From the IMG/VR virus record IMGVR_UViG_3300050821_014614: a stretch of 64,000 nucleotides of DNA. The stretch is one strand, 5' to 3'. A program made the position numbers and the translations under genes. The notes beneath the pieces were generated by a model. The model did no database searches. It saw only the letters and a list, made by a program, of their open reading frames with translations, and was not told the DNA's origin. This document shows positions 1 to 64,000 of the stretch, in pieces. Numbering within the stretch: the stretch's first letter is position 1; every line of letters begins with the position of its first letter. This DNA is from a virus.

Positions 1-143
1 TTGCAGAATGATAGCTGTGATTTACGTTTGCGAGTGGTGCGAAAACAGCGACATTCCCGCCAGCAACCCGGAATTGTGCCGCGTTAGGTACTGTCAGCGC
101 TGCAGATGCGAGACCTGGCACTGGCCGAAACCAATCGTCCCCG

Positions 144-734
144 TCAGTTCAGATGCGCTGAAAACGTCGTGAGGCAGTTCGCGCCATCGTATGTGAAGGA
201 AAGAAGATCGATTGCGCTCGCGGCATTGGTAAGGGTGACCGCGCCCGCACCTGCCGACGCCACTTTCCAGACGCAGCCGGTGCCGAGAATCAGGCCTTCA
301 CCTCCGGTCGCGTCTTGAGTGAGCTCCAGTTTGTAATCGCCGCCGGCGACGAGGCCTGTAAGGTTCAGCGTGCGGCTGCCGGAATGCGCGGTGAACGTCA
401 GCGAAGCCCTGGCATTCAAAACGCCTGCGATAGCCCATGTCACAGTTGCGGCATCGGTAAGAACCGCGAGCACGTTCGGCCCGAGCATGGCGGGAGTGAC
501 CGCGGCAACGCCCGGCGCGATCAGATTCCAGTCATGGGACAATCCGCACACATACACGTTGGCGCCGGGAACGCCGTCCGAGGCCGTCGCCATATGCCCG
601 TTGTGACAGCCGCCGGCGAAAGTGGAGAAGGGCCTGAGCGGCATCGGCGCCACCCACTCGGCTCCCGAGTTATCGACCTTTTGCTGCGCCAAACAGGAGA
701 CCGCGAGAGCGAGGATAAGCAATAGAATTTTCAT
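144..734 (-). CDS. exported protein of unknown function (Sec-type signal peptide)
   Basis: 196 aa; N-terminus MKILLLILALAVSCLAQQ; start overlaps stop of upstream ORF (ATGA). Confidence 0.6.
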   Translation of the reverse strand: MKILLLILALAVSCLAQQKVDNSGAEWVAPMPLRPFSTFAGGCHNGHMATASDGVPGANVYVCGLSHDWNLIAPGVAAVTPAMLGPNVLAVLTDAATVTWAIAGVLNARASLTFTAHSGSRTLNLTGLVAGGDYKLELTQDATGGEGLILGTGCVWKVASAGAGAVTLTNAASAIDLLSFTYDGANCLTTFSAHLN

Positions 735-1705
735 GCGCGATTGAGTGTCCTTTGGAAAAACAGATTGCGATCGGGAAATTGCCCGCTCTGGAGAACCGGC
801 CCGGTTGTCGTCGGCGCTGCGGCGAGCGTGTAGCTTAAGGTCGCTATCGGGATCGGCGAAACGTTCTGTAGCGTAAGCGCTCCGCCGGTCGCCGCGGCAT
901 AGACATTCCAGCCGGAAGCGTTCAGCGGAACGACCTGGCCGTCGGCAATGCCAACCTTATCGGGCGCGCCATTCGGCGGATTGAGCCCGGCGATCGAGGC
1001 GGAAAGATGCTGCGATGCCGCGAGCTGGAAGGCGACGACGAGAGCGCCGGGTCCGCTTTCTCCGTTCCCTTTGACCGCGGGCGAAATGTACTGGCTCTGA
1101 TCGACGTATGTAATCGCGATGTCATAGAGCGCTGCGGCGGCGGATCCGCCGGCAACGCCCGAGACGCTGGAGGGTCCCCACGCGCCCGCGTTGACTGCAT
1201 GAAGAGCGCCAGGACATTCGAGCGGCCGGAAGACGATCGGCAGCCCGTTGGCTCGCAACGTTCCCCAGGCGCTCGCGGCGGCAGCTGCGTAGCGAATGAA
1301 CTTCGCCTCATACCGGTCTTTGATCTTGCGATTGGCCGCAGCCCGGTAGAAGTTGCGGAGCGCCAGATAAGAGAGCCAGGTCTGCAGGGATGAAACATCG
1401 TCCGCATAAGCTGAGCTGACAACAATCTGCGCTGGTTTAACCCGGGGGATTGAAGCGGCCGTATAACTGGCGCTGAGGACGGCCCAGGAACCGCCCCCGG
1501 CGAGAGAGGACGCGCCATACCAGGTGTTGTAAAGCTGCTGGGCCCGCAGGATCTCGTTTTTCGCCTCCGCCCATGCCTGCCGGATGATGCCGCCGGCGCC
1601 GTCGACGGTAATCGATTCGGCGGTGGCTACATCGCTGATCTCGCCGTCGATCTGCGTGAGATCCACCGCGGAGGTGATGACGTCGGAATCGGAGAAGAGG
1701 GCCAT
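731..1705 (-). CDS. hypothetical head-module protein
   Basis: Track ORF 731-1837 trimmed to ATG 1705 because a GC hairpin (1805-1828) lies in the longer N-terminus; same strand, downstream of capsid genes. Confidence 0.55.
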   Translation of the reverse strand: MALFSDSDVITSAVDLTQIDGEISDVATAESITVDGAGGIIRQAWAEAKNEILRAQQLYNTWYGASSLAGGGSWAVLSASYTAASIPRVKPAQIVVSSAYADDVSSLQTWLSYLALRNFYRAAANRKIKDRYEAKFIRYAAAAASAWGTLRANGLPIVFRPLECPGALHAVNAGAWGPSSVSGVAGGSAAAALYDIAITYVDQSQYISPAVKGNGESGPGALVVAFQLAASQHLSASIAGLNPPNGAPDKVGIADGQVVPLNASGWNVYAAATGGALTLQNVSPIPIATLSYTLAAAPTTTGPVLQSGQFPDRNLFFQRTLNRA

Positions 1706-1804
1706 CAGCGTTAAACTCGTTTCTTTGTGCAGGACAACCCCACAATGAAGCGGAGAAGCCGCGAGGCGAAGAATCCGCCGCAGCCCGCTGGCGGACCAGG
1801 GGAA

Positions 1805-1828
1805 GGCGGGAGTCGAGAGACTCCCGCC
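1805..1828 (-). terminator. GC-rich hairpin, possible intra-operon attenuator
   Basis: GGCGGGAGT-6 nt-ACTCCCGCC, perfect 9-bp stem between ORFs 1956-2327 and 731-1705; only a weak U-tract on the minus strand. Confidence 0.3.
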
Positions 1829-1955
1829 TTTCGTCACTCAGTAGCGATACAGCGCCTCATCGATGAGGTGCGTCTGGAACGCGAATCGCCCGGCGCCGCC
1901 TCTTTCGACCGCGCGCACAATCGGCACAACCGGTCATAGGCTGGCGGGGCGCCGC

Positions 1956-2327
1956 TTACTGCTCGAGCCAGGCCTGAACAAGAGCCGTCGGAGACCCCGT
2001 GACGACCTGCGCATTTAAGCGCAGTGCGGTATTGGTCGCCCCGAAGCGGCAGGCCGGGATCTGATAGCTCCGGACGGACTGCGTCGCGCCCTCGGCTTCA
2101 GCTACGCCCGCGAAGGTTACGGACCAGGGCTGCAGCGCATCCGAAAACGGGGTTACGTTGGCGGTGTCTTCGAGCGCGATTTGAATATTCTGCGCTGAAG
2201 TCAGCCCGCGCACGCGGATTTTGACAGTGAAGCCGCCGGTCAGCGCGGCGGTGTTGAGCGAGCCGGTGATGGCGCCGGTCGAGGTGACCGACTGCTCGCC
2301 GGTGGTGATTGCGGAGATTGTTGACAT
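1956..2327 (-). CDS. hypothetical head-module protein
   Basis: 123 aa ORF, Thr/Ala/Gly-rich, two genes downstream of the capsid gene. Confidence 0.6.
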   Translation of the reverse strand: MSTISAITTGEQSVTSTGAITGSLNTAALTGGFTVKIRVRGLTSAQNIQIALEDTANVTPFSDALQPWSVTFAGVAEAEGATQSVRSYQIPACRFGATNTALRLNAQVVTGSPTALVQAWLEQ

Positions 2328-2361
2328 GCGTTTTTAATTTCCTTTTGATTTGAATTTTGAT

Positions 2362-2748
2362 CTAGCTTCGCGCGGGCTTTTGGTCTGGCTTCGCGGGCTT
2401 CACGTCCCGATCCGCCAGCGCCACGGCAAGGGCGCGCTGCAGCTGATCGTCGGAGACCGCGGTTTCGAGGCGCACGGTCTGTTTCTTTTCGAGCTCTGTT
2501 CTGTTGATGGCGTCGGTGCGTGCTCTCAGCTCGGAGTGATAGCGGTCGATTTCGTCGACGGAAGCCAGCTTATGGGTGGCCCCGGCGATCCAGCGCGCGG
2601 CGTACTCCCGCGATGCGGCGCTCACTTTACCAGCAGCCGTACCCGCCAGTTCGTTGTCGATCGAGACGATATAAACCGGATCGTCGGGACCGCCCGGCAA
2701 CCCTTTTTCCGCCTCGCGAACCGCTCTCCAGTATTTATTGACATCCAT
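2362..2748 (-). CDS. hypothetical head-module protein
   Basis: Track ORF 2362-2814 trimmed to ATG 2748 (MDVNKYW...); immediately downstream of the capsid gene. Confidence 0.6.
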   Translation of the reverse strand: MDVNKYWRAVREAEKGLPGGPDDPVYIVSIDNELAGTAAGKVSAASREYAARWIAGATHKLASVDEIDRYHSELRARTDAINRTELEKKQTVRLETAVSDDQLQRALAVALADRDVKPAKPDQKPARS

Positions 2749-2821
2749 GGTGTGTCGTTTGATCCTTTGGCTTTCAGCGGACCGGAGCATTCCAGCCCGC
2801 TGAAAACGAAGCAAAAGCGAA

Positions 2822-3733
2822 CTAGGTGCTCTGGACGTCGACGGCGAAGTTCTGCCGCAACGGCGCGCAGCCGTAGAGAACGTCGACCGTGAACTGCTGA
2901 GCGAGCGTGTTCGGCTGATAGCTCATCGTGACGCGCATGCCGAAATTGCCCATCTCGGCATACTCGGCGATCGCGCCGGTGCCGGGAAGCGGCATCGGGA
3001 GACGGCGAACCACCAGGCCGATGGCATCACGGACGAAGGCCAGATTGTGATAGAGCGTCGAGACTTTCGTGATGTACTGCGAACGGAAGATGTCGAAGCT
3101 CGTTCCGCGTAGCACCATACCCTCAGCGATCGGGCTGGGCTGGCCATTGATGACATAGCCGGCCGTCTGCAGCTCGGTGTACCGCGGGATCTGGCGCAAC
3201 GCCGTATAGGGGTTGTCGCCCACGATCAGGATTTTGCGCTGGCCGCCGGGAATCTTGGCGTTGAAGAGCGCCTGCTCCGCGGCGTTCAGCACGGCTTCCG
3301 TGATGGCCGCTGAGCCGCCCACTGCTGCGTTGGCGGTGTAGAGCGAATACATTGCGAGCAGATCCGTTTCGATCTTCTCGGCAATCGCGATCACGGCCGG
3401 CTGCATATAGACTTTGAGCAGATCGGGCGTCGCCAGAATGCGCGTTACGTCCGGAATCTGGAACGTTGCTTCCATGTGCGTGTTCAGCACGATTTGCGCG
3501 TTGCCGAGTGCCGGGTTCTGTGTGGTGACGGTGCCGGCTTCAGCGATGTTGTTCGCTGTGAGCTTGGGCGAGATCGGCACATTGACCGTGTCGCCTGCGC
3601 TGGCGAGCGTGGGCTCGAAATCGCGGTTCACCAGGTTGCCCATGAGGAGATTACCGACGAGCGCCGGGAGGGCGTCGGCGGCGACGAGTTTGACGATGGC
3701 TTGCGCCACATTTGCTGACGTAATTGCTGGCAT
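2822..3733 (-). CDS. major capsid protein, P22-coat-like family
   Basis: 303 aa after the scaffold-like ORF; N-terminal pattern LVGNLLMGNLVNRDFEP..AGDTVNVPISP recalls P22-coat-type capsid proteins (from memory, not searched). Confidence 0.75.
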   Translation of the reverse strand: MPAITSANVAQAIVKLVAADALPALVGNLLMGNLVNRDFEPTLASAGDTVNVPISPKLTANNIAEAGTVTTQNPALGNAQIVLNTHMEATFQIPDVTRILATPDLLKVYMQPAVIAIAEKIETDLLAMYSLYTANAAVGGSAAITEAVLNAAEQALFNAKIPGGQRKILIVGDNPYTALRQIPRYTELQTAGYVINGQPSPIAEGMVLRGTSFDIFRSQYITKVSTLYHNLAFVRDAIGLVVRRLPMPLPGTGAIAEYAEMGNFGMRVTMSYQPNTLAQQFTVDVLYGCAPLRQNFAVDVQST

Positions 3734-3825
3734 GCTGATTCAGGCTCCTTTTGCCTTGTTGTGCTGCTGTGACACGCCTGGCTTAGGAGCCGTTGGCTGT
3801 GTTTTTGTTGACTGGAAAGGTGGGG

Positions 3826-4566
3826 CTACTTAATACCGGCGGCGGATCGCACGGCTTCCCAAGCGGCGTCGCGGGCCTTCGGATCCATGCCCGGCTTGAT
3901 GTCTTCGAACTGGACCTGGCGGCCGGCGATCATACCGACACCCTGGCGAGCGCCAGAGGAATCGACCTGTTTCGGCGCGAGAAGATGAGTTTTCAAGGCC
4001 ATGCGGGTTTTAATGAAATCGCCGACGGGAACGAAATCGCCGCCATAGAGCACGCCGTCGTCTCCTCGCTTCACTTCATCGCGGAGCGCGCGGAAAGCGT
4101 CTTCGCGGGCATCGTCGGACGCGAACTGGAAGTCGCCAAGCGAACTGCGAATAGCTGCATGGCGTTCCTTTTCCTCCGCCTGCGCGTTGGTCTTTTTGTT
4201 GAGCTCTTCCGTGGCCGCGTTCTTTTCCTCGAGCGCCTTGAAGCGGGCCGCGAAATCCTTGTTGGCGCGCTCGAGGGCTGCGTATGCGGGGTCGCGCTTT
4301 GCGGCAGCTGCGGCATCGGCGGCTGCAGTCGCAGCAGCGGCATCTGCCGCGGCCTGCGCGGCTGCATCGTCGGTTGACGCCTTTGGTGCGTATTTTGCCA
4401 ATTCGGCCGTGAACTTCCTATCGGAGGCCGTTTGCGATGCCGTGATGGCTTTCGTTACCTCGGCCATCAGCGAAGTCTGAAACGCGGCTGCATCGAACGC
4501 TCCGGTTCCTCCGCCGGTGCCGCCGGTTTCTTCGAAGAGTCGGGACATCAATCCAAAATGTTTCAT
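3826..4566 (-). CDS. scaffolding protein
   Basis: 246 aa, Ala/Lys/Glu-rich with coiled-coil character, between portal and capsid genes. Confidence 0.6.
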   Translation of the reverse strand: MKHFGLMSRLFEETGGTGGGTGAFDAAAFQTSLMAEVTKAITASQTASDRKFTAELAKYAPKASTDDAAAQAAADAAAATAAADAAAAAKRDPAYAALERANKDFAARFKALEEKNAATEELNKKTNAQAEEKERHAAIRSSLGDFQFASDDAREDAFRALRDEVKRGDDGVLYGGDFVPVGDFIKTRMALKTHLLAPKQVDSSGARQGVGMIAGRQVQFEDIKPGMDPKARDAAWEAVRSAAGIK

Positions 4567-4581
4567 TTTTCCTTTATGTGG

Positions 4582-6123
4582 TTAGCTCGAGTAGCCCGCG
4601 AGCGATTGCGAGAACAGCGCCTGCTGCGTTACCGCCGCGGCGGCCGCCAGATCGGAAATCGTCGGCGCGGCATCGATCTCGGCATCGATGGCGGCGTAAA
4701 CTGCCGGGTTCGCGTCCTGCAGCCCGATGCGCACGAGCTTTTTCTGTATTTCCTTTGCGAAGGTGTCGGACTGAACGTTCTCGGCCTGAATAGCGCTGAG
4801 GAATTCCACGTCCTCGGCTCCGCCCTTGTCGGCGAAATCGAACCCGCGAATGTCAGCCGCTATCTCTGCATAGCCGCGGATCGTCAGCACGTCATCGAGC
4901 ACGCCCTGCATATCGGTGCGGAGGTTGTCTCCAAAGCCTTCCTGCGCGTCCTTCGAAGGCGATTTATCCTGTTCCTTCGAAATGCCGGATTGCGCCGCGG
5001 GCGTTGCCCGCCCGCTTCGCGCCTGATCGATCAGATAGCAGGATCGATAGACGTCCTCGCGCAGTTCGTGTAAACGCTCACGATGCGTCTGCATGGCCTT
5101 GCCTTCCGGCTCAAGCCATTCGGCGCGCGTTTCCTTATCGGGAAAGTGCAGCCACGAGACCTCGCTCATCGTCGGCGTGTCGTCGTAGGGTCCGAAAATC
5201 GCCAGCATGGCGAGGGCGGACTGGAAGATCTGCCAGTCGAGCGCGTTCTCCATATTCAGGTGCTTCAGCAGCGGCAGCATGACGCGATCGCCGAACCACA
5301 TGCCCTCCGGCGCATCGCAGCGCCGCAATGGCACGCGCTGGTGATCGCTCAGCGCGTGGCGCCGCGGATAGCCCGCGACGAGGGCCGCGTTCTCTTCTTT
5401 TGCTGCCGCGCCCGGGCCAGCCTCAAATAAAACTTCGTATGCTGCTACCTGATCGGGCGTGTAGATATACCAGCAAACACGCACCTGGGTTTCGCCCAGA
5501 AGGGCAGCCTCGAACGTTTGCACCTTCAATACCACCCAGATCACATTGCCGTAATCATCCGTTTTCCAGTTGAGAACGCAGGTCGGGTCATAAGTCAGAA
5601 TGACCGGATCGAGAGCGCCCGCAGCTTCCTGTTGTGCCAGCGATCCATACTGCGCGCCGGCGGAATCGGGAAGATCGATCAGCAGCCACGACCTGCCGAA
5701 AACGATCTGGTGCGCCAATACCTGCCGCCACTTATCGGCATAGGCGCCACCGTGGTGATCGCAGTCGAGCTCCCACTGGGCGATCCACGCAGCCGTGTCG
5801 GCGGGCACGGCATCCTGCGCCGCTTTGATGTCCGCGATTGCGCTGACCCGGGTCAGGATATCCGGCTCACGCGCGAACATCGACGAAACGTACCAGCCGG
5901 CGATATTGCCAAGCAGGTTCGAATAGTTGAAGTTCTCCTGGCGCGACGCGAAGACGTCGGCATGCTCTTTTACCCGACGCATGAGAACCTCGCCACAGTT
6001 CTCCTTCAAGACCGAACCGCCACCATAGAGCAGGCCCAGCTTTCGCCAGGCACCCTTGTAGAGGCTATATTCGGGGTGCTCGGCATCGAGCGCCTTAATC
6101 GGAACTGCAGCTGGAAAGTCCAT
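4582..6123 (-). CDS. portal protein
   Basis: 513 aa ORF between large terminase and scaffold genes; call based on position and size. Confidence 0.7.
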   Translation of the reverse strand: MDFPAAVPIKALDAEHPEYSLYKGAWRKLGLLYGGGSVLKENCGEVLMRRVKEHADVFASRQENFNYSNLLGNIAGWYVSSMFAREPDILTRVSAIADIKAAQDAVPADTAAWIAQWELDCDHHGGAYADKWRQVLAHQIVFGRSWLLIDLPDSAGAQYGSLAQQEAAGALDPVILTYDPTCVLNWKTDDYGNVIWVVLKVQTFEAALLGETQVRVCWYIYTPDQVAAYEVLFEAGPGAAAKEENAALVAGYPRRHALSDHQRVPLRRCDAPEGMWFGDRVMLPLLKHLNMENALDWQIFQSALAMLAIFGPYDDTPTMSEVSWLHFPDKETRAEWLEPEGKAMQTHRERLHELREDVYRSCYLIDQARSGRATPAAQSGISKEQDKSPSKDAQEGFGDNLRTDMQGVLDDVLTIRGYAEIAADIRGFDFADKGGAEDVEFLSAIQAENVQSDTFAKEIQKKLVRIGLQDANPAVYAAIDAEIDAAPTISDLAAAAAVTQQALFSQSLAGYSS

Positions 6124-6443
6124 CAGGCCTGGATGTAAGAAACGAGCAGCCCGTCCGCCGCGGTGTCGGCGTCGATGTAATAGTCGGCGGCATTCATCTG
6201 ATTGCCGTCCGGACCGTTAACTTTCAGCGGGTCGACGATGCCCGTCGCTGTGGGCTTAAGGAACGCCTTGATGACGCCGACACCGGTCGATTTCACGAGC
6301 GTCGACACGCCGAAGTACGTATTGCCGGCATTTCCGGGCACCGGCGAGATGATGAGGCCGTAACATGGCGTCGGCGTCGCTGTGACGCGCACCGGCGTGC
6401 CGGGAGTGACGCAGGCGATCTTGCCGAGAGGGACGATAATCAT
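6123..6443 (-). CDS. hypothetical protein
   Basis: 106 aa ORF between terminase and portal; 1-nt overlap with the portal start. Confidence 0.55.
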   Translation of the reverse strand: MIIVPLGKIACVTPGTPVRVTATPTPCYGLIISPVPGNAGNTYFGVSTLVKSTGVGVIKAFLKPTATGIVDPLKVNGPDGNQMNAADYYIDADTAADGLLVSYIQA

Positions 6444-6598
6444 TAGGCGTCGGCCTTCTTTTGCTCCGCCTCGTCTTCGGGCAGGACCGGCGCGATGCCG
6501 GCTATCAAACGTTTTGCAGTGGCGTGCGTGTGCGGGTCGACCGCGTGCTTCGCGGCCTCGTTCAGCAGAAACAGAATTGCCTCTTCGATTGGGTGCAT
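6443..6598 (-). CDS. small hypothetical protein (51 aa, below track threshold)
   Basis: ATG 6598 preceded by GAGGA; MHPIEEAILFLLNEAAKH...; TAATG overlap with the next ORF. Confidence 0.4.
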   Translation of the reverse strand: MHPIEEAILFLLNEAAKHAVDPHTHATAKRLIAGIAPVLPEDEAEQKKADA

Positions 6599-6621
6599 TT
6601 TGTTGTATCCTCTATAACCGG

Positions 6622-7971
6622 TTAAAGAAGTACTTCCGATTGCGGGCCGCCGCGCTGCCGGACCGGAAACTCGCGATGAATCAAATAGCCCAGCGCGTCA
6701 GAAACATGGGTACGGCGCGGATCGCGCTTGTCCATTGAGGCCGTCAGGTTGCCCGAAGCATCCGGCTTCCACGACACCTGTTCAAAATCGCGGACCAATT
6801 CCCTGCACTTCGGATCCACAAAAAGCCGTGCCTCGCCGAGCGAGTTGCACAGCATCGAATTGACGGCCGTAACGCGGTCTTTAACCGGCGGATCCGCCGA
6901 TGGGACCTTGAAATTAAAAACGAACCGACGGTCGTTGCGGAAGTACTCGCGAACTAATTCCCAGTCCGATGCGCCCGCGTGCGTGCGGGCATTGCCGGCG
7001 GCGTCGCCGTACACGTTCACGCGGATCTGGCCGCGTTGTTCCGCCCAGGGACCGGCCCGTCTCGCAAATTCCGCGCAGACCTCGCGAATGTTCGAATCCG
7101 GAAGGCAGATTTCGCCCAGCACCCGAACCGTGGCGCCGCGCCTGCCCATCAGCGCTTCCGCTCGTGTTCCCGATTCCTCGATCTGCACGATCAGGCTGCA
7201 CATCGGGTCGACGTTGAAATCGAGTGTCCAGCAAAGCTGGTTCGAATACAGGAAGCCCTGCGGCGCGATATTCAGCGCGCGATTGAACGCATAGTAGATG
7301 GCGCCCGTCGCCATGTTCTCGAAGCTGCCCTGATATTCCTGGCGGAAAGTCTTCTCGTCCAGATCCGCCGCGGAGGACTGGATTTCCTCGCGCGAGACAT
7401 TTCCACCGTCTTCCGTTGTGAACTGAAACGCCGCCCAATCGAGCTTCAGCCGGGCTTCCTGCCAGAGGTCGTAAAAGAACCCCATGCCCTTCGGCGTGCC
7501 GATAAACAGGGCCTTCCCCATCCGGTCCGAAAGCATTGGCCGGATAACCTCGGTCCACGCCTGGGGATGCATGTCCGCTACTTCGTCCATCACGACGAAA
7601 TCGAGGCCTTCGCCGCGGAGGTTGTCGTAGTTGTCCGCGCCGCGCAGTGCGATGACCGCGCCGCATTTCAGCTCGATCGATAAATCGGTTTCATTCGGAC
7701 GCCTGCGCCAATACGGCCGGGTGAGAGCCTTGAGCTGCTTCCACGCCACCCGTTTCGCCTGCTTATAGGTAGGCGCTACATACCAACAAACGCGTTCGGA
7801 AATCGGTGTCTGGCTGAAATCCGGATCTATGGCGGCCCGCAGAAGTGCCACGCACGCCAGAAACGTCTTGCCGAATCGCCTGCCTGCGACCAACACGATG
7901 AAACGCTTCAGGCAGCTGAAAACATCGCCTTGCGGCGGCCGGAGTCTGACTTCGACAGGGCCGCGTCTCAC
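6622..7971 (-). CDS. terL: terminase large subunit
   Basis: 449 aa; Walker A-like VAGRRFGKT and Walker B-like LDFVVMDEV; upstream of portal. Confidence 0.85.
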   Translation of the reverse strand: MRRGPVEVRLRPPQGDVFSCLKRFIVLVAGRRFGKTFLACVALLRAAIDPDFSQTPISERVCWYVAPTYKQAKRVAWKQLKALTRPYWRRRPNETDLSIELKCGAVIALRGADNYDNLRGEGLDFVVMDEVADMHPQAWTEVIRPMLSDRMGKALFIGTPKGMGFFYDLWQEARLKLDWAAFQFTTEDGGNVSREEIQSSAADLDEKTFRQEYQGSFENMATGAIYYAFNRALNIAPQGFLYSNQLCWTLDFNVDPMCSLIVQIEESGTRAEALMGRRGATVRVLGEICLPDSNIREVCAEFARRAGPWAEQRGQIRVNVYGDAAGNARTHAGASDWELVREYFRNDRRFVFNFKVPSADPPVKDRVTAVNSMLCNSLGEARLFVDPKCRELVRDFEQVSWKPDASGNLTASMDKRDPRRTHVSDALGYLIHREFPVRQRGGPQSEVLL

Positions 7972-7992
7972 TCATTGCAGCGGGCACGGACA

Positions 7993-8562
7993 TCAACGCT
8001 GCTGGATGGTGACGATGAATGGAGGCGGGTCTGCATTGTCGTCAGATTTATTGAGATCGCGCGTGCCGTAACGGTCAGGGAAGCGGCCCCGCTGGCGGAA
8101 CATCAGCAGAGCGTCCGATTTCTTCCAGACGCCGAGGATCTCGCCTCGCGCAAACTTGAGAATCGTCCTCCCCGTGATCGGATCAGTGGTGGTGAGCTGC
8201 AAGCCAGTCTCGGGATCCAGACACGGAATCTGTTCATACGAAAACTGACCCTGAAACACGAGTGGCTCGAAGACACCTTTGTATGCGCGGACCGAAACCT
8301 CGTCTTCGTAAGCGTCATCGCCTTCCGCCATCGCTTTGGCGAACCGGTCCGGATAACGGGGATCGGCGTCCATCCACTTGTAGTGCGACGTCCTGCCGAC
8401 TTTAGCCTCTTCGGCCGCCTGCTTGATACTGCCGGTGATGGCGATCGCGGCGAGAAAAGCGCGCTGCTTATTGCGCAGCGGGGATTTGAGCTTTCGTTTG
8501 CGCTTCGGCGCGGCCGCTGCGGGCGGCGTTTTCGCAGCTCGCTTTGTCGTTTTCGGTTTCAC
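7993..8562 (-). CDS. terS: terminase small subunit (HTH)
   Basis: HTH-like GSIKQAAEEAKVGRTSHYKWM directly upstream of TerL; start set to GTG 8562 (GTGA overlap with upstream stop); track ORF runs to 8664. Confidence 0.6.
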   Translation of the reverse strand: MKPKTTKRAAKTPPAAAAPKRKRKLKSPLRNKQRAFLAAIAITGSIKQAAEEAKVGRTSHYKWMDADPRYPDRFAKAMAEGDDAYEDEVSVRAYKGVFEPLVFQGQFSYEQIPCLDPETGLQLTTTDPITGRTILKFARGEILGVWKKSDALLMFRQRGRFPDRYGTRDLNKSDDNADPPPFIVTIQQR

Positions 8563-8825
8563 TGTGAAACAACTGACTTTTCGCGCAGATCGAACAGCGC
8601 CTTCGCTGCTTCGCGCGATGCCTTCCACTCCCGGTAATCGATTGAGCCCAGCGCCGGCCGGCATTCAGCCACGTCCCGCGCGGCTGCCGGGCAACCCGTA
8701 TACGCCAAAAGAAACGCCTGCCAGTGCCGGGTGAACGTTAGAGCGTGTTCCATTAGCGCCGCATCTGGCTCGGCTGCTATCGATACCGCGAACAGCAGCA
8801 CGCCGAGGAGCGCATATCGCTTCAC
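8559..8825 (-). CDS. exported small protein
   Basis: 88 aa; MKRYALLGVLLFAVSIAAE signal-like N-terminus; no lipobox Cys; next to lysis genes. Confidence 0.55.
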   Translation of the reverse strand: MKRYALLGVLLFAVSIAAEPDAALMEHALTFTRHWQAFLLAYTGCPAAARDVAECRPALGSIDYREWKASREAAKALFDLREKSVVSQ

Positions 8826-9010
8826 CCGATCTCCGGCATAGCTTGCACAATCAACTGCAGCCGCTGCTTCAGGAGCGCTTTAAGCGCCGCATTTTCGCGC
8901 GCCTGCTTCATCGCCTCGGCGTGCCACGCTTCCGCGGTGGCCTTCCAGGCCGCGGCGTCTTCGAGAAGTGCGGCCTTCTCTTCGAGGGATAGCTTCCACA
9001 TTTCAGCCAT
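8822..9010 (-). CDS. small coiled-coil protein
   Basis: Track ORF 8822-9112 trimmed to ATG 9010 (MAEMWKLSLEEKAALLED...); 8-nt overlap with the endolysin end. Confidence 0.45.
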   Translation of the reverse strand: MAEMWKLSLEEKAALLEDAAAWKATAEAWHAEAMKQARENAALKALLKQRLQLIVQAMPEIG

Positions 9011-9443
9011 CAAGACTCGGATCCCACGCGCACTGCTGGCCGTTCGGTCCGTAACACCAGCGCGCCTTCGCGGCTCTCGTGTCGACGTGGATATACCCGC
9101 CGTGCACAGCAACGCCGATCCCGCCCGCGGCGAACGCCGGTACCTGCAGCGCCTCCCTGTACATCCCGGCCGGCGTCATGCCCTGAATTTTGATATCGGC
9201 GGCCATCCCGAGCTCGTGCTCGGAGTCCGGAACACCGCCAACCTTTGCGTTATGCCCGCAGTGCCCTGGGGTCGGGGGTTGCCCAGGAAGCGGCAGCGGA
9301 CACCGGCACGCGCAGTCGACGGCGATCGAGACGCCAACAATTACACGCAGCGCCTCCAGCGAGTCCACAAGAACCTGATGGCAGCGGCAAAAGCCGCATC
9401 CGCGACAAGCCAGTTCGGCCTCGCTGAAGTGGGCAGAGTGCAT
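9003..9443 (-). CDS. endolysin, peptidase M15 (zinc D-Ala-D-Ala carboxypeptidase-like) family
   Basis: 146 aa; motifs HN..VGG...SEHELGMAADI and GGIGVAVHGGYIHVDTR typical of M15-type phage lysins. Confidence 0.8.
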   Translation of the reverse strand: MHSAHFSEAELACRGCGFCRCHQVLVDSLEALRVIVGVSIAVDCACRCPLPLPGQPPTPGHCGHNAKVGGVPDSEHELGMAADIKIQGMTPAGMYREALQVPAFAAGGIGVAVHGGYIHVDTRAAKARWCYGPNGQQCAWDPSLDG

Positions 9444-9445
9444 TT

Positions 9446-9745
9446 TTAGGGGACCAGCGGCGCAACGGGAGCGGCAGCGGCGGGCGCTGGCTTGAATGCC
9501 TTGATGAGCGCGGCGAACAGATTCACGAGAAGCGCGCAGCTGGCCACCGTGGGATTCGGGGAGTTTTCGAGTGCGCCGCTTCCTACCTCGATGCCGACGA
9601 GGACCTTATTCAGAAGAACGGACTGCTTGGTTGCACCCGACACGGGCGGCGCGATGGTTTCGATTGCCTGCACTCCCGCCAGAAGAGCGGGCGCGTAGGC
9701 AAGCGCCTCGGATGTGATTTGATTTGTAACTGCAAGTGTGGACAT
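9446..9745 (-). CDS. small hydrophobic protein, holin candidate
   Basis: 99 aa with 2-3 hydrophobic stretches, immediately upstream of the endolysin. Confidence 0.4.
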   Translation of the reverse strand: MSTLAVTNQITSEALAYAPALLAGVQAIETIAPPVSGATKQSVLLNKVLVGIEVGSGALENSPNPTVASCALLVNLFAALIKAFKPAPAAAAPVAPLVP

Positions 9746-9748
9746 AAG

Positions 9749-10501
9749 TCAGGTGAGGGCGATCAGCGCGAGCGCTTCCGGCATCTTCGCGATTCCAGGC
9801 CCGTACGATGCCGGAAGCGAATGCTCGAAATGCGCGTCGAGCGCCTGGCCGACGCTGATGGCGTTCAGCCATCCGTCAAAAACCGCCGTCATGCCAGCGT
9901 GGATGAACTGCGGACGGGGTGGACAATGCGTAACGATGTCCTTCGTATTGGAAACTCGCACCAGGGTGATCTTCGCGTCGCAATGCGTCTTCCACGCCAC
10001 ATCGCCGACCCGCGGGCTGGCGAACACGATGCAGGTGACGGGCAGGGAAGTCCCGCCCGCGATACTCGCGGCCGCAAGGGTTGCGGCGGCAGCGCCCAGC
10101 GAATGGCCGATTACGCAGAATTGCGTGCCAGCGCGCGTGTCCGCGATCGCGGAACGGATCGAAGGCAAGAGCGCTTCGAGCAGGCGCTGAAAACCGGCGT
10201 GTACTTTAAACCCGCCGACGTCCTCAAGTACCGATTCGAAATCGTCGATCCATTCGTCCGGCGTTTCCGTGCCGCGGATCGCGATATAAACCACGTTGCC
10301 CGCGGTGGCCACGAAACCGAAGTAGGGGTTGTCCGGCGAGATCTTGCCGAGAGGGCGGTCAAGTTGAATTGACCGGATTGAAGCGTAACCTGCGGGCAGC
10401 GCCGGCGTTTCGGAAACCACGGTATACGCCGCCTCGGCCAGCGGCAGCGCTACTTCAAGCAGGAACGCTTTGTCGATCAGCATTTGTAATCGCGAATCCA
10501 C
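9749..10501 (-). CDS. class 3 lipase-like alpha/beta hydrolase
   Basis: 250 aa; nucleophile elbow VIGHSLGAAAATLAA (GxSxG). Confidence 0.75.
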   Translation of the reverse strand: MDSRLQMLIDKAFLLEVALPLAEAAYTVVSETPALPAGYASIRSIQLDRPLGKISPDNPYFGFVATAGNVVYIAIRGTETPDEWIDDFESVLEDVGGFKVHAGFQRLLEALLPSIRSAIADTRAGTQFCVIGHSLGAAAATLAAASIAGGTSLPVTCIVFASPRVGDVAWKTHCDAKITLVRVSNTKDIVTHCPPRPQFIHAGMTAVFDGWLNAISVGQALDAHFEHSLPASYGPGIAKMPEALALIALT

Positions 10502-10932
10502 GCGCGGATCAAGAGCTGCAGCGGGCTGATGTGGAACGCCTCCGCCTCCGCCATCGCCTGCGCATTGGTCCAGTGATCCACGCTCATCCGGTACGCCGCG
10601 ATTACGGCGCCGGTTCGATCCTCACCGTGTTTGCAGTGCACGAAGCAAACGAAATCCGGATCCGCGATCAGATCGAAGATCTGAGCAATCTGCATTTCCA
10701 TCGGCGGCTCGACACCGAAAGTAAGCTCCGTCGCGCCGATGGCGATATTGTGATGCGCCATCCCGAGCGTCTCGCAGTCGATCGATTCGTCGGTGCGGCC
10801 GAAAGGCTCGCGAAGATCGATCACGGTCGTTACGCCTAGCGCCTTCAGCTCCGCGAACTGCGCGTCGGTGGGTTGCGCGCCACGATAGAGCTTGCCTGGA
10901 ACGACGACGCCGAAGTTGGTGATGGTGGTCAG
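10477..10932 (-). CDS. CX5R protein tyrosine/dual-specificity phosphatase-like protein
   Basis: P-loop VHCKHGEDRTG. No ATG/GTG/TTG close to the domain start, so start provisionally placed at CTG 10932 (CTGA overlap with upstream stop). Track ORF extends to 11328 across another coding frame. Confidence 0.7.
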   Translation of the reverse strand: MTTITNFGVVVPGKLYRGAQPTDAQFAELKALGVTTVIDLREPFGRTDESIDCETLGMAHHNIAIGATELTFGVEPPMEMQIAQIFDLIADPDFVCFVHCKHGEDRTGAVIAAYRMSVDHWTNAQAMAEAEAFHISPLQLLIRAWIRDYKC

Positions 10933-11294
10933 AACGGATGCCCCGCGGCGTAAACCCGCGCCGCCAGGATGACGACGACAGCTACAACCAACGCGGCCGT
11001 CTTCACCGTTAGATTGAAGCGCGCTTTCCGCGTTAGCTTCGCCGGCGGCGCGACCGTCACTGCAATCGCGGGCCCGATGGGGCCAGCCACGCCGGGCTGC
11101 CCCGCGGCGCCGCCGTCGATCTCGACCGGGAGCGATACCGTATTCGGTATAACCTGCGATGCTCCATCCGTCGCCGGGACCAGCAGCGGACTGTCCGCCG
11201 GAATCTGCATCAGGGTGCCAGTCGGCCCAATCGGATCGCCCTGCTGTGCGAAGGCGCAAACAGCGAGGAGCGCGAAGGTAAGAAGGAGTTTCAT
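10929..11294 (-). CDS. exported protein with C-terminal membrane anchor
   Basis: Track ORF trimmed to ATG 11294; MKLLLTFALLAVCAFAQQ signal peptide; C-terminal TAALVVAVVVILAARVYAA helix. Confidence 0.6.
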   Translation of the reverse strand: MKLLLTFALLAVCAFAQQGDPIGPTGTLMQIPADSPLLVPATDGASQVIPNTVSLPVEIDGGAAGQPGVAGPIGPAIAVTVAPPAKLTRKARFNLTVKTAALVVAVVVILAARVYAAGHPF

Positions 11295-11467
11295 TCTTTT
11301 CGGTCGCCAACAGACTCGCGGAGCGCAAGCGCTACATGGCCCACATCCCGCCAGGTCGCCCTGATCTCGGGCGGAAGGTTTTTCCACGACGGGTAAACGT
11401 TTTGATCGCCCAGCCGCGATCTCAGCCACGTACGGAAGAGCTGCTCCGCGAACGCATCGCTGGTCAC
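11291..11467 (-). CDS. small protein, paralog of ORF 12438-12692
   Basis: 58 aa from GTG 11467 (GTGA overlap with sigma stop); shares an F.E.L...SR...P.W..P..RA.WR...AL.L pattern with the 84-aa ORF. Confidence 0.5.
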   Translation of the reverse strand: MTSDAFAEQLFRTWLRSRLGDQNVYPSWKNLPPEIRATWRDVGHVALALRESVGDRKE

Positions 11468-11994
11468 GCGGCAGCCCGCATAACCCTGAGCGCTCTGGCC
11501 TCGATCTGGCTTGCGCGGCATTCACTTACGCCAAAGGAGAGTCCGACTGCCTTCAACGTTTCTCCGCGCATGCGCCGGCGAACCAGTTCGCAATCGCGAT
11601 CCTTGAGGCCGCCCATGAGAGTCTCGACATCGAGCGCGGCTTCCATCGCGGGCCATGGATCCACGGCGGGGCCTTTGTTCACGCGAAGCTCGAGGTCTCC
11701 ATTTTTACGTCTGTACCCGGCATCGATAGATACCATCGCCCCATAGGCGAATCCCACACGGCGGTTACCGGTTTCCTGCCTGAGGGCATCCAGCGCCGCG
11801 AATCTCATTCGGCTGTGGACCCGGGCCTCTTCCGAACCCAGACCGTTCCAACTTCGAAAAGCGGGTATAGAGGCCATCAGAGCCTCCTGTTTCAGATCGT
11901 CGACAGGAATTCTGAAGCCCGTGATGCGGGAGATCCGCCAGGCAATACTTTGTGCGCGGCCCGCGTACTTCGCGACAATCTCGTCATCCGTCAT
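11464..11994 (-). CDS. sigma-70 family sigma factor (small, ECF/group-4-like)
   Basis: 176 aa; region-2-like DDLKQEALMASIPAFRSW and region-4.2-like LSFGVSECRASQIEARALRVMR. Confidence 0.75.
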   Translation of the reverse strand: MTDDEIVAKYAGRAQSIAWRISRITGFRIPVDDLKQEALMASIPAFRSWNGLGSEEARVHSRMRFAALDALRQETGNRRVGFAYGAMVSIDAGYRRKNGDLELRVNKGPAVDPWPAMEAALDVETLMGGLKDRDCELVRRRMRGETLKAVGLSFGVSECRASQIEARALRVMRAAA

Positions 11995-11997
11995 AAC

Positions 11998-12441
11998 TCA
12001 TTTAGTGAGCTGGTGGATATTACTGCCGACCGCGATGCCGAGCGGAACGGCTAACCCCGCGTTAACCACTGTGATCGTGAAAACATAGTTGGGCGTGCTC
12101 TTGCCGAGCCACACCGGAATCCACTCAGCCAGGCCGGCCGCAGCCACCGCGATCTTTACCCCGGTGAATCGCGGCACATCGATCTGGCATGGCGCCGAGA
12201 TAAGCAGCGGGTTCAGCTCACACCCGCCGGTGCCCGGGAACGCGCCCCGTCTGGTGGTGGCATAATCGCCGACGTTAATCATCTGCAGGATCGTGTCTGT
12301 GATCAGCATCCCGTCGAGAGACTTACGACTCGAATGGAAGCTGGCCACCGGATGTACAACCCACTTCAGCGGCATCGACACCGTGAGCGATGCGGCGTGG
12401 GCAGACAGCGCCAGGAAGGCGATAAGGAGTAGCATTTTCAT
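11998..12441 (-). CDS. exported/membrane protein
   Basis: Trimmed to ATG 12441; MKMLLLIAFLALSAHA signal peptide; two C-terminal hydrophobic helices. Confidence 0.6.
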   Translation of the reverse strand: MKMLLLIAFLALSAHAASLTVSMPLKWVVHPVASFHSSRKSLDGMLITDTILQMINVGDYATTRRGAFPGTGGCELNPLLISAPCQIDVPRFTGVKIAVAAAGLAEWIPVWLGKSTPNYVFTITVVNAGLAVPLGIAVGSNIHQLTK

Positions 12442-12692
12442 GGCTGGTGATACATCGCATTCGGGCCGACAGGCGCCCGGAGATATGCAGTCCGGACCTG
12501 CGGCGCCAATCTCAGCGCGGTCTCCGCGGCGGATCGCCACGCGGCTCTGACGCACGGCGACATGTCTTCAAATAGCGGGTTGACGTCGACTCCGGACTCC
12601 GGCGGGAAGCGCGATGCAAAGAACGCGGTATAGAGAAATTCGGTGAAGTCGGAAAGGCTGAGGCCTTCGGGCTTCGGAACGGGAACGGTCAC
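12438..12692 (-). CDS. small protein, paralog of ORF 11291-11467
   Basis: 84 aa from GTG 12692 (GTGA overlap); ATGA overlap with the next ORF. Confidence 0.5.
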   Translation of the reverse strand: MTVPVPKPEGLSLSDFTEFLYTAFFASRFPPESGVDVNPLFEDMSPCVRAAWRSAAETALRLAPQVRTAYLRAPVGPNAMYHQP

Positions 12693-12760
12693 GCGCGCGG
12701 CCTCCAGTGGAGGGCGAGTATCAGGGCCGAGAGGATCAGCACGGTGACGAGTTCTTTCAT
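12689..12760 (-). CDS. 23-aa hydrophobic micro-ORF
   Basis: MKELVTVLILSALILALHWRPRA; ATGA overlap upstream and GTGA overlap downstream. Confidence 0.3.
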   Translation of the reverse strand: MKELVTVLILSALILALHWRPRA

Positions 12761-12930
12761 TTGTGCAGCCCGTCGCGGCCCGTGGCGCCTGTCGCACCCA
12801 CGGCACCGGTGGCTCCTGTCGTTTTCGCCGCCTTCGCTTCGAGCTTCCGGACCCGGTGTTCGAGGACCGCACCGCAGAGCAGAAGCGCCATCACCGCGAC
12901 GCACAGCACCACCGTCATCGGGTCTGTCAT
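12757..12930 (-). CDS. 57-aa membrane micro-protein with short collagen-like tail (below track threshold)
   Basis: MTDPMTVVLCVAVMALLLCGAVLEHRVRKLEAKAAKTTGATGAVGATGATGRDGLHK; ATGA overlaps at both ends. Confidence 0.45.
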   Translation of the reverse strand: MTDPMTVVLCVAVMALLLCGAVLEHRVRKLEAKAAKTTGATGAVGATGATGRDGLHK

Positions 12931-13541
12931 TTCTTCGCCTTTGGCGCGTCCGCTTTCTTCACGTCCGCCGCTTCGATCTCAACCGGAGTATCGCGGCCGA
13001 ACATGGGCAACATTAAAGTGAGGAGCGTGCCGCCTTTGATTCGGGCGATCACGGCGGAGCGCCCCGCGAACGATCCGGATTTCACCGTGACCGAAGCACC
13101 TACCACATAAGGGCAGCATGCGTCGGGAACGGTTGACTCGATCACTTGTCGCAGGTCCGCGATTTCGCAATCAGGAATCGAAACGGGAATCTGGTCGATA
13201 CTCAAAATCGTTACAACGCCGCGCGCCCGGCTGATCGATGGCGCATCGGCCGGATCGAACCGCGCAAAGATATAGCCCGGGAACAAGGGCCGCGTCGTGA
13301 CCTTCTCACGATCGCTCCACTTCACGCGTTCATCCCAGGTCGGGAGAAATTCCTCGACGCCTTCGCCGCGGAGCTGGTCACGAACCGAAAATTCGAAACG
13401 CGATCTGGTCTGGATAGCGAACCAGGAAGGTGAAGCCGCTACGCGGGCGTCCGGGGAGAACGCAGACCTCTGCAGCGCGGGCGAAACGACGGGAATCTGA
13501 TGCACTACGTGCCCTTGAGTCCCGGATTCCACCTGGTGCAT
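12927..13541 (-). CDS. NusG/RfaH-family transcription antiterminator paralog (NGN + KOW)
   Basis: WFAIQTRSRFEFSVRDQLRGEGVEEFLPTW...PLFPGYIFARF (NGN-like) and GASVTVKSGSFAGRSAVIARIKG (KOW-like); start set to ATG 13541, the track TTG 13598 lies inside the promoter-like motif. Confidence 0.8.
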   Translation of the reverse strand: MHQVESGTQGHVVHQIPVVSPALQRSAFSPDARVAASPSWFAIQTRSRFEFSVRDQLRGEGVEEFLPTWDERVKWSDREKVTTRPLFPGYIFARFDPADAPSISRARGVVTILSIDQIPVSIPDCEIADLRQVIESTVPDACCPYVVGASVTVKSGSFAGRSAVIARIKGGTLLTLMLPMFGRDTPVEIEAADVKKADAPKAKK

Positions 13542-13570
13542 TTGAAGTTGCGTAACGGCCTCACGAGCCC

Positions 13571-13610
13571 TATCGGCGCGCGCCGGAAAAACGTGCAAAC
13601 GCGAATTTAG
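13571..13610 (-). promoter_or_regulatory. conserved motif copy A (TTGCAC-17 nt-CGATAG), promoter-like
   Basis: Minus-strand reading CTAAATTCGCGTTTGCACGTTTTTCCGGCGCGCGCCGATA; similar to copies at 14007-14050 and 50401-50444. Confidence 0.55.
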
Positions 13611-14002
13611 TTCTTCGCCTGCACTGCGTCGCCGAGGGCTTTTGTCACCCGCAAAAGCTTGTCGTTGATGTGATTGCCGATATCGATTGCAGTCGCGCTG
13701 GCATCGGTCGATTCCTGCACCTTGCTGACGATGTGGGCCTCGCTTGCGTCGCGCTGTATGACGGCGGCGGCGAATGCGAGGCGGACCTGTTCCGCCTGGA
13801 AGTCGCGCGATTCTTTTTCGCGCGCATAGCGGTTGGCTTCAGCGGCGCGGTCGGCGCGGCGATTGATGGCAGTCGTGATGATCGAGCAGAAACCGGCGAC
13901 GATGGTGCCATAGAGCGCGAGATGCGCGCCGTCGGGCTGCGCGAGGATCACCGCAACGCTGCCGAGGCTCGCTGCCTGCAAGGCTGAGGGTAGATGTTCC
14001 AA
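13607..14002 (-). CDS. membrane protein (two N-terminal helices, coiled-coil tail)
   Basis: 131 aa ORF with TTG start abutting motif copy B; the true start may be further in. Confidence 0.55.
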   Translation of the reverse strand: MEHLPSALQAASLGSVAVILAQPDGAHLALYGTIVAGFCSIITTAINRRADRAAEANRYAREKESRDFQAEQVRLAFAAAVIQRDASEAHIVSKVQESTDASATAIDIGNHINDKLLRVTKALGDAVQAKN

Positions 14003-14006
14003 GTCA

Positions 14007-14050
14007 GCTAATCGGCGCGCGCGGGGGAAACGTGCAAACGGGCGGTTTAG
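14007..14050 (-). promoter_or_regulatory. conserved motif copy B (TTGCAC-17 nt-CGATTA), promoter-like
   Basis: CTAAACCGCCCGTTTGCACGTTTCCCCCGCGCGCGCCGATTAGC on the minus strand, in the divergent gap between late and early blocks. Confidence 0.55.
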
Positions 14051-14158
14051 GGGGTGGGTTTATTTTCGCGGAATGACTTGACAACAAACCAGCAAAATGC
14101 TATTCTTAGGGAGTACCTGATTAGACCAGCCTGGCAACCCCGGGCGGAGAACAAAACA

Positions 14159-14317
14159 ATGACCAACGAAGAAATGCAGCACTCGATAGAGGCCCACGAC
14201 CGGCAAATCAATTCCGTGGTTGCGCTGCTGGCGACACTCGCGGAACGCCTTAACTCCCTGGTGCACCTGGCTGAAATCCAGAATCAGCGCATCACCCGGC
14301 TGGAAGGCAACGTATAG
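14159..14317 (+). CDS. small coiled-coil protein
   Basis: Trimmed to ATG 14159 with GGAGA 8 nt upstream; followed by a terminator. Confidence 0.5.
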   Translation: MTNEEMQHSIEAHDRQINSVVALLATLAERLNSLVHLAEIQNQRITRLEGNV

Positions 14318-14325
14318 GTAAGGCA

Positions 14326-14352
14326 GGGCGCGGCCTTCGCGCCCTTTTTTAT
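14326..14352 (+). terminator. rho-independent terminator
   Basis: GGGCGCG-GCCTT-CGCGCCC stem-loop followed by TTTTTTATT. Confidence 0.6.
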
Positions 14353-14386
14353 TCGACCAGCGCGGCATTCCGCGCGGAGGGAAAAG

Positions 14387-14632
14387 ATGATGAAGATTAC
14401 CAGCCTCACCCCAAGTCAAATCGCCGCTGGCATGACGATCGAGGATGTCGAGAAACAGCGCGCAGAATATTGGGAACGGCGCAAAATGGCGCGCATAGAA
14501 CGCAACCAGGCGATGCTCAATACGGGTATAGACATCTGGCCCGGCATGCCGAAAGACGGGATCTTCCGTGACGGCCAGGATCCCAGTAATGATTGCCGCG
14601 ATGACGAAGCATTAGGCGAGCCGGCACTGTGA
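14387..14632 (+). CDS. hypothetical protein
   Basis: 81 aa; GGAGGG Shine-Dalgarno 5-6 nt upstream. Confidence 0.55.
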   Translation: MMKITSLTPSQIAAGMTIEDVEKQRAEYWERRKMARIERNQAMLNTGIDIWPGMPKDGIFRDGQDPSNDCRDDEALGEPAL

Positions 14633-14994
14633 CACTCACCGTCATCATCACGAAGGATAACCAGCCTCGCAGCTTCCGCTGGGGCATTCGCGCGGGCGTC
14701 AACCAGCCGAACGAACTCGGCCTCTCCCGCGCCGAGGCGAACCCCGCCAAAGCCCGCCGCGCGGCCGAACGGGTGTTCGGCCCGCTCGAATGGATCGACG
14801 CCGCAGAAGCGGGCGCGGACGAGCGGAATTCATACGTCGTCGAGTGCGCGAAAGTAGATGCGGGCGCTGCCGCGCCTCTCTGCCCGAATTGCAAGCTACC
14901 CCTCGCTTATTTCGCTGGTCCGGAGAAAGGCGAGCGCGGCATGGTTTGCCAAACGCCAGGGTGCAACGATAAAAACGAATATGCCGTCGGCTAA
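14629..14994 (+). CDS. hypothetical protein with C-terminal Cys4 zinc-ribbon-like motif
   Basis: 121 aa; GTGA overlap with the previous stop; CPNC...CQTPGC. Confidence 0.55.
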   Translation: MTLTVIITKDNQPRSFRWGIRAGVNQPNELGLSRAEANPAKARRAAERVFGPLEWIDAAEAGADERNSYVVECAKVDAGAAAPLCPNCKLPLAYFAGPEKGERGMVCQTPGCNDKNEYAVG

Positions 14995-15166
14995 ACCCCT
15001 TTCCGCGATCCGCCGTGCCGCCTCGCTCTCCCGTAAGACGTTCAGTGGGGGAAGAGCCGGCGGCCGCCCAACGATCGCGGACCGCTGCCCGTGCGGATCG
15101 ATGACACGGGCGCGGGCGGAAAAACGCCGGCATCGGTGCGCGTCAAGCGGCGCGAAATCGGAGTAG
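14981..15166 (+). CDS. small basic Cys-containing protein
   Basis: 61 aa from ATG 14981 inside track ORF 14858-15166; GGRPTIADRCPCGSMTRARAEKRRHRC. Confidence 0.4.
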   Translation: MPSAKPLSAIRRAASLSRKTFSGGRAGGRPTIADRCPCGSMTRARAEKRRHRCASSGAKSE

Positions 15167-15176
15167 ACTTAGACGC

Positions 15177-15380
15177 ATGCACGGTCTCTCCAGCATCACT
15201 CTCCCCTCTGGCAACCTTCCGGTTCGCGGCGCGCTGAATAATATTCAGACGACGTCGAACGAAGCGCTGCGCTCGATCGCCGAGCAGGCGGACCAGCTCG
15301 TCTACTTCGAAGCCATCCGGCGATGGGCCGAGACGAACGCGAAATCGCTCAGCGGGAAGACGCAGGGCGCGACGGGTTAA
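15177..15380 (+). CDS. hypothetical protein
   Basis: 67 aa ORF, last gene of a short plus-strand run. Confidence 0.45.
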   Translation: MHGLSSITLPSGNLPVRGALNNIQTTSNEALRSIAEQADQLVYFEAIRRWAETNAKSLSGKTQGATG

Positions 15381-15925
15381 ACCCCGAGCGCGGCGCCCGT
15401 CGTTTTCGGCGCCGGCACTTCACCTTCGATAGCCTCCACGAAACGATCCTCGTCGTTCGCCACCGCGTAACAAAGCTGGCGGATCTGCGCCAGTGCGCCG
15501 AGGCCAGTCGGATCGGTGATGTGAATGGCCCCCCGGGTGACGGTCAGCGTTGCCGGCAGATCCGCCATCTTGGTGCGGCGCAGCTTCCGCGCATCCGTCT
15601 CCGGAGGCAGCTTGACCGCGTGAAGAAATAGATCGCTGACAGCGTCGTTCAGGGTTTCCCGCAGCTTGGCCCGCCGCTGAATTTCGGCCTCGACTTCTTC
15701 GCCATCGCCTCGCGCAATCGCCTCCAACCCGGCGATCAGCGCGCGCCGTTCCGCCATGCCGCCATATTCGGCCGAGGCGAAACGCGCCAGTAGCTTTTGG
15801 GCTACACGCAGGTTGAGCTTCAGGATTCCGGCCAGCGTTTTGGCGTCGACGACCACCGACGAAAGGCGCTTCAGCGCGCTTATCGATTCCGGAAGTCGTA
15901 CAATCCACTCAGCTTTGCGGGCCAC
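15377..15925 (-). CDS. hypothetical regulator, candidate lysogeny repressor (position-based)
   Basis: 182 aa lone minus-strand gene divergent from the early operon across a TTGCA-rich operator region. Confidence 0.5.
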   Translation of the reverse strand: MARKAEWIVRLPESISALKRLSSVVVDAKTLAGILKLNLRVAQKLLARFASAEYGGMAERRALIAGLEAIARGDGEEVEAEIQRRAKLRETLNDAVSDLFLHAVKLPPETDARKLRRTKMADLPATLTVTRGAIHITDPTGLGALAQIRQLCYAVANDEDRFVEAIEGEVPAPKTTGAALGV

Positions 15926-15990
15926 GTTGAAACCTCCTTTTATCCTCTACGTTCGTTCGCGTCGCGAATCTATGGACTACGATAGCTCGG

Positions 15991-16044
15991 GGTTGCAGTG
16001 CATTGCAAGAGGTTGCATATATAAGTTGCAAGGCGCTGCAACCC
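15991..16044. promoter_or_regulatory. operator-like cluster of five TTGCA / TGCAACC sites
   Basis: TTGCA at 15993, 16004, 16013 and 16026, plus CTGCAACC at 16036, in the divergent intergenic region. Confidence 0.55.
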
Positions 16045-16054
16045 TCGCTATACT
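16026..16054 (+). promoter_or_regulatory. sigma-70-type early promoter
   Basis: TTGCAA-17 nt-TATACT, then GGAGG and ATG at 16078. Confidence 0.6.
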
Positions 16055-16077
16055 CGCAGACGAACGGAGGCGAAGCG

Positions 16078-16368
16078 ATGGTCCATTACCGGCTTTTGCC
16101 CGTGTCACTTCAGGAAGGGATGCGGCGCTATATTGAGTTCGGCGTTCGACCCGGATCATTTCTCAACTCGTGCCTTGAGAACAATCTCGCCAGCGCAATC
16201 AGCCGCGCCGACGACGATAATCTGCGCGGGATATCGCGGGTCGTGAACTTCCTGCTCTACGAGGCGCCGGCCGGATCGTGGGGATCCGAGGCAGCGGTTC
16301 AGTACTGGGTTGATGCAGCTGCGGAACGGGAGCGTCAGCTCCGCGAAGCGCCGGCGGTGAACGTATGA
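16078..16368 (+). CDS. hypothetical early protein
   Basis: Track ORF 16003-16368 trimmed to ATG 16078 (MVHYRLLPVS...), which has a GGAGG SD. Confidence 0.55.
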   Translation: MVHYRLLPVSLQEGMRRYIEFGVRPGSFLNSCLENNLASAISRADDDNLRGISRVVNFLLYEAPAGSWGSEAAVQYWVDAAAERERQLREAPAVNV

Positions 16369-16676
16369 CGGCAGCACCGGTCCGCTTCGTACCCGGCGAC
16401 CGCGTCCGTATGTCCGCGACGAATAGCATCTGGAGCCGGCGAAGTGGAACGGTGGTTGCCCGCGTAGTGTCTAACGACGCTCTGCTTAGAGTGCGCTGGG
16501 ACGGTGCGAAGCATGAGCGCACGATCGCGGAGGATCGGCTGAAAAATAGTTACACGCCGTCACCAGAGCAGGCGCAAAAGAACTGCGATGATTTCCTTCT
16601 GGCGGGAACGAGACGCGAACGCGCCCTGCGCGAAAACGAGCGGCTGATGAAGAGCGGGACGGAGGCACCAAAGTGA
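16365..16676 (+). CDS. hypothetical early protein
   Basis: 103 aa; ATGA-type overlap with the previous ORF. Confidence 0.55.
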   Translation: MTAAPVRFVPGDRVRMSATNSIWSRRSGTVVARVVSNDALLRVRWDGAKHERTIAEDRLKNSYTPSPEQAQKNCDDFLLAGTRRERALRENERLMKSGTEAPK

Positions 16677-16942
16677 AGGCAACCGAGATTACGATCGGGA
16701 GGCAGTTCTATCTGGGCGTCGCGGGTCCGGCACAGACGCCGGAGACGCTGAGCGTCTCGATCAGCTGGAGCCTCGAAGGCGAAACAATCGAAGAGGCCGA
16801 AGCGAAGGCTGTCCCGAAACTCTACGAGATGGCGGAACGCGAGCGGCATCGGCGTTTCGAAATCATCAAGGCATGGAAAGCCAAACAGCCGGCGCGCACC
16901 GAACCGGTCGCGAAAGTCGAGGCCGCGAATGCCACACGCTGA
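16673..16942 (+). CDS. hypothetical early protein
   Basis: 89 aa; 4-nt overlap with the previous ORF. Confidence 0.55.
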   Translation: MKATEITIGRQFYLGVAGPAQTPETLSVSISWSLEGETIEEAEAKAVPKLYEMAERERHRRFEIIKAWKAKQPARTEPVAKVEAANATR

Positions 16943-16987
16943 ACCCGCGCAGGAACCGAGCCCTGAAGCGCCTTGCAGTGATGCGCA

Positions 16988-17024
16988 GCAACCCATTGCA
17001 ACCAACGACAACCCGCTGCAACCC
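16988..17024 (+). repeat. four direct GCAACC(C) repeats phased at exactly 10 bp (iteron/operator-like)
   Basis: GCAACCC 16988, GCAACCA 16998, ACAACCC 17008, GCAACCC 17018; related TTGCAG at 16973. Confidence 0.6.
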
Positions 17025-17033
17025 GAGGCGGCG

Positions 17034-17585
17034 ATGCTCACGAAACCGGAAGCCTGCGAGCTGCTCGGCAAGTCTGAGCGCACGGTGAATACTTACATGT
17101 CGAGCGGCCGCCTCGCGTTTCGAACGATCGGCGGCAAAGTCATTTTCGACCGCGCCAATGTCGAGCGGCTGAAGGCAGATCTCGAAACGCCGGTGGTGCG
17201 CGGTGCTGTGGCCAGGCCAGCATGGAACCCGCCGCCTATATCGCAAAAAAGTGATAACGCGGCTTTAGGGCCACACCAGGGACAAGATACCGGCGCGCTC
17301 GCGCGCATCGATCCGGAAAATGTGAAGACCGTAGCGGACGCGTTCGCCGCGGCGCTTCGAAGCGGGTTGCAGCCGCTCGAACCGAGGCCGGTGACGAAAC
17401 CCTGGCTCACGCTGGCTGAGGCGGTCGAGTATTCGGGCCTGCCGGCCTCATATCTGATGAGCCAGGCGAGAGCGTCGCAGGATGCCGATGTTACCACCGA
17501 CCGCGGGATTGTAGTGATCAATGTCGGCAGCGATAAACAGCATCGGTGGCGATTTCAGCGCGACTCGTTGGGAGGTGCGACATGA
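17034..17585 (+). CDS. DNA-binding protein with two MerR/excisionase-type HTH domains
   Basis: LTKPEACELLGKSERTVNTYMSSGRLAFRTIGGKVIFDRANVERL and WLTLAEAVEYSGLPASYLM...WRFQRDSL; alternative start 16929. Confidence 0.65.
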   Translation: MLTKPEACELLGKSERTVNTYMSSGRLAFRTIGGKVIFDRANVERLKADLETPVVRGAVARPAWNPPPISQKSDNAALGPHQGQDTGALARIDPENVKTVADAFAAALRSGLQPLEPRPVTKPWLTLAEAVEYSGLPASYLMSQARASQDADVTTDRGIVVINVGSDKQHRWRFQRDSLGGAT

Positions 17586-17830
17586 TATTTCCGACCCCGG
17601 AGGAACTGCGCGCGGCGCATGATTCCATCGAAAAGGACGGACCGAACGCGAATACTACAATGGCGCTGTCAATACTCATTCTGCGCGACCCGCACCTGAA
17701 AGCGGTTGTCGATCGCCTGACGCCGATCGGAGCGCCCATGGTGAGCCAGGGGATCATAATGGCCGCGATAGCGACGGGCCTGAACTACGCCCTCCGTGTC
17801 CACGAACAACGCATTGCGAGGGTGTCGTGA
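17582..17830 (+). CDS. hypothetical protein
   Basis: Trimmed to ATG 17582 (ATGA overlap, GGAGG SD). Confidence 0.5.
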   Translation: MIFPTPEELRAAHDSIEKDGPNANTTMALSILILRDPHLKAVVDRLTPIGAPMVSQGIIMAAIATGLNYALRVHEQRIARVS

Positions 17831-18006
17831 ATCTCGCGCCGCCCCAGCGCGTCGAGGCGAAGGCAGTGAAGCCCAATCCGGATGGCGGAGCCACTTGCCC
17901 GTGCGGTAAAGAATTCTCGGGTAAGTTCTGGATCTGTTTGAGGTTTTTCGGTTACGTCTGTTGTGACAGGTGTGGACGGGAATTCCAGGGAAAGGCGGCC
18001 ACATGA
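17827..18006 (+). CDS. 59-aa zinc-ribbon-like protein (below track threshold)
   Basis: GTG 17827 (GTGA overlap) to TGA 18006 (ATGA overlap); CPCG...CCDRCG. Confidence 0.45.
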   Translation: MNLAPPQRVEAKAVKPNPDGGATCPCGKEFSGKFWICLRFFGYVCCDRCGREFQGKAAT

Positions 18007-18242
18007 GCCAGCTCGATCATGAATCCGACGACCAATCTGCTGCAGCTAACGCGTTGGTCCGCAAGTTCGGGCCGCGCGGTTTAATAAGTGAGTCGGGGGA
18101 GCGCTGGCGCATCGGCTCGAAGATTCCTATCAATGTCTACGCGGGCGACCGACCCGTTTGTCAGTGTCATACCACCGACGATGCGAATCTGATCGTGTTG
18201 GCCGTTAATGCGCTGCTCGAAAGCCGGGAGCGTTTTAAATGA
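18003..18242 (+). CDS. hypothetical protein
   Basis: Trimmed to ATG 18003 (MSQLDHESDD...). Confidence 0.5.
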   Translation: MSQLDHESDDQSAAANALVRKFGPRGLISESGERWRIGSKIPINVYAGDRPVCQCHTTDDANLIVLAVNALLESRERFK

Positions 18243-18766
18243 GCTGCCCTTTCTATGGCGCGTCGCTTTATTTCAAGCCCGGCGTAAACGAAGGCGGCGT
18301 GCTGTTTAATTGCGGCGGGAACCGCTGCGCGTTAATCACATCGGCGCACTCTCCCTGCTGGATGGAGGTCGGCGAATCGCGCCCGCCCGACTGGGAGGCG
18401 TGCCCGCGCAATCCGGAATACCCGGCGCACGCCTTCGCAGAGTTCGCTGGCGATCCGAACGAGCGATTGCGTTTCTCGGATTGCGTTAGCTTCCTGGTCG
18501 GGATGCAGCGTTCCCGCGCCGAGTTCCGCGAGGTGGCGCAGCTGGCAAACCGCGCGGGGCTGGAGGGTTTCGAGTTTGAGGGGTTGGAGATGGGGCTCGA
18601 TAGCGATCTGGCTTTCAGTGCACCGCGTGACACGCCGCTCGACAAGCTTTGTAGCATCCGGGTCACGTATCGGAAGAGCCCCACGCGCTGCGGGCACTGC
18701 GGCGCGCCTGTCGCCGATCCGTCAAAGCACGCCTGCGAAGACGCGGGTCGAAAGGCGGACACGTGA
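18239..18766 (+). CDS. hypothetical Cys-rich protein
   Basis: 175 aa; coupled by 4-nt overlaps on both sides. Confidence 0.55.
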   Translation: MSCPFYGASLYFKPGVNEGGVLFNCGGNRCALITSAHSPCWMEVGESRPPDWEACPRNPEYPAHAFAEFAGDPNERLRFSDCVSFLVGMQRSRAEFREVAQLANRAGLEGFEFEGLEMGLDSDLAFSAPRDTPLDKLCSIRVTYRKSPTRCGHCGAPVADPSKHACEDAGRKADT

Positions 18767-18990
18767 AATTCCGTCAGAACCTCGATACGACCAACCGGCT
18801 GCTGAATGACCCCGCCACGACTGCGATGGGCGGCTATTCGATCGGCATTGTGTCTTCGCTGGCGGAGCAGGAAGGCGTCGTCGCGCCCGACGCGTTGCTT
18901 GAGGCCGCAGCGCAATGCCAGACCGTCAAGGAGGCAGTTGATCTGTTTCGGAGCTGCGTTGACCTCCGGAGGGGTAAGGCCTCCACGTGA
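18763..18990 (+). CDS. hypothetical protein
   Basis: 75 aa; coupled to the ATPase gene. Confidence 0.5.
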   Translation: MKFRQNLDTTNRLLNDPATTAMGGYSIGIVSSLAEQEGVVAPDALLEAAAQCQTVKEAVDLFRSCVDLRRGKAST

Positions 18991-20789
18991 AGGGACTTCA
19001 TCTCTCTGACGATCTGACGCTGCCTCTCGATGCGGTCACGTCCACGCTGATCGTTTACGGCGGGAAGGGAATGGGTAAGACAAATCTCGGCACCGTCTTC
19101 TGCGAGGAACTGTCCGCAGCGAACCAGCGCTTCTCCGTCATCGATCCGATGGGCGTGTTTTGGGGATTGCGCCATTCGGCCGACGGCAAAGGCCGCGGTA
19201 TCGAAGTTCTGATTCTCGGCGGTAAACACGGCGACATGCCGATCGAGCCCACCGGCGGCGCCGTCGTTGCCGACCTGGTGGCGGACGAATCGATCAGCGT
19301 CATTATCGACATATCCAGAAAACCGGATGGGAAGATGTGGGCGCGCGGCGAACGAACCCGCTTTGTCGCCGATTACTGCACGCGCCTCTATGAACGCCAG
19401 GGTGAACGCCGGCGGCCGCTGATGCAGATCATCGACGAGGCCGGCCGCTTTTGTCCGGAGCAGATCCGCAAGGATGAGATCGACATGGCGCGCTGTCTTG
19501 GCGCAGTGGCTTCGCTCGTGGAGGAAGCGAGAAACGTCGGCGTGGGGGTGATGCTCATAACCCAGCGATCGGCGCGCATGAGCAAAGCGGTGTCGGAACT
19601 CGCCGATGCGATGTTCGCATTCCGCACCGTGGGGCCCCGATCAGTGGATGCGATTCTCGACTGGTTCGGCGATCACGTGCCTAAGGAGCGCTGGAAGGAA
19701 CTGATCGGCCAGCTCCGGGCGCTCCCTCGCGGTACCGCGCTGGTCGTGTCGCCCGGCTGGCTGGAGTTTGAAGGCCAGGCTGCGATTCGCATGCGCGCAA
19801 CGTTCGATTCATCCGCTACGCCGAAGGCCGGCAAAGAACAGCACGCCTCCGGATCGGGCGCGATACCCGATCTTTCGCGTTATGCGGCGCGGATGGCGGA
19901 AACCATCGAGCGCGTCAAGGCGGACGATCCGCGCGAGCTCCGCCGCCAGATCGCGGAGCTGAAGAAGCAAATCGCGAAACCGCCGGCAGCAGCTGCTCCC
20001 GCGAAAGCGGCAAAGGCGCCTGCCGCGTCGAGAGAGGACCTGGACAAAGCCACAATGCGCGGCGCCATGCAGATGGCCAACCAGATGTCGCGGGAATTCA
20101 AGGTGATCATCGGACCGGTTCGCAAAGGGTTACTGCAAGGCATTGCAACCCTTCGCAAGGCTGCCGCTGAACTCGAGGCGGCGCTTCCGCCCGAAACGAT
20201 CGAATTCAAGGCGATGGTGAACCTGCCTACCGCCGCGCCTCCGGATCCGCCCGCAGTTCGGCCGCCGGCACGGCCCGTTGTCAGGCAACCGGCGCCGTCT
20301 GCAGTTCCGCGCGACAGCAGCAACGGAACGCTGCCTGGACCTGAACGCAAAATTCTGACCGCTCTCGCCCAGTATCCGGACGGCCTCACCAAGCAGCGGC
20401 TGGGCGCGCTGGCCGGATATACCGTCAATGGCAATTTCTATAACCTGCTCGGCGCGCTGCGGGCGAAAGGCGCCGTCACGCCGAAGGGAGTGGATCCGAT
20501 TGCGATCACGAACGAAGGACTGGAAACGCTCGGACCGTTCGAGCCACTACCGACAGGCCGCGCCCTTCGCGAATACTGGCTGAACAAAATCAGCGCGCCT
20601 GAAGCAAAAGTGCTGAAGGTTTTGTTCGATGCGTATCCCGCTGAGATGACGAAGGAAGATCTCGCCTCGCAATCCGGATACGTGGTCAATGGCAATTTCT
20701 ACAACCTACTCGGCGGGTTGCGAAGCCGCGGACTGATGACGCCGAAAGGCACGAGCCCGCGCGCCGCGCACGAGATGTTCGAAGAATGA
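18987..20789 (+). CDS. P-loop NTPase, HerA/FtsK-like, with duplicated C-terminal winged-helix-like module
   Basis: Walker A VYGGKGMGKT, Walker B LMQIIDEAGRF; C-terminal repeats ...GYTVNGNFYNLLGALRAKGAVTPKG and ...GYVVNGNFYNLLGGLRSRGLMTPKG. Confidence 0.7.
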   Translation: MKGLHLSDDLTLPLDAVTSTLIVYGGKGMGKTNLGTVFCEELSAANQRFSVIDPMGVFWGLRHSADGKGRGIEVLILGGKHGDMPIEPTGGAVVADLVADESISVIIDISRKPDGKMWARGERTRFVADYCTRLYERQGERRRPLMQIIDEAGRFCPEQIRKDEIDMARCLGAVASLVEEARNVGVGVMLITQRSARMSKAVSELADAMFAFRTVGPRSVDAILDWFGDHVPKERWKELIGQLRALPRGTALVVSPGWLEFEGQAAIRMRATFDSSATPKAGKEQHASGSGAIPDLSRYAARMAETIERVKADDPRELRRQIAELKKQIAKPPAAAAPAKAAKAPAASREDLDKATMRGAMQMANQMSREFKVIIGPVRKGLLQGIATLRKAAAELEAALPPETIEFKAMVNLPTAAPPDPPAVRPPARPVVRQPAPSAVPRDSSNGTLPGPERKILTALAQYPDGLTKQRLGALAGYTVNGNFYNLLGALRAKGAVTPKGVDPIAITNEGLETLGPFEPLPTGRALREYWLNKISAPEAKVLKVLFDAYPAEMTKEDLASQSGYVVNGNFYNLLGGLRSRGLMTPKGTSPRAAHEMFEE

Positions 20790-21085
20790 AGCCACTAACC
20801 CGCCGCCGACTTTTCGCCCTCCTCGCCGCATTCGCTGGCCGCCTGTTCGCGCAGCCGAAACCAAACGCGCTTCCGCTGCTGATCGATGTGGGGCCCGGCA
20901 AGAATGTGACGATCACGTTTCGCGGATACGATAACGCCAGCCTGACCGGAGTAGTCGTCGACGTGTTGATGTCCAGCGAAGACGCGGCCGCGCGGGCACG
21001 GCTGACACATGTCCTCGGAACGGCGACAGGGCTGACAGTGATTCTCACGACTAGCCGCGATAGAATCACGCCTGCGCCGAAATGA
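20786..21085 (+). CDS. exported protein
   Basis: 99 aa; MKPLTRRRLFALLAAFAGRLFAQ signal peptide. Confidence 0.55.
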   Translation: MKPLTRRRLFALLAAFAGRLFAQPKPNALPLLIDVGPGKNVTITFRGYDNASLTGVVVDVLMSSEDAAARARLTHVLGTATGLTVILTTSRDRITPAPK

Positions 21086-21145
21086 GCGCGCGCGGTCGCT
21101 GATATTTTCCTTACGCTCGGGCGCTGAACCTGTCAGACTTGGGCG

Positions 21146-21508
21146 GTGAACCTCTTCGGCTTCAGCGGCGCGACGACCAGCCAGATCGCGCTGCTTCAGG
21201 CGACGGCTAACCAGATCGTCGCTACCCTCCAAACCCTGCAAGCTCAAGGAGCTATTTTAATGGGCACCACCGCAAACATTCTCGCCGCGCAGCAAAAGAC
21301 AGCCGCTGACCTTACGGCCCTCTCAACCTCCACCAAGGCTTTAATTGCCGCGTTCGCTGCCGGAACTATTACACCCGCCGACGCAGCGACGATTCTCGCA
21401 AACGAAGCGGCGGAAGACACCGGCGCTAACACCCTCAATACCAGCATTCAGGCTGTGCTCAATCCGCCGGCAACCGGTGGCCCGCCCGCCTCGCAGCCAA
21501 CCGCGTAA
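21146..21508 (+). CDS. Ala/Thr-rich hypothetical protein
   Basis: GTG 21146; alternative ATG 21260 has a strong AAGGAG SD. Confidence 0.45.
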   Translation: MNLFGFSGATTSQIALLQATANQIVATLQTLQAQGAILMGTTANILAAQQKTAADLTALSTSTKALIAAFAAGTITPADAATILANEAAEDTGANTLNTSIQAVLNPPATGGPPASQPTA

Positions 21509-21510
21509 AT

Positions 21511-22275
21511 ATGAAGTGTCTGTTGTTATTCGCGCCGGCGGTGTTCTGCTTCGCGCAGACGCCGCCGCCCGCGGTCTCGCCGCCCGCGATCTCAGCTTTT
21601 TATCGCCTCGCGGGGCAGGCCGTTAGTCCGGACGAAGGTAAGACGTCGGGGTTCGTCCAGTACAAATGGGCGCTCGTCGACTCTCCGCTCACGTTCACGT
21701 TCGACCTTGCAGGCGCGCCACACCTGGGGGTTTCCGGCGCTGTCGGCGCAACAGGTCCGTCTGGCGCGGATGGCCTGCCGGGCACCGCAGGTCCTGCAGG
21801 AGCTTCAGGCGCGCCTGGCGCAACCGGTCAGCAGGGCGGCGCTGGTGCTGCAGGCGCGGCCGGAGCTGCAGGTCCGCCCGGCGCGACGGGCGCAGCGGGC
21901 TCCGTCGTCGGCATGACGGTCGAAACCGGCTGCGCTACTGCCGCTGGCTGTGTTGTACTCGGAACCGCGACCACGCTCGATGTCGAGCCCGGCATCGGCA
22001 CGCTCTGCGTACCGCAGCTCGATCCAACCAAAGGCGTGATGACGTTGCAGTGCAGCAGCGACACGTCGATCATCGCATATCGGGTTGATGTTCCCACCGG
22101 CGCCGGCCCTTGCGTCGATCCGCTTGATAAACACGCCTACGGTGCAAGCGTGTGGGCTTCAGACGCATCCGGCTTTTACACTTGTGTGCTGCCCCCCGGA
22201 ACGGTGTTGCCCTTGGCGCCAGGCGTGCCGCTGGTCCTCGTGTGGTCTCGCACCGCGGCGACTGTGAGCTGGTAA
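21511..22275 (+). CDS. secreted collagen-like repeat protein
   Basis: MKCLLLFAPAVFCFAQ signal peptide; about 60 aa of G-X-Y triplets (GAVGATGPSGADGLPGTAGPAGASGAPGATGQQG...). Confidence 0.7.
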   Translation: MKCLLLFAPAVFCFAQTPPPAVSPPAISAFYRLAGQAVSPDEGKTSGFVQYKWALVDSPLTFTFDLAGAPHLGVSGAVGATGPSGADGLPGTAGPAGASGAPGATGQQGGAGAAGAAGAAGPPGATGAAGSVVGMTVETGCATAAGCVVLGTATTLDVEPGIGTLCVPQLDPTKGVMTLQCSSDTSIIAYRVDVPTGAGPCVDPLDKHAYGASVWASDASGFYTCVLPPGTVLPLAPGVPLVLVWSRTAATVSW

Positions 22276-22371
22276 AGCGCCTATTTTTCTGTCGACGCGT
22301 GAGCTCCCGCGGGCACTGGCTGAAATTTGCCAAGCCGCAGCGGCCGGGTGAAACAGACGAAAGGCAAGGAA

Positions 22372-22605
22372 ATGAAGCACAGGCGCGCGATACCCTGGCA
22401 CGTAGAGTTGCGGACGCTTCTTCTGACGCCGCTCACAGGCAAAGAGATCGCGTTCCAGATGGGAATTACGCTCGGCACTTTGAAGGTCTACGCGGGCAGG
22501 CTCTATAGAACGCTCGGGGTGCACAACCGCATTGAGCTGATGGCCGGCGAGATCGACCGGATGAAAGCGTCAAATAGTCCTCTCCCGCTGGCTACCGGCC
22601 GGTAA
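22372..22605 (+). CDS. LuxR/GerE-type HTH regulator (HTH-only)
   Basis: Trimmed to ATG 22372 (AAGGA SD); LTGKEIAFQMGITLGTLKVYAGRLYRTLGVHNRIEL. Confidence 0.65.
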   Translation: MKHRRAIPWHVELRTLLLTPLTGKEIAFQMGITLGTLKVYAGRLYRTLGVHNRIELMAGEIDRMKASNSPLPLATGR

Positions 22606-22612
22606 GCGCCCT

Positions 22613-22759
22613 TTAAATTCGGTCGCGGCCAAACAGCACGAGCAGCACCACCACAAGCAGAACGATTCCGAGGCCGCCGCCGGCGCCCCAGTGGTTATAG
22701 CCGTAGTAGCCACCGCCGCCACCAAACACCAGCAACAGCAAAATCAGAAGTAGGAGCAT
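22613..22759 (-). CDS. 48-aa Gly-rich two-helix membrane protein, DUF3309-like (below track threshold)
   Basis: MLLLLILLLLVFGGGGGYYGYNHWGAGGGLGIVLLVVVLLVLFGRDRI. Confidence 0.5.
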   Translation of the reverse strand: MLLLLILLLLVFGGGGGYYGYNHWGAGGGLGIVLLVVVLLVLFGRDRI

Positions 22760-22792
22760 CAATCCAGTGTTTCAGATAATGCCGGACGATCG

Positions 22793-23422
22793 GTGGCGTC
22801 AGTGACGCATTACATGGGCCGCGTTGCTGATCACAGCCCGGCTCTGGTGATGACGGACCTTTCGAGCGCACAATGTACGCATGCGCATTGGTATCGAGAT
22901 GGCTGGCGGGACGGAAGGCAGAAGCTGCGATGTACGCGCTGCCGGATGGGTACGATCGTCGGAGTGCGACCCAGCCGGTTAGTGAAGCTTTCCATTCTCG
23001 GCCCGAATTATGTGGCCGGTTTGAGTATCAAACAGGCGATGAAAAAGACCGGCTATACCTACGGGTGCGTACAGCGAATCTATATACTGCTCCGCGCCAG
23101 AGCTAGCGTGCTTTGTCCATGCGGGCGGTCGGCAAGTCACAGCGGCCGATGCAGGGCGCGGCGGGAGAAGGAAGTGAAACGCGAAACACCCTGGCACGTG
23201 GAATTGCATGCCCTGCTACTCACAGACCTGAGTGGCAAACACATCGCTCGCGCGATGGGTATTACCTATGGCACGCTCCACAGTTATACGAATCAGCTTT
23301 ACCAGAAATTAAACGTGCATGATCGCGTGGACCTTATGTCGCGAGAAATCGAAAGACTGAAGGTTGCCGCTTCGCGTGCGAGTCCGGTGGATAAAAAATG
23401 GGACAACGATGACCAGCACTGA
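22793..23422 (+). CDS. LuxR-type HTH regulator with N-terminal zinc-ribbon/HTH extension
   Basis: C-terminal 65 aa paralogous to ORF 22372-22605 (TPWHVELHALLLTDLSGKHIARAMGITYGTLHSY...); N-terminal C..H...C..C motif. Confidence 0.6.
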   Translation: MASVTHYMGRVADHSPALVMTDLSSAQCTHAHWYRDGWRDGRQKLRCTRCRMGTIVGVRPSRLVKLSILGPNYVAGLSIKQAMKKTGYTYGCVQRIYILLRARASVLCPCGRSASHSGRCRARREKEVKRETPWHVELHALLLTDLSGKHIARAMGITYGTLHSYTNQLYQKLNVHDRVDLMSREIERLKVAASRASPVDKKWDNDDQH

Positions 23423-23616
23423 AGCGTATAAAGCCGGCATCGGCCCGACTACTCCATTACCTGAACTTTGCGGCCCTTCCTTTAGCGTCGCGCCATTCGA
23501 AGTTTCCTGTGCTTCGGCCGCGCGTCTGCGCGCCTCGATTCAAGCCGCGGCGTGATATTTCTGTGCGCGGTCACAAACCTGAAAAAGCTGTCTGCGAATT
23601 TAAGTATCATCTGGTC

Positions 23617-24672
23617 TCACGCCGCTTTCTTCGCCGGCGCCGCCGGCGTTCCGCGTTCGTAGCTCGTCACGGTGCGCGATCCGGTTTGCGCCACCGATGT
23701 AACGCTGGCCGCCACGTCCGCCGAAACGTGCTCGGCAAGATCCTTCAGTGTCGTCTGCGCAAATGTGCCGAACAGTTTGACTCCCACTTTTTTAATTAAG
23801 GCCGGGATATCGAAGCTGCTGACATTACTGCGCGGTCCGATCAGCACGGTGAAGCGATCGCCCGACGCTTCGAAGCCTCTGGTTGCATCGGCATCGTCGT
23901 AGAGCTCGCGCGCCCATTTGCGAAGATTCGTCTGCCGGGTGAGTTTCGATTTCAGTGGCGCGAAAAACTGGTCTAATTCGCCCAGCTCGTCGAGGTTCTT
24001 TCTGCGATCCGCCTCGAGCGCTGCAGCCGCGGATGTGGGGATAACTTTACTGGATTTGGGCACACCGCTATATCGGCGCGGCGCCTGCGAACCGTGCACG
24101 CCGGTGCGGAACCGCAACTCCGCGATCGCTTCGCTGTGCCGCTCTGCGACCCATCGCAGGGAATGGCCCATCGCCTTGGCGATCGCCGGCATCGTCATTT
24201 CGGCCGAACCGTAGCGCATCGATAGAATGCGCCGCTGATCGGCCGATAACCAGGTTGTGGCCGCAATCGTTTTCAGGAGTTGCTCACGGGTGTGCGCGTC
24301 CCGTTCCTGGTTGGCCACTGTCGGCGCACAGGCTACGCCAGGCGCGTCGTCTTCGTTTTCGCCGGTACTGAGCGGAAGACACGTGCCGGCGGTGTAGTGG
24401 CGCCCGGTGACAGCGTCCAGCATGGCGCCGCGGATCCGCTTACGGGCGAAACACACGAACGGCACGGGTTTCGGGAAGCCAGAGCGCTGGTGCGCGGCCG
24501 GGTTATATTGCGTGGCGGCGCGGAGCAGACCGATCACGCCTTCCTGTACGAGATCCTCGACCGGAAACGAAGGCGGCAGGGTTCGGCTCAGACCGCGGGC
24601 GATATGCCGGATCAGGGGCAGGTGCGCGTCCACAAGTTCGGTGTGGCACAATGTATTGTTTTTCACTGCCAT
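23617..24672 (-). CDS. sigma-70 family sigma factor (group-3/FliA-like) fused to a roughly 170-aa C-terminal domain of unknown function
   Basis: Region 2 EDLVQEGVIGLLRAATQYNP..FARKRIRGAMLDAV, region 4 LSADQRRILSMRY..TMPAIAKAMGHSLRWVAERHSEAIAELR; trimmed to ATG 24672. Confidence 0.7.
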   Translation of the reverse strand: MAVKNNTLCHTELVDAHLPLIRHIARGLSRTLPPSFPVEDLVQEGVIGLLRAATQYNPAAHQRSGFPKPVPFVCFARKRIRGAMLDAVTGRHYTAGTCLPLSTGENEDDAPGVACAPTVANQERDAHTREQLLKTIAATTWLSADQRRILSMRYGSAEMTMPAIAKAMGHSLRWVAERHSEAIAELRFRTGVHGSQAPRRYSGVPKSSKVIPTSAAAALEADRRKNLDELGELDQFFAPLKSKLTRQTNLRKWARELYDDADATRGFEASGDRFTVLIGPRSNVSSFDIPALIKKVGVKLFGTFAQTTLKDLAEHVSADVAASVTSVAQTGSRTVTSYERGTPAAPAKKAA

Positions 24673-24676
24673 ACTG

Positions 24677-25024
24677 ATGAACGAGATGATCGTACCGCGA
24701 AAAAAGGCCGTGCCCGCACACTGTAACCCCCGAGTGACAGGCCGCAACGGAGTGTCGCAGACGGTGGCGCGGACCATCCTCGTGTGGCTGGAGCGTATCG
24801 GGAAGAATCAGACCTGGCTTGCCGAAGAGTCAGGCTTGTCGCGCAAACGCGTAAACGAGATCGCCGCCGGACGGCAGAGTGAGATCCACGCCAGCACCCT
24901 TTTCCGGCTGGCGCTGGCACTTAAGCTCACGCCGAACGTGTTGTACGGGTACGCGCATCCGGATTATGTTGTGCACCCGAAGTTCACGCCAGGAGCGGCC
25001 CGGGTTTTTCACGGGCTGGTGTAG
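24677..25024 (+). CDS. XRE/Cro-CI family HTH regulator
   Basis: QTWLAEESGLSRKRVNEIAAGRQSEIHASTLFRLALAL. Start uncertain: ATG 24677 is only 5 nt from the divergent sigma start, and GTG 24752 is possible. Confidence 0.65.
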   Translation: MNEMIVPRKKAVPAHCNPRVTGRNGVSQTVARTILVWLERIGKNQTWLAEESGLSRKRVNEIAAGRQSEIHASTLFRLALALKLTPNVLYGYAHPDYVVHPKFTPGAARVFHGLV

Positions 25025-25025
25025 G

Positions 25026-25077
25026 ACAAACTCCGATTTCGGGGTTTGTGACGGTCACAAACTCGGTTCGGGTTTGC
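25026..25077. promoter_or_regulatory. nested palindromes built from ACAAAC/GTTTGT half-sites (operator-like)
   Basis: ACAAAC 25026, GTTTGT 25044, perfect 19-bp palindrome GTTTGTGAC-G-GTCACAAAC at 25044-25062, GTTTGC 25072. Confidence 0.5.
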
Positions 25078-25472
25078 GGCGGTTTTTCCCCGCCTGCGGT
25101 CGCAGCCGCCTCGTTCGGATCAGGCGCGGGAGGGTCGGAACGGCATCACGCCCATTTATAGGACGGGTTTTGCCCGGAGCTGGCACGTTGCCTGTCCATG
25201 ACTTAAAGAGTTCGGACGCGTAGCGGCCGTTCCTTTGGTTTTTAATTCAGAGCTGGATCTAAAACTGGTGGTCTGAGCGAAGCGATATCAATTCCGGAAG
25301 CGGAGCGACGCTTGCGGCGCGACTTCCTTAAATTCTGTCTCTTCTGTGAGAAACACCCACCCACCCGCAGGCCAGGGGGAGGGAGTCTTGAGCTTCAGAA
25401 TCTTCAATAAGGTATGTCGCCGCTAAGTAGTAGCTGTACTTCGTTTTCTGGCGTCTGCACTTCGCCAAAAGC

Positions 25473-25509
25473 GAACTGTAGTTCCGCGCAGTTCTGGAAC
25501 TGGAGTTCC
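25473..25509. promoter_or_regulatory. two GAACT-NN-AGTTCC palindromes with an extra half-site
   Basis: GAACTGTAGTTCC at 25473-25485 and GGAACTGGAGTTCC at 25496-25509, with AGTTC at 25490. Confidence 0.4.
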
Positions 25510-25561
25510 GCACTCAACGCAACACGGCTTTGCGCGTCGAAAGATTTGCGAGCGATCCGGA

Positions 25562-26902
25562 CTACTGAGGGTCGGCGGCCGGCAGAGGGGCCTCCACGAA
25601 ACGGACGTGCTCGATCCCGCGCTGGAGCGCGCGTGCGGTGTTATCGATCAGAGGCTGGAATTCATCTTCGAGGAAGATGATTGTTCCCTGGTCGGGGACC
25701 GCCACGATCAGTTGCGTGCCCTCCATGCCGATCTGTCGCGAACGGAGGATCCAGTTGTGATATCGCTCGTCGCTGAGCTGCGACTTTATCGCCCGCCGGA
25801 CGGCGCCCCAGTGCCCCTGATCGCAGTCCGACTCCGCGAAGAATAAGGCCATCGCCTTTTCGGTCGCTCGCCGGGCTTCCTGGAACTGGGTTTCTCTGGC
25901 TTCCTGCTCCTCTGCCGCGGCAAGGGCGGCCGCCTTGGCGGCCCATGCGGTTCGGACCGCTTCCTCGCGCCAGTCGCGGCCGCAATCGCGTGCCAGATCC
26001 TTTACCAGACCTGACTCCTTATAGACGCCCTTCCGGATCTTTTCCCGCACCCGCTCGGCGAGCATTTCCGCCGGCGCGCCATCAGAAAGCGCGACAACTT
26101 CGCCCAAAAGGCCGTCATCTGGCAGTTTACCGAATAGTTTCAGGAAGATAGGGTCTAGAACCGCGTGGAATGAGGCGAATAAAGGGCGAACCGTAGCGAA
26201 GTGAGTTCCGGTTTTTATGCTTTCTTTAGCTAAAACGCTGCCCTCTGGAATGGCTGGACCACGGTCGCGAGCGACCACGGAAACGACGTTGTTTTTGTCG
26301 ACCTCCCACGTGAACGCGACGGGCGCCGATGCCTCGCTGACTGCTCTGACAGACACCGCTGCCGGATCGATGCCCTTCAGCAGTCCGTCGATTAATGGGA
26401 TCGGCGTATCGCTCAGCGTGAAGCGGCCGGACTCATCGCGAGGGACGTGGTTCGGCACCGGCGACGGGTTGCCGCCGCGGTCATAGCGCGCTACGGATTT
26501 CAGATCTTCCGGAACGATCTTGCAGAGCCAGTGACGGCCCTCTTTTTTTCGGCGGAATAGTTGCCGGCCTTCCTTCTCGTTCGTCCCCTCGTTCAGTGCC
26601 AGTTCAAACGCCTTCGCCGTATAGTTGGCCCGCTTCGCCAATGGGCCGAATTTGATGAGCGCCCACTCGTGCACGCCGCGCTCGCGGCCGAACGTCCAGC
26701 GGACAATTTCCTGAGCCAGAATGGATTGCACGTGGCCCGAAAATTTATCGTGGTGCTCGAGCAAAAGATTGGGCGACGGCGACCAGCCTCCGACCTCGGC
26801 GAAGCGGTCGGTCGGCTTCATGGCCTCCAGTTCCGCTATGCGCTCGGGCGTCAGCGGCGGCGGTAACTTCTTTTCCTTTGTGGCACCGGTCCCCGCGCTC
26901 AC
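25562..26902 (-). CDS. candidate replication initiator/organiser with a DnaA-N-terminal-like C-terminal segment
   Basis: Start set to GTG 26902 (GTGA overlap); C-terminal ...YHNWILRSRQIGMEGTQLIVAVPDQGTIIFLEDEFQPLI... resembles DnaA domain I (from memory). Confidence 0.45.
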   Translation of the reverse strand: MSAGTGATKEKKLPPPLTPERIAELEAMKPTDRFAEVGGWSPSPNLLLEHHDKFSGHVQSILAQEIVRWTFGRERGVHEWALIKFGPLAKRANYTAKAFELALNEGTNEKEGRQLFRRKKEGRHWLCKIVPEDLKSVARYDRGGNPSPVPNHVPRDESGRFTLSDTPIPLIDGLLKGIDPAAVSVRAVSEASAPVAFTWEVDKNNVVSVVARDRGPAIPEGSVLAKESIKTGTHFATVRPLFASFHAVLDPIFLKLFGKLPDDGLLGEVVALSDGAPAEMLAERVREKIRKGVYKESGLVKDLARDCGRDWREEAVRTAWAAKAAALAAAEEQEARETQFQEARRATEKAMALFFAESDCDQGHWGAVRRAIKSQLSDERYHNWILRSRQIGMEGTQLIVAVPDQGTIIFLEDEFQPLIDNTARALQRGIEHVRFVEAPLPAADPQ

Positions 26903-27156
26903 GCCGTCGCCTTTCGCCTGCGCAGGTTCCGCAGCCGGAACCATTCGCGCTGGTGCGCCAAGCGGCATTTCTCGCAGCGCGTCCGCGGGTTGCCCGCCTG
27001 GGTATCGAAGATCTCACCGCACGCCACGGCTTTTCCTTTGGCGGTATAGCCCCCGCACTGCACGCGGTTTGCGGGCCACGCGAACCCGCCACGCCCCACG
27101 GGTGCATAGCGCGCCAGATAACCGGCTGGATGAGGATCGCGATACCGCAGCTTCAT
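26899..27156 (-). CDS. small basic Cys-containing protein
   Basis: 85 aa; coupled by 4-nt overlaps on both sides. Confidence 0.5.
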   Translation of the reverse strand: MKLRYRDPHPAGYLARYAPVGRGGFAWPANRVQCGGYTAKGKAVACGEIFDTQAGNPRTRCEKCRLAHQREWFRLRNLRRRKATA

Positions 27157-27362
27157 TCGCCGCCTTTCGCGTCGCCGGCGCCCGCATCATCGCGGTAGCT
27201 ATCAGCATCCGCGCCCGGCCGAGGTTGGGGAGCCGGCGCAGGCGCGGACGCGTCGCCGGGAAGAACCCCCGGCGCGCCGAACAACGCGACGGGGCCGGCG
27301 AGGGCGGGGAAGGTGACAGAGCCGGGGAAAGGAGCGGGGAAGCCTGACCAGCAGAAGCTCAT
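27153..27362 (-). CDS. Pro/Ala/Gly-rich small protein
   Basis: 69 aa; coupled by 4-nt overlaps; low-complexity sequence. Confidence 0.4.
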   Translation of the reverse strand: MSFCWSGFPAPFPGSVTFPALAGPVALFGAPGVLPGDASAPAPAPQPRPGADADSYRDDAGAGDAKGGE

Positions 27363-27616
27363 GGCGTCGGCCCTTTCGCATACTGCAGCACCAGCGCCTG
27401 CGCGCGGATGAGGTAGTCTTTCGCGTCGCGGAGGCGCTGCTCCTGTTCAAGCGAGGCTGCAACCTGCGCCGAACTGCCGCGCCACATATCGGGCCCCCGC
27501 CGCGATTCGATCTCGCGAATCTCGGCGAGCGCGCTCTCGATATCGATCTGCAGGCCGTCAATCGGGTGATAGCGGATTGCCGGCATAATCGCCAGAGCGC
27601 GCGCAGAGCTGCTCAA
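27359..27616 (-). CDS. hypothetical protein
   Basis: 85 aa; coupled by 4-nt overlaps. Confidence 0.5.
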   Translation of the reverse strand: MSSSARALAIMPAIRYHPIDGLQIDIESALAEIREIESRRGPDMWRGSSAQVAASLEQEQRLRDAKDYLIRAQALVLQYAKGPTP

Positions 27617-27879
27617 TTGCGTGCCCCCATGCCCAAAAACTCATCGACTATGGCCTGTGCGGCTTGCCTATGGGTTGCCGGCGTCACGATCGTGCCGACC
27701 ATCCTCGCGGAGCCTACCAGGGAATCCGATAGCGCTTGCGCCTCGGTAATGTCCCCATCGGACGGCTTCTCCGGTCTGGAAAACGAAAGCCTGACCGCGA
27801 TCGCTGGCCCGTTGCGTTCCAGCCTCCAGCGCACTATATTGCCGCTCGCGAGCATTTTCTCACCCGTCAATTGGCGCAC
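27613..27879 (-). CDS. hypothetical protein, tandem paralog of 27867-28124
   Basis: TGEKMLASGNIVRW vs SGEKTLTSGNVAHW N-termini and similar length. Confidence 0.5.
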   Translation of the reverse strand: MRQLTGEKMLASGNIVRWRLERNGPAIAVRLSFSRPEKPSDGDITEAQALSDSLVGSARMVGTIVTPATHRQAAQAIVDEFLGMGARN

Positions 27880-28124
27880 CCCCTTCCGATGAGCTCGCCG
27901 ATCCGGGCCTTCACGGACTGGACATCCTCCCGGCTGGCGTGTCCACGTTCAAGCAGCCTGGCTCCCGGTGGCCTCAACTCTAAAAGCAGGGCGAGAACCT
28001 CAACGTGATCGTCGGCGGAGCTGTCACGATCCAGCATGATCTCGACCGCGGCGAGGCCGCCGAGACCATCGGTGATCGACCAGTGCGCCACGTTGCCGCT
28101 TGTTAATGTCTTCTCGCCGCTCAT
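27867..28124 (-). CDS. hypothetical protein, tandem paralog of 27613-27879
   Basis: 85 aa; see paralog. Confidence 0.5.
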   Translation of the reverse strand: MSGEKTLTSGNVAHWSITDGLGGLAAVEIMLDRDSSADDHVEVLALLLELRPPGARLLERGHASREDVQSVKARIGELIGRGCAN

Positions 28125-28342
28125 AGGATCATCCTCAGCGGAAATGCGTTCGGCCCGAGCGATGGCGCGCGCTGTTCCGTCAGTTCCCGTTCGAATTGCG
28201 TCAGGTCCTGGCTCTCATGCGCCGCGATTCGCGTGATCAGACATTGCACCTGAACTCCGCTCTCAGTTCGGCCTTCCCAAAGGCGGCAGGGGACGTCATT
28301 GACGTAAGTTAGTGCCGTCGTGCTCTCGATGGTGATCCTCAT
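28121..28342 (-). CDS. hypothetical protein
   Basis: 73 aa; 4-nt overlaps. Confidence 0.5.
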   Translation of the reverse strand: MRITIESTTALTYVNDVPCRLWEGRTESGVQVQCLITRIAAHESQDLTQFERELTEQRAPSLGPNAFPLRMIL

Positions 28343-28842
28343 TGCTCGCTCCCGGTCCGCATCGCCCGGCGGACGTCGGCATCTGTAGCGAGCTGCGGAT
28401 CGTCGAGCAGCTCGGCGACTTCGCGACCGTGTTGGTTGGCGATACTATCGTTCCGGCCGGAGATGTTAGGTTCCGGGGCAGGTGGTCCAAAGATGCGCGC
28501 CCGATCATGGACGCCCTCAGCTCTGTCAGCTGCGGAATCCAAGGCCGACTGGTATCCGGTGCGAGGCGGGGCCGGGCCGTTCCGCGTCCATGCCCTGCGC
28601 AGGCCGGCGCGGGCCTGGGCGGCGCTGTAGCCCTCAGGGATGGGCGGTGAGTCGCCGAGCCGGCTGTGGCAAGCGCTGACCGCGCGCATGAAGCTTTCCC
28701 GTGTACGGTGACCGACGATCACAGAACCGGTGGCGCTGGCTCGCCTGTCCGGACGGATACTGCTGGAGTCGATGAATTCGCTATCGTCCGGATCATCCCG
28801 CAACCCGCGATGCTGTAAAGGCACGTGTCCGCGGGTTTTCAT
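28339..28842 (-). CDS. hypothetical protein
   Basis: 167 aa; 4-nt overlaps. Confidence 0.5.
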   Translation of the reverse strand: MKTRGHVPLQHRGLRDDPDDSEFIDSSSIRPDRRASATGSVIVGHRTRESFMRAVSACHSRLGDSPPIPEGYSAAQARAGLRRAWTRNGPAPPRTGYQSALDSAADRAEGVHDRARIFGPPAPEPNISGRNDSIANQHGREVAELLDDPQLATDADVRRAMRTGSEQ

Positions 28843-29018
28843 ATGCGCGCCCCCGGCCGCTGGCAGCAGTAGGCGTGATCGCCATCGCGCCCGTCGCAGA
28901 AGATACAGCGGGCATGCCGGCGGCGGTCGGCCCGGTAGCGTAACGCGACTTTGATCGCGAGGGCGGTGCCGAGCGCGGTGGCGGCGTAAATCAGACAGTC
29001 GAGAAAAAAGGTTGGCAA
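28839..29018 (-). CDS. 59-aa membrane/Cys-rich protein, first gene of the replication operon (below track threshold)
   Basis: TTG 29018 with AGGAGG 6 nt upstream; N-terminal helix, C-terminal C..C...H..CC; ATGA overlap downstream. Confidence 0.45.
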   Translation of the reverse strand: MPTFFLDCLIYAATALGTALAIKVALRYRADRRRHARCIFCDGRDGDHAYCCQRPGARI

Positions 29019-29340
29019 AATATCCCTCCTGATAACTGGGAAAATATCCAGGCCGAAAAAGTACTGTCGGGTCTTGCGGGAGGGAACGGCTGGCGGGTAA
29101 AATGTTTTTACGTTACGCTGGAAGAGCGTCGCGCAGATTACGCCTGCCTCCTCGCAAAACCTGCTAATTCACCCTGGAAAAGTTGTTAGCAGACAGCGCG
29201 CGGAAACGACGCTCTCACGGCGAATGGCTCTCGCCAGTCGCTTTCAATCCACGCGCATTCGCGCGACAACCACTTAGCTGAAAATTGGGGGAACTCGTGA
29301 CGGAGGAGAGGTGCGTCCGAACATGCCGCGTGGCGCGGCG

Positions 29341-29410
29341 TAATTTGACATAAGATGTGGCCTCGGAAGCTGCGCCACTAATTTGACATAATATGTGGCG
29401 TCGGAAGCTG
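29341..29410. repeat. two 32-bp direct repeats, each carrying TTGACA
   Basis: TAATTTGACATAAGATGTGGCCTCGGAAGCTG (29341-29372) and TAATTTGACATAATATGTGGCGTCGGAAGCTG (29379-29410), 30 of 32 identical. Confidence 0.6.
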
Positions 29411-29663
29411 TTTTGCGTTTTCGCCCATTGCGCGTTGGCGCAGCTGCGCACGGGGGTTATGCTGCGCTCTTGTCCAGGTCCTGCCTGCGGTTGGTTTGGT
29501 GTCATAGGCCCCCTACGATGGGGAAAGAGTGGGGCTGGTGATCGTAGCACCAGCCCGCGCCTCTCATCCGGACAACATCGCGACTGCACTTCGAAATGCC
29601 GCCGCGAAACAACAGTATGCGCCGCAGAGGCCCGGAGCGCAAGTACCATTTTCGGGGTAGTAC

Positions 29664-29900
29664 TCACGCGGCCTCCTTTACTTTTTCGAGCGCCTTCACT
29701 ACTGCCCATGCGGCCAGCATTCGGTCGCGCATGGCTTGCGCCGCTTTCTTGCGCTGGTCCGGATCCTTCCAGCGGGCGGCGGCAGCGACGCGGGCGCGCT
29801 TCTTACGGCTCATTCTGCGGGGAGGCTCCTTGTCCGGTTTGGAGCCGCGGATGGCGGTCTTTTTTTTGCGGCGCGGGGGCTCCCGGGGTGGGCCAGGCAT
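29664..29900 (-). CDS. small basic protein with ARW motif
   Basis: Trimmed to ATG 29900; RKKRARVAAAARWKDPDQRKKAAQAMR. Confidence 0.45.
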   Translation of the reverse strand: MPGPPREPPRRKKKTAIRGSKPDKEPPRRMSRKKRARVAAAARWKDPDQRKKAAQAMRDRMLAAWAVVKALEKVKEAA

Positions 29901-30025
29901 ATAGCGGCTATGATACTCCTGGCCCAAACACGAAATCAAGGGCCATTTGTAAGTTAACAAACGAGTTAGCATCTATATGCTAGCGATTATCCTTTATTTA
30001 ACAGGGGCTCTGTGCAATCCCGCCC

Positions 30026-30214
30026 TCATTTCTTCCACCGCGCCTCCGCCGCCTTTTTCGCCACCGCTTTCCGTTCTTCCGGGGTCATTTGAGCCGCCCT
30101 GGCCTTGCCGCCCATCTCCGCGATTTCGCGCCGTTCCGCTGCCGTCAGTACTGCTGCCCTCGCCTCGCCGCCCGCTGATTGCCGATCCGTACTAGAACCA
30201 TAAAGTAACCGCAT
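30026..30214 (-). CDS. small basic protein with GGKARA...AAEARWKK motif
   Basis: 62 aa; related to ORFs 42150-42386 and 43267-43467. Confidence 0.5.
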   Translation of the reverse strand: MRLLYGSSTDRQSAGGEARAAVLTAAERREIAEMGGKARAAQMTPEERKAVAKKAAEARWKK

Positions 30215-30298
30215 ATCTACTATCTACCATGCTTGCTTGCTACAGTCGAGAACGTGCCTGATGTCCAGATTCCGCGTACGACCGTCCATCGCCGGGAA

Positions 30299-30775
30299 AT
30301 GACGTTTGCGACGCTGCTTCTGCGCGTATATCCCCGGCGGGCCGTTGCGGCGTTCGAGGGACAGCGTCTCAAGCCTGGCGCGCTCATCGATGAGGCGGAG
30401 CTTTGGCCCACGCAGGAATACCCGTCCACACCGATCCTGCTCGAATACGCCGGCAGCGATCACTCCGGATGGGGTCACCGGCGTTCGAACGATATTTACC
30501 TGCTGTGGAAGTATGACAAGACGCGCGGCCGCTGGACTGAACTCGCGAGACACATAGGGCAGGGAGCGGAATGGCAGGAAGCTTTTAAGACCATCGCTTT
30601 TCGCGAGATCGCGCGCGATGCTCCGCCCATCGACGCCGCAACCGCGGCAGCCGTCAGCGGGCGAGTGCTCGGCGTTCTCGATTCCGAACTCGAACTGCTG
30701 GGCTCCGCGGACCGGCTCCTGGTGATGAACTATGTCTACCAGGAGTTTTCCGCGCGCGCCGTCCAATACGGCTGA
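30299..30775 (+). CDS. hypothetical protein
   Basis: Plus frame has normal composition compared with the mirror minus ORF; ATG 30299 preferred, TTG 30233 possible. Confidence 0.5.
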   Translation: MTFATLLLRVYPRRAVAAFEGQRLKPGALIDEAELWPTQEYPSTPILLEYAGSDHSGWGHRRSNDIYLLWKYDKTRGRWTELARHIGQGAEWQEAFKTIAFREIARDAPPIDAATAAAVSGRVLGVLDSELELLGSADRLLVMNYVYQEFSARAVQYG

Positions 30776-30781
30776 CATGAT

Positions 30782-31000
30782 TTACGCCGCTGCGCCCCCT
30801 CCCGTCTTCCTGCCGAGGCCCATGGCCTTGCCGTTGCCCTTCTTCGTCGACGCGTTTTTTGCTGCCGTGCCACCGCCGCCTTTGCCAGTGGTCCCCGAAC
30901 GCGAGGCGGGGGAGCTCGCCGCGGACCTTTTCGTTGCGCCGCGGGCGGGTGTGGATGCTGCTGCGCGGGCCTTCGCCGGCGCTTTTTTCGGAATTGCCAT
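30782..31000 (-). CDS. Lys/Ala/Gly-rich histone-H1-like small basic protein
   Basis: 72 aa low-complexity basic ORF; could be a GC-frame artefact. Confidence 0.35.
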   Translation of the reverse strand: MAIPKKAPAKARAAASTPARGATKRSAASSPASRSGTTGKGGGGTAAKNASTKKGNGKAMGLGRKTGGGAAA

Positions 31001-31087
31001 ACCACCAAAGTACTGCTTTTCCTGGGGTTGCGTTCAAAAATATTTATGGTTTCGCCTTCCATTCACCGCGCACCGAAAAACACCACG

Positions 31088-32008
31088 ATGATGACGACGA
31101 TCGATTCCGGCCGGGATTCCGGCTTAAGTAAGGCGGTCGAGGACTACCTCGCTTCGCTCGAGCGCCGCGACGAATCACCGCACACGATAAGAAACTACGG
31201 CGCGGATCTTCGGGAGTTCGCGGTCTATTTTTCGGCAGACGGAATCGCGCCGGCCGACTTCGATCTGCACTCGCTTCGCGGCTGGCTCACCCATCTCGGC
31301 ACGCGCGGGCTGCAGGCAGCCACGATCCGCCGCAGGGTAGCGTCTCTGCGCGGCTTCTTCCGTTTTCTTTCGCGGGAACGGCGGATCCCGTCCGATCCCG
31401 CGCGGCTGCTGCGATCGCCCAAAATAGCCGCGCCGCTGCCCCACGTTCCATCCTGCGAAACGACGAATGCTCTGGTGGACACGGTCGGCGCAGACGGTCC
31501 TGACCGCCCGCATCCGAGGAGGGACCGCCTGCTGTTTGAGATTCTCTATGGTTGCGGCCTGCGCATCAGTGAAGCGGTGGGGCTGAATATGGATGATATC
31601 GACCAGACCGAACGCTGGCTGCATGTCAGAGGCAAAGGAAAAAAGGAACGGCCGGTGCCGTATGGCTCGAAGGCCGCAGGCGCGCTCATCGTATATCTGG
31701 CGGAGAGGGCACCGGCGGACGAGTCCCGCGCGTTGTTTCTGAATCACCGCGGCCGGCGGATAACGGACCGTGGCGCGCGCAACATCGTCAAGTTCTACGC
31801 GACCTTCGGAGCAGGTGACGCATCAATACATCCGCATACGTTGCGCCACGCGTTCGCCACAGATCTGCTGAATAGCGGCGCCGATCTCAGGGCGATACAG
31901 GAACTGCTGGGCCACCGAAGCCTGTCCACTACTAACAGATACACGCGCGTTTCGCTGTCGGATCTGATGCGGGTCTATGATCGGGCGCATCCGAAAGGGA
32001 ACGGTTAG
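31088..32008 (+). CDS. tyrosine recombinase, XerC/XerD-like
   Basis: N-terminal SAM-like core-binding domain; catalytic motifs GLRISEA, HPHTLRHAFAT, LLGHRSLSTTNRYT; trimmed to ATG 31088. Confidence 0.85.
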   Translation: MMTTIDSGRDSGLSKAVEDYLASLERRDESPHTIRNYGADLREFAVYFSADGIAPADFDLHSLRGWLTHLGTRGLQAATIRRRVASLRGFFRFLSRERRIPSDPARLLRSPKIAAPLPHVPSCETTNALVDTVGADGPDRPHPRRDRLLFEILYGCGLRISEAVGLNMDDIDQTERWLHVRGKGKKERPVPYGSKAAGALIVYLAERAPADESRALFLNHRGRRITDRGARNIVKFYATFGAGDASIHPHTLRHAFATDLLNSGADLRAIQELLGHRSLSTTNRYTRVSLSDLMRVYDRAHPKGNG

Positions 32009-32017
32009 GCGCGCGGA

Positions 32018-32167
32018 TCAGTGCTCATCCTCATGCGGATCGTCGGCATCGATGCCGTCCCGATCCAATAGCTCCCTCGCATGGCAGATACACGCGCAAT
32101 CTTCGTAGTCGCATTGCGCGCAAAACTTCCGATCGAAGCACTCCGCGCTAACGGTATTCGCGTTCAA
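32018..32167 (-). CDS. 49-aa Cys-rich acidic protein (below track threshold)
   Basis: TTG 32167 (TTGA overlap); ...ECFDRKFCAQCDYEDCACICH... Confidence 0.35.
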   Translation of the reverse strand: MNANTVSAECFDRKFCAQCDYEDCACICHARELLDRDGIDADDPHEDEH

Positions 32168-32322
32168 TGGTCGCGTCTCTGGATGCGCCGCGTAAGTTCA
32201 TCGAGCATCGCAAACGGGTCGCTCATGATCAACTCTCTCGCTCCCTCCTCGTTGGCATCGAACTCGAAAAGCAGCTCCTGTAAAGCCTTTGCGGAATTTG
32301 TACGGCCGGCATCGAGAAGCAC
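32164..32322 (-). CDS. small hypothetical protein, start unresolved
   Basis: Frame is open from 32409 with protein-like sequence but has no canonical start before GTG 32322; preferred over the Ser-rich plus ORF 32081-32413. Confidence 0.3.
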   Translation of the reverse strand: MLLDAGRTNSAKALQELLFEFDANEEGARELIMSDPFAMLDELTRRIQRRDH

Positions 32323-32418
32323 TGGAATGATGGCGCGGGAGGCCTCGGCGATTTTCAGGAGTATATTCGATTTCCGGATCAGAATGGCGTCAAGTTTTTT
32401 ACCCTGCTCCTAGTGGTG

Positions 32419-32766
32419 TCAAAGGCCCGCCTTTCCCTGTTGGCGAATTCTGATGCCGAGCGAAATTCCGTCGGCTCCTTCGAGCACGCGATCCCACAAC
32501 TCCAGCTCGTAATAAAACGGTGCGCGCGCCGTCCCGATCGATGACCCTTTGGGGCTGGCCGCTGCCACCGCATCGACAAATTCCTGCCGGGTCGCGCGGC
32601 GCTTGATCGCGATGCAGCGTTCGCCGTCTTTGCCGACGATGAGGCCTTGGGCTATTGCCTCGTTCGCGCCGATAACGACCCGGCCGCCGCTGGCCAGTAA
32701 ATCCGCAATTTTCCTGAAGCCCACTCCTATCGTGGCTTCGCCCATGTCGCCGTCATTGATCTGCAT
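32419..32766 (-). CDS. hypothetical protein
   Basis: 115 aa ORF in the same-strand small-gene array. Confidence 0.5.
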   Translation of the reverse strand: MQINDGDMGEATIGVGFRKIADLLASGGRVVIGANEAIAQGLIVGKDGERCIAIKRRATRQEFVDAVAAASPKGSSIGTARAPFYYELELWDRVLEGADGISLGIRIRQQGKAGL

Positions 32767-33099
32767 CTACGCCCCGGCCCTCCGCGCGCGAAGGAAGCGA
32801 TCCGCTTCCGCGTCGGAGACGAGCTCGACCAGCGGCGCGTCGCGTTCGTCATCGGAAGGCTTGTTGAAGCCGCGCTCTAGCGCCGCCCGCATCTGTGCGG
32901 GGAACTCTTCGTTGCCATCCGTGCTGCCGTCATAACCAGCCATTTCTTCCGCGCAGAACGAACATATGCCGCCGCCATTTATCTGCATCACCGCGATGCC
33001 CGGGCCAGTCGGGATCGGCACCCACGAGCAACTCTCGCCCGTCGTCCCGTCCACGCAGGCGTTGTCATCGGTGCAGCCGCAGACGATGCAAGTGATCAT
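32767..33099 (-). CDS. hypothetical Cys-rich protein
   Basis: 110 aa; MITCIVCGCTDDNAC...CSFC. Confidence 0.5.
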   Translation of the reverse strand: MITCIVCGCTDDNACVDGTTGESCSWVPIPTGPGIAVMQINGGGICSFCAEEMAGYDGSTDGNEEFPAQMRAALERGFNKPSDDERDAPLVELVSDAEADRFLRARRAGA

Positions 33100-33437
33100 T
33101 CGATCGAGCTCCCCAACTTGAGCGGCGTCTCGCCCCTCAACAGATTAAACGTCTCTTTGGCCAGGCGCGCAGCTTGCCGCCTCGTCGCCCCGGGTGGATC
33201 CCCACGCGTGCCGCCGCAACATAAGCACTCGCCCAGCTGGTGCGCGGCTGAGCCGAGCGTCATCCTGATGAGGCACTCGTCGTGGACGCGGTCACGTCCA
33301 CCGTTGACCGAGCCGAAATGTTCGCCCTGCAGAATCGGTTCGTCGCAATAAAGGCAGATCATTCGATCGACCTCGCACTTCTGCCTGGTTGCAATCGAGG
33401 TCACCGCGGCTCGTTTTTTCCGCGCGAGCGCTTTCAT
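33096..33437 (-). CDS. hypothetical Cys-rich protein
   Basis: Trimmed to ATG 33437 (TGATG overlap). Confidence 0.5.
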   Translation of the reverse strand: MKALARKKRAAVTSIATRQKCEVDRMICLYCDEPILQGEHFGSVNGGRDRVHDECLIRMTLGSAAHQLGECLCCGGTRGDPPGATRRQAARLAKETFNLLRGETPLKLGSSIE

Positions 33438-33787
33438 CAGAAGAGCCTCTCCTGCTGTAGCTTCGCATCGCGGGCACTCATCCGCGGCGCCGCCCACGCC
33501 GGCGCCTGCTCGATCTCCGGAAGCAGCCACAATTGCCCGTATCGCCTCGCGCGGATCCGCCGCCAGATCGCGAGCCGGTGTGCAGCGTCATGGCGATTGT
33601 GATCAGCCGCGCACATGAGAGCGACGGCGGATGTCAGAGGATCGTGCGTGAGGTGGACGAGGTTCAGATAGCGCAATACCTCGCGGCCGCAAACGGAGCA
33701 GATCGGGCCGCGCTGCAGGATCAGCTCGCGTCGATACGCGCGCCATTTCGGACCGTAGAAAAGCCGGAACTCAGGGCGCAGCGCCAT
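33437..33787 (-). CDS. HNH-endonuclease-like protein
   Basis: Trimmed to ATG 33787; CSVCG...HLTHD...CAADHNRHD. Confidence 0.5.
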   Translation of the reverse strand: MALRPEFRLFYGPKWRAYRRELILQRGPICSVCGREVLRYLNLVHLTHDPLTSAVALMCAADHNRHDAAHRLAIWRRIRARRYGQLWLLPEIEQAPAWAAPRMSARDAKLQQERLF

Positions 33788-33788
33788 A

Positions 33789-34115
33789 TCACCCTTGCCC
33801 CATCCGCACGCGCATCTCGATTGTGATGCGCCGGCCTTCTTCTTCGCGCAGTGCGCCGTCCGGCTCGATGCGGAAGGCTCCAACGAGATCCGTCGGCCCG
33901 GCTTGAAACAGGAATCGCGCGAAGGCGCCGCCGGCGAGAAACTCGGCCGACGCGCCGGGAAGAAGAATCCCGTCGCGCGAATCCCGCGACATCGCCTCCC
34001 CAATAGTCTGGAAGATTCCTTCGAACTGCGCCTCCCGCTTCGCCATCACTCTCGACGCGCCACAATTCAGCACCACACGATCACCGAGCTGCAGGTCGTT
34101 AATGTGCAGCGGCAT
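33789..34115 (-). CDS. hypothetical protein
   Basis: 108 aa ORF. Confidence 0.5.
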   Translation of the reverse strand: MPLHINDLQLGDRVVLNCGASRVMAKREAQFEGIFQTIGEAMSRDSRDGILLPGASAEFLAGGAFARFLFQAGPTDLVGAFRIEPDGALREEEGRRITIEMRVRMGQG

Positions 34116-34327
34116 CAGTGCACCACCACCGCCGTCGATCCCGGATCCGAATCCGTTCCAAAGATGACGTATTCAAGACGACCGATCCTCGCGTGAGTGA
34201 GCGCGTTGACGGTGATCTGATGCCGGTTAATCGCACGCTGAAGCCTGGCCCACCAGACGGTCAGGACCAGCAAGGCAATCACGAGCACTACAACCAGGCA
34301 GCTAAGCGCGAAAGTCACAAAAGCCAT
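34115..34327 (-). CDS. single-pass membrane protein
   Basis: 70 aa; FALSCLVVVLVIALLVLTVWW helix. Confidence 0.5.
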   Translation of the reverse strand: MAFVTFALSCLVVVLVIALLVLTVWWARLQRAINRHQITVNALTHARIGRLEYVIFGTDSDPGSTAVVVH

Positions 34328-34719
34328 TACCGCTTCTCCGTTCGGCCGAGCGCTTCGAATCTCTCCGCGAATCCGCGCGCCGCCTTCGCTTTTTCCGTGA
34401 CTGATTCCGGCGTGTCGGATGCCTCACGCGGATCGTAATCGAGCGCCGGGTTGTCTCCCAGACCGATCAGTTCAGCGTGCGCGGTAAAACCACAGCGGAG
34501 GAGGCCGGCGCGGACATCGTCGATTAATCGTCTTGCGATCTGAGCACCGGGCCCGCTGTTTAGCGGATGCCGGAGTGCGAGCTGAAGATTGCCACACAGC
34601 GACATCAAGCTCGTCAGGTCGAGTTCGAATTGGATCTTCCAGTCCCCCGCGCGCTCCTGTTCTTCCAGCGCGCGGTGGACAAGGCGCGCCTTCGGCGCCG
34701 TTTCGCGGGCGTCGCTCAT
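34327..34719 (-). CDS. hypothetical protein
   Basis: 130 aa ORF. Confidence 0.5.
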   Translation of the reverse strand: MSDARETAPKARLVHRALEEQERAGDWKIQFELDLTSLMSLCGNLQLALRHPLNSGPGAQIARRLIDDVRAGLLRCGFTAHAELIGLGDNPALDYDPREASDTPESVTEKAKAARGFAERFEALGRTEKR

Positions 34720-34937
34720 AGAGGGTCATCCTCGTGCGCGCGGGCGTGGCAATAGGCGCGCCACCACAACAGTAGAGAAGCAGCAGACCCAATGATTGGC
34801 GTGAGCATGCCCAGCGGCCTTGCGTGCGCGAGCGCGTGAATCTCGGGCGAGAATGAGCGATCGATCAGAAAGTAACGCCAGTTCATATACGTCATGCCGC
34901 TTTGCATAGTCGCGAGGAATAGCCACATGGCCGTCAT
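34716..34937 (-). CDS. small membrane protein
   Basis: 73 aa; two hydrophobic stretches; 4-nt overlap. Confidence 0.45.
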   Translation of the reverse strand: MTAMWLFLATMQSGMTYMNWRYFLIDRSFSPEIHALAHARPLGMLTPIIGSAASLLLWWRAYCHARAHEDDPL

Positions 34938-35200
34938 CAGCCTTCCCCCGCGGCCTGATCCGCTTCATGCCGTCGCGGACCGATAACCGTGCCGTCGCCG
35001 AACGTCGCGCGCATCATAACCTCATGGCCCAGCTGATCCTTCAGCGGCGGGATGTAAATCGCAGCCACCCCGCGGGGCGCGTGCACCGTCGTCGACCATA
35101 CGACGGCGCCGGTGTCAGGATGGAGCGCTTCGAGGGTGAACGGATAGAGCGCGCGCGGAAGATCGTAACGCGGCGCCGCGGCGGTTCCCATGCCGGACAT
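34937..35200 (-). CDS. hypothetical protein
   Basis: 87 aa ORF. Confidence 0.5.
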   Translation of the reverse strand: MSGMGTAAAPRYDLPRALYPFTLEALHPDTGAVVWSTTVHAPRGVAAIYIPPLKDQLGHEVMMRATFGDGTVIGPRRHEADQAAGEG

Positions 35201-35220
35201 TGTAGCTCGAAAAGAGCGAA

Positions 35221-35238
35221 ACTGAAATGCGTTTCAGT
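35221..35238 (-). terminator. weak AT-rich hairpin with T-tract (attenuator candidate)
   Basis: ACTGAAA-4 nt-TTTCAGT, then TTCGCTCTTTTCG on the minus strand; overlaps the stop of ORF 35234-35482. Confidence 0.3.
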
Positions 35239-35482
35239 ACTTTCCCGCGTGCGTAATTGCCGAATTGGCATCCATTCGAGCCTCGCGGATCTTGCGAATA
35301 GCGGAACTCCGGTCGGGGCACGGCGGCGCGCCGGCGACGATTGCCTTCACCGCATCGGCGAGCGCGGTCCGGATCTTCGAACCCGCGATTGTCTGCTCGT
35401 CCGTCCATTTGTGATAGTCGAAGGCGTCCTCGATTTCGGCCTCGACTTCGGGAGTCAGGCCACGCGCGCGGGTGAAGTCCAT
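35234..35482 (-). CDS. hypothetical protein
   Basis: 82 aa, first gene of a minus-strand run. Confidence 0.5.
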   Translation of the reverse strand: MDFTRARGLTPEVEAEIEDAFDYHKWTDEQTIAGSKIRTALADAVKAIVAGAPPCPDRSSAIRKIREARMDANSAITHAGKY

Positions 35483-35518
35483 CTATTCACTCTACGCCTG
35501 TCACCGACAATTGGGGCG

Positions 35519-35698
35519 ATGTCCAGCAAACGGAGAATTCGGCGCAGGCAATGCGGCGCGAAAATCAGATTCGCTGACCAGACGCTGGCGGTCCGGGGCC
35601 TCAGAAGTTTTATGCGAACGGGCGCGTCGGGCATGAGCACGTATCGATGTCCTTTTTGCCGCGGCTGGCATTTCGGGCATTTCGGGCGCCGGCAATGA
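35519..35698 (+). CDS. 59-aa basic zinc-ribbon-like protein
   Basis: ATG 35519 within track ORF 34967-35698; RRRQCG...YRCPFCRGWHFGH. Confidence 0.45.
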   Translation: MSSKRRIRRRQCGAKIRFADQTLAVRGLRSFMRTGASGMSTYRCPFCRGWHFGHFGRRQ

Positions 35699-35991
35699 GC
35701 CGTAAGATCTGGATGGATCTAAACGAGCCCGTCGACCGGATCCCTGCCGCCGGCGATTACCTCGTGACCCGCGGCAAACGCGGGTGGGGTTCAGCGTACC
35801 TGATCGTCGCGTGGCGGGAAGTGCGGCGCGTCGGCCGAAAAACGCCGGAGCGAAGATTCGCCCTTACGGTTCAGCCGGGATATCCGATCGAAGAGGCGCT
35901 TCGCTTCCGGCCATGGGTACTGCGCTGGTATTCGCGGGCGGCACGCCTTCCTCGTAAGCCCGCGCGACCTGACTCTCGATCATCAATCTGA
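35695..35991 (+). CDS. hypothetical protein
   Basis: Trimmed to ATG 35695 (ATGA overlap); the 3-prime end overlaps the convergent ORF 35864-36127. Confidence 0.45.
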   Translation: MSRKIWMDLNEPVDRIPAAGDYLVTRGKRGWGSAYLIVAWREVRRVGRKTPERRFALTVQPGYPIEEALRFRPWVLRWYSRAARLPRKPARPDSRSSI

Positions 35992-36127
35992 TCGTCGCCG
36001 CTTCATCGGGCTGAAGAGGGCCGTTCGCCTCGATCCAATTCGCGGCACGCTCAATTCGTTCTGTGAGCTCGTACACGTCGTCGACAAGCGTCCACCCGCT
36101 CGTGATATGACTGAATCCCTGGCGCAT
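35864..36127 (-). CDS. hypothetical protein
   Basis: 87 aa; first 60 aa look protein-like; convergent overlap with 35695-35991 is unresolved. Confidence 0.4.
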   Translation of the reverse strand: MRQGFSHITSGWTLVDDVYELTERIERAANWIEANGPLQPDEAATIRLMIESQVARAYEEGVPPANTSAVPMAGSEAPLRSDIPAEP

Positions 36128-36224
36128 GACGCGAGTGTAGCGCCGCGGGGCTCACGCCATCATTTCCGCGCGCGCGTAGGACGTGTACCGTGGCGTTCGT
36201 CCGCACGCGGAGCGGCCCGGCATC

Positions 36225-36263
36225 AGAATGCCATAAGAATGCCAATGTTTTGCCTGTTTTTGC
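36225..36263. repeat. short tandem repeats in an AT-rich stretch upstream of the integrase (arm-site/attP candidate)
   Basis: AGAATGCCA twice (36225, 36236) and TGTTTT(T)GC twice (36246, 36255). Confidence 0.4.
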
Positions 36264-36339
36264 ATGATTTCCTGCCTTCGGCCGATATACTCGTTTGGAT
36301 GCGAATTCAACCTTACTCCTGGATAAAGAGGACACCCAA

Positions 36340-37068
36340 ATGAAAAACATTGGCAGAAAAGCGCGATTTCGGGCCCCAATTCAACCGTCTGTAGAGACTG
36401 TAGAATTCGCGGCCGAAACGCCGAAACCTAAGAAAAAGGCATTCAAACGAACAGAGCTCGATGAGAATATGTACCTTCAGCCGGAGGAAACGCGGGCTTT
36501 CTTTGAGGCGGTCGAGAGCAGGCGAGACCGCGCCATCTTCAGGGTTCTGTATCACTACGGTCTGCGCGCGCACGAAGTCGGCGTGCTCCAGATAAGCGAT
36601 TACAAAGACCGTGATGGCATGCTCTACATCCGGAGGGGGAAGGGAAGCGTCTCGCGCGACCACCGGCTGATACCGGAGGCGCTGAAGGCCCTGCGCAGCT
36701 ACATCAAGTTCGACCGGGGAACGCAGCCCGGTCCGCTGTTCCAGTCACGCAAGAATCACACGGCGCGTATTCCGCGATCGGTGCAGGAGTTGGATCTGGC
36801 CGCGCGGCGGGGACGCCTCGGCATCAGCAGGTTTATGATCTTCCGGCTGATGCGCCAGTATTGTAAGGCTGCAGGCATCCCTCCGGAGAAAGCGCACCCG
36901 CACGCCTGGAAGCATACGTGTGGAACGTCGATGGCGGACCGTGGCAATGATACCGATGCGATTCAGGACTGGCTCGGACATCGCGACTCCAAGAGCACTG
37001 AAATCTATAAGCACTTCAGCAGGTCGCGCCGCGATGAGTCAGTGGAGAAGAATCGGGACTGGAGTTAA
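36340..37068 (+). CDS. tyrosine recombinase/integrase, short form
   Basis: Catalytic-domain motifs HYGLRAHEV, HPHAWKHTCGT, WLGHRDSKSTEIY; trimmed to ATG 36340. Confidence 0.75.
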   Translation: MKNIGRKARFRAPIQPSVETVEFAAETPKPKKKAFKRTELDENMYLQPEETRAFFEAVESRRDRAIFRVLYHYGLRAHEVGVLQISDYKDRDGMLYIRRGKGSVSRDHRLIPEALKALRSYIKFDRGTQPGPLFQSRKNHTARIPRSVQELDLAARRGRLGISRFMIFRLMRQYCKAAGIPPEKAHPHAWKHTCGTSMADRGNDTDAIQDWLGHRDSKSTEIYKHFSRSRRDESVEKNRDWS

Positions 37069-37346
37069 GCGCTATGCCAGCAACCGCTGTAAAACGTATG
37101 GCAAAATCCGCAGTACCGAGTGGCGACGTCGTTCGGGTTGCGGCTGGTGTTGCGGCATGCGGCGCATGTGATCGAGTCGCCGGCGGGCGAGATCCAGCAG
37201 AGGATGCCATTGTCTACCAGGAATGCTGACGCGAGCCCTGCCATCTCGCGCGCCGAATCGGGGAAGTAAACCGCATGCGCCTTCTCCCACGCGACCGCCA
37301 GGATCGCGAGCTCTATTGCGGCGCGGCAGTTGACGGTCTCAGCCAT
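37065..37346 (-). CDS. hypothetical Cys-containing protein
   Basis: 93 aa ORF. Confidence 0.5.
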   Translation of the reverse strand: MAETVNCRAAIELAILAVAWEKAHAVYFPDSAREMAGLASAFLVDNGILCWISPAGDSITCAACRNTSRNPNDVATRYCGFCHTFYSGCWHSA

Positions 37347-37361
37347 TTCCTGATTGTTCTC

Positions 37362-37631
37362 TCAGTACCAGATGAAGACGAGCTCGGCCCAGTTGTGCTG
37401 GCGCGGATCATTCAACTCGGCCCAATATGCGGCCGCCTCGATGCGGCGCGTCTCGAACCGGGTTGGCGGCTTTTCCGGGTGAGGGCCGGGCGTTTCGCCC
37501 CGCGTTGCCTCGGAGTCGATGGCATAGTCATCAGACGTATAGATCCATTGCCTGGTTAGCTCCGGCTGTACATTGCTGCCTGGTATCAGGCCGCCGCGAA
37601 CCGTCCACGATGCTTTGAGTGCTACTGGCAT
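37362..37631 (-). CDS. hypothetical protein
   Basis: Trimmed to ATG 37631. Confidence 0.45.
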   Translation of the reverse strand: MPVALKASWTVRGGLIPGSNVQPELTRQWIYTSDDYAIDSEATRGETPGPHPEKPPTRFETRRIEAAAYWAELNDPRQHNWAELVFIWY

Positions 37632-37635
37632 GCCG

Positions 37636-37920
37636 CTATTCTCCCGCGTTCTGTTTCTGCTCCGAATCCCTGGCTTCGATCTGCACGATCTTAATCCTGC
37701 TGATGATGACGTTGCTTCCATAGCAATTCGAACAGCACACCCGGTCGAGGTCCTGCCCTATTGAAACATCGAGATAGTTCCAAAACGTCTGGCACCGGCG
37801 GCAGCGAAATTCAACCGGCGTGATCTGCTCACAGTTCTCTCTTTTTCTGACGTTCTCAAGGCGAAGCAACGTGCCCTTCGATCCGCATTTGATGCAGGAA
37901 GATATGACTAAGGTGGTCAC
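37636..37920 (-). CDS. zinc-ribbon protein
   Basis: Start GTG 37920 (GTGA overlap); CIKCGS...CRRCQ...CCSNC. Confidence 0.5.
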   Translation of the reverse strand: MTTLVISSCIKCGSKGTLLRLENVRKRENCEQITPVEFRCRRCQTFWNYLDVSIGQDLDRVCCSNCYGSNVIISRIKIVQIEARDSEQKQNAGE

Positions 37921-38120
37921 GGCGTTTCTCCCACATTCCGCTTCTGCTCCGCTTCGAGCCTGCGCTTCCCGCAAGCGTCGTCGTCGCGGCAGACGAGCAC
38001 TTTCTGCTTGGCATTCTTCGTCTGCCCGGGGAAGCCGCGCCAGTATGTCCCGAGCCGCATCTCCACCATCACGCCGTCAGAGAAGCCCTTCAGTTCGCAG
38101 CCGCAAAGCGCGCACGTCAC
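37917..38120 (-). CDS. small Cys-rich protein
   Basis: Start GTG 38120 (GTGA overlap with the micro-ORF stop); VTCALCGCELKG... Confidence 0.45.
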   Translation of the reverse strand: MTCALCGCELKGFSDGVMVEMRLGTYWRGFPGQTKNAKQKVLVCRDDDACGKRRLEAEQKRNVGETP

Positions 38121-38245
38121 GAGAACACCCGGCCGATCAATACCGCAATCAGCACCACCACAATCACGCCCGCGGCCGCGATGAGAAGCATCGCGAACGC
38201 CCGTCTGGCGAGGCGGCCGGCGCGGTGTTTGGCGGTTTCCAACAT
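38117..38245 (-). CDS. 42-aa single-pass membrane micro-protein (below track threshold)
   Basis: MLETAKHRAGRLARRAFAMLLIAAAGVIVVVLIAVLIGRVFS. Confidence 0.35.
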   Translation of the reverse strand: MLETAKHRAGRLARRAFAMLLIAAAGVIVVVLIAVLIGRVFS

Positions 38246-38270
38246 GCATTACTCCGTAAACGCGTCTCGA

Positions 38271-38492
38271 TCATCCGACCGGATACTCCCCGCAATACGC
38301 GGACGCCGGCAGCGGTTTCACGCGCTCGGCGTTGAGGCGCTTGAACTCCTCGAAATCGATCCCGCCGGCAAATCGCACGCCGAGTTCCAATAGCATCGGA
38401 TTCCAGCCTGGCCGCGATAGCGCCAGTTCGGCAAGCGCGAGAAGAATTACCTGGCGCTCGCCATCTGTGACGTCGATCATCATGGATTTCAC
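38271..38492 (-). CDS. hypothetical protein
   Basis: 73 aa ORF. Confidence 0.5.
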   Translation of the reverse strand: MKSMMIDVTDGERQVILLALAELALSRPGWNPMLLELGVRFAGGIDFEEFKRLNAERVKPLPASAYCGEYPVG

Positions 38493-38493
38493 C

Positions 38494-38667
38494 TTACCGC
38501 TTAACGTTCAGGCGCGGCAACAGCGGAATGTGCGACGGCAGAAGCGGCGCGACGCAACCGGTGAACGGCGTCGGTGGCACCGTGAGCACGGGAGGCGGAC
38601 AGAATATCGGCGGAAATGGCTTCGGCGGCAGGATTACGAGCAGCGCGAAAACGAGCAATTCGAACAT
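38494..38667 (-). CDS. small Pro-rich membrane protein
   Basis: Trimmed to ATG 38667 (MFELLVFALLVILPP...). Confidence 0.4.
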   Translation of the reverse strand: MFELLVFALLVILPPKPFPPIFCPPPVLTVPPTPFTGCVAPLLPSHIPLLPRLNVKR

Positions 38668-38743
38668 GACGGGTCCTTTGAGCAATGCGTTCAGGTGCAA
38701 GCCGGAATATCCCGCCGGCGCGGTGAATTCGTGCTTTCGTGCT

Positions 38744-38917
38744 TTACGGCTTCGGCGCGGGCTTCGGCATCGCGATCACTTCTGCCGGGCCAGCCGTGAT
38801 CTCGCGCGATTCGATCGTGTGAGTATGCTCCCAGCGCCGCGCGCCAATCGAGAAGATCACCTTCGTGACGCGGATCTCGTCGGCCGGATCCGGACGAGGG
38901 ATTAGAAGGCGGCTCAT
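38744..38917 (-). CDS. 57-aa hypothetical protein (below track threshold)
   Basis: ATG 38917 (ATGA overlap); MSRLLIPRPDPADEIRVTKVIFSIGARRWEH... Confidence 0.4.
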   Translation of the reverse strand: MSRLLIPRPDPADEIRVTKVIFSIGARRWEHTHTIESREITAGPAEVIAMPKPAPKP

Positions 38918-39270
38918 CCGCGCTCCGCTTCCAGCGCTTCGTGTGCCGCCTTCGCCGAGAAGCAGGTCGGGCAGTAGCCCGCGTGCCAGATGGCGACCGT
39001 GTAGATCTCGCAGGCATCGTTATTCCACGGCACGTAATGCGCCTGGCTCGCGCACTGGCTGATCTGCGGATACTCGGACGTGCCCATATCGTTCCAGTTG
39101 CGGATGGCCGTGTCCAGCGTCTTCTGCAGCGTGCCGCAGGCCTTGTATGCCTCACGCTGGAGATCGTCGCCGCCGTGCCGCGCCGCGACCTGATCGAGCT
39201 CGCCGATCGCGCGCCAGAAGCCCGCGGCCGTCTCGATGAATACCTGCAGTTCCGTCTTTGTTGCCGTCAT
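38914..39270 (-). CDS. hypothetical protein
   Basis: 118 aa ORF with normal composition. Confidence 0.55.
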   Translation of the reverse strand: MTATKTELQVFIETAAGFWRAIGELDQVAARHGGDDLQREAYKACGTLQKTLDTAIRNWNDMGTSEYPQISQCASQAHYVPWNNDACEIYTVAIWHAGYCPTCFSAKAAHEALEAERG

Positions 39271-39521
39271 TGAATTTGCTCCTTCGTGCTTGCCGCTTCC
39301 ACCTTCGCGGCTTCGGTCTTTGCTTTCGCCGGCGTGATCAGCCCTGCCATGATGCCATGCAGCAGAAACTCCAGGCGATTGATTCCTGCGCCCAATTCAT
39401 CGGGATACGTGCCGCTCTCGCGATAGACGCGGTTCTGATAGGCCACCAGTCGCCGGATCGCGAGGCGAAGCTCCGTCTTCGCCGCCGCGAGGATTTGATC
39501 GGACGTGGCCTTACCCGGCAT
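39267..39521 (-). CDS. hypothetical protein
   Basis: Trimmed to ATG 39521. Confidence 0.45.
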   Translation of the reverse strand: MPGKATSDQILAAAKTELRLAIRRLVAYQNRVYRESGTYPDELGAGINRLEFLLHGIMAGLITPAKAKTEAAKVEAASTKEQIQ

Positions 39522-39750
39522 ACTTTTCCCTGTATTCCGAAAGCTGTCTCTCGCGCCCACTCTCCGCGCCGAAGTCAGGCTCCCAATCATAGGGAATGTC
39601 GTAGTCGGGACCGTGCGGGCAGCCCATCACGTGCTCGTGGGCATCAAAGCATTCCCTGAGGCATTCCGGAGTGCCAGGGAAGTCATCGTCGTCCGGGTCC
39701 GGATCCAGATCTGCCCAGCGTTCGACATCGTCGATCATGCAGTTCTCCAC
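39511..39750 (-). CDS. acidic small protein
   Basis: 79 aa, Asp/Glu/Pro-rich. Confidence 0.5.
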   Translation of the reverse strand: MENCMIDDVERWADLDPDPDDDDFPGTPECLRECFDAHEHVMGCPHGPDYDIPYDWEPDFGAESGRERQLSEYREKYAG

Positions 39751-39933
39751 CTAGAACCCCCTCGCGATGCCGTAGATCAGCACCGCGCAACCGAGAGCCA
39801 TGACGATCAGCATCCAGCGATACCCCCGCGTGTGTCCGGGCTGGATAGTATCCAGCTCCGGATCGAGGCCGAAGTGCTCGCGCCACGTGGCCGGCACTTC
39901 CGGCTCCGGCTCCTTCTTCCATCTGCGCGTCAT
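39751..39933 (-). CDS. small C-terminally anchored membrane protein
   Basis: Trimmed to ATG 39933 (ATGA overlap); YRWMLIVMALGCAVLIYGIA helix. Confidence 0.45.
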   Translation of the reverse strand: MTRRWKKEPEPEVPATWREHFGLDPELDTIQPGHTRGYRWMLIVMALGCAVLIYGIARGF

Positions 39934-40490
39934 TGCGTCACCTCGAATTGGTACACGATGGTGAAAGTAGGCTCCATGTGGATCGTGAGCCCGCTCGTAT
40001 TCAGCGCTACGAACGGCTGGCATATCATCAGGCCGTCCGCGCCAAGCAGTCCGCCGGCCGATACTACGAAGTCGAACGTTGCCCGCGGACTCGAATTCTG
40101 CGACGTCACCACGTTCTGGATCCACGCGAACGAATTGTCGTAAGCGCTCGAACCCGGCGCGGTCGGATACGTGACCCGCGCACTGCCATCCGGCGCCGTG
40201 GTCTTCAACCCCCAGCCCACTTCGGCCGAAGTGCCGGGCGCGATAACCCCGGTCTTAGCCCACGCCACGAAATCCCCGTAGATTCGCAGGATACGCGTGT
40301 GGTAGCCAGCGGGTGCGTTGAACCGGATCGGGATCTGGATGCTGCCGGCAGATCCCCACGCGGCCGCGTCCACGGCTCCGGCGAGATCGATCGAGAAGTT
40401 CGACGTGGCGGAATACGGTCCGAGTATGGGCGTTGGCGTTTGCGCAGCGAGTGCAAAGGAAGCGAGAAAGAAAACGACGGGGGTTTTCAT
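39930..40490 (-). CDS. exported beta-rich protein
   Basis: 186 aa; MKTPVVFFLASFALAAQ signal peptide. Confidence 0.6.
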   Translation of the reverse strand: MKTPVVFFLASFALAAQTPTPILGPYSATSNFSIDLAGAVDAAAWGSAGSIQIPIRFNAPAGYHTRILRIYGDFVAWAKTGVIAPGTSAEVGWGLKTTAPDGSARVTYPTAPGSSAYDNSFAWIQNVVTSQNSSPRATFDFVVSAGGLLGADGLMICQPFVALNTSGLTIHMEPTFTIVYQFEVTQ

Positions 40491-40651
40491 TCGCCGCTCC
40501 TATCGGCCGGCTGTTCGCGTTTTGCGAACTTCGGCGGGGTCGGGATGCCGAGGCGCTGCTCGATCGTTGCGAGGCGCGCGGCTATTGCGCGCCCCTCGTA
40601 TTTGATCTTCATCGCGAGGTTGAAGATCTGCTTGCGGAGTTCTTCGCTCAT
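40487..40651 (-). CDS. 54-aa hypothetical protein (below track threshold)
   Basis: ATG 40651 to TGA 40487, ATGA overlaps at both ends; MSEELRKQIFNLAMKIKYEGR... Confidence 0.45.
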   Translation of the reverse strand: MSEELRKQIFNLAMKIKYEGRAIAARLATIEQRLGIPTPPKFAKREQPADRSGE

Positions 40652-41409
40652 GATCTGGACAGCCTTTCGCCCTGGACCAACCTGCAGCCGGGTACGGCCG
40701 CGGGATCCAGCTTGAGGGCCAGCTTAATCGCGGTGTTATCCGGAATCGGAAGCGGATGAGGCGGAGGCGGCGGTTCCGGCGTGCGCCAAAACTGTATCGG
40801 GATCCCGTCTTCGTCGTCGATGACGAGTTTGGCGGGATTCAGCTTCATCGATATCGCGGACGTATGACCTTCGAGCTTCTTGCCGCCGCTCCGTCTGATC
40901 GCCATGAGCAGGTACGATTCGAGATTCTCTTTCTGCTTTGCCAAACTCAACGCGCGCTTTGTGCATCGAGCAGCTTCCGCCTGAGCAAGAACGATCGACG
41001 ATTCATATTGCGAGAGCACCCAGCAGCTGCCGTCGATCTTCGCTTTCGTTCCGCTGACCGATTCGGTCAGCATCGCGGCCAGCTCTTCGCGGGCCTCGCC
41101 GTCTAGGTCTGCGTCGTCAAGGCCGGCCAGCGTTTCGTAGATCGCCTGCGTGTCTTCGAGGCGATCGATCAGCGAGCGCTTCGGAACGAGCGCAAGCGCC
41201 GGAGGCGCGGGCGCCTCCGCAACCGGCTCCAGTTTGTAAGTCGGAATGAAAGATGGATCCCCCTCGTGCCAATCTACCGGCGGCGCGAGCGTGATCCCGT
41301 TCGAGGGACCGCCTTCGGTCCCCCATTCGATCGGATCGGACGCGTACGCGTCGAGAAGATCCGGCGCGGACTCGAGAATCGCGAGAACCGCGGAGGCGGG
41401 GCGCTTCAT
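40648..41409 (-). CDS. Siphovirus Gp157-like protein
   Basis: Trimmed to ATG 41409; the coiled-coil middle and the C-terminal ...IPIQFWRTPEPP...PDNTAIKLALK...VPGCRLVQGERL recall the Gp157 family (from memory). Confidence 0.5.
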   Translation of the reverse strand: MKRPASAVLAILESAPDLLDAYASDPIEWGTEGGPSNGITLAPPVDWHEGDPSFIPTYKLEPVAEAPAPPALALVPKRSLIDRLEDTQAIYETLAGLDDADLDGEAREELAAMLTESVSGTKAKIDGSCWVLSQYESSIVLAQAEAARCTKRALSLAKQKENLESYLLMAIRRSGGKKLEGHTSAISMKLNPAKLVIDDEDGIPIQFWRTPEPPPPPHPLPIPDNTAIKLALKLDPAAVPGCRLVQGERLSRS

Positions 41410-42005
41410 CGCGCACCGCCGTTTCGGCAGGCGTCGATGTAGATCGAGAGGCCGATTGCTCTGACCGACTCCTCGGAGAAGGTGAGGCCGATACCGCGGC
41501 GCGTGGCGTAGGCCTGCGTTTCGATGATGGCGTCGACCGCGGAACACATCGCGGCCATCATGCAGCTGGCTGCGCCGCTGAGCTTTCGGGTCTGTTCGGG
41601 TGCCGGCGGCGGTGGCGGGGTAGTACCATTGCCGTTGCGTGATGTCGCGCTTTGAGCAGCCGATGTTGTAGTTTGCGCAATGGCGGGCGGCGTTGTTTCA
41701 GCAACGCTGCCTGCCCCAATTAAGTTCACCTGAATGGTGGCCTTGGCCTTCCCCATCTGCGTTATCTCAAACATCTGGTCCGCCTGGATTCGCAGGCCGT
41801 ATATCGTGTCCGCGACGATCTGCGGAACGTACCAGGGACGTCCGTTCCCGAGATCGAAAACAACCTCGCTCGGGCCGAACTCAGAGGCCACTAACCTGCC
41901 CGGCAGCGCTGTGATCGAGATCTGGTAAGTTACCCCGATCTGCGGCGTGAACTTCGGCGGGCGCGGTGGCCGTCCGTTTTGTGGCGCGTAATTTTGTGTG
42001 CTCAT
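41406..42005 (-). CDS. hypothetical protein
   Basis: 199 aa; first gene after the conserved leader copy 1. Confidence 0.55.
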   Translation of the reverse strand: MSTQNYAPQNGRPPRPPKFTPQIGVTYQISITALPGRLVASEFGPSEVVFDLGNGRPWYVPQIVADTIYGLRIQADQMFEITQMGKAKATIQVNLIGAGSVAETTPPAIAQTTTSAAQSATSRNGNGTTPPPPPAPEQTRKLSGAASCMMAAMCSAVDAIIETQAYATRRGIGLTFSEESVRAIGLSIYIDACRNGGAR

Positions 42006-42048
42006 CGTTCAGTTTCCTTTTCTCGGGGTTGACCCGTTTCCGATTGCG
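42006..42048. repeat. conserved 5-prime leader, copy 1
   Basis: GTTTCCTTTTCTCGGGGTTGACCCGTTTCCGATTGC, about 85 percent identical to 43091-43128; both abut the start of a minus-strand gene. Confidence 0.55.
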
Positions 42049-42149
42049 TACTGGATTACAAAACTATATTTACATGCTATCGTTAGCGTGTCAATACATG
42101 TGACGAGTTTATTTTCACGCTGGCCATACCGTGTTAATATCCTTAGAGG

Positions 42150-42386
42150 ATGGCTAGATTAAAGAAATCGATGACTACCGCGGCCGCTGGCCGGCTTGGT
42201 GGCCTCGCGCGCGCTGAGCGGTTGGCCGCCGGGGAGATTACGATTGAGCCAGCCGGAGCCGCGGTCCCCAAGCCCACCATCTGCCCGCGATGCGGAGTCG
42301 AACAACCGAGCGCGCGTGCGGCCTGGGTGCATTGCCGCAAGCCGCGGACGAAGAAGAAGGTCGGAAAGAAAGGCACGAAGTCATGA
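42150..42386 (+). CDS. small basic protein (GGLARAERL..., C-terminal Lys-rich, CPRC...C)
   Basis: 78 aa; a possible TTTTCA-17 nt-TAATAT promoter at 42112-42140. Confidence 0.5.
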   Translation: MARLKKSMTTAAAGRLGGLARAERLAAGEITIEPAGAAVPKPTICPRCGVEQPSARAAWVHCRKPRTKKKVGKKGTKS

Positions 42387-42775
42387 GTGAAGCCGATCAG
42401 CTGAACTGGGTTGAAAGGCGCCATCGCGCCGAGAAGAATCTTGCCGACTCGAAGGTGGGCCTTTGGCGCGACGTCTGCGCGGCCATCACGGACGCATCCA
42501 GAAGCTTCGGAGCATTGTACGAGACTTCGACTGAAGTTACGACCGTAAACGGGCACCGCCTCAGGATTATGCTTGGGACGGTGGATCGGATCGACGTCGA
42601 TTTTGATGAGAAGGGATGCGGGATCAACACGTCTTACGCCTCCCCTTTTCGCGTTCGCAACTTCAGGATCAGGGCCGATCACGTTTCCGCGTTCATCGTC
42701 GATGACAAGGGCAACCGCATGACGCCCGATGAAGTTTCCGAAAGCATTCTTGCCCCGGTGTTTTTCCCGCGGTAG
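42383..42775 (+). CDS. hypothetical protein
   Basis: Trimmed to ATG 42383 (ATGA overlap). Confidence 0.5.
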   Translation: MSEADQLNWVERRHRAEKNLADSKVGLWRDVCAAITDASRSFGALYETSTEVTTVNGHRLRIMLGTVDRIDVDFDEKGCGINTSYASPFRVRNFRIRADHVSAFIVDDKGNRMTPDEVSESILAPVFFPR

Positions 42776-42781
42776 CTGCAT

Positions 42782-43090
42782 TTACGCGGCCCTCCGCTCT
42801 TCAGTCGTCGCGATCGCGCCCGCGAAGATCCGCGAGATCTCGCCGTTGACGAACGCCTGCAGGCGCTGAGACTCCGCATGCAGCGCTTCCTCGCGGATCT
42901 CGAATTCGGCCTCCGATCCGCCGCGCGCGACAAACGCGTGGTAGCGGGCCATCGAGGCGTCGTGCTCGCGGTCTTCGGCCTCGCGGGCCTCCGCCCTCGC
43001 GCATTCGCGCTCGTGTTGCGTTTCGCGATCGAGGCGGTCGAGGTAATCGTCTTTCGTTTGGATGTGCGGTTTGATTGGTGCGGTTCGCAT
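42782..43090 (-). CDS. hypothetical charged coiled-coil protein
   Basis: 102 aa; preceded by conserved leader copy 2. Confidence 0.5.
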   Translation of the reverse strand: MRTAPIKPHIQTKDDYLDRLDRETQHERECARAEAREAEDREHDASMARYHAFVARGGSEAEFEIREEALHAESQRLQAFVNGEISRIFAGAIATTEERRAA

Positions 43091-43128
43091 CGTTGTTTCC
43101 TTTGCGGGGGTTGCCCGTTTCCGATTGC
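43091..43128. repeat. conserved 5-prime leader, copy 2
   Basis: GTTTCCTTTGCGGGGGTTGCCCGTTTCCGATTGC; see copy 1. Confidence 0.55.
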
Positions 43129-43140
43129 TTACAGAACCAT

Positions 43141-43189
43141 CTTATAACCGTGCGCACGATTAGTCAATAGGCGTGCGCACGGTTATAAG
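43141..43189. repeat. perfect 18-bp inverted repeat with 13-nt spacer (operator or hairpin)
   Basis: CTTATAACCGTGCGCACG-13 nt-CGTGCGCACGGTTATAAG; further GTGCGCA copies at about 43232 and 43245. Confidence 0.7.
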
Positions 43190-43266
43190 AGTTATTTTGA
43201 GCAAGGTTCTAGTACGCTTCTTCGTTGACAGTGCGCAACATCCGTGCGCATGGTAAAAAGGAATGC

Positions 43267-43467
43267 ATGACAGATAAAGCTGCATCTGACTTGGCGGCAA
43301 AGCGCTGGAAAAAAACCACGAAGGCTGAGCGGAGCGAAGTTGCGCGGAGTATGAGCACGTCGCGCTGGGCAAACGCGACGCCCGAAGAACGGACGGCGCA
43401 CGGTCAAATGCTGGCGGCGGCGCGAGCTAAGGCGCGGAAGAAGAAGGCAAAAGAGGCAAAAACATGA
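43267..43467 (+). CDS. small basic protein with AAKRWKK / TPEER motifs
   Basis: Trimmed to ATG 43267 (AAGGAA SD); related to ORF 30026-30214. Confidence 0.5.
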   Translation: MTDKAASDLAAKRWKKTTKAERSEVARSMSTSRWANATPEERTAHGQMLAAARAKARKKKAKEAKT

Positions 43468-44102
43468 AGACGAAAACGGTATTACAAATGATCGTGATCG
43501 TCGCGCTGGCTGCGAGTGCGTTCGCCCAGTCGCCATCGCCGACGCAACAGCCGAGGTCAGACGGGCCGTTCGGCTTCCGCCGTGGCATGACAAGGGCGCA
43601 GGTATTGGCGGCGGTCGGCCAATCGTCCGTTGATACCACGCTCGGGGGCGAAGACACTCTCGTTGTCACGGTCGCGCCGAGGCCACATCCCTCCTTCACA
43701 AAATACGTGATGATCATTTCCCCAACGGACGGGCTTCTCAAGATGTTGGCGTTTGGAAAGGACGTCGAGACCAACGACTTCGGGAACCAGCTACGCGATG
43801 AGTTCGATTCAATCGTCGCTGGCGTTACCTCGGCGTATGGAAAGCCCACAAGGGCCGACGGTCTACAGTCCGGCAGTATTTGGAACGCTCCAAACGAGTG
43901 GATGATGTCATTGCTTAAAAAGGAGCGGATTCTCCAGTACGATTGGGACGTATCTTCAACGAAACCGAACCGGATTGAGACGGTTACCGTCAGTGCGGTC
44001 GCAGTATCTGAGCACCACGGGTTTGTTGATCTCACCTATGAGTTCGATGGATTCTCCGCATACGCCGAGGCGGTTGTGGCGAAACGAAATCGAGCCTTTT
44101 AA
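43464..44102 (+). CDS. exported protein
   Basis: 212 aa; MKTKTVLQMIVIVALAASAFAQ signal peptide. Confidence 0.6.
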   Translation: MKTKTVLQMIVIVALAASAFAQSPSPTQQPRSDGPFGFRRGMTRAQVLAAVGQSSVDTTLGGEDTLVVTVAPRPHPSFTKYVMIISPTDGLLKMLAFGKDVETNDFGNQLRDEFDSIVAGVTSAYGKPTRADGLQSGSIWNAPNEWMMSLLKKERILQYDWDVSSTKPNRIETVTVSAVAVSEHHGFVDLTYEFDGFSAYAEAVVAKRNRAF

Positions 44103-44139
44103 TCCGGCCCCGCGCCCGCGGCGCAAGGAGAATTAACAG

Positions 44140-44418
44140 ATGACTATCGAACGCAGACTCATCGCCGGCATCGACGACATCAAGGGCGTCACGTTCGAGT
44201 GCCTGAATTGCTCCCTGCGCCACACCGTGCCGCCCGAAAAGATCGGCGATATCCCGGCGCAGTGCCCGCGCTGCCACCATACGTGGATCCCATTTCCGCC
44301 CGCGTCCCCGCTGGTCGATCTCGCGTCGGCGATCGAGCGGATCCGCGCCCTCGATAAGCAGGAGGGAAATAAGCCCGGGTTTCGGGTGCTCCTGGAGCTG
44401 GACGCGCTGAAGCTGTAA
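44140..44418 (+). CDS. zinc-ribbon protein
   Basis: 92 aa; CLNC...CPRC; AAGGAGAATT SD. Confidence 0.5.
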   Translation: MTIERRLIAGIDDIKGVTFECLNCSLRHTVPPEKIGDIPAQCPRCHHTWIPFPPASPLVDLASAIERIRALDKQEGNKPGFRVLLELDALKL

Positions 44419-44470
44419 CGCCGCGCCCCGCGCCCGCGCGGGGGCGAACGCAAATAAGGAGAATTGAGGT

Positions 44471-44854
44471 ATGGACTGGATCAGAGCGAGACGAAAATGC
44501 TCCATCGAGCACGCCTGGAATACTCTTTGCGAACGCATCCGCACCGATATCGACACCTGGCGCGAAGCTGACGATCTCGCAGCGACTGTTGAGTTTTCCA
44601 TGGACGCCAACGTCGCCATCGTGACGAAGAATGCCCGCGGGGCGAGTACAACGCGCATTACCCTGCGCCACAAGGCCCACCATATCGCTGTCGAATTGCC
44701 AGGTAACCAGGAGCACCAGCATTCGCTGATACTGACACCTCTCCTGAACGAAACCGGCGAATGCAGGTTGCGCGCGGGAGGCGAGGAACTCGAATTCTGG
44801 CAGGCATCGCGTAAGATCCTCGAAAAGTTCCTTTTCGCCGACGGCGAAGCATAA
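44471..44854 (+). CDS. hypothetical protein
   Basis: 127 aa; AAGGAGAATT SD. Confidence 0.5.
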   Translation: MDWIRARRKCSIEHAWNTLCERIRTDIDTWREADDLAATVEFSMDANVAIVTKNARGASTTRITLRHKAHHIAVELPGNQEHQHSLILTPLLNETGECRLRAGGEELEFWQASRKILEKFLFADGEA

Positions 44855-44946
44855 TGCGGTCGCTCCAAGCAATAGCGAACGGCCTTATCGTTGTGGGCAT
44901 CGGCGCGATGGTCTTCCTCTTCGTCCGAATTTTGAGGCGTCTGTAA
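44854..44946 (+). CDS. 30-aa hydrophobic micro-ORF
   Basis: MRSLQAIANGLIVVGIGAMVFLFVRILRRL; TAATG overlap with the previous stop. Confidence 0.3.
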   Translation: MRSLQAIANGLIVVGIGAMVFLFVRILRRL

Positions 44947-44951
44947 AACCA

Positions 44952-45188
44952 GTGAAGCGCTGTAAGGTCACCGTCGACGGCCGCACCATCACCGTGGAAG
45001 CGCGATCCCTCTTCTACGCGGCGATCGCCTATAACGCCGAGGCGATCTGCGGGGTCGGCGCCCGCCCGCCGAAGCTTACGCCCGACAGCATCTTAGAGAT
45101 CCTCGTCGAAGGCGAAGCAACCCCGCGGCGCGTGGCCTGGAAGCGCGTGCAGGAATGGTCGAACGCGCAAGGCCTCCCGAAACGCTAA
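44952..45188 (+). CDS. hypothetical protein
   Basis: 78 aa, GTG start. Confidence 0.45.
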   Translation: MKRCKVTVDGRTITVEARSLFYAAIAYNAEAICGVGARPPKLTPDSILEILVEGEATPRRVAWKRVQEWSNAQGLPKR

Positions 45189-45215
45189 AATACCGGGCAG
45201 GGAAGGCGGCGCAGA

Positions 45216-45638
45216 ATGATCGCGCGAATCAACGACGTCGATTATCACATCCAGTGGAGCTATGCGCGCCGCGAAGGCAAGCGCCACCGGCTAGCCCGCA
45301 ATGCGCCCGTTCCCGGCGTCACCGCGTGCGCGATCTGTTGGATCGGCGATGCCGGCAGGATTGTCAGCGCGCTCGGCCAGTCAGTCTGTTCTGCCGCGGA
45401 CAACTGGAACCGCGCCGAAGGCCGGGCGTGGGCATTTGAAGATGCGGTTCATCGCTGCGGGCTTCTTCGCGGCGATATTTCCATGGGGCTCGATCGTTGG
45501 TTCGCCCAGCGCTTTCCTCGGCACGCGCCTCCGGCGAAACGCGTAACCGTCCGCCTCTCCGACGCCGACATTGCATGGCGCAAAGAGGAGGGGCGCGCGC
45601 GGAAGGCGCAAGCCGCGCTTGCGGAGGGCGGCCAATGA
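45216..45638 (+). CDS. hypothetical protein
   Basis: 140 aa ORF. Confidence 0.5.
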   Translation: MIARINDVDYHIQWSYARREGKRHRLARNAPVPGVTACAICWIGDAGRIVSALGQSVCSAADNWNRAEGRAWAFEDAVHRCGLLRGDISMGLDRWFAQRFPRHAPPAKRVTVRLSDADIAWRKEEGRARKAQAALAEGGQ

Positions 45639-45751
45639 GGGCCTGGCTCGTTGTAGCGTTTGTTGCTATCCTACCCGACTGCATGGTGGAAGCGTTGACC
45701 AGGCAGATACGGTATCGGCGCCTGCGCGCGCAAAGGGCGGCAAAGGCATGA
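45635..45751 (+). CDS. 38-aa membrane micro-protein
   Basis: MRAWLVVAFVAILPDCMVEAL...; ATGA overlaps at both ends. Confidence 0.35.
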   Translation: MRAWLVVAFVAILPDCMVEALTRQIRYRRLRAQRAAKA

Positions 45752-45933
45752 CCGATTGCGTAACGCGACCGGAACCCCAGACGATCCAGCGGACGCCCAG
45801 CGCGTCATGCCCGGCGTGCAGAGCGATGCGGCAGCACGTCGACGCGGAGTGGGTGCAGTTCCATCCGGACGCCGGCCACGGGTTTCAGCAGGATCGCGGA
45901 TGGACAAAGCCCGGACTGGAGGGGAATCGCTGA
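45748..45933 (+). CDS. small hypothetical protein
   Basis: Trimmed to ATG 45748. Confidence 0.45.
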   Translation: MTDCVTRPEPQTIQRTPSASCPACRAMRQHVDAEWVQFHPDAGHGFQQDRGWTKPGLEGNR

Positions 45934-46367
45934 TGTGCGGGCAATGCGGAACGCGACCGGCTATATCTGATTCTGCTTTGTGCGGCGAATGTTTTCGCGC
46001 GTCTATCATCGCGCCTCCGGAGACCGACGCCAACGGGCGTTACATCCTCGAAGGGCATGAAGCGGTCCCTTGCGTCGATCTTCTGACATGGGGCCGGTGG
46101 CTCGAAGACCATCGCGCAGAGTGCGGCGTCGCGCATGAGCAGTTCGGCGATTACGAAGTAAGCACGATTTTCATCGGGCTGGATATGAATCTCTGGCGTC
46201 TGCGGGACGGCGACAACGCGCCACCGATGCTTTTCGAAACGATGGTCTTTTCCGGTTTCGACCGCGCCGGAGGAATTCAGGCATGCGCCCGGTGCTCCAC
46301 CTGGACGCAGGCGGAAATCCAGCACGAACGCCTCGCTCGGCAGTTCCGCCTCGCCGCGGTCTCGTAA
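45933..46367 (+). CDS. hypothetical protein with N-terminal Cys4 motif
   Basis: Trimmed to ATG 45933 (MCGQCG...CGEC). Confidence 0.5.
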   Translation: MCGQCGTRPAISDSALCGECFRASIIAPPETDANGRYILEGHEAVPCVDLLTWGRWLEDHRAECGVAHEQFGDYEVSTIFIGLDMNLWRLRDGDNAPPMLFETMVFSGFDRAGGIQACARCSTWTQAEIQHERLARQFRLAAVS

Positions 46368-46375
46368 ACGCAAAA

Positions 46376-46402
46376 CGCCCGCCCCCGGGTTAGGGGCGGG
46401 CG
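46376..46402 (-). terminator. strong GC hairpin terminator between convergent blocks
   Basis: CGCCCGCCCC-7 nt-GGGGCGGGCG; the T-tract (TTTTG) follows it only on the minus strand. Confidence 0.6.
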
Positions 46403-46463
46403 CGCGTGTCTGATGGGATTGCCGCTGTGACTACCAGCTTATCGCGCGGGCTGCGCGGATCGC

Positions 46464-48128
46464 TCAGTAAGTGACCCAGTTCGAGCCATTGCACATGACT
46501 GGCACGAAAGTTCCACCGCCGCTCACGTATGTACCCATGAACGTCGGACTGGCGGCATCGTACACCGTTTCCTTGTCATTCGCGAGTTGCCCGTTGCAGA
46601 CTGGAAGCGGAAAACCAGACGCGCCATAGAGCGAAATAGACTGCGAATTATGCAGAGTCACGTTCAGGGCGCCAGATCGGGTAATGAACTGCATTCCGTT
46701 GGAACCGGAGCCCGCGCTGTTTGAGGGGCCGTAGAGCATGTAGTCGATAGTTCCCGCCAGCTTGTTACCGGCGTCCACGATCAGGGAAGAGCTCGGCGCC
46801 ATCCAACTGGTGCCCCAGCTTTCTCCATCCATATGGAATTTAACCGGCACAACCGAGGAAGCCCCGGAGTCAACCGCGATCATAATTGGTGAACTCTCGA
46901 CCCGCGCGGATCCCTCGACGTCGTGATTGTAGGCGTAGAGATAGATGCCGGCATTACAGCCGTACAGGTATGGAGAGGTCATCAGGCCGTGTTCCCCGGG
47001 CACCAGGCAATGGTTCATGAACGCGACTTTGCCGCCAACCTCTAACTGCACGTTGTTGTATGCCTGCGGCATCCAGATACCGGTACTGCCGCCTGTCGGC
47101 GCGTTCCAGGTACAGCAGGGGCTTGCTACGTCCGGCGCAGAAGCAACAACAGTATGATTGCCAACGTGCGCCTGCAATGCGTTCGCGAGCATCAGGCCGT
47201 TTAGTTTCGTCTGGGCCGGAAGGCTCCAGTTCAGGTTATCGGTAACCAGATCCAGGCCTTCAAATATGCTCCCGAAGTTGCCGGAAGTCGCAGCAACATA
47301 GGGCGCTGCGGAGAAGGCTGAGTTACCTGACACATTCGGTGCGTCGCTAAAATCCAACGTCACGTTCGGCGCTTCACCGAGCAGCGTCACCGGGACCGGG
47401 AAACCATACCCGACGCTTTGCGGCACTGTCAGGATGCCGCCGGTCGCGGGGTCCGCCACACAATTCATGCGATAGTAGCCATCCGTTCCGGTCTGCCGGA
47501 ACCACACGATGCCACCGGCCCCTGTGTTGTAAGACGCTGCTATAGCAGCATTCGCCGAAGCGCAGTCGCTGTGCTTCACAGTTACCCCGGTGACGGCAAT
47601 CGTGCAGTTCACGGCCAGGGTGAAGATATTACCGGAAATCGCCGTGACCTTAGTCGCCAGGTTTCCATGGGGGTTTTGGGTTACGGTAGAAACGCAGCCG
47701 GGAATCCAGATACCGTGACCAACAGAAAATGTCGCCGCGCTGACTACGGTCAGAGAGTTTGTGTTGGCCGCTATCGTCCCTGTCGTCGTCGCCGCTGAGC
47801 CGCTTGCACTGTAGTTTGCGACAACGTCGTATTTGTAGAGCGACGAGGCGCCTGCGCCGCGCAATTGCCACTGCCCTGCCGCGACAGACGTGCAGGCCGG
47901 AGCCGGGGTGCCCGCTGCCGCGCCGCATATGTACTCCGCGACCGGGCTGGTGGCTGTGTTGAGGTAGCTGTCCTGCGAAAGATTGCCGGCTACAGATCCG
48001 GGAGCCCCGGCGCCGTTGAACGCGCGCGGAGTGACGGCAGAGATGGCAGGCGTATTCCGCTGCCCGATATCGCGGACCTGGCCAAAACAGGAAAGAGCGA
48101 TGAAGACGAGCGTGAGGGCGAGCTTCAT
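46464..48128 (-). CDS. exported beta-helix (pectate-lyase/tailspike-like) protein
   Basis: 554 aa; MKLALTLVFIALSCFGQ signal peptide; Gly/Asn/Thr/Ser-rich with ...GAGGIVWFRQTGTDGYY... segment. Confidence 0.6.
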   Translation of the reverse strand: MKLALTLVFIALSCFGQVRDIGQRNTPAISAVTPRAFNGAGAPGSVAGNLSQDSYLNTATSPVAEYICGAAAGTPAPACTSVAAGQWQLRGAGASSLYKYDVVANYSASGSAATTTGTIAANTNSLTVVSAATFSVGHGIWIPGCVSTVTQNPHGNLATKVTAISGNIFTLAVNCTIAVTGVTVKHSDCASANAAIAASYNTGAGGIVWFRQTGTDGYYRMNCVADPATGGILTVPQSVGYGFPVPVTLLGEAPNVTLDFSDAPNVSGNSAFSAAPYVAATSGNFGSIFEGLDLVTDNLNWSLPAQTKLNGLMLANALQAHVGNHTVVASAPDVASPCCTWNAPTGGSTGIWMPQAYNNVQLEVGGKVAFMNHCLVPGEHGLMTSPYLYGCNAGIYLYAYNHDVEGSARVESSPIMIAVDSGASSVVPVKFHMDGESWGTSWMAPSSSLIVDAGNKLAGTIDYMLYGPSNSAGSGSNGMQFITRSGALNVTLHNSQSISLYGASGFPLPVCNGQLANDKETVYDAASPTFMGTYVSGGGTFVPVMCNGSNWVTY

Positions 48129-49024
48129 TGTGTGATCGACCCTCCGTTTATCGTGCAGTTAGTGGTGCCACCCCCGGCTTCGACGAATTCGTAAAAGTAG
48201 CCGTTCGGTATAATTCCAACGATTTCCTGGTTAAAGCCGCCCACAATCTGAAACCAATTCGTGTTGACCGATACGGTTGGCGGTGACGCAGCCCCCGCTA
48301 AAACTGCCATCACCTGGCTGCTGCTGCAAAAACCGCCGCCCGCTACCGTCTGCGGCGCTCCCGACGTGTTCTGATAAATGGTTCTAATGGCGAATGAGAA
48401 ACTGGAGATAGCCGCAAAAGGCGCCGCACCGCATGTCGCCGTCACAATCTGCGAACTGGAATTCGTTCCCACGCAGGTTTGTGAAGCTGGCACGGCGGCG
48501 CTATTCACACTGTTAATCAACGTTCCGAACTGCGCAGGCGAAAGTTCCACTATCGCTGTCGCGCCGGCAGACGCCGATGTCAGAAGCGTGCCGATGATCC
48601 GCGTCGAGGTACTGATCGAGGCGGACGCCGTAGGGCCGGAAAACCCGGAGTCGCGGCAATCGATGACTGTGGACGTCCCGGGAATCACGAGATGGCCAGC
48701 CGTTGCGTTGTTGTCCATGACACACGCGACCTGCCCGTAACGCTGGACCTGCACGGACGCCGTAGCGATGGCCGTCGAGAGCGCTACACCGTGCGCGCCT
48801 GCGCCGGTTGCTGCGATGGCTTTCGCGGGCGAAGACGTGTCCGTTATTACGAGCGTATTCGCTGTCACGCCGCCTGAGCCGGCGATGAACGTTTCTGTCG
48901 CACACGCCTTTGCGTTGATCTCAGCTGCTGCTACCGTGCTGCCGCTGGCAGATGCCGAACACTGTCCGAAAAGTGAAGCTCCGGAAGCGGCGAGAATCAC
49001 CGCGAGAAATATGGTGTTTTTCAT
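48125..49024 (-). CDS. exported Ala/Ser/Thr-rich fibre-like protein
   Basis: 299 aa; MKNTIFLAVILAASGASLFGQ signal peptide; 4-nt overlap with the next gene. Confidence 0.6.
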   Translation of the reverse strand: MKNTIFLAVILAASGASLFGQCSASASGSTVAAAEINAKACATETFIAGSGGVTANTLVITDTSSPAKAIAATGAGAHGVALSTAIATASVQVQRYGQVACVMDNNATAGHLVIPGTSTVIDCRDSGFSGPTASASISTSTRIIGTLLTSASAGATAIVELSPAQFGTLINSVNSAAVPASQTCVGTNSSSQIVTATCGAAPFAAISSFSFAIRTIYQNTSGAPQTVAGGGFCSSSQVMAVLAGAASPPTVSVNTNWFQIVGGFNQEIVGIIPNGYFYEFVEAGGGTTNCTINGGSITQ

Positions 49025-49025
49025 G

Positions 49026-50156
49026 TTAGTTAGTCATCCCTGTCCATTGAGAATTTGTCGCGGCAGTCCATTGCGAATTGGTCATTCCGGTCCACGAAAG
49101 ACTCAGATTTGGACCGTTGCCCATTCCGGTCCATTGCGCATTTGTCATCCCTGTCCACTGCGCGTCGGTGAGCTGAGTCCACAGCAAAGAAGCGCCGCAC
49201 GAAGCCCAGCCGTACGCGTAAGACGGTCCGCTCGTGACGGTGACCTGCGGGCAGTAAACGCCAACGACCGATGGAGGCGAGCCGAACACACCGATGGACC
49301 CGGCAGGCCCTGTCGGCCCCGGCGCTCCCGTTGCCCCCTGCGCGCCAGTCGATCCGATCGCGCCCGTGCCGCCTCCGAGAATCGTTACCGATCCGGTGAA
49401 TCCGCCGGGCCAGGAGAATGTAATATTGCCCGACGAATCCGCGGACCAATCGCAGGCGATGGAGTGCGTTGAGGCGTCGAAACAAAAACCGGCCGGATGA
49501 ATGCCCTGCCCGTGCGTCGCCGCAGTGACCGTCAAAGTCGAAAGCGCGGTTACCGTTGCTGGGTAAGGCGCGTTGCCTGTGCCTGGAGGCCCGGTGCCGC
49601 CCACCGCGCCCACCGCGCCAGTTGCGCCGGCCGCACCCGCCGATCCGGCCGGGCCGGTGGGCCCCGGAGGTCCCCCGCTCGGGCCTCCCGGCCCGGTGGC
49701 GCCCGTCGCTCCCGTCGCGCCCGCCGCGATCACGACGTTCGGCGTCGTGAGGCACCCGATTGCGCCCGGAGTGCATTCGATCGCGCTGACCAGATAGGGG
49801 CCGCCCGAGGAAGGCACCGTCCAGTTACGGGTGAACTTGGTCGTGCCCACAATAGGCGGCGGGTTATTGACCGTATAGCTCGCCACCACGGTCGCGCCTG
49901 GGGGCACGCAAACGAGAGCGGCAGCGTTGTAGTAGAGAGTTCCCGCTTTAACCTGCACCTGCATCTGGCTCTGCTCCATCTGGGGATTCCCGGAGATGGT
50001 ATAGTTCAGCGCCAGGGCGATCGTGCCCGTCAGCGGACCCGCCAGTGTGCTGACCGGGCCGGTAATCTGGATGCCGGTCGGCGCCGCGCAGCTCTGGCCG
50101 TATAGCGGAATGCCCGGCGCCGCCAGAGCCACGAGTGCGAGCAGGAGTTTGGTCAT
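49026..50156 (-). CDS. exported collagen-like fibre protein with C-terminal Trp-heptad repeats
   Basis: 376 aa; MTKLLLALVALAAPGIPLYGQ signal peptide; two G-X-Y tracts; C-terminal (T/N)xxQWTGM repeats. Confidence 0.7.
   Translation of the reverse strand: MTKLLLALVALAAPGIPLYGQSCAAPTGIQITGPVSTLAGPLTGTIALALNYTISGNPQMEQSQMQVQVKAGTLYYNAAALVCVPPGATVVASYTVNNPPPIVGTTKFTRNWTVPSSGGPYLVSAIECTPGAIGCLTTPNVVIAAGATGATGATGPGGPSGGPPGPTGPAGSAGAAGATGAVGAVGGTGPPGTGNAPYPATVTALSTLTVTAATHGQGIHPAGFCFDASTHSIACDWSADSSGNITFSWPGGFTGSVTILGGGTGAIGSTGAQGATGAPGPTGPAGSIGVFGSPPSVVGVYCPQVTVTSGPSYAYGWASCGASLLWTQLTDAQWTGMTNAQWTGMGNGPNLSLSWTGMTNSQWTAATNSQWTGMTN
49029..49178 (-). repeat. in-frame 21-nt tandem repeats (heptads xxxQWTG)
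   Basis: WTQLTDAQWTGMTNAQWTGMGNGPNLSLSWTGMTNSQWTAATNSQWTGMTN at the C-terminus of ORF 49026-50156. Confidence 0.7.
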
Positions 50157-50174
50157 TTGGGGAATTCCGGGGAA

Positions 50175-50393
50175 TTACTTAGCTGATGGAGGAAGCCCAG
50201 CCGCATCGACGCAAATCAATTCCAGCGTCGGAACTCCGTCAATAAAGACGATCCCCACAATGCAGGGATATGGCTGCGCAGGCATCACCGGCGCGGGTGG
50301 CCTTGGCTCCGGGCGCCGCGGCATTGCTCCGGCCGTCGCCCCGATACAAGACATGCAGGCGGCCGCTAGCGATAGCCCGATGAACTTTTTCAT
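50175..50393 (-). CDS. small exported protein, possible lipoprotein
   Basis: 72 aa; MKKFIGLSLAAACMSC; the ATG lies only about 10 nt after motif copy C. Confidence 0.55.
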   Translation of the reverse strand: MKKFIGLSLAAACMSCIGATAGAMPRRPEPRPPAPVMPAQPYPCIVGIVFIDGVPTLELICVDAAGLPPSAK

Positions 50394-50400
50394 GTACCCG

Positions 50401-50444
50401 GCTAATCGGCGCGCAGGCGGGAAACGTGCAAAGGGCCCGGTTAG
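50401..50444 (-). promoter_or_regulatory. conserved motif copy C (TTGCAC-17 nt-CGATTA), promoter-like
   Basis: CTAACCGGGCCCTTTGCACGTTTCCCGCCTGCGCGCCGATTAGC on the minus strand, between the spike gene and the exported-protein operon. Confidence 0.55.
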
Positions 50445-51769
50445 CTCTGGGTGTGCGAGTGTGCCGGGGTCCCGTTGACTGAGGTAGCTGCGCCCTTTGT
50501 TGCGGTGTTCGCCATCATGCCAAAAAGCGTGCTGATGCTGCTGTTAATGCTGGCAATCAGCGTATCCAGCGAACCAGCCGTAATTGTCACGTCAGTAAAT
50601 GTCGGACTATCTGCCGTTCCAAGATTTTGAGCATGGACACCGCCAAGATTGCCCGAAAGACTCGTGTCGCCGTTGACGTTGAAATTCTTGTTATGCGCTG
50701 AGGTTCCGACAGCTACGGCAACCCCGAACTGCATCGAGGCCCCTCCCAGGGTATCGCCGACGCCGACAAGAGAGTTGTAACTGCCCGCCGAGGCCGTGCT
50801 CGCCCCAGGGAAGCTATTGACGAACCCGGTTGTCGCGCCACCCCAGAGCGTGCCGCTGATATTGCCGCTCAGGTCATTGAACGCGAACATGTTCACGTTC
50901 ACCGCATTCGCCAGGACGGCGAAGTTAGTCAGCGTGGCGGGGGTGTACATCCCCATCCCCATGATATTCACGACCCCGCCAGACAGGGCTAGAAATTGCG
51001 CGTAGTTGCCGCCTGTCGAGCGGTCTTGCTCGATGAAGCAGTCCGTCACCCGGACATAGTTGCCGTTGTTCGCGTCCACCACCAAAAACGTGTAATCGAC
51101 CGACCCGCCGAGGGCGAAATTCGGGTTCTCGAAATGGCAACCTGTGATGACCACCTGAGCAGCGGAAGTTCCCCCGTTTCCGATCCGGAGCTGCGCCTGG
51201 TCGAAAGAGCAGTGCGCAAAAATGATTTCCTGGCCTCCGCCCTGTATCCAGACTGAATTGGTGTGCGGCGCCGGCGCATCCGCAAAAGTCACGTGGTCAA
51301 ATTCGACATTTTCGCCCGCCTGTGTCATGCCGCTGGGCATCAGGACGTTGGTGCCTCCATCGCGAATCATGCCGTGCGAGAACCGGGTGATCCACGTATT
51401 CGAGGAGGTCTGAAGATTCACGCCGAACGACTGGATCTTGAAGTACTCGGCGCTCAGGCCGACCGCGCCATTGGCTCCGCCCACGATAACGCCAATTGTT
51501 GAGGTGGAGTTACCCGGCCCTGTCAGTGTGATATTTTTCAGCCCCGAGCAGAAATCGAAAGCAGCTCCGTTATTGAAAGTAATCGCGGTCCCGGTTGTCG
51601 GGGTGAAGATAAGTTCCACGGCATTGCCGAAACCCCGCAGCGTCGCCACCTTGCCCGGTACCGCTAAGACGATCGGAACCGTGAACGTTCCGCCCTGATC
51701 GATAACGATCTCACCGCCCTCTGGCGGCAACGCAGCATATGTTGTATTTACGAATGTTCCGATGTCCAT
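50441..51769 (-). CDS. tail spike/fibre with right-handed beta-helix-like repeats
   Basis: 442 aa, no signal peptide; ...NITLTGPGN..., ...VVITGCHFENPNF...; C-terminal SPTFTDVTITAGS fibre-like motif; follows the tail hub gene. Confidence 0.55.
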   Translation of the reverse strand: MDIGTFVNTTYAALPPEGGEIVIDQGGTFTVPIVLAVPGKVATLRGFGNAVELIFTPTTGTAITFNNGAAFDFCSGLKNITLTGPGNSTSTIGVIVGGANGAVGLSAEYFKIQSFGVNLQTSSNTWITRFSHGMIRDGGTNVLMPSGMTQAGENVEFDHVTFADAPAPHTNSVWIQGGGQEIIFAHCSFDQAQLRIGNGGTSAAQVVITGCHFENPNFALGGSVDYTFLVVDANNGNYVRVTDCFIEQDRSTGGNYAQFLALSGGVVNIMGMGMYTPATLTNFAVLANAVNVNMFAFNDLSGNISGTLWGGATTGFVNSFPGASTASAGSYNSLVGVGDTLGGASMQFGVAVAVGTSAHNKNFNVNGDTSLSGNLGGVHAQNLGTADSPTFTDVTITAGSLDTLIASINSSISTLFGMMANTATKGAATSVNGTPAHSHTQS

Positions 51770-51770
51770 G

Positions 51771-54700
51771 TTAGTTTCGCGGGTTTACGAGCGAGTGAAT
51801 AAGCAAAGGTGCGTCCGGGCTCGGCACGAAGACTTCCTGCCATGGCGCAAATCGCACCGGCGAGATATTGCCCTGCTTATCCTGCGTGACGACCTGCACG
51901 AGAAAAGACTGCGATCCCGCGCTCGAAAACGGAACCTGCAGCGCAGCAAGAACGGCTGTGCCGCCCCCGCCGAACGTGGCGGCGTCATACGTAGATGCCG
52001 CGGCCGGAATAGTAAGCGACGGCGCGGATTCGAGGATTGAGAAGACGCTGGTACCGTCAGGAATCGTAGTCCAGGCCTGCGTGATCGTCAATGTCGTGGA
52101 TGTATTCGAGGCGATATTGCGCCTTTGGCCAGCGCCGGTGCCTTTCATGATCCAGACGACTTTCCCATACTCCGCGTTGACGATCAGGCCGCCCGGCGCG
52201 AACTGATTCACAAAGGCCGAATCGCCGATCGTGGTCGCCGAGGCGATGTTCGCCATCGCGCGCATCACATAGGCATCCCCGGCATGGCCGAACGTCGCCT
52301 GCGTCACCGTCATATTGCCCGACGTGTCGTTCGCCGTGACGTTGAAATTCCCAGGCTGCGCGTAGCAGAGCCCCGCAAAGGTCTGCGGCCCGACGCCGCC
52401 GATCGGGATCGGCGTGGCCGAACCGTAGGCGGACAGAATACGGCCTGCCCACTGGCTCGCGGTGGGCGATGAAGGAATGGAGATGACGCCGGAAGCGATC
52501 GCCGATGCGCTGCTACCCCAGATGCCGCCGTGCCGGATCGGCGTGAGCAAAAGCATCACGTTCGTTTCGACAACGTCCGGGCGCCCCGGCCCGTCGGTTG
52601 ACCAGATGATTTCGGCGCCTATCGTGATGGTGGCTGCGACGGGGTTGTGAGCGAATGAGGGCGGCGGATCTACCAGCCACATATTCAGCGAATGCGGGCC
52701 GAGATACGCCTCATAGGTGACTGCCTTCGAATCCCAGACGATATTCGAAACCGTGATGGTGGATCCGGCCGAAGCCACGACCGCCTTCACGTTAGCGGAG
52801 GGCTGCGATTTAGAGCCCGCGGCGTCGATGCCAACGAGGGAAACGAGCCAGGTGCCCGCCGCGATCGCGCCGCCCGAGCCGACCGTCGCCTGCAGCGGCA
52901 CGCGTGGAGCCGAGGTCACCGATGAGGGCACATTCACGACTGGCGCCGACGCAATTGTGATCTGACCGTTGGTCGTGTAAAGCCCGATCGTTTCGAGCCC
53001 CGGAAAGAGCGCATCGTTCGATGGGTATGGGCTGTAGCCCGGCTTTAATGGCCAGGGCAGCCGGTTCGGCGCGGCCGAGAGCGGATTCTTCTGGTAGGGC
53101 GCCGGATCCTGACCGTACAGATCCGTATGCCACTGATCGAAATGCCAGCGGAACGCGAGGTCCCAATGCTCACCGTCCGTATTCGGCGTGGCGGAAAGCA
53201 GGCGCGCGAGCACCATGGAAAAACTCGCCTGCGCATAGATGATCCCGCATATGAAGCCAACCCGACTGGCGAGGTGCGCGGCCTTGACCGTCGTTTTAAA
53301 AGACGGAAGCTCAGTGCCGCCGGCGTCGAAGCGCGAATTACCGTAGAGCGCCTTGGCCAGCTCGATATTCGAAACGCGGGTGCCCTGGTCGAAATTGTCG
53401 ATACCCATCGGCGCGAACGATGCGGGAATCTCCTGATTGCCCGACGTGACGTAACCGTCCGGATCGATGGTTGTGATCGTGTCCTGAACGAACTGGTTCG
53501 CTTCATCCTGAAACGGAAACGTGATCGTGTTCGGCGTGTCGTTCAGCGTCCGCCCGCCCAGCTTGAAGGTGCCTTTCTCGATCGACGGTTGCACGGTCGC
53601 CGAGCCGCCATCGAAGAGATACGCGAGGTAGCCCGGCGTTGTAAGCGATGGAACCAGCGTCGTGCTCGTCGCCGGCATGGACGCCACGGCGGTCGAATAG
53701 TTCGAGCCCGAAATCGGCGCGCTCTGCTGGTCTGCCAGCGTCTGCTCGATGAAGCACTGGATTAATCCGTTGACCGGGTTGCGCGCGAGAATAATACACG
53801 CGCAGCCGCGTATCGCGAGCACCGCTTTCGCGAGCGATTGCCGCTGAGTCGTAGTCAGAGCGAGCGAGCAGCGGAAGCGCGCATGGGTGGCCGCGTTGTT
53901 ATTGATATCGGTATAGCCGATCTGCACTGCGCAGATCTGCGCCGCGGCGTACCAGCTGGCGGCGTCGATGTCGAGCGCCGTGAAAGGGCCCCAGCAGGCC
54001 AGCAGGTCCATCAGCGCCCAGACCGGGTTGGCCGCGACCGCAATGGTCGGAATGCCGCCGGCGCTGGGAACTACATCGCTGAAGCCATCATCGGAAGCTG
54101 CGATCGGATAGTAGAAGATACTACCGCCGGTTCCGTTAAAGTTGCCCGGGATGGTGATGGTGCCCGTTGTCGGCGAGACGGTTTGCGTGACGGCGGACGC
54201 TGTATAGGAACCGTTCGGGACGCCGGAGTTGCCGGCGAGAAAGAAGGCTTGTCCGGCGTTCACGCCCGCGTTGTAGTTGTTCCCTACACCGGCGGCAAGG
54301 TGGAGAATCGTATTGCCGCCGCCGCTATACACCGCGCTCGCGATCGGATAAGCGTGGAGGCACTGCGGGAACTGCACGAGGACCTGCACCGTCGGGATGG
54401 ATCCGGAGCCGGCCAGTTCCGCCGGTACCGTGACCAGGATCCAGCAGGTCGAGCCATGCGGATCGCCTTGCCCGTTGAGCACAGGGACCTGGCTTACCGT
54501 GCTCGATCTGCCGCCGCCCGATCTGACGACATATGTGAAATCGTTCGTAGCGGGAGCGTTCTCCGGAACCTCGACGCCGTTGACCAGAACTTTCAGGACC
54601 GTCGCCGGGCCGTTCGTGGCCATGCAAACGATGCACTCGGCAAGTAGGTCGTTCGATCCGGAGAATGGTTCGAGAACTGTCGCGTTGACCCACTGCGTGC

Positions 54701-55718
54701 CGTAGCCCTGGTTGTAATAGGTTGTTCCGGTGGGCGGATTCGGCGCGTTGAAGCCGTATTGCGTACCGGCGGACGGGTTAACATACTGCTTGCCCGACCA
54801 GCCCTGCGGAGAGACCCATGTGTCGCCCGTGAAGTGCCCGGTGGCGCGGTTGCCGCTGTCATTCGCGATATCGCCATCCGGGCCGCATGGCTTGCCGCCC
54901 GAGCCGAATGTCGTGGTGGCAGCATAGTTACCGAGCCGCGCCATGCAGCCCTGTGTGCGCGTGCCCCGGCCAGACCCGCAGGAGCGGGTGTAATCGCACA
55001 TCACATAGTTGCCTGCGCTATCGGTCAGCGCGGAGCCGTCAGGATTGGTGAGGTTAGCGGTAGTCGTATTACCGACGCCGCCAATACTGATCAGGTCGGG
55101 AGAGTAGCCACAGCCGAAAAACAGTGAGGTCGGATTGACCAGGCCATCGAGCCGCTGCGCCGCGTTCGCAGGGAACGTGTTGCCGCAGCGATTCTGGCGG
55201 GCGAAATTCGGGACGGTCAGCCGCGTCATCGACTGCCGCGCCTGCCCCGTGACCTTGATGACGCCGGCGCCGAAATCGACGCTCGGCTTGTCGAGAATGA
55301 ACGTCCACGTATAGGCGTTCGTCGAATAAGAGAAACTCAGAATGTCCCAGAGGACGAAAATCACGGTCAGCGTGCCGCCGCGCCACCCAAACGCGTTGGC
55401 GTGCGTGGTCCAGATCGTGAAATCGCCGTCCGCAATCACGAGCGAGATCGAACCCGGGATGTCGTAGCCCTGCGGGGACTGCGCCTGTATCTGTTCGATC
55501 GGGTTGCCCTGCAGGCGCGCTTCGTAAACGTTGCCGGCATACGTCAGCGTGTTGCCGCCGAGCCCCGGCGTAGTGGTCAGGTAAGTGACGTCGCTGCCCG
55601 AATCCACCAGCTTCGTCGCGGGGTTGATCGCCGCGAGCGCGCAGAGGATCAGCGGCTTCGGGATGACGTTCGCCTGGATGAGGCCGGTCTCTTTGCCGGA
55701 TTCGATGGTGAAGGACAT
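51771..55718 (-). CDS. tail hub / host-specificity protein (gpJ- or GTA-g15-like)
   Basis: 1315 aa, downstream of tape measure and distal tail genes; call based on size and position. Confidence 0.6.
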   Translation of the reverse strand: MSFTIESGKETGLIQANVIPKPLILCALAAINPATKLVDSGSDVTYLTTTPGLGGNTLTYAGNVYEARLQGNPIEQIQAQSPQGYDIPGSISLVIADGDFTIWTTHANAFGWRGGTLTVIFVLWDILSFSYSTNAYTWTFILDKPSVDFGAGVIKVTGQARQSMTRLTVPNFARQNRCGNTFPANAAQRLDGLVNPTSLFFGCGYSPDLISIGGVGNTTTANLTNPDGSALTDSAGNYVMCDYTRSCGSGRGTRTQGCMARLGNYAATTTFGSGGKPCGPDGDIANDSGNRATGHFTGDTWVSPQGWSGKQYVNPSAGTQYGFNAPNPPTGTTYYNQGYGTQWVNATVLEPFSGSNDLLAECIVCMATNGPATVLKVLVNGVEVPENAPATNDFTYVVRSGGGRSSTVSQVPVLNGQGDPHGSTCWILVTVPAELAGSGSIPTVQVLVQFPQCLHAYPIASAVYSGGGNTILHLAAGVGNNYNAGVNAGQAFFLAGNSGVPNGSYTASAVTQTVSPTTGTITIPGNFNGTGGSIFYYPIAASDDGFSDVVPSAGGIPTIAVAANPVWALMDLLACWGPFTALDIDAASWYAAAQICAVQIGYTDINNNAATHARFRCSLALTTTQRQSLAKAVLAIRGCACIILARNPVNGLIQCFIEQTLADQQSAPISGSNYSTAVASMPATSTTLVPSLTTPGYLAYLFDGGSATVQPSIEKGTFKLGGRTLNDTPNTITFPFQDEANQFVQDTITTIDPDGYVTSGNQEIPASFAPMGIDNFDQGTRVSNIELAKALYGNSRFDAGGTELPSFKTTVKAAHLASRVGFICGIIYAQASFSMVLARLLSATPNTDGEHWDLAFRWHFDQWHTDLYGQDPAPYQKNPLSAAPNRLPWPLKPGYSPYPSNDALFPGLETIGLYTTNGQITIASAPVVNVPSSVTSAPRVPLQATVGSGGAIAAGTWLVSLVGIDAAGSKSQPSANVKAVVASAGSTITVSNIVWDSKAVTYEAYLGPHSLNMWLVDPPPSFAHNPVAATITIGAEIIWSTDGPGRPDVVETNVMLLLTPIRHGGIWGSSASAIASGVISIPSSPTASQWAGRILSAYGSATPIPIGGVGPQTFAGLCYAQPGNFNVTANDTSGNMTVTQATFGHAGDAYVMRAMANIASATTIGDSAFVNQFAPGGLIVNAEYGKVVWIMKGTGAGQRRNIASNTSTTLTITQAWTTIPDGTSVFSILESAPSLTIPAAASTYDAATFGGGGTAVLAALQVPFSSAGSQSFLVQVVTQDKQGNISPVRFAPWQEVFVPSPDAPLLIHSLVNPRN

Positions 55719-55732
55719 GCGATGGTTGAGCT

Positions 55733-55984
55733 ATGGAAGGACTTGTAACGAGCGCCATTGCGCTGGGGCTGAGCAAGGAGTCCTACACCCAGGGGCAAAA
55801 GGATCTCATCGATTCGATGAGGGAAACGCTGGAGCTACTCAGGCCCACATACGGCCCCGCGCTAACACAAGCGATAGTGCAAATGCTGGACATTCAGGCG
55901 CGGGTGGTAGCCGGAACTCCCCTGGACGCCGCGATGCTCACCGCTCACCTCGCGCATGTGATCGTCACCGGTCCGCCGCAATGA
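55733..55984 (+). CDS. opposite-strand moron, hypothetical protein
   Basis: 83 aa plus-strand ORF between hub and distal-tail genes. Confidence 0.45.
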   Translation: MEGLVTSAIALGLSKESYTQGQKDLIDSMRETLELLRPTYGPALTQAIVQMLDIQARVVAGTPLDAAMLTAHLAHVIVTGPPQ

Positions 55985-56277
55985 ACCGCCGCCATTTCCT
56001 CGCGCCGGCCGGCGCGGCGGCGATAGCGCCCGCGCTGGCGAAACCCGCGCTGTTCGAGGACTACCGTGACTACGTCGCCACTGGCCGCACGCGCGTCAAC
56101 GGCAGAATAGGCGAATTCTCGATTACGGCGGCTCTCGACCTTGATTCGTCTGGCCGCCCGGAGGTGGGCGCCTATGTATTCCTCATCCGCCATGGAAAGG
56201 CCGATATGTGCCTGGGACGCGTTGAAACCGTCGACGTCACAGGTACTTCGATAACACTGTCAGGGCCGATGCCCTAG
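55981..56277 (+). CDS. opposite-strand moron, small exported protein (Tat-like signal)
   Basis: Trimmed to ATG 55981 (ATGA overlap); MNRRHFLAPAGAAAIAPALA. Confidence 0.5.
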   Translation: MNRRHFLAPAGAAAIAPALAKPALFEDYRDYVATGRTRVNGRIGEFSITAALDLDSSGRPEVGAYVFLIRHGKADMCLGRVETVDVTGTSITLSGPMP

Positions 56278-57050
56278 AACGTCTGCTCGAGGACAATCTT
56301 CAGACTCGAATCGTTCACCCCGCGATACGTAACCACCAAATCGTCCATCGCGTAATGCGTCTTCGCGTAAGGCACCGCATCCTCATCCGTGAACGTAAAC
56401 GAAAACGCCCGCCCCCAATTCGCGAGGAAGTGCGCGACCAGCGTGGCCGTGTCCGCATCCGAAACCATCGAAGCGTTGAACTCCCAGCCATTCAGACCGC
56501 CGGCACCCGGGTATCCGCTTAACCCGCCGCCGAATTCCGCGAACGTATAAATTGGACCCGCATCCACCTTCTGCGCGATAGTCTGGTACCGACGCTTCTG
56601 TACGTACGGCAGAATGCCGATCGCGCCGTTGGCGAGCGTGGGGAACGCGCCGCCGGGCGAGCCCGGCGTCAGGTTCTGCGTGATCGACTGTGTGAGGCGC
56701 AGCGGGCCGTTGTATTGCGTCGTTTTCGATTCGGTCGCGGCCCATTCGTCCGCATCGATGCCTAAATTGAAGAACGTCGCAAGCGATCCGCCGAAAGGCA
56801 GGCTGATTTCCAGGTTTTGCTCGAACCGGCCGGCGGCGCCGGCGAAGGCGGCTTTCACCGTGTTCTTCTGCGCCTGCGTCAGCTGCGCGTAAGGAATCGC
56901 GACTTTGATCAGTGCGCCCGGCTGCCGGATCCAGCGCTGCTGCGCGCCGTTCTGGAATTGGCCGATGCCGGTTAAAAAGCTATAGGTGACGTCGAACGGG
57001 TAGTTCGCCGCGGATGCGCCGTGGATTACGGGAAGCGGAGTTGACGACAT
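56274..57050 (-). CDS. distal tail protein (DUF2460/Dit-like)
   Basis: 258 aa directly after the tape measure gene; the N-terminal pattern recalls the DUF2460 family (from memory). Confidence 0.5.
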   Translation of the reverse strand: MSSTPLPVIHGASAANYPFDVTYSFLTGIGQFQNGAQQRWIRQPGALIKVAIPYAQLTQAQKNTVKAAFAGAAGRFEQNLEISLPFGGSLATFFNLGIDADEWAATESKTTQYNGPLRLTQSITQNLTPGSPGGAFPTLANGAIGILPYVQKRRYQTIAQKVDAGPIYTFAEFGGGLSGYPGAGGLNGWEFNASMVSDADTATLVAHFLANWGRAFSFTFTDEDAVPYAKTHYAMDDLVVTYRGVNDSSLKIVLEQTF

Positions 57051-57053
57051 CGG

Positions 57054-60000
57054 TTATCCGTTCGCTGTCCGATGTACTTCGGTCGCAAGCGCGCCGTGAA
57101 CGTTCTGGAGATTCTTTGCCGCCGCGTTGCCGATCGCGATGTGGTGTTTATCCGCGAAGTCCGCAAAGGACGCCACGTCCATCGCGTTCACGTTGATCAC
57201 GGTCGTTGGCTTCGCCGCGGTGGCAGGGTTGAACTGGCCGGTCTGCGTGCCCGGTACATCGTAGTACGTCGGCGGCGGCCCGAAAAGCCCGTGCGTCTGC
57301 TCCCAGACCGAGCCTTGCCGCACGGTTGGGACCGCGGAGAAATCGGACGTGCGGATCTGGCCACGCGCGTTAAAGTCGGTGAAATTGCCATTCGAGGACT
57401 GCGTTAGGTTCAGGGCCTGCGGAGCGATGTACTGGTTGGCGGAGAGCTCCTGGTTGATCTGATTGGCGCGCTGAACAGGGCCGCTGCCGAGCAGGCTGCC
57501 GATCAGTGGCAGCGCGATAGCGGCGATGGAGCCGATAATCGGTACCGCGCTGAGGAACGGGGTGGCAACGCTCATTAACTTCGCGACATTGGTCGTAATG
57601 GCCGCCGCCATTCCTACCGCGCTGCCGGCCGCTGTGAGCGCGCCACCCGCGCCTCCGGCATGGAGGCCGGATACGATTCCGAACGCGCCGGCGCCGAGCG
57701 TGGCCGCAAGGCCGACGCCTGACGCAATTGATTGTCCGGTTGTTGGCGCATAGCCTGGTAGCGCAACCGACATTCCGGCCAGCGGCCCGCTGAGGTTAGT
57801 CGTTGCTCCGGGCGTGCCGAGGCCGAGTACATTCGAAAGTGCGTTCCCGCTAAATACAGAGCCAATGCCGCCGCCGGCAAGCCCGAGGGCCTTCGTGATC
57901 GCAGCAAGCGGTCCGCTGCTCAACGCCGCGGGCAGGGAAGAGGTAGCCATTGCCGACATTGCGGACAGTGGATTCGTCAGCGGGTTCGCCGCCGCCATCG
58001 ATATCGCGGAGGCGGGGTCCGCGGACGATGGATCGGAGGCCGAGGTCTGTCCGCTGATTGTTTGGTAAATTTTCGCGAGCCAACCCACGGTTTTATCCGT
58101 GTTGGTCATGATCGCGGCCTGTGCGGCATCCGGAATCGCCTTGTTGCCGGGATCGAGCATCGTCCCCTTGAGTGTTTTCCCCCAGCTACCCGGGATCGCG
58201 CCCGCAACGCCCTGACCCGCCTGCTGCAGCATCGGCCCGACGACATTACCGAACAGCGTTCCGCCTTCGCTCAGCGCGTCTTTTTTGAGCAGCAACCCGA
58301 GCGCGCGGCCCGCGCCGACCTGGCGGTTCGTTAACGCGTCGAAAATCGAAACGGCGTCTTTGTGGTATTTTTCGAGATTTTTCTCGCGGAGCTCGTCGAG
58401 CGATTCTTCGTACTGCGCCTGCGCCTGGTAAACCGACTCGGCTGCCTGCTTCGCGTTGGCTCCGTTGTCTTTTATTTTTTGGTCTGCATCGTCATAAAGG
58501 TTGATGCGTTTTTGCTCGATATCGAAGATCTGTTTCGCCGCCGTCAGTTGCGCCTGCATATCGGCAGCCGCGCCCTGCGCTCCGCCGGGTCCGCCGCCGC
58601 GGGCGGAGTTCGCGCGGATCGTGGCCTGCAGCTGGCGACGCACCTGCGAGGAATCGGAGGCGGCGAGATCGCCGCCCGCGACGCGCTTCGCGGCTTCGGT
58701 TTTGTTGTACTCGTCGAATTCGTGCGGGTCGCGGCTGTGTTCGAGATCTTCGAGCAGGCCGCGGCGCTGGCGCTCTGCACTCGTTATCTGCCATTCGCCG
58801 AACGCGCTGGCGATGCCAACTGCGTCTTTGTCGAGCTTCACTTGATACTGCTTCAGTAGCTCTGCGGTGATGGCCTGCTCGACAGCAAGGCGCGCGGTCG
58901 TCAGAAGACCGTCGGCCTTTAGCTGGTCCTGAATGGCCTGACGATCGGCTTTGATCTTTTCGGTGTCCGACAGTTCCTTTGCCGACAGCGTCCCCAGTTC
59001 TTTGTTCGCGCCGATGACACCCTGATCCTGGCGCTTCTTCAGCTCGCGTGCTGGGGCTCCCGCTTCGCGCTGTTCCCGCGCCTCTTTGTCGTCTTGCTGC
59101 TTCTGCGCCGCTATTGTCTTCGCCTGCAGGTCGCCGACGTGACTGGTGTCCCTCGTAACAAGTTCACGCGCGGTTTCTAGTTGCGGCCTGAGCACGTCGT
59201 CGCGATGACGGAGAGCGGCGAGCGCGTCCCTGTCAAGTGTGTCGACTGCCTTACCGCTAGCGTCCCAGTTGCCGCGATTGGAGGTACCGGCTTTTATTTT
59301 GGCGTTATCCTCCGCAATACGTCGCTGTAAAATTGTCACAGCGTCTGTGTCGCTTACGAGGTCTGCCCCTGCGTATCCGCTTTCCGCGCGCAGGCGTTCG
59401 GCTTTTCCCTGCTCGCGCTCGATCTTGTCGAGCTTAAAAGTTCGGTCCTCGCTCGCTGCTTTGTCATACTCCGCATTGAGCTTCTTCATCTGCTCAAGCG
59501 CGAGTGTTTCCGCCTTAACCACCGGATCCCACTTATTGTAAAGATCGCCCACCTTGCCAATCATCTGGCCGAGGACCTCTACAAACGCCACCGCGCCGAG
59601 GAGCGGAAAAAGGCTCTGGAGGAGTGGCCCGAGGCCCAGTACATTCACCGCCATCTGCCCCAATGCGCGCGTGGGAAGGCGACCTTCCATGAGCGCAAAT
59701 TCCGCGTTCGCCGCAGCAATCGCCGGAACCATCCGTGTCGTGGCTTCCGTAACCTGAACCGTCGCGGCGGCCTGTGCTTCAGCAGCTTCCGACTGCTCTC
59801 TTGTCGCCGCTGTATATTCAACTTGTGCCGCGGTGGCACTCTTCGTCGCGGGTGTCAACGCTTCGAGCGACGCCTTGAGCTCCCGTTGCTTGACGACGAG
59901 GCCGTCCAGCGCCGCGCGTTCCTCCGTTGCTACTTTCGAGATCTCATCCGCAATCTTCGTATGGCCGGCGGTGACCGCCTCCGCCATCTGCTTTTCGGCA

Positions 60001-60140
60001 TCGGCGACGCGGTTCGCGGTCTGGCGCATTTCTAGCCCGGTCGCGGTGATCTGCGCCTTCATCACGGTCATCTTGGCCGTGATCTGGTCGATGGTCTCGG
60101 CGCCGGTTTGGGCGACGTTGAATTTGATATCGTAAGCCAT
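57054..60140 (-). CDS. tape measure protein
   Basis: 1028 aa; long coiled-coil N-terminal half, Gly/Ala-rich hydrophobic segment; follows the chaperone genes. Confidence 0.85.
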   Translation of the reverse strand: MAYDIKFNVAQTGAETIDQITAKMTVMKAQITATGLEMRQTANRVADAEKQMAEAVTAGHTKIADEISKVATEERAALDGLVVKQRELKASLEALTPATKSATAAQVEYTAATREQSEAAEAQAAATVQVTEATTRMVPAIAAANAEFALMEGRLPTRALGQMAVNVLGLGPLLQSLFPLLGAVAFVEVLGQMIGKVGDLYNKWDPVVKAETLALEQMKKLNAEYDKAASEDRTFKLDKIEREQGKAERLRAESGYAGADLVSDTDAVTILQRRIAEDNAKIKAGTSNRGNWDASGKAVDTLDRDALAALRHRDDVLRPQLETARELVTRDTSHVGDLQAKTIAAQKQQDDKEAREQREAGAPARELKKRQDQGVIGANKELGTLSAKELSDTEKIKADRQAIQDQLKADGLLTTARLAVEQAITAELLKQYQVKLDKDAVGIASAFGEWQITSAERQRRGLLEDLEHSRDPHEFDEYNKTEAAKRVAGGDLAASDSSQVRRQLQATIRANSARGGGPGGAQGAAADMQAQLTAAKQIFDIEQKRINLYDDADQKIKDNGANAKQAAESVYQAQAQYEESLDELREKNLEKYHKDAVSIFDALTNRQVGAGRALGLLLKKDALSEGGTLFGNVVGPMLQQAGQGVAGAIPGSWGKTLKGTMLDPGNKAIPDAAQAAIMTNTDKTVGWLAKIYQTISGQTSASDPSSADPASAISMAAANPLTNPLSAMSAMATSSLPAALSSGPLAAITKALGLAGGGIGSVFSGNALSNVLGLGTPGATTNLSGPLAGMSVALPGYAPTTGQSIASGVGLAATLGAGAFGIVSGLHAGGAGGALTAAGSAVGMAAAITTNVAKLMSVATPFLSAVPIIGSIAAIALPLIGSLLGSGPVQRANQINQELSANQYIAPQALNLTQSSNGNFTDFNARGQIRTSDFSAVPTVRQGSVWEQTHGLFGPPPTYYDVPGTQTGQFNPATAAKPTTVINVNAMDVASFADFADKHHIAIGNAAAKNLQNVHGALATEVHRTANG

Positions 60141-60626
60141 CTAAGCTCTGTTTATTGCCCGTTCCTGCGCATTTTCATCGCGCGCCTTCTGCGCTTTGAG
60201 AATCCCGACCGCGTCGTAAAATGATCCCGGCCACGCTTCGGCCGAACCGAATGGCGACTCGCCAACGGCCTGCGCCTGACTGAATATCTGGACCAGATCG
60301 TCAGCGCGCGTGTCGCGCAGCACGACCGATTTCGGGCACTCGGCCGAACGGATCTCATCGATATCGACGCGGATCCGTTTGATGCCTTTCGTGGTTTCGA
60401 GATCCAGCGGATAACCCGCGCTCCACCACTCGCGCGGATCCGGCCCATACTGATACCAAAAAGAAAGCCTCTTCAGGAAGACGCGCTTCGCCGGCTCTAC
60501 GTCCTCCGGATGCCGCGCTAAGCAGCGGCGGGCAATGTAGAGTCGGCGGGATTCGCAGGCGGCGCAATCGTACTCGTCAGTTCGCCATCCGCCTGCGCGC
60601 CGGAAGTGGAAGGCAAGGGTAAATTT
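60141..60626 (-). CDS. -1 frame extension of the tail assembly chaperone (GT-like fusion product)
   Basis: The -1 frame is open from the slippery site to 60141 with no canonical start until GTG 60323; the track shows only 60141-60323. Confidence 0.5.
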   Translation of the reverse strand, partial: KFTLAFHFRRAGGWRTDEYDCAACESRRLYIARRCLARHPEDVEPAKRVFLKRLSFWYQYGPDPREWWSAGYPLDLETTKGIKRIRVDIDEIRSAECPKSVVLRDTRADDLVQIFSQAQAVGESPFGSAEAWPGSFYDAVGILKAQKARDENAQERAINRA

Positions 60627-61108
60627 CGCGCCGCCGCGGCCGACAGATATCCGTTCCCGTTGATCGATTCCACCAGCTCATCGAAAAGCTCATCCGGGCC
60701 GTTCTCGACCAGTAGCGCCGCGCTGGCAGCTTTCCCGTCATAAGTCAGCGCTTCCGCGCCGCCGAAACTCTTCACGGCCGCCATGATGAACGCCGGATGA
60801 ATCTGCGCACGCACCAGCGCGGAGGCCTCATCGCTGATAGCCTGCAGCTCCATAGCCAGCACCAGGGTTTCGCCCCGGAGTTCCGCTTCGATCGGCCGGC
60901 CTTCCTCATCTCTCGGCGACAGCGCGATCGCCGCGACGAGTTTTTGCCGCACGTCTTCATGGCGCATCGATAGCTCGCGCTGCTTCGCGCGGGCAGCGGA
61001 AACGGAAAGCTCCACTTCCGCGCGGCGTTTCGGCCCCATTCGTTTCAGGGTCACGATAACGCCCGGGAAGGCGGTCGATTCGAGCGTGTAAGTCGATTTG
61101 AAATCCAT
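60518..61108 (-). CDS. tail assembly chaperone (G-like)
   Basis: 196 aa between the tail tube and tape measure genes; contains the slippery site near its 3-prime end. Confidence 0.6.
   Translation of the reverse strand: MDFKSTYTLESTAFPGVIVTLKRMGPKRRAEVELSVSAARAKQRELSMRHEDVRQKLVAAIALSPRDEEGRPIEAELRGETLVLAMELQAISDEASALVRAQIHPAFIMAAVKSFGGAEALTYDGKAASAALLVENGPDELFDELVESINGNGYLSAAAARNLPLPSTSGAQADGELTSTIAPPANPADSTLPAAA
60620..60626 (-). promoter_or_regulatory. programmed -1 frameshift slippery heptamer A_AAT_TTA
   Basis: In the zero frame of ORF 60518-61108 (codons CGA AAT TTA = R161 N162 L163); AAA TTT in the -1 frame. Confidence 0.5.
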
Positions 61109-61164
61109 TGGTCCTTTTTGAATGCGAATATCAGGTAGTGACCGAAGCCGAGGTAATAGACCTG

Positions 61165-61332
61165 ATGGTGTCGAGCCGTTCCGATGAGGAATGGAATGCC
61201 AACTGCGATGCGGTCAAGCTTCTGTTTGGCGGCTACTATCCGGACTTTTGGTACGCCGCGATCATCCGGTCCGGCTGCATGGCTCTGACCGTCGCGGGCT
61301 TTAAGTCAGCACCATATTCATTTCGTCCGTGA
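61165..61332 (+). CDS. opposite-strand small ORF
   Basis: MVSSRSDEEWNANCDAVKLLFGGYYPDFWYAAIIRSG... looks protein-like; lies in the gap between tail tube and chaperone genes; TTG 61108 is an alternative start. Confidence 0.4.
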   Translation: MVSSRSDEEWNANCDAVKLLFGGYYPDFWYAAIIRSGCMALTVAGFKSAPYSFRP

Positions 61333-62374
61333 CCGTGATGCTCGTTGCGTTCGCGCCCGAGCTGCCGAACTTGATGTTCAGGCCCGCGCCCGACTCTTCC
61401 CATGAATTCGCGCCGATCTGAACGTTGTTCAGGTTGATCGTCACGATGGAGCCGGCCACATTGCCGAATGTGAACGCCAGCGTTTGCGGCGCCTTCGTGA
61501 AGGCGGCCGCCTTCAGCGCGTTCAGGAGCGTGGAATCGGAATCGATGCAGGTGATGTTCGATACCGAAATCAGGCGCTCGCCGCCGAGGAAGCCGATCGT
61601 ATACGGATCGGTTACCGCATCGGACACACCTTCAACTCCCATCTCCATGTTGATTTCCGCGGTTCCGCGGACTTCATAAACCGTCGAGCCGCCGATCGAG
61701 AAGCCGGCGCCCGAGCCGAAGCCCGGAAGAATGTTGCCGTTGACTGTGACGGTCGGCTCCGCAGGGAAGGTGGTCAGGCCGCTCGCCTGAGAGCCCTTAC
61801 CCGCGAGCGGAGCATCGAAGCCGCTATAGGGGAAATTGACGCTGTCGCCGACACCCACGGCGCCGCCCGAAATTTCCATGTCGAGGAAATTCGCGCCGCC
61901 CGTAAACTTCACGCTCTGCGGAATGGCGCCCATAACGTAACGGTTGGTCGGATTCGTGAGCCCGGGCGTCTTGTTGTAGTCGAGGAAAAGCAGATAGTTC
62001 AGTGCGTCGGTCAGGCTATACGTCACGCTCACGCCCGCGGAGACCGCTCCCGTGGCGCCGAAGATGGCCTGCAGGATCGGATCGTCATCCGGACGCGTGC
62101 CCGCGGCGCCGGACGGGAAGAACGGCTTCTGGAGCGTCCACGAACCGCCCTGGCGGCCGCGAATTCCCTTCAGGCGCGACCGAAAGCCGGTCTTATATGT
62201 CGGTGAGTTCAGCCCGTTACCGGCGATCGGGCCGAAGGTATTGAAGCGGACCCGTTGAGCCGCGGCAGACGTCCAGACGCCTGTCGTGTTGGGTATAGTG
62301 CGCGGATCGGTGATGATCTGTGCATAGAGCGTTCTGTCGCGCGAATTGCTGAGATTCAGAGCGTAGTAGGACAT
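61301..62374 (-). CDS. major tail (tube) protein
   Basis: 357 aa immediately upstream of the chaperone/tape-measure set; position-based call. Confidence 0.55.
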   Translation of the reverse strand: MSYYALNLSNSRDRTLYAQIITDPRTIPNTTGVWTSAAAQRVRFNTFGPIAGNGLNSPTYKTGFRSRLKGIRGRQGGSWTLQKPFFPSGAAGTRPDDDPILQAIFGATGAVSAGVSVTYSLTDALNYLLFLDYNKTPGLTNPTNRYVMGAIPQSVKFTGGANFLDMEISGGAVGVGDSVNFPYSGFDAPLAGKGSQASGLTTFPAEPTVTVNGNILPGFGSGAGFSIGGSTVYEVRGTAEINMEMGVEGVSDAVTDPYTIGFLGGERLISVSNITCIDSDSTLLNALKAAAFTKAPQTLAFTFGNVAGSIVTINLNNVQIGANSWEESGAGLNIKFGSSGANATSITVTDEMNMVLT

Positions 62375-62474
62375 GTTTTGGTTTTTCCTTTAGGCCCGGC
62401 GGGCGCCGGGGTGAGATAGGTTGCGCGGGAACCGCCTCGCGTGGTTTGTTGAAGATCTGTGAGAGAGTTGAGCT

Positions 62475-62882
62475 ATGAGCGAATTCAGGTTTTTCGGAAG
62501 CGAAACGATCCTGCCCGGCGACATCGCGCTTTCGCGCTATGGGCAGATCGTCGAAATGGAGCCGGCTGCCGCAACCGCTCTGATCGTGGCGTCGCCGCCC
62601 GCACTATTGCTTCCGGCGGATCTGTGGGATGAGATCTTCCTGCCCGGGCCCGAGACCGACGCCGAGCTGGCTAAATGGGCCTCCGCGACGATCCACGCGA
62701 CCGTGCCCTCGGCTGATACGAATGCGCCCGGGGAGTTCCTCGCGCGTACTAAGGCTGTGCGCGACGCCTATCACGAATTCCGGCAAGGCCTGCTCGAATC
62801 CGTGGTGAAAGCCGCCAAAGATGGAACGCTGAAGACCACATTCGCCGAGGACCGCAAAACGGCTCCCGAACCGAAGCCGTGA
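62475..62882 (+). CDS. opposite-strand moron, hypothetical protein
   Basis: 135 aa plus-strand ORF divergent from the tail tube gene. Confidence 0.5.
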   Translation: MSEFRFFGSETILPGDIALSRYGQIVEMEPAAATALIVASPPALLLPADLWDEIFLPGPETDAELAKWASATIHATVPSADTNAPGEFLARTKAVRDAYHEFRQGLLESVVKAAKDGTLKTTFAEDRKTAPEPKP

Positions 62883-63070
62883 CAGCCCCGGGCAAATTGC
62901 AATGGCATCATTTCGACCCTGACGATGCGCCTGAGGTCCTGACCTCGATATCGCCGGAGTGCCAGGAGGGCCGTCACGCCGAGTGCCCCGGTATATACAA
63001 AGATCCCGACGCCGGCGGAGAGCTTATATTCTGCGTTCATCCGTGGCACAAGCTGCCCGGAGCCTGCTAG
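62879..63070 (+). CDS. opposite-strand moron, small Cys/His-rich protein
   Basis: 63 aa; CQEGRHAECPG...CVHPWH; 4-nt overlap with the previous ORF. Confidence 0.45.
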   Translation: MTAPGKLQWHHFDPDDAPEVLTSISPECQEGRHAECPGIYKDPDAGGELIFCVHPWHKLPGAC

Positions 63071-63603
63071 CCTCCGATATAGGCTTCGAACTGAGCGACG
63101 AATTTAATCGGCACGATCCAGTTCTCGCCGTCCTGTCCGCATTTACCCCGCGTGGATGAAATCTCGAACGCGTAGAGCTTCCCGGATCCCGTCAGATTCG
63201 CCTGTGCGCTGAAGCTGTTCATCGTGGTGATCATGGCGTCTTCGCCGGCATCCGCCCACGGCTCGAAATCGCGTACCTTCTCGCCCAGCACGCCCATATA
63301 CAGATCGAGATTGATCCGCACGTTGCCGGACCAGGTGGCATTGAAGAGCTTCTGATTGCCGCCGGCCACGAACGGGGCCGCGCCGGCGCCATACACCGCG
63401 AGCAGATTCAGATTCGCGACGCCCGAGTCTTCCGTGTCCACGTAAGCGATATTCGCCTGGATGACATTCTTACTTCCAGGTTGAAAATTGAAAACCACTG
63501 CGGGCACTCCATACGCTATGCACGAGGCGGCCAGATTAGGATTCAGCGCGAGCGACAGCTGCGCCATGACCGCGGCGCGCACAAGCGCAATGGGTGATGT
63601 CAC
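63067..63603 (-). CDS. tail completion/terminator-like protein (position-based)
   Basis: 178 aa upstream of the tail tube gene on the same strand. Confidence 0.4.
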   Translation of the reverse strand: MTSPIALVRAAVMAQLSLALNPNLAASCIAYGVPAVVFNFQPGSKNVIQANIAYVDTEDSGVANLNLLAVYGAGAAPFVAGGNQKLFNATWSGNVRINLDLYMGVLGEKVRDFEPWADAGEDAMITTMNSFSAQANLTGSGKLYAFEISSTRGKCGQDGENWIVPIKFVAQFEAYIGG

Positions 63604-63941
63604 GCCGCGCGGCCCCGCATGCGCATTTCGCTTCTCGCACCCATGTCGTTTTCCATCTCGTGAACGTCCTGATCGGAGGCGTCGAAAAAATGCCGGCGGG
63701 GCATCGTAAGGGTTGCCTTCGCGGCCTTCAGCCGGCGCGCATTACGCGGTTTGTAGCCGTAAGACGCTTCCTCGAATCCGCCATATCCGAGCCGTGTTCG
63801 AATCGTCGCGCCCTCGTTGTGGACTTCCGCCAGCAGCGCTGCGCGTTCATCGTAAAACGCCAGGCTGCCGTTGACCGCTCGCGTGTTCGAATCGCCGTCG
63901 TCGGTCAGGGATCCGGCAGTGGCCATAATCGCCTGCAGCAT
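63600..63941 (-). CDS. head-tail joining protein (position-based)
   Basis: 113 aa; 4-nt overlap with the next gene. Confidence 0.4.
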   Translation of the reverse strand: MLQAIMATAGSLTDDGDSNTRAVNGSLAFYDERAALLAEVHNEGATIRTRLGYGGFEEASYGYKPRNARRLKAAKATLTMPRRHFFDASDQDVHEMENDMGARSEMRMRGRAA

Positions 63942-64000
63942 GTGCGGAGCGTTGCGGCCGCGCAGATCGACGGTGCCTGCGCTGCGTCCGAATTTCTCCT

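What the first reader, a model, noticed from the sequence alone, without database searches (positions are those of the whole stretch)
13571..14050. A 40-44 bp motif occurs three times, always just upstream of minus-strand genes
Minus-strand readings are: A (13610-13571) CTAAATTCGCGTTTGCACGTTTTTCCGGCGCGCGCCGATA; B (14050-14007) CTAAACCGCCCGTTTGCACGTTTCCCCCGCGCGCGCCGATTAGC; C (50444-50401) CTAACCGGGCCCTTTGCACGTTTCCCGCCTGCGCGCCGATTAGC. All three share TTTGCACGTTT, then exactly 17 nt from TTGCAC to CGAT(T/A). That is promoter geometry with a non-consensus -10. The motif could be a promoter class read by one of the two phage sigma factors, a loading site for the NusG paralog, or both. Copy A precedes the NusG/late operon, copy B a membrane protein, and copy C the exported fibre-like operon 36 kb away. 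In B and C the annotated start codon lies within about 10 nt of the -10-like element, which implies leaderless or near-leaderless mRNAs.
Basis: seen in the sequence. Interest (0 to 1): 0.75.

Follow-up and report, generated by a model that had tools for sequence, protein, structure and literature searches.

The report
Phage flagellar-sigma-type late promoter set
The repeated 30-base motif is most likely a set of promoters built like bacterial flagellar (sigma-28) promoters, read by a sigma factor that this uncultured phage encodes itself to switch on its late genes.

Summary
Three near-identical copies lie on the minus strand at 13570-13599, 14009-14038 and 50403-50432, far above chance. It is incomplete: the window holds five copies. 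A fourth is on the plus strand (36259-36288), before a recombinase gene. A fifth lies inside the 386-aa sigma gene (24070-24100).

In fact the motif, (TTT)GCACGTTT-n11-GCCGAT(T/A)(A/G), has the published sigma-28/FliA layout, TAAAGTTT-n11-GCCGATAA. Only the TAAA half of the -35 box differs; it is GCAC here. The 386-aa phage sigma has a FliA-like region 2.

Twenty-four copies in at least ten related contigs keep both boxes and the spacing while the flanks diverge. The copy inside the sigma gene survives a shift of reading frame between the boxes, so selection acts on the DNA. In 15 of the 24 copies, and before the C-terminal-domain genes of four distant relatives, the start codon sits within -1 to +4 of the predicted start site with no ribosome-binding site. 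That suggests leaderless mRNAs.

The motif does not fold, matches no Rfam family, and is not a repeat in any sequenced genome. A role as a NusG-paralog loading site is not supported.

Everything is inferred from sequence. No transcription data exist and the host is unknown. This is a new variant of a known kind and moderately interesting.

The parts
13570..13599 (-). Copy A: TTT-GCACGTTT (-35 box, 13589-13596), an 11-nt spacer, then GCCGATAG (-10 box, 13570-13577). The predicted start site is about 13562. A leader of roughly 57 nt runs to the GTG start of the NusG paralog at 13505.
   Evidence: Orthologous copies exist in L004, L006, L066, L067 and L070.
14009..14038 (-). Copy B: TTT-GCACGTTT, n11, GCCGATTA. 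The predicted start site is about 14001, inside the TTG (14002-14000) that opens the 131-aa membrane/coiled-coil ORF.
   Evidence: TTGGAAC is invariant 8 nt after CGAT in six phages, even where the protein diverges.
50403..50432 (-). Copy C: TTT-GCACGTTT, n11, GCCGATTA. The predicted start site is about 50395, 2 nt before the ATG at 50393 of a 72-aa signal-peptide ORF. The collagen-like tail-fibre gene (50156..49026) follows.
36259..36288 (+). Copy D: TTT-GCATGATT, n11, GCCGATAT, upstream of the second tyrosine-recombinase gene (ATG at 36340, preceded by a Shine-Dalgarno-like AGAGGA).
   Evidence: A matching motif stands before the homologous recombinase in L047/L055.
24070..24100 (-). Copy E, inside the 386-aa sigma gene at the linker between sigma region 4 and the C-terminal domain: GCACGGTT, n12, GCCGATAT. 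An in-frame GTG (24063-24061, codon 239) lies 6 nt after the octamer. It would give a 148-aa C-terminal-domain product.
   Evidence: The copy is kept in all four orthologues although the reading frame across the -35 box and the amino acids differ.
23617..24777 (-). Phage sigma factor 'sigma386' (public aa, starting at 24672). It has a FliA-like region 2 and a region 4, no recognisable domain 3, and a conserved 148-aa C-terminal domain. It is the best candidate reader of the motif.
   Evidence: Pfam Sigma70_r2 and r4. NCBIfam FliA_WhiG is the top hit at 61.8 bits; the closest solved structures are FliA (9wsm, 6pmi); the family is found in four motif-bearing contigs (the window, the contig of L005/L006, L073, L074) and as a C-terminal fragment at the contig end of L066.
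11464..11994 (-). Second phage sigma, 'sigma176', inside the operon downstream of copy A. It is an accessory sigma found only in the window and L067.
12927..13505 (-). NusG paralog (NusG_SP), the first gene of the late operon driven by copy A.
   Evidence: PF02357 at 62.7 bits. UpxY subfamily at 90.5 bits, below the cut-off of 100, and RfaH at 71 bits; the public call is 192 aa.
13607..14002 (-). 131-aa ORF between B and A. It has no family match and contains a predicted hydrophobic segment.
14078..14106 (+). Sigma-70-type promoter match (TTGACA, 17 nt, TATTCT, with TG) that diverges from copy B. It shows that consensus sigma-70-type promoter matches also occur in this phage.
   Evidence: The TTGTCAA block is conserved in the B-region alignment.

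Best explanation
The motif is the core promoter of a phage-specific late or middle transcription class built on the sigma-28 (FliA, group 3) plan.

Anatomy. The -35 octamer is GCACGTTT, usually preceded by TTT. An 11-nt (sometimes 12-nt) G+C-rich spacer ends in CGC. The -10 octamer is GCCGAT(T/A)(A/G); its GC is the extended -10 and the A of CGAT is the base flipped at -11.

Mechanism (inferred). Host core RNA polymerase carrying a phage-encoded FliA-like sigma initiates about 8 nt downstream of the octamer. The most likely sigma is the 386-aa protein at 24777..23617. Its gene sits next to a divergently transcribed XRE-type repressor gene, so it is probably the first lytic gene.

Targets in this window:
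- B: a small membrane protein.
- A: the NusG paralog and the operon behind it, which carries sigma176, lysis, terminase, portal and head genes.
- C: the tail-fibre module.
- D: a recombinase.
- E: from inside the sigma gene itself, the sigma's own C-terminal domain as a separate product.

At B, C, E and the copies that follow the sigma gene in relatives, the start codon lies at -1 to +3 of the predicted start site with no Shine-Dalgarno sequence. Those transcripts are probably leaderless.

Shown: the sequence anatomy, the copy number, the conservation and the contexts. Inferred: promoter activity, the start sites, which sigma reads the motif, and leaderless translation.
For: 1. Five copies occur in 64 kb against 0.025 expected. 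They score 21.6-40.8 bits against a best null of 16.8.

2. The architecture matches the published sigma-28 consensus TAAAGTTT-n11-GCCGATAA (PMC2859248) and the P. aeruginosa fliC -10, (-15)GCCGATAA(-8), with A-11 flipped and an extended -10 GC (PMC12784957). GCCGAT is present in 23 of 24 compiled copies. The spacing is n11 in 20 and n12 in 4.

3. Region 2 of sigma386 hits FliA best: TIGR02479 at 61.8 bits and PDB FliA structures. In the alignment it keeps the equivalents of P. aeruginosa R80, R82 and D87, and an aromatic residue at Y76. PMC12784957 describes R80 as group-3 specific and as contacting -12G. The only named cellular homologue is 'sigma 28 subunit FliA/WhiG'.

4. Phylogenetic footprint. 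The motif block shows a 0.86-0.89 majority fraction against 0.55-0.61 for the upstream flanks across six phages. Motif copies sit before different genes in different phages: a terS-like gene in L041 and L024, a PKD-domain protein in L005 and L074, a 163-aa sigma in L073, and a recombinase in L047.

5. Copy E is retained in four of four sigma orthologues. The reading frame across TGCACG shifts by one base and the amino acids differ, which indicates selection on the DNA.

6. Distant relatives (sigma 32-38% identical) carry lineage-specific boxes that share a -10-like sCCGAyTA or GGCGACTA. These lie 6-12 nt before the start codon of the separate C-terminal-domain gene and upstream of the NusG paralog.

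7. The start codon lies within -1 to +4 of the predicted start site, without a Shine-Dalgarno sequence, in 15 of the 24 compiled copies (L074 detail). The same geometry holds before the separate C-terminal-domain genes of four distant relatives.

8. There is no RNA structure (z-scores -0.08 to +1.24) and no Rfam match.

9. The sigma386 family is found in motif-bearing contigs: the window, the contig of L005/L006, L073, L074, and a C-terminal fragment at the end of L066. Sigma176 is absent from 4.5-10 kb downstream of the NusG paralog in L004, L006, L066 and L070, all of which carry the motif.
Against: - There are no transcription data of any kind, and the host is unknown.
- The 5' half of the -35 octamer is GCAC, not TAAA.
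- A matrix built from 25 E. coli FliA ChIP sites does not single out copies A-C. The motif is sigma-28-like, not a canonical sigma-28 promoter.
- Sigma386 lacks a recognisable domain 3, which in FliA reads the extended -10 GC. In the window it has T where E. coli FliA has R84; orthologues have R or G.
- TTG is an unusual leaderless start codon. The same TTG occurs at -1 to +2 in non-coding contexts (A copies of L004, L006, L070 and L041; copy D). It may be a promoter or start-site feature rather than a start codon.
- The matrices used for scanning include the window's own copies, so that test is partly circular.
- The long, strongly conserved TTTGCACGTTT block could be an activator site rather than a sigma region 4 target.
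Confidence: 0.7

Rival explanations
1. The motif is a promoter class read by the smaller phage sigma (sigma176, 11994..11464), alone or together with sigma386. Because sigma176 lies downstream of copy A, this would be positive autoregulation.
For: Region 2 of sigma176 reads RMRFAALDALRQE. This keeps the equivalents of FliA D81 and R84, and FliA_WhiG is its second-best NCBIfam hit. It is encoded in the operon downstream of copy A. In L073 a different small sigma also lies directly behind a motif copy.
Against: Sigma176 homologues occur only in the window and L067. They are absent from 4.5-10 kb downstream of the NusG paralog in L004, L006, L066 and L070, which all carry conserved motif copies. 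The L073 small sigma is unrelated apart from weak similarity in region 4. A variable accessory sigma fits the role of a target of the motif better than the role of its reader.
Confidence: 0.12
2. The motif is read by the host's own flagellar sigma factor (FliA). The phage would borrow a host regulon signal.
For: The -10 octamer, the GTTT half of the -35 box and the n11 spacing match the FliA consensus.
Against: TAAA is replaced by GCAC (ACAC in one L066 copy) in all 24 compiled copies. Single changes within TAAA reduce E. coli sigma-28 promoter activity about ten-fold (aer213 and aer214). An E. coli FliA matrix ranks A-C poorly. The phage carries its own FliA-like sigma. A scan of 185,579 species genomes for TTTGCACGNTT-N9-GCGCCGAT found only 17 single hits with unrelated spacers, about what chance predicts.
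Confidence: 0.08
3. The motif is a loading or pause site for the NusG paralog, analogous to ops for RfaH. It would be read on the non-template strand of transcripts coming from upstream.
For: A and C directly follow upstream genes on the same strand, so read-through polymerase would cross them. NusG-family proteins and sigma factors share a binding site on the polymerase and both read non-template DNA (PMC7819879).
Against: The element is bipartite, with a spacer that varies in sequence and length. It has no similarity to the 12-nt ops element. Copies occur where no NusG-led operon follows: D before a recombinase on the other strand, and E inside the sigma gene. B is the first element after a divergent promoter region. 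The distance to start codons is fixed. Distant relatives conserve only the -10-like box.
Confidence: 0.04
4. The motif, or its TTTGCACGTTT half, is the operator or activator site of a phage DNA-binding protein. Candidates are the small GerE/LuxR-type protein encoded after the NusG paralog in relatives, or the sigma's C-terminal domain. It would work with a minimal -10, as at activator-dependent late promoters of P2, Mu or RinA-type phages.
For: The upstream block is unusually long (11 nt) and strongly conserved. Distant relatives share only the -10-like box, and some show no common -35 box (L075). GerE-family genes follow the NusG paralog in L067 and L070.
Against: There is no dyad symmetry. 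The GTTT half and its n11 distance to the -10 box are exactly those of the sigma-28 -35 octamer. The sigma has an intact region 4.
Confidence: 0.06

Closest known systems
Sigma-28 (FliA, group 3) flagellar class 3 promoters of bacteria: consensus TAAAGTTT-n11-GCCGATAA
   Same: The -10 octamer matches at 7 of 8 positions, including the extended -10 GC and the CGA core with A at -11. The GTTT half of the -35 octamer matches. The spacer is 11 nt. The spacer next to GTTT is C-rich, as at E. coli tar and tsr. The candidate sigma has a FliA-type region 2.
   Different: The 5' half of the -35 box is GCAC (extended to TTTGCAC) instead of TAAA. Position -9 is often T. The bases CGC just upstream of GCCGAT are conserved. 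The candidate sigma lacks domain 3 and carries an extra C-terminal domain. The targets are phage late genes, not flagellar genes. An E. coli FliA matrix does not pick the sites out.
Phage-encoded sigma factors with their own promoter classes, for example phiEco32 gp36 (an ECF-like sigma; PMC12276001), phage 7-11 (PMC4331800), and SPO1 gp28 and gp33/34 (PMC13401047)
   Same: The phage supplies a sigma that redirects host core polymerase to a highly conserved phage-specific promoter repeated before middle or late genes.
   Different: The promoter follows the sigma-28 plan. The phage is temperate, with the sigma gene next to an XRE-type repressor gene. A NusG paralog heads the late operon. There is an internal promoter within the sigma gene. 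No homologue of either protein was found in 50,697 deposited phage records at useful similarity.
UpxY- and RfaH-type NusG paralogs that act on the leader of the long operon they control (PMC7819879)
   Same: A NusG paralog (best NCBIfam hit UpxY, 90.5 bits) is the first gene of a long operon, preceded by a conserved leader of about 57 nt. This mirrors upxY in Bacteroides capsule loci.
   Different: The score is below the family cut-off of 100. No ops element or leader terminator was identified. The repeated motif examined here is the promoter, not the recruitment site for the paralog.
flgM, the anti-sigma-28 gene that is itself transcribed from a sigma-28 promoter
   Same: A small partner protein, the C-terminal domain of sigma386, appears to be expressed from a promoter of the sigma's own class. 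It is a separate gene in distant relatives. The arrangement suggests feedback.
   Different: There is no sequence similarity to FlgM. The function of the C-terminal domain is unknown. Here it is also fused to the sigma.

Membership tests
Sigma-28/FliA-class promoter | A long -10 element GCCGATAA, made of an extended -10 GC and a core CGATAA | tested here: met
   The window copies read GCCGATAG, GCCGATTA, GCCGATTA, GCCGATAT and GCCGATAT. GCCGAT is present in 23 of 24 compiled copies.
Sigma-28/FliA-class promoter | A -35 octamer TAAAGTTT | tested here: not met
   Only the 3' half (GTTT, GATT or GGTT) matches. The 5' half is GCAC (ACAC in one L066 copy) in all 24 copies. TAAA matters for E. coli sigma-28.
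Sigma-28/FliA-class promoter | An 11-nt spacer between the two octamers | tested here: met
   Twenty of 24 copies have n11 and four have n12.
Sigma-28/FliA-class promoter | High score with a matrix built from experimentally mapped FliA sites | tested here: not met
   The matrix came from 25 E. coli ChIP-seq sites. D and E rank third and fourth, A ranks seventh in a reduced model, and B and C fall outside the top 12.
Sigma-28/FliA-class promoter | Transcription depends on a sigma-28-family sigma factor | not testable with these tools
   Only the candidate could be examined. Region 2 of sigma386 is FliA-like, but domain 3 is missing.
   CGATTA, CGATAG and CGATAT have G at position 2. If the register is shifted to GATNNN, position 6 is variable (G, A, C or T) across the 24 copies. 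The consensus scan reports no site at the motif, yet it finds a good match 40 nt away on the other strand.
ECF (group 4) sigma promoter | A -35 box containing AAC followed by a T-rich stretch, and a -10 box containing CGT, about 16-17 nt apart | tested here: inconclusive
   CAC-G-TTT and CGA resemble this layout but do not match it. The ECF consensus is taken from my own knowledge, not from a tool result. Sigma386 has the two-domain ECF-like layout, but its region 2 scores best as FliA.
RfaH ops-type recruitment site for a NusG paralog | A single 12-nt element in the transcribed leader, read on the non-template strand of a paused elongation complex (PMC7819879) | tested here: not met
   The motif is bipartite and about 30 nt long. 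It lies upstream of the predicted start site and occurs at loci not followed by the NusG-led operon.
Intrinsic terminator or structured RNA element | A stable hairpin, with or without a U-tract, or a match to a known RNA family | tested here: not met
   Folding z-scores run from -0.08 to +1.24, so the motif is no more stable than shuffled sequence. No Rfam family reaches its gathering score anywhere in the window.
Phage-encoded sigma plus cognate late promoter system | The phage encodes a sigma-70-family protein, and a conserved promoter-like motif is repeated upstream of late genes in the gene orientation | tested here: met
   Two sigma genes are present. The five oriented copies stand before the NusG paralog with the lysis and head operon, the tail fibre, a membrane protein, a recombinase and the sigma's C-terminal domain.
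UpxY family (for the NusG paralog downstream of copy A) | Score at or above the NCBIfam NF033644 cut-off of 100 bits | tested here: not met
   The score is 90.5 bits. UpxY is the best hit, ahead of RfaH at 71 and NusG at 54.

The most novel reading that the evidence does not exclude
A large group of uncultured temperate phages may run a compact two-tier lytic programme. Release of an XRE-type repressor would allow expression of a FliA-derived, two-domain sigma. That sigma would fire sigma-28-like promoters, several of which give leaderless mRNAs. One promoter is embedded in the sigma's own coding sequence and would produce its C-terminal domain as a separate protein, giving FlgM-like feedback or a partner subunit. 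Another promoter launches a late operon of more than 30 kb headed by a NusG paralog that keeps it processive. If so, the conserved -10 box (sCCGAyTA) together with lineage-specific -35 boxes would be a natural set of orthogonal sigma-promoter pairs.
Probability: 0.3. Interest if true: 0.65.

Novelty: new variant of a known kind. Interest (0 to 1): 0.5.

Why it matters
Phage-encoded sigma factors with private promoter classes are a classic theme, but all well-studied cases come from a few cultured phages. This case points to a FliA-derived sigma in an uncultured soil and peat phage lineage. Its promoters keep the sigma-28 -10 box and spacing but change the -35 specificity. That would be a natural example of promoter-sigma co-divergence and a possible source of orthogonal expression parts.

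The arrangement also links three mechanisms in one circuit: an alternative sigma, leaderless translation, and a NusG paralog at the head of the late operon. An internal promoter within the sigma gene adds a testable feedback idea.

For annotation, the motif is a ready marker for late transcription units and for true start codons. Several of the start codons it marks are TTG or GTG codons with no ribosome-binding site.

Tried and rejected
- DNA similarity to deposited phages: no match.
- Protein similarity of sigma386 and the NusG paralog to deposited phages: only remote hits at 29% identity or less.
- Genome-collection scan with the motif: 17 hits, one per genome, with unrelated spacers, all judged to be chance. 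No host or prophage was identified.
- Metagenome scan: 42 hits. Only L041 and L024, and probably L047/L055, are genuine.
- My first mismatch search used the wrong spacer length and missed the copies.
- The E. coli FliA matrix did not single out A-C. I kept this as evidence against strict membership in the sigma-28 class.
- Leader of copy A: the consensus fold found only a 4-bp mini-hairpin with no covariation, so an RNA-element reading has no support.
- Ops-like reading of GGCACGTAGTGC in that leader: 6 of 12 matches by eye, not pursued.
- The terminator-like hairpin at 50269-50251, downstream of C, is within chance expectation and was rejected as an attenuator.
- The AlphaFold2 model of sigma386 from seven sequences had a mean pLDDT of 48.9, with only sigma domain 2 confident. 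It is too poor for a fold search of the C-terminal domain, so none was run.
- Host assignment through portal homologues and cluster names failed. The only hint is a 54%-identical NusG paralog in a Candidatus Eremiobacterota MAG.
- Covariation between sigma region 4 and the variant -35 box of L066 could not be tested, because the sigma gene is cut by the contig end.
Full report
**Observation**

The three quoted sequences are in the window on the minus strand exactly as written. TTTGCACGTTT occurs only at those three places. A 32-column weight matrix scores them at 48-53 bits. No other position in either strand reaches 8 bits, and the best of 20 shuffles is 11.6. The family is also the only non-coding three-copy repeat found by the repeat finder (family D3).

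It is incomplete, though. The relaxed pattern GCAYGNTT-N11/12-GCCGAT has five matches against 0.025 expected. A two-block matrix places all five (40.8, 40.8, 38.2, 30.2 and 21.6 bits) above the highest null score of 16.8. That matrix includes the window's own copies, so the test is partly circular. The extra copies are:

- D, on the plus strand at 36259-36288.
- E, on the minus strand at 24070-24100, inside a sigma-factor gene.

**Genomic context**

The window is a temperate tailed-phage genome of about 61% G+C, with no close DNA relative among deposited phages.

Going down the minus strand from 14038, the order is as follows:

| Feature | Coordinates |
|---|---|
| Copy B | 14009-14038 |
| 131-aa hydrophobic/coiled-coil ORF | 14002..13607 |
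| Copy A | 13570-13599 |
| NusG paralog (PF02357, 62.7 bits; best NCBIfam hit UpxY, 90.5 bits, below its cut-off of 100; public start GTG) | start 13505 |
| 176-aa sigma | 11994..11464 |
| Phosphatase and lipase | between the sigma and the endolysin |
| Endolysin | 9443..9003 |
| Small terminase | 8664..7993 |
| Large terminase | 7971..6622 |
| Portal | 6123..4582 |
| Major head protein | 3733..2822 |

The tail genes occupy 64000..46464 on the same strand. Copy C sits between a 442-aa gene and a collagen-like tail-fibre gene, directly before a 72-aa signal-peptide ORF that public gene callers did not call.

A second sigma of 386 aa (public aa) lies at 24777..23617. It has Sigma70_r2 and r4 domains. 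In orthologous contigs its gene diverges from an XRE/HTH_3 gene, and the window has the same layout.

A good sigma-70-type promoter match (TTGACA, 17 nt, TATTCT) faces away from copy B on the other strand. Consensus sigma-70-type promoter matches therefore also occur in this phage.

**What the motif is**

The better register is GCACGTTT-n11-GCCGAT(T/A)(A/G).

The published sigma-28 (FliA) consensus is TAAAGTTT-n11-GCCGATAA (PMC2859248). In the P. aeruginosa fliC open complex the -10 is (-15)GCCGATAA(-8). There the GC acts as an extended -10 and the first A is flipped out at -11 (PMC12784957).

The phage motif matches the -10 octamer at 7 of 8 positions in all five window copies. It matches the GTTT half of the -35 octamer, and it has exactly the n11 spacing. 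Even the C-rich start of the spacer recalls E. coli tar (TAAAGTTTCCCCCCTCCTTGCCGATAAC). The difference is the 5' half of the -35 box: GCAC, usually extended to TTTGCAC, in place of TAAA.

The motif is not a canonical FliA promoter. A matrix built from 25 high-confidence E. coli FliA ChIP sites ranks D and E third and fourth in the window, but does not single out A, B or C. Single changes in TAAA cut E. coli sigma-28 promoter activity about ten-fold.

**Who reads it**

Both phage sigmas are FliA-like in region 2.

For sigma386:
- The top NCBIfam hit is FliA_WhiG (61.8 bits).
- The closest solved structures are FliA (9wsm, 6pmi).
- The only named cellular homologue is a 'sigma 28 subunit FliA/WhiG'.

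In the alignment, sigma386 keeps the equivalents of P. aeruginosa R80, R82 and D87, and has an aromatic residue at Y76. PMC12784957 calls R80 a group-3 signature that contacts -12G. Sigma386 has no recognisable domain 3. In the window it has T at the position of E. coli R84; orthologues have R or G. In the weakly aligned region 4.2 it has R and E where P. aeruginosa FliA uses S224 and Q228 to read the -35 box. This fits a changed -35 specificity, but that part of the alignment is weak.

Sigma176 keeps RMRFAALDALR, which includes the D81 and R84 equivalents.

Distribution favours sigma386. Its family is present in the window, the 67-kb contig behind L005/L006, L073 and L074, in L066 as a C-terminal fragment, and in distant relatives. 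Sigma176 homologues are seen only in the window and L067. They are missing from 4.5-10 kb downstream of the NusG paralog in L004, L006, L066 and L070, all of which carry the motif. In L073 a different small sigma lies right behind a motif copy. The small sigmas therefore look like targets of the motif rather than its readers.

**Comparative evidence**

Relatives were gathered by motif scans and through homologues of the NusG paralog and sigma386. I compiled 24 copies from at least ten contigs.

The consensus is TTTGCACGtTTTcCcg.cgCGC-GCCGAT(a/t)(a/g)g....tTTG. Spacing is n11 in 20 copies and n12 in 4.

Orthologous A and B copies are kept in L004, L006, L067 and L070. L066 keeps them with a variant -35 box shared in part by both of its copies (CGCGCACGGTT and CGCACACGATT).

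Across six phages the motif block has a majority fraction of 0.86-0.89, against 0.55-0.61 for the upstream flanks.

The same motif precedes other genes in other phages:
- A terS-like gene in L041 and L024.
- A secreted PKD-domain protein directly after the sigma gene in L005 and L074.
- A 163-aa sigma in L073.
- The orthologous recombinase in L047/L055, matching copy D.

Copy E is the most telling case. It lies in the poorly conserved linker between sigma region 4 and the C-terminal domain, and it is present in all four orthologues. TGCACG is read in one frame in the window and L005 (GTG CAC GGT) and in another in L073 and L074 (GGT GCA CGx). The frame is restored by the n12/n11 spacer difference, and the encoded amino acids differ. 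That pattern indicates selection on the DNA, not on the protein.

In more distant relatives (sigma 32-38% identical) the C-terminal domain is a separate gene. These are L068, L071, L072 and L075; L075 comes from a Candidatus Eremiobacterota MAG. In each one, that gene and the NusG paralog are preceded by lineage-specific boxes. The boxes share a -10-like sCCGAyTA or GGCGACTA but have different upstream halves.

**Start sites and leaderless mRNAs**

Using the P. aeruginosa register, the start site falls 8 nt after the octamer. The predicted sites in the window are 13562 (A), 14001 (B), 50395 (C), 36296 (D) and 24062 (E).

The start codon begins at -1 in the six B copies, in L005 and in the E copies. 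It begins at +1 in L074 and at +3 in C. None of these has room for a Shine-Dalgarno sequence. The separate C-terminal-domain genes of L068, L071, L072 and L075 have the same geometry, with start codons at -1 to +4.

Two cautions apply. TTG is an unusual leaderless start codon. The same TTG occupies -1 to +2 in copies where it is not a start codon (A copies of L004, L006, L070 and L041; copy D). A, D and the terS-type copies have ordinary leaders of 18-57 nt, with a Shine-Dalgarno-like sequence at A and D.

**Rivals**

- Structured RNA or terminator: excluded. Folding z-scores are -0.08 to +1.24 and there is no Rfam match.
- Generic host repeat: not seen in any of 185,579 species genomes. The 17 hits are single copies with unrelated spacers.
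- NusG-paralog loading site: unlikely. RfaH-type recruitment uses a single 12-nt element in the transcribed leader. This motif is bipartite, lies upstream of its own predicted start site, and also occurs at D and E.

**Model (inferred)**

Release of the XRE-type repressor allows host sigma-70-dependent expression of sigma386. The sigma386 holoenzyme then fires promoters B, A, C, D and E. A launches the NusG paralog and the long lysis, head and, probably, tail operon. The paralog plausibly keeps that operon processive, as UpxY-type paralogs that head their own operons do. C boosts the tail-fibre module. E yields the sigma's C-terminal domain on its own, which could give feedback in the way that sigma-28-dependent flgM does. 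None of these steps has been observed. They follow from the sequence anatomy, the conservation and what is known of the families involved.

**Novelty and score**

Phage sigma factors with private promoter classes are well known. Examples are phiEco32 gp36, phage 7-11 and the SPO1 sigmas. This is therefore a new variant of a known kind.

Its distinctive features are:
- the sigma-28-type architecture with an altered -35 box;
- a two-domain FliA-like sigma fused to an extra domain that also has its own internal promoter;
- frequent leaderless geometry;
- the pairing with a NusG paralog.

No close relative of either protein exists among 50,697 deposited phage records. Interest is moderate, at 0.5.

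Noticed in passing
window 29341-29372 and 29379-29410: A tandem pair of 32-nt repeats, 94% identical: TAATTTGACATAAGATGTGGCCTCGGAAGCTG and TAATTTGACATAATATGTGGCGTCGGAAGCTG. Each contains TTGACA. They may be paired promoters or operators in an early or regulatory region.
   Followed up: no
window 13503-13530 (minus strand), and the same element in L004, L006, L066, L067 and L070: The leader between copy A and the NusG paralog contains GGGACTCAAGGGCACGTAGTG, nearly invariant in six phages and more conserved than the coding sequence. It holds a Shine-Dalgarno-like AAGGG, the GTG start, and a mini-palindrome GCACnnnGTGC whose loop varies while the stem does not. It is loosely ops-like (6 of 12) and is a candidate recruitment or autoregulation site for the NusG paralog.
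   Followed up: partly
window 23617-24063 (minus strand); L068 7418-7819, L071 7407-7817, L072 about 6922-7320, L075 1878-2282: The 148-aa C-terminal domain of sigma386 is the best-conserved part of the protein. It is a separate gene in distant relatives and has no Pfam, PHROG or PDB sequence match. Its fold could not be predicted (pLDDT below 50).
   Followed up: partly
L006 5090-5940: An insertion of about 870 nt carrying a reverse-strand ORF separates the conserved NusG leader and N-terminal extension from the NGN domain in this relative. It may be a mobile or homing-type gene.
   Followed up: no
window about 24673-25020; L073 9688-10001; L074 9656-10001: The sigma386 gene is transcribed divergently from an XRE/HTH_3 repressor-like gene. 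That places the sigma where the first lytic gene of a cI/cro-type switch would be.
   Followed up: partly
L074 11105-11150: The -35 box is duplicated in tandem (TTTGCACGATCTGG TTTGCACGGTATGAG) before a single GCCGATTA. The ATG of a 1179-aa PKD-domain protein lies exactly at the predicted +1.
   Followed up: partly
L066 3417-3446 and 3804-3833: Both motif copies in this relative have lost the upstream TTT (CGC-ACACGATT and CGC-GCACGGTT against TTT-GCACGTTT). This suggests concerted change with the cognate sigma. The sigma gene is cut by the contig end, so the idea could not be tested.
   Followed up: partly
window 31028-32008 (+) and 36340-37068 (+): There are two tyrosine-recombinase genes. 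Only the second carries a motif copy (D). It may therefore be expressed late, for example as a resolvase or invertase, rather than acting as the lysogeny integrase.
   Followed up: no
window 20372-20461 and 20633-20722: A 90-nt direct repeat, 70% identical, lies inside the 600-aa HerA/TrwB-like ATPase gene. It probably reflects an internal duplication of a protein segment.
   Followed up: no
window 10477-11328 and 9749-10501 (minus strand): The late operon carries a dual-specificity/tyrosine phosphatase domain and a class 3 lipase between the sigma176 gene and the endolysin. This is unusual cargo for a lysis region.
   Followed up: no

Follow-up and report, generated by a model that had tools for sequence, protein, structure and literature searches.

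The locus comprises two back-to-back genes and a cluster of palindromes in a 64,000-nt stretch of viral DNA, here called the window. The larger gene (23617-24672, minus strand) encodes 351 amino acids plus a stop codon, in which a sigma factor continues in frame for about 150-160 residues without a family match. Gene callers agree on its start, and its N-terminus, MAVKNNT, is conserved among homologues. A first-pass annotation had described the N-terminal part as a phage sigma factor with regions 2 and 4, and profile searches bore this out. Region 2 (residues 13-89; 24406-24636, minus strand) matched Pfam PF04542 Sigma70_r2 (E 1.5e-10, 41.2 bits against a cut-off of 24), region 4 (residues 142-187; 24112-24249, minus strand) matched PF04545 Sigma70_r4 (E 5.9e-6, 26.1 bits against 24.1), and NCBIfam TIGR02937 was matched over residues 12-187 with 58.4 bits, exceeding its cut-off of 42.9. 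The annotation had also raised the possibility that this part would fail sigma-70 profile searches; when these were run, it passed the Pfam and NCBIfam cut-offs. The region 2 motifs DLVQEGxIGL and RIRGAMLD are invariant in the homologue alignment, and the AF2 helices at residues 144-190, corresponding to region 4, have pLDDT values of 81-91.

The best PDB matches for region 2 were FliA chains (E 6.7e-11). However, the FliA_WhiG model TIGR02479 scored 62.3 bits against a cut-off of 189.6, covering residues 13-87 and no more. Pfam gave no Sigma70_r3 match in the protein, which is thus built of regions 2 and 4 only, and the gap between them is about 50 amino acids and mostly disordered, compared with about 75 in FliA proteins. 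A scan of a genome collection returned only cellular FliA region 2 matches, with neither a fusion nor a host among them. The predicted product is therefore a compact member of the sigma-70 family that has regions 2 and 4, its region 2 being nearest to FliA. The earlier label 'group-3/FliA-like' holds for region 2, but does not extend to the protein as a whole, given the low FliA_WhiG score and the missing region 3.

Could the long C-terminal extension be an artefact, in which a sequencing frameshift or a chimeric assembly joined two genes? We found no support for this beyond a linker that is low in complexity and poorly modelled. Positions 23400-25600 show 0 mismatches to three assemblies from other samples (L001-L003), so that four independent assemblies carry the same DNA. 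Additionally, the two-domain build and the fused frame are common to homologues P0002-P0007 (54-78% identity) and to three distant ones, P0021, P0022 and P0025, sequences that were obtained from many samples with different assemblers. The ten fused homologues fall into two deep lineages, between which the sigma parts share only about 35-45% identity. With matching DNA in three further assemblies and with homologues that are fused as well, a frameshift or chimera is ruled out for practical purposes, and we give it a negligible chance. Among the homologues, linker identity ranges from 26 to 74%; the C-terminal domain (C-domain) is 83-91% identical in the five closest and 47% in the most divergent (P0007), and, with sigma-part identities of 59-86%, it is the better conserved part in five of six. 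The suspicion that the C-terminal part is a separate gene split off by a frameshift was thus wrong about the frameshift, but a separate domain-only product, with its own internal promoter and start, is probable (see below). Nor are C-terminal extensions rare among ECF sigma factors, 19 groups of which carry them (PMC7826278), although sigma factors with large extensions had been supposed to be rare. In the literature we found no description of this fusion or of the C-domain family.

By sequence, the C-domain is a member of a large unannotated family of phage proteins of about 135 amino acids, comprising 597 cluster representatives. These relatives were found by exhaustive profile search; a word-index search with the C-terminal 152 residues returned nothing and missed known homologues too, and a scan of IMG/VR yielded a single contig and no further one. 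The fold (residues 218-343, also the extent of the local HMM match; 23644-24021, minus strand) was modelled with AF2 from 65 sequences at a pLDDT of 92.4, and has a 45-residue helix, a three-stranded sheet, four short helices and a beta-hairpin. Foldseek found no analogue of this model in the PDB (best E 1.9). Pfam gave no match for the domain or for 65 relatives, PHROG and NCBIfam gave none for the domain, and PADLOC placed it in no defence system. Likewise, no similarity to a known anti-sigma or sigma-binding protein was seen in Pfam, NCBIfam, PHROG, PADLOC, a PDB profile search or Foldseek. The fold prediction and remote homology search that had been proposed for this part therefore gave a model of pLDDT 92 and no named family. 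The first-pass view that it belongs to no nameable family stands as far as curated libraries go, but the domain is not an orphan extension: its family is widespread, normally free-standing and associated with sigma factors. In the full-length AF2 model of the fusion (pTM 0.28) there is no confident contact between the domains.

Only G127 and R129 of the C-domain are invariant; D24, E25, G27, P35, R42, L46, R51 and G67 are nearly so. Two assignments were tried and rejected. The domain has no D...(D/E)xK catalytic motif, and no acidic/Lys motif lies on its strands, which excludes a PD-(D/E)XK nuclease; the BFVD matches to phage RecB-like proteins are weak (TM 0.40-0.42), and this resemblance is a loose topological echo that does not amount to membership. 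A relationship to Mu Gam/Ku, suggested by a resemblance in sequence pattern, was dismissed because hhalign against Mu Gam (AF083977) gave a probability of 0.4% and Gam/Ku proteins were absent from the Foldseek matches. A genuine Gam-like domain is encoded elsewhere in this phage. The C-terminal tail, PAKKAA-COOH (23620-23637, minus strand), has counterparts in all ten fusions, which end in K/H-A-A. Across the family, 68 of 167 members (41%) end in -AA, against 2.4% expected from composition.

Where the C-domain is encoded as a gene of its own, a sigma gene was nearby in 7 of the 10 contexts with enough flanking sequence. Four of these have the order sigma-then-domain: in L098, whose sigma is the closest stand-alone relative, a 52-aa gene intervenes, and in L101, L106 and L107 the sigma gene is directly upstream. 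In L014/L015 the two genes are divergent neighbours, and L102 and L105 have a sigma-like gene within 2 kb of the domain gene. The remaining three contexts (L010, L013 and L016/17) contain no sigma gene within 6-8 kb, from which it follows that the domain can work without a phage sigma factor; in L010 it follows a portal gene, and one of the three lies inside a lambda-like head module. The C-domain family is thus normally encoded by a separate gene, and is linked to sigma factors both by fusion and by neighbourhood.

The window also contains a candidate promoter family with the consensus TGCACG-N14-GCCGATWW, which we describe as a FliA-like late promoter of this phage. The pattern TGCAC-N12-18-CCGATWW occurs three times in the window, against 0.13 expected, with an additional variant at 13600. 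The first copy, P1 (GTTTGCACG-N14-GCCGATTA; 14009-14039, minus strand), has a TTG at position 7 and precedes an operon for an RfaH/UpxY-like antiterminator, a second sigma-like protein, terminase, portal and major head protein. A second late promoter, P2, has the sequence GTTTGCACG-N14-GCCGATAG (13570-13600, minus strand), and a third intergenic copy (50403-50433, minus strand) lies upstream of tail-fibre genes. In L004, L006 and L007 a late-promoter element also follows the sigma gene. Of ten promoter copies, eight have a start codon at position 7-8 downstream of the -10 element, which opens a reading frame of 131-1181 amino acids; two of these codons are independently called gene starts (L004 7189 and L007 7158). 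Sigma-28 promoters have the form TAAAGTTT-N11-GCCGATAA. The phage -10 element GCCGATTA resembles the sigma-28 consensus GCCGATAA, and region 2 of the fusion protein is nearest to FliA; at the four window sites with a GCCGAT(T/A)(A/T) element, however, GTTTGCACG takes the place of TAAAGTTT as the upstream partner, at a distance of 14-15 nt where sigma-28 promoters have 11 nt. We infer that the fusion sigma factor reads these late promoters. The second sigma-like gene (11464-11994) could read some of them. Rfam and tRNA scans of the window returned no matches, and RNA covariation was absent from a conserved non-coding block.

One of the three window matches lies inside the fusion gene. The linker between the two domains (residues 191-214; 24031-24102, minus strand) is variable, with pLDDT below 50, and its codons (..GVHGSQAPRRYS..) carry a late-type promoter, TGCACG-N14-GCGCCGATAT (24070-24098, minus strand). 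This element is kept in the linker of four lineages (L004, L006, L007 and this phage) despite differing amino acids, and it uses rare codons: CGA, which makes up 6-10% of Arg codons, in 4 of 4 lineages, and TTA, 2-4% of Leu codons, in 2 of 2. At the corresponding site of L099, a distant fusion, stands GGCGACTA-N6-GTG. A conserved GTG (V204; 24061-24063, minus strand) stands 7 nt after the -10 element, where it would be both the predicted transcription start and a leaderless start codon, and similarly, in the stand-alone domain genes of L105, L106 and L107, a GTG comes at position 7-8 after GCCGACTA or GACGACTA. From V204 a nested in-frame reading frame (23617-24063, minus strand) would yield the free C-domain as 148 residues (VPKSSKVIP...PAKKAA), with a size and N-terminus like those of stand-alone members (MPKPAP.., MKPAKAP..). 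With a GTG at the predicted +1, a domain-only product made from the internal promoter by leaderless initiation is likely. Leaderless GUG initiation is inefficient in some bacteria. In the window, where the next gene is convergent, the internal transcript would cover only the domain. A scan of third-position conservation along the gene did not highlight the linker, a result that we attribute to the protein-guided alignment breaking the register of the motif; the evidence for the embedded promoter accordingly comes from motif matches, codons and start geometry.

The divergent gene encodes an XRE-family regulator of 112 amino acids, counted from a conserved Met (24686-25024, plus strand; HTH_3 PF01381, E 2.5e-5, 24.7 bits against a cut-off of 23). 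The first-pass annotation had placed its ATG 5 nt from that of the sigma gene. The ATG in question, at 24677, is the start given by ORF callers (115 aa) and is 4 nt away; the Met conserved in four lineages is at 24686, leaving a gap of 13 bp between the divergent start codons (24673-24685); in L004 and L007, likewise, 12-13 bp separate them. The XRE proteins of relatives were called at 76-82 aa. A shorter start at GTG 24764, which would open an intergenic region of about 90 nt, was rejected, because the 27 codons upstream of it are conserved, contain the Met shared by four lineages, and show an excess of third-position substitutions (e.g. 8/6/18) without indels. With the genes back-to-back and their starts 13 bp apart, the promoters must lie within coding DNA, as had been proposed; a scan for sigma-70-type promoters around the divergent starts found none. 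A candidate operator, the dyad TGTAAC-N6-GTGACA (24722-24739), lies 50-67 nt upstream of the sigma ATG within the 5' codons of the XRE gene. L004 has an 18-bp TGT...ACA dyad at the matching position (TGTAGC-N6-GCTACA), and L006 and L007 have looser ones.

Directly after the XRE stop codon the ACAAAC/GTTTGT palindromes noted earlier are present (25026-25077), as ACAAAC...GTTTGT dyads flanking the perfect 19-mer GTTTGTGACGGTCACAAAC at 25044-25062. Their interpretation as an operator array, bound by the XRE protein or by some other HTH protein of the phage, is only partly borne out. The palindrome is perfect, and three such hexamers fall within 60 nt (p about 0.002, given 18 sites in 64 kb). Exact copies of GTCACAAAC number only three in 64 kb, all flanking the sigma/XRE pair, the third of them about 40 nt past the sigma stop codon (23570-23578, plus strand). 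Furthermore, TGTNAC-N0-12-GTNACA repeats occur only twice in the window, both beside the XRE gene, one of them being the dyad at 24722-24739. Such an array could, together with that dyad and the 9-mer at 23570, bracket and loop the module. However, the spacing between half-sites varies (12, 7 and 9 nt, and 6 against 1) in a way that a single dimeric binder would not accept, and the nest lies downstream of the XRE gene, outside the promoter region. It is also peculiar to this phage: at its position L006 and L007 have canonical intrinsic terminators and L004 has nothing. Finally, the RNA folds strongly (MFE -39.8 kcal/mol; z = -3.2, both strands), the plus-strand RNA forming two hairpins, the second running into UUUUU, as would be expected of a terminator for the XRE transcript, although a simple terminator scanner made no call. 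We therefore rate the operator array as possible but somewhat short of probable, and regard the nest as at least as likely to be the XRE terminator.

Taken together, the arrangement of domains, the conserved fusion, the promoter family and the copy embedded in the gene, the position of the start codons and the neighbouring sigma genes suggest a model in which the locus is a late-transcription switch of a temperate soil phage of about 66 kb, with one frame giving two products in a sigma-coupled feedback. We consider the chances of this model evenly balanced. The first product would be the region 2 plus region 4 sigma factor, tied by a flexible linker of about 25 residues to the 130-aa domain; the second would be the domain alone (148 aa), made from the late promoter in the linker codons by leaderless initiation at the GUG of V204. 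The sigma factor would read GTTTGCACG-N14-GCCGATTA promoters at the packaging and head operon, at the tail-fibre genes and in the interior of its own gene, so that sigma activity would produce more free domain. The domain would act on its cognate sigma factor both tethered in the fusion and in trans, with feedback like that of FliA/FlgM or of ECF extensions; here the promoter reader, the transcription start, the short product and the sigma-domain contact, with its sign, are predictions. The basic -KKAA-COOH tail may direct turnover by a ClpXP-type protease, and proteolytic control is possible given the 41% of family members that end in -AA. The abutting XRE protein, with the conserved dyad in its 5' codons, would probably gate the sigma promoter. 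We thus favour the C-domain as a sigma-coupled feedback regulator, possibly under proteolysis. A more elaborate version, which we think improbable, is a pro-sigma timer: the tethered domain would block the sigma factor until a ClpXP-type protease, engaging the -KKAA-COOH end, degraded the domain up to the low-complexity linker, whereupon the freed sigma factor would fire the embedded promoter and the free domain would re-inhibit it or compete for the protease. If true, the phage would time its late transcription with a self-contained pulse generator that is driven by proteolysis and uses a fold without a solved relative.

Much of the same evidence can be read differently. The C-domain gene might simply open the sigma regulon and encode a late or middle protein whose independent function concerns DNA, host transcription or assembly, following the sigma gene because its sigma-dependent leaderless promoter must be there; the fusion would then be a tolerated by-product of tight packing, in which the sigma stop codon was lost. 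In agreement with this, each examined stand-alone copy with an upstream sigma gene is preceded by a -10-like element of its own, with a start codon at +1, the internal promoter indicates that the free form matters, and three contexts, one within the lambda-like head module, have no sigma gene nearby. Foldseek matches to actinophage RecB-like/PD-(D/E)XK proteins and weak HRDC-like profile matches also hint at a nucleic-acid role. Promoter placement does not, however, explain the divergent arrangement of L014/15, nor why the frame has been kept open in ten sequences of two lineages with sigma parts about 35-45% identical while the linker diverges freely, and an -AA tail would be less expected of a structural protein than of an unstable regulator. 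We regard this explanation as unlikely, though it deserves more weight than the next.

That next alternative, which seems to us distinctly unlikely, reverses the sign of the interaction: the domain would be a positive co-factor or tether that helps the region 2 plus region 4 sigma factor bind core RNAP, DNA or a host hub, and the free domain would boost late transcription. The linkage evidence is identical for this reading and for the feedback model. The high conservation of the domain would suit binding to a conserved host partner and its long N-terminal helix would suit dimerisation, and there are precedents for phage sigma accessory proteins (T4 gp33/gp45 with gp55, SPO1 gp33 with gp34). 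Against it, the domain resembles neither gp33, nor a clamp-binding motif, nor any RNAP-binding protein; region 4 is intact, so that there is no obvious need for another protein to take over -35 recognition or flap binding; and stand-alone domains exist without a phage sigma factor.

What is new here is a sigma partner family that no database names, with about 600 cluster representatives and a confident model without PDB analogue, and a single frame that can yield its partner in tethered and free form. A promoter consensus has been defined for a group of uncultured phages, which may infect Acidobacteria. If confirmed, the locus would offer a compact, testable model for late-gene timing in temperate soil phages. 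It also provides a caution for annotation, as a promoter can leave its trace in the form of rare codons in a 'linker'. To our knowledge, the design of an own-class promoter and leaderless start written into the linker codons of a sigma gene has not been described, and we know of no report of an embedded promoter or start codon for the ECF extension groups.

The closest architectural parallel is with ECF sigma factors that carry C-terminal extensions, such as the SnoaL-like extensions of ECF41/56/294/295, the TPR extension of ECF42 and the DUF1835 extension of ECF264 (Casas-Pastor et al, 2021; PMC7826278). These are thought to modulate the sigma factor in place of a separate anti-sigma factor, and the described types are SnoaL-like, TPR, Cys-rich, DUF1835 and TM (PMC7826278). 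Both they and the phage protein combine a minimal region 2 plus region 4 sigma factor, a linker and a folded C-terminal domain of more than 100 residues. However, the phage extension matches none of these types nor any Pfam family, is widely a separate gene, and is predicted to have an embedded promoter and start codon; moreover, the phage region 2 is FliA-like and the element is viral.

The flgM gene is transcribed from a class 3 promoter. The phage system resembles FliA/FlgM in that the partner is predicted to be transcribed from a promoter of the sigma factor's own class, in having FliA as the closest sequence relative of its region 2, and in the likeness of the -10 elements (GCCGATTA and GCCGATAA). 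It differs in the -35 element (GTTTGCACG) and spacing, and in a sigma factor without region 3 that scores 62 against 189.6 bits; the C-domain is predicted to be a folded alpha/beta protein, whereas FlgM is disordered and shows no similarity to it. With T4 gp55/gp33/gp45 and SPO1 gp34/gp33 the locus shares a late-gene phage sigma factor coupled genetically to a small accessory protein, but there is no similarity in sequence or fold, the partners are fused here, and no coupling to a clamp or to replication was seen. Nested in-frame genes are familiar from phages (lambda C/Nu3, T7 4A/4B and phiX174 A/A*), which use internal ribosome binding sites on one mRNA. As in those cases, the shorter protein would be the C-terminal part of the longer one, made from an internal in-frame start; here, however, the long form is a sigma factor, and the short form is predicted to arise from a separate promoter within the reading frame and a leaderless GUG.

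The minus-strand reading frame at 23617-24672 encodes 351 amino acids. Its N-terminal part genuinely belongs to the sigma-70 family and combines a minimal, ECF-like build with a region 2 of FliA type. This assignment follows from Pfam matches to Sigma70_r2 (residues 13-89, E 1.5e-10) and Sigma70_r4 (residues 142-187, E 5.9e-6), both above their gathering scores and in agreement with the regions 2 and 4 read in the first-pass annotation; from the NCBIfam superfamily model TIGR02937, which spans residues 12-187 above its cut-off; and from the lack of a region 3. The spacer between regions 2 and 4, about 50 residues, is largely disordered in the model. A more specific group-3/FliA-like label held for region 2, through which FliA chains were the best solved relatives; across 185,579 species genomes, the only hits were likewise to region 2 of cellular FliA proteins. 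It did not extend to the whole protein, since the match to the NCBIfam FliA/WhiG subfamily model was confined to region 2 and fell far below cut-off, and region 3 is missing.

Pfam gave no match beyond residue 190. That the remainder might be a separate gene, joined by a sequencing frameshift, was contradicted both by three further assemblies, obtained from different samples, whose DNA matches 23400-25600 exactly, and by fused homologues in two lineages. Six homologues share the two-part protein at 54-78% identity, and a second, far more distant lineage is also fused (P0021, P0022, P0025 and the truncated P0023). The C-domain is the best-conserved part in five of the six (83-91% identical, with 59-86% for the sigma regions and 26-74% for the linker). 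The fused reading frame is thus real.

When 1.84 billion representatives were searched exhaustively with a profile of the C-domain, 597 relatives emerged at a threshold of E 1e-3 and 216 at one of E 1e-10; nearly all are free-standing proteins of 120-160 amino acids. As the first reading had supposed, no family could be named: none of 65 sampled members matched Pfam, PHROGs or NCBIfam, and neither PADLOC nor PDB sequence profiles matched the domain. The AlphaFold model from a 65-sequence alignment was confident (pLDDT 92.4) and comprised a 45-residue N-terminal helix, a three-stranded sheet, four short helices and a terminal hairpin. Foldseek found no solved analogue (best E 1.9), and against BFVD returned only uncharacterised phage proteins and weak matches to actinophage RecB-like proteins. 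Residues invariant across the family form a DELG motif in the long helix and a TGxR hairpin, and include several arginines; the family has no nuclease motif. A likeness to the Mu Gam end-binding protein, considered first, was not borne out when the profiles were compared directly. The helical part gave weak, non-significant profile hits to the HRDC domains of BLM and RecQ (E 0.6-1).

All fusions end in K/H-A-A, and -AA terminates 68 of 167 family members (41%, against 2.4% expected from composition), usually after basic residues in the C-domain family P0021-P0180 (KKAA, RKRAA). ClpX recognises C-terminal tails such as those of ssrA (...LAA) and MuA (...RRKKAI), and the likeness to these signals suggests that C-domain proteins may be under proteolytic control.

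Comparative evidence for a functional link between the C-domain and sigma is strong, because the two genes are coupled in 7 of 10 contexts and fused in two lineages. The closest free-standing relative of the window sigma, P0008, lies on contig L098, where a 52-aa gene and then a free-standing C-domain copy (E 1.3e-33) follow in its operon. At L014/L015, the divergent neighbour of the stand-alone domain is a 159-aa sigma of the same type. Seven further metagenomic loci were found, five with usable flanks; all five carry a same-strand sigma-family gene within about 2 kb, directly upstream of the C-domain in three. Three stand-alone contexts have no nearby sigma gene. The biochemical role of the C-domain we can only infer. 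On L101, a 30-nt element with the palindrome CCTTATCACCGGATAAG occurs twice between sigma and the stand-alone domain gene (5760-5930); both copies look like operators. Lipase genes (Lipase_3, GDSL) occur near stand-alone copies in unrelated contigs (L009 1641-2348; L016 10377-11720).

The window is a temperate phage, with genes for small and large terminase, portal, major head protein, collagen-like tail fibres, two tyrosine recombinases/integrases in one genome (31028-32008 and 36295-37068, plus strand) and a 299-aa Mu Gam-like protein (40648-41547, minus strand) with a genuine end-protection domain in its C-terminal half (phrog_253, E 3e-19). A relative is a 67,455-bp IMG/VR genome. The late promoter motif of the window phage, GTTTGCACG-N14/15-GCCGAT(T/A)(A/T), occurs on the coding strand of downstream genes at 14039-14009, 13600-13570 and 50433-50403; a relaxed pattern gave 3 matches in the window against 0.13 expected. 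The last copy lies upstream of the tail-fibre genes. The other two head a late operon carrying the terminases, portal and head protein, a class-3 lipase gene (9749-10501, minus strand) and, as second gene, a NusG paralogue of RfaH/UpxY antiterminator type (12927-13541, minus strand; NCBIfam UpxY E 2e-25, phrog_6386). A stretch just downstream of the -10 element, GTGTG(A/C)CCAAACC, is conserved among several late promoters and might be the loading site of this paralogue. In the related phage contigs L004, L006 and L007 the late promoter motif is found after the sigma gene. We infer that the window sigma reads the late promoters. The late operon also holds a second sigma-like gene (11464-11994, minus strand; 176 aa; Sigma70_r4 E 6e-7, TIGR02937 below cut-off), which suggests a sigma cascade; a second sigma lies 1-2 kb after the C-domain gene in L006, L098, L101 and L105.

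A further copy of the motif lies within the linker codons of the sigma gene itself (24098-24070, minus strand), and it recurs in the linkers of L004, L006 and L007 despite differing residues (RRYS, RRLA, NRLE). To retain CCGAT(T/A)(A/T) there, each of the four lineages has to encode Arg by CGA, and the two with Leu have to encode it by TTA; in these phages CGA accounts for 6-10% of Arg codons and TTA for 2-4% of Leu codons. The linkers of all fusions, even the distant ones, carry the peptide signature RR(L/Y)xVVPxK, which is thus best explained as the imprint of a DNA element. At the same place L099 has GGCGACTA-N6-GTG. In 8 of 10 promoter copies a start codon stands 7 or 8 nt after the -10 element, the expected +1 if that element ends at -7, and opens frames of 131-1181 aa; two of these starts were picked independently by metagenome gene callers, and the stand-alone domain genes of L105, L106 and L107 share the design. 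For the fusion, this geometry predicts a GTG start at 24063 (V204, minus strand) and a product of 148 aa, with the size of free-standing members and a similar N-terminus. Since the next gene downstream is convergent, the internal transcript can encode the C-domain only. Very probably, then, judging from these sequence features, the frame yields both a tethered and a free C-domain. Two GerE/LuxR-type HTH genes (22327-22605 and 22793-23422, plus strand) converge on the sigma 3' end; callers start the latter differently in identical DNA (82, 158 or 209 aa).

Callers gave the divergent XRE gene 115 aa in the window and 76-82 aa in relatives. The 27 codons upstream of its HTH align without gaps in four lineages, share a Met and show more third-position than first- or second-position changes in 6 of 6 pairs, placing the start at 24686; this leaves 13 bp to the sigma ATG, and 12-13 bp in relatives. 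The 5-nt gap read at first is thus revised, but promoters inside coding DNA stand: with 13 bp between the starts, the promoter of each gene must fall within codons of the other. Around these starts, no promoter of sigma-70 type was recognisable. An 18-bp dyad, TGTAAC-N6-GTGACA (24722-24739), 50-67 nt upstream of the sigma ATG, is a candidate operator in codons that are themselves conserved; L004 has a dyad at this position with changed arms, and L006 and L007 have looser ones.

The palindrome nest at 25026-25077, first read as an operator array, is real and non-random. Operators would fit the TGTNAC...GTNACA inverted repeats, of which 64 kb hold just two, one on either side of the XRE gene, and the third exact copy of a 9-mer, found shortly after the sigma stop. 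However, half-site spacings are unequal, and the nest is an insertion peculiar to this phage: L004 lacks it, and L006 and L007 have ordinary terminator hairpins in its place. Its plus-strand RNA forms two strong hairpins, and a U-tract follows the second. We rate it somewhat more likely that the nest terminates the XRE transcript than that it is an operator array. Probably the main immunity switch is an AT-rich region at 29940-29995, between the early operon and a leftward 158-aa gene next to integrase; it has the palindromes TTTGTAAGTTAACAAA and TAGCATCTATATGCTA, and its TTTGT/ACAAA half-site also occurs in the nest.

The stretch between the early-operon end (25562) and the XRE stop includes a block of some 120 non-coding nucleotides (25090-25210; CTCTTTAAGTC...GGGCAAAA..TTCC.ATAAAT.GGGCGTGATCCCGTTCGCGCCC...CTGCGACCG) that is highly conserved in four lineages with non-aligning flanks. 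RNAalifold found no covariation in it, and it may be a DNA element, for example a promoter that drives transcription into the sigma gene or an operator that controls it. The last early-operon gene (25562-26968, minus strand; 460 aa) weakly matches a DnaA N-terminal-like domain at its C-terminus (E 0.0026); in L006, L013 and L016 the corresponding position is taken by proteins of comparable length (447-481 aa).

The finding of a sigma factor with a C-terminal domain was borne out as a whole, and proved richer than described. The -10 part of the phage late promoter resembles the sigma-28 consensus, GCCGATAA. Sigma factors and the idea of regulatory extensions were already known (PMC7826278); the partner family, its fold and the predicted two-product design with a promoter in the linker were not.
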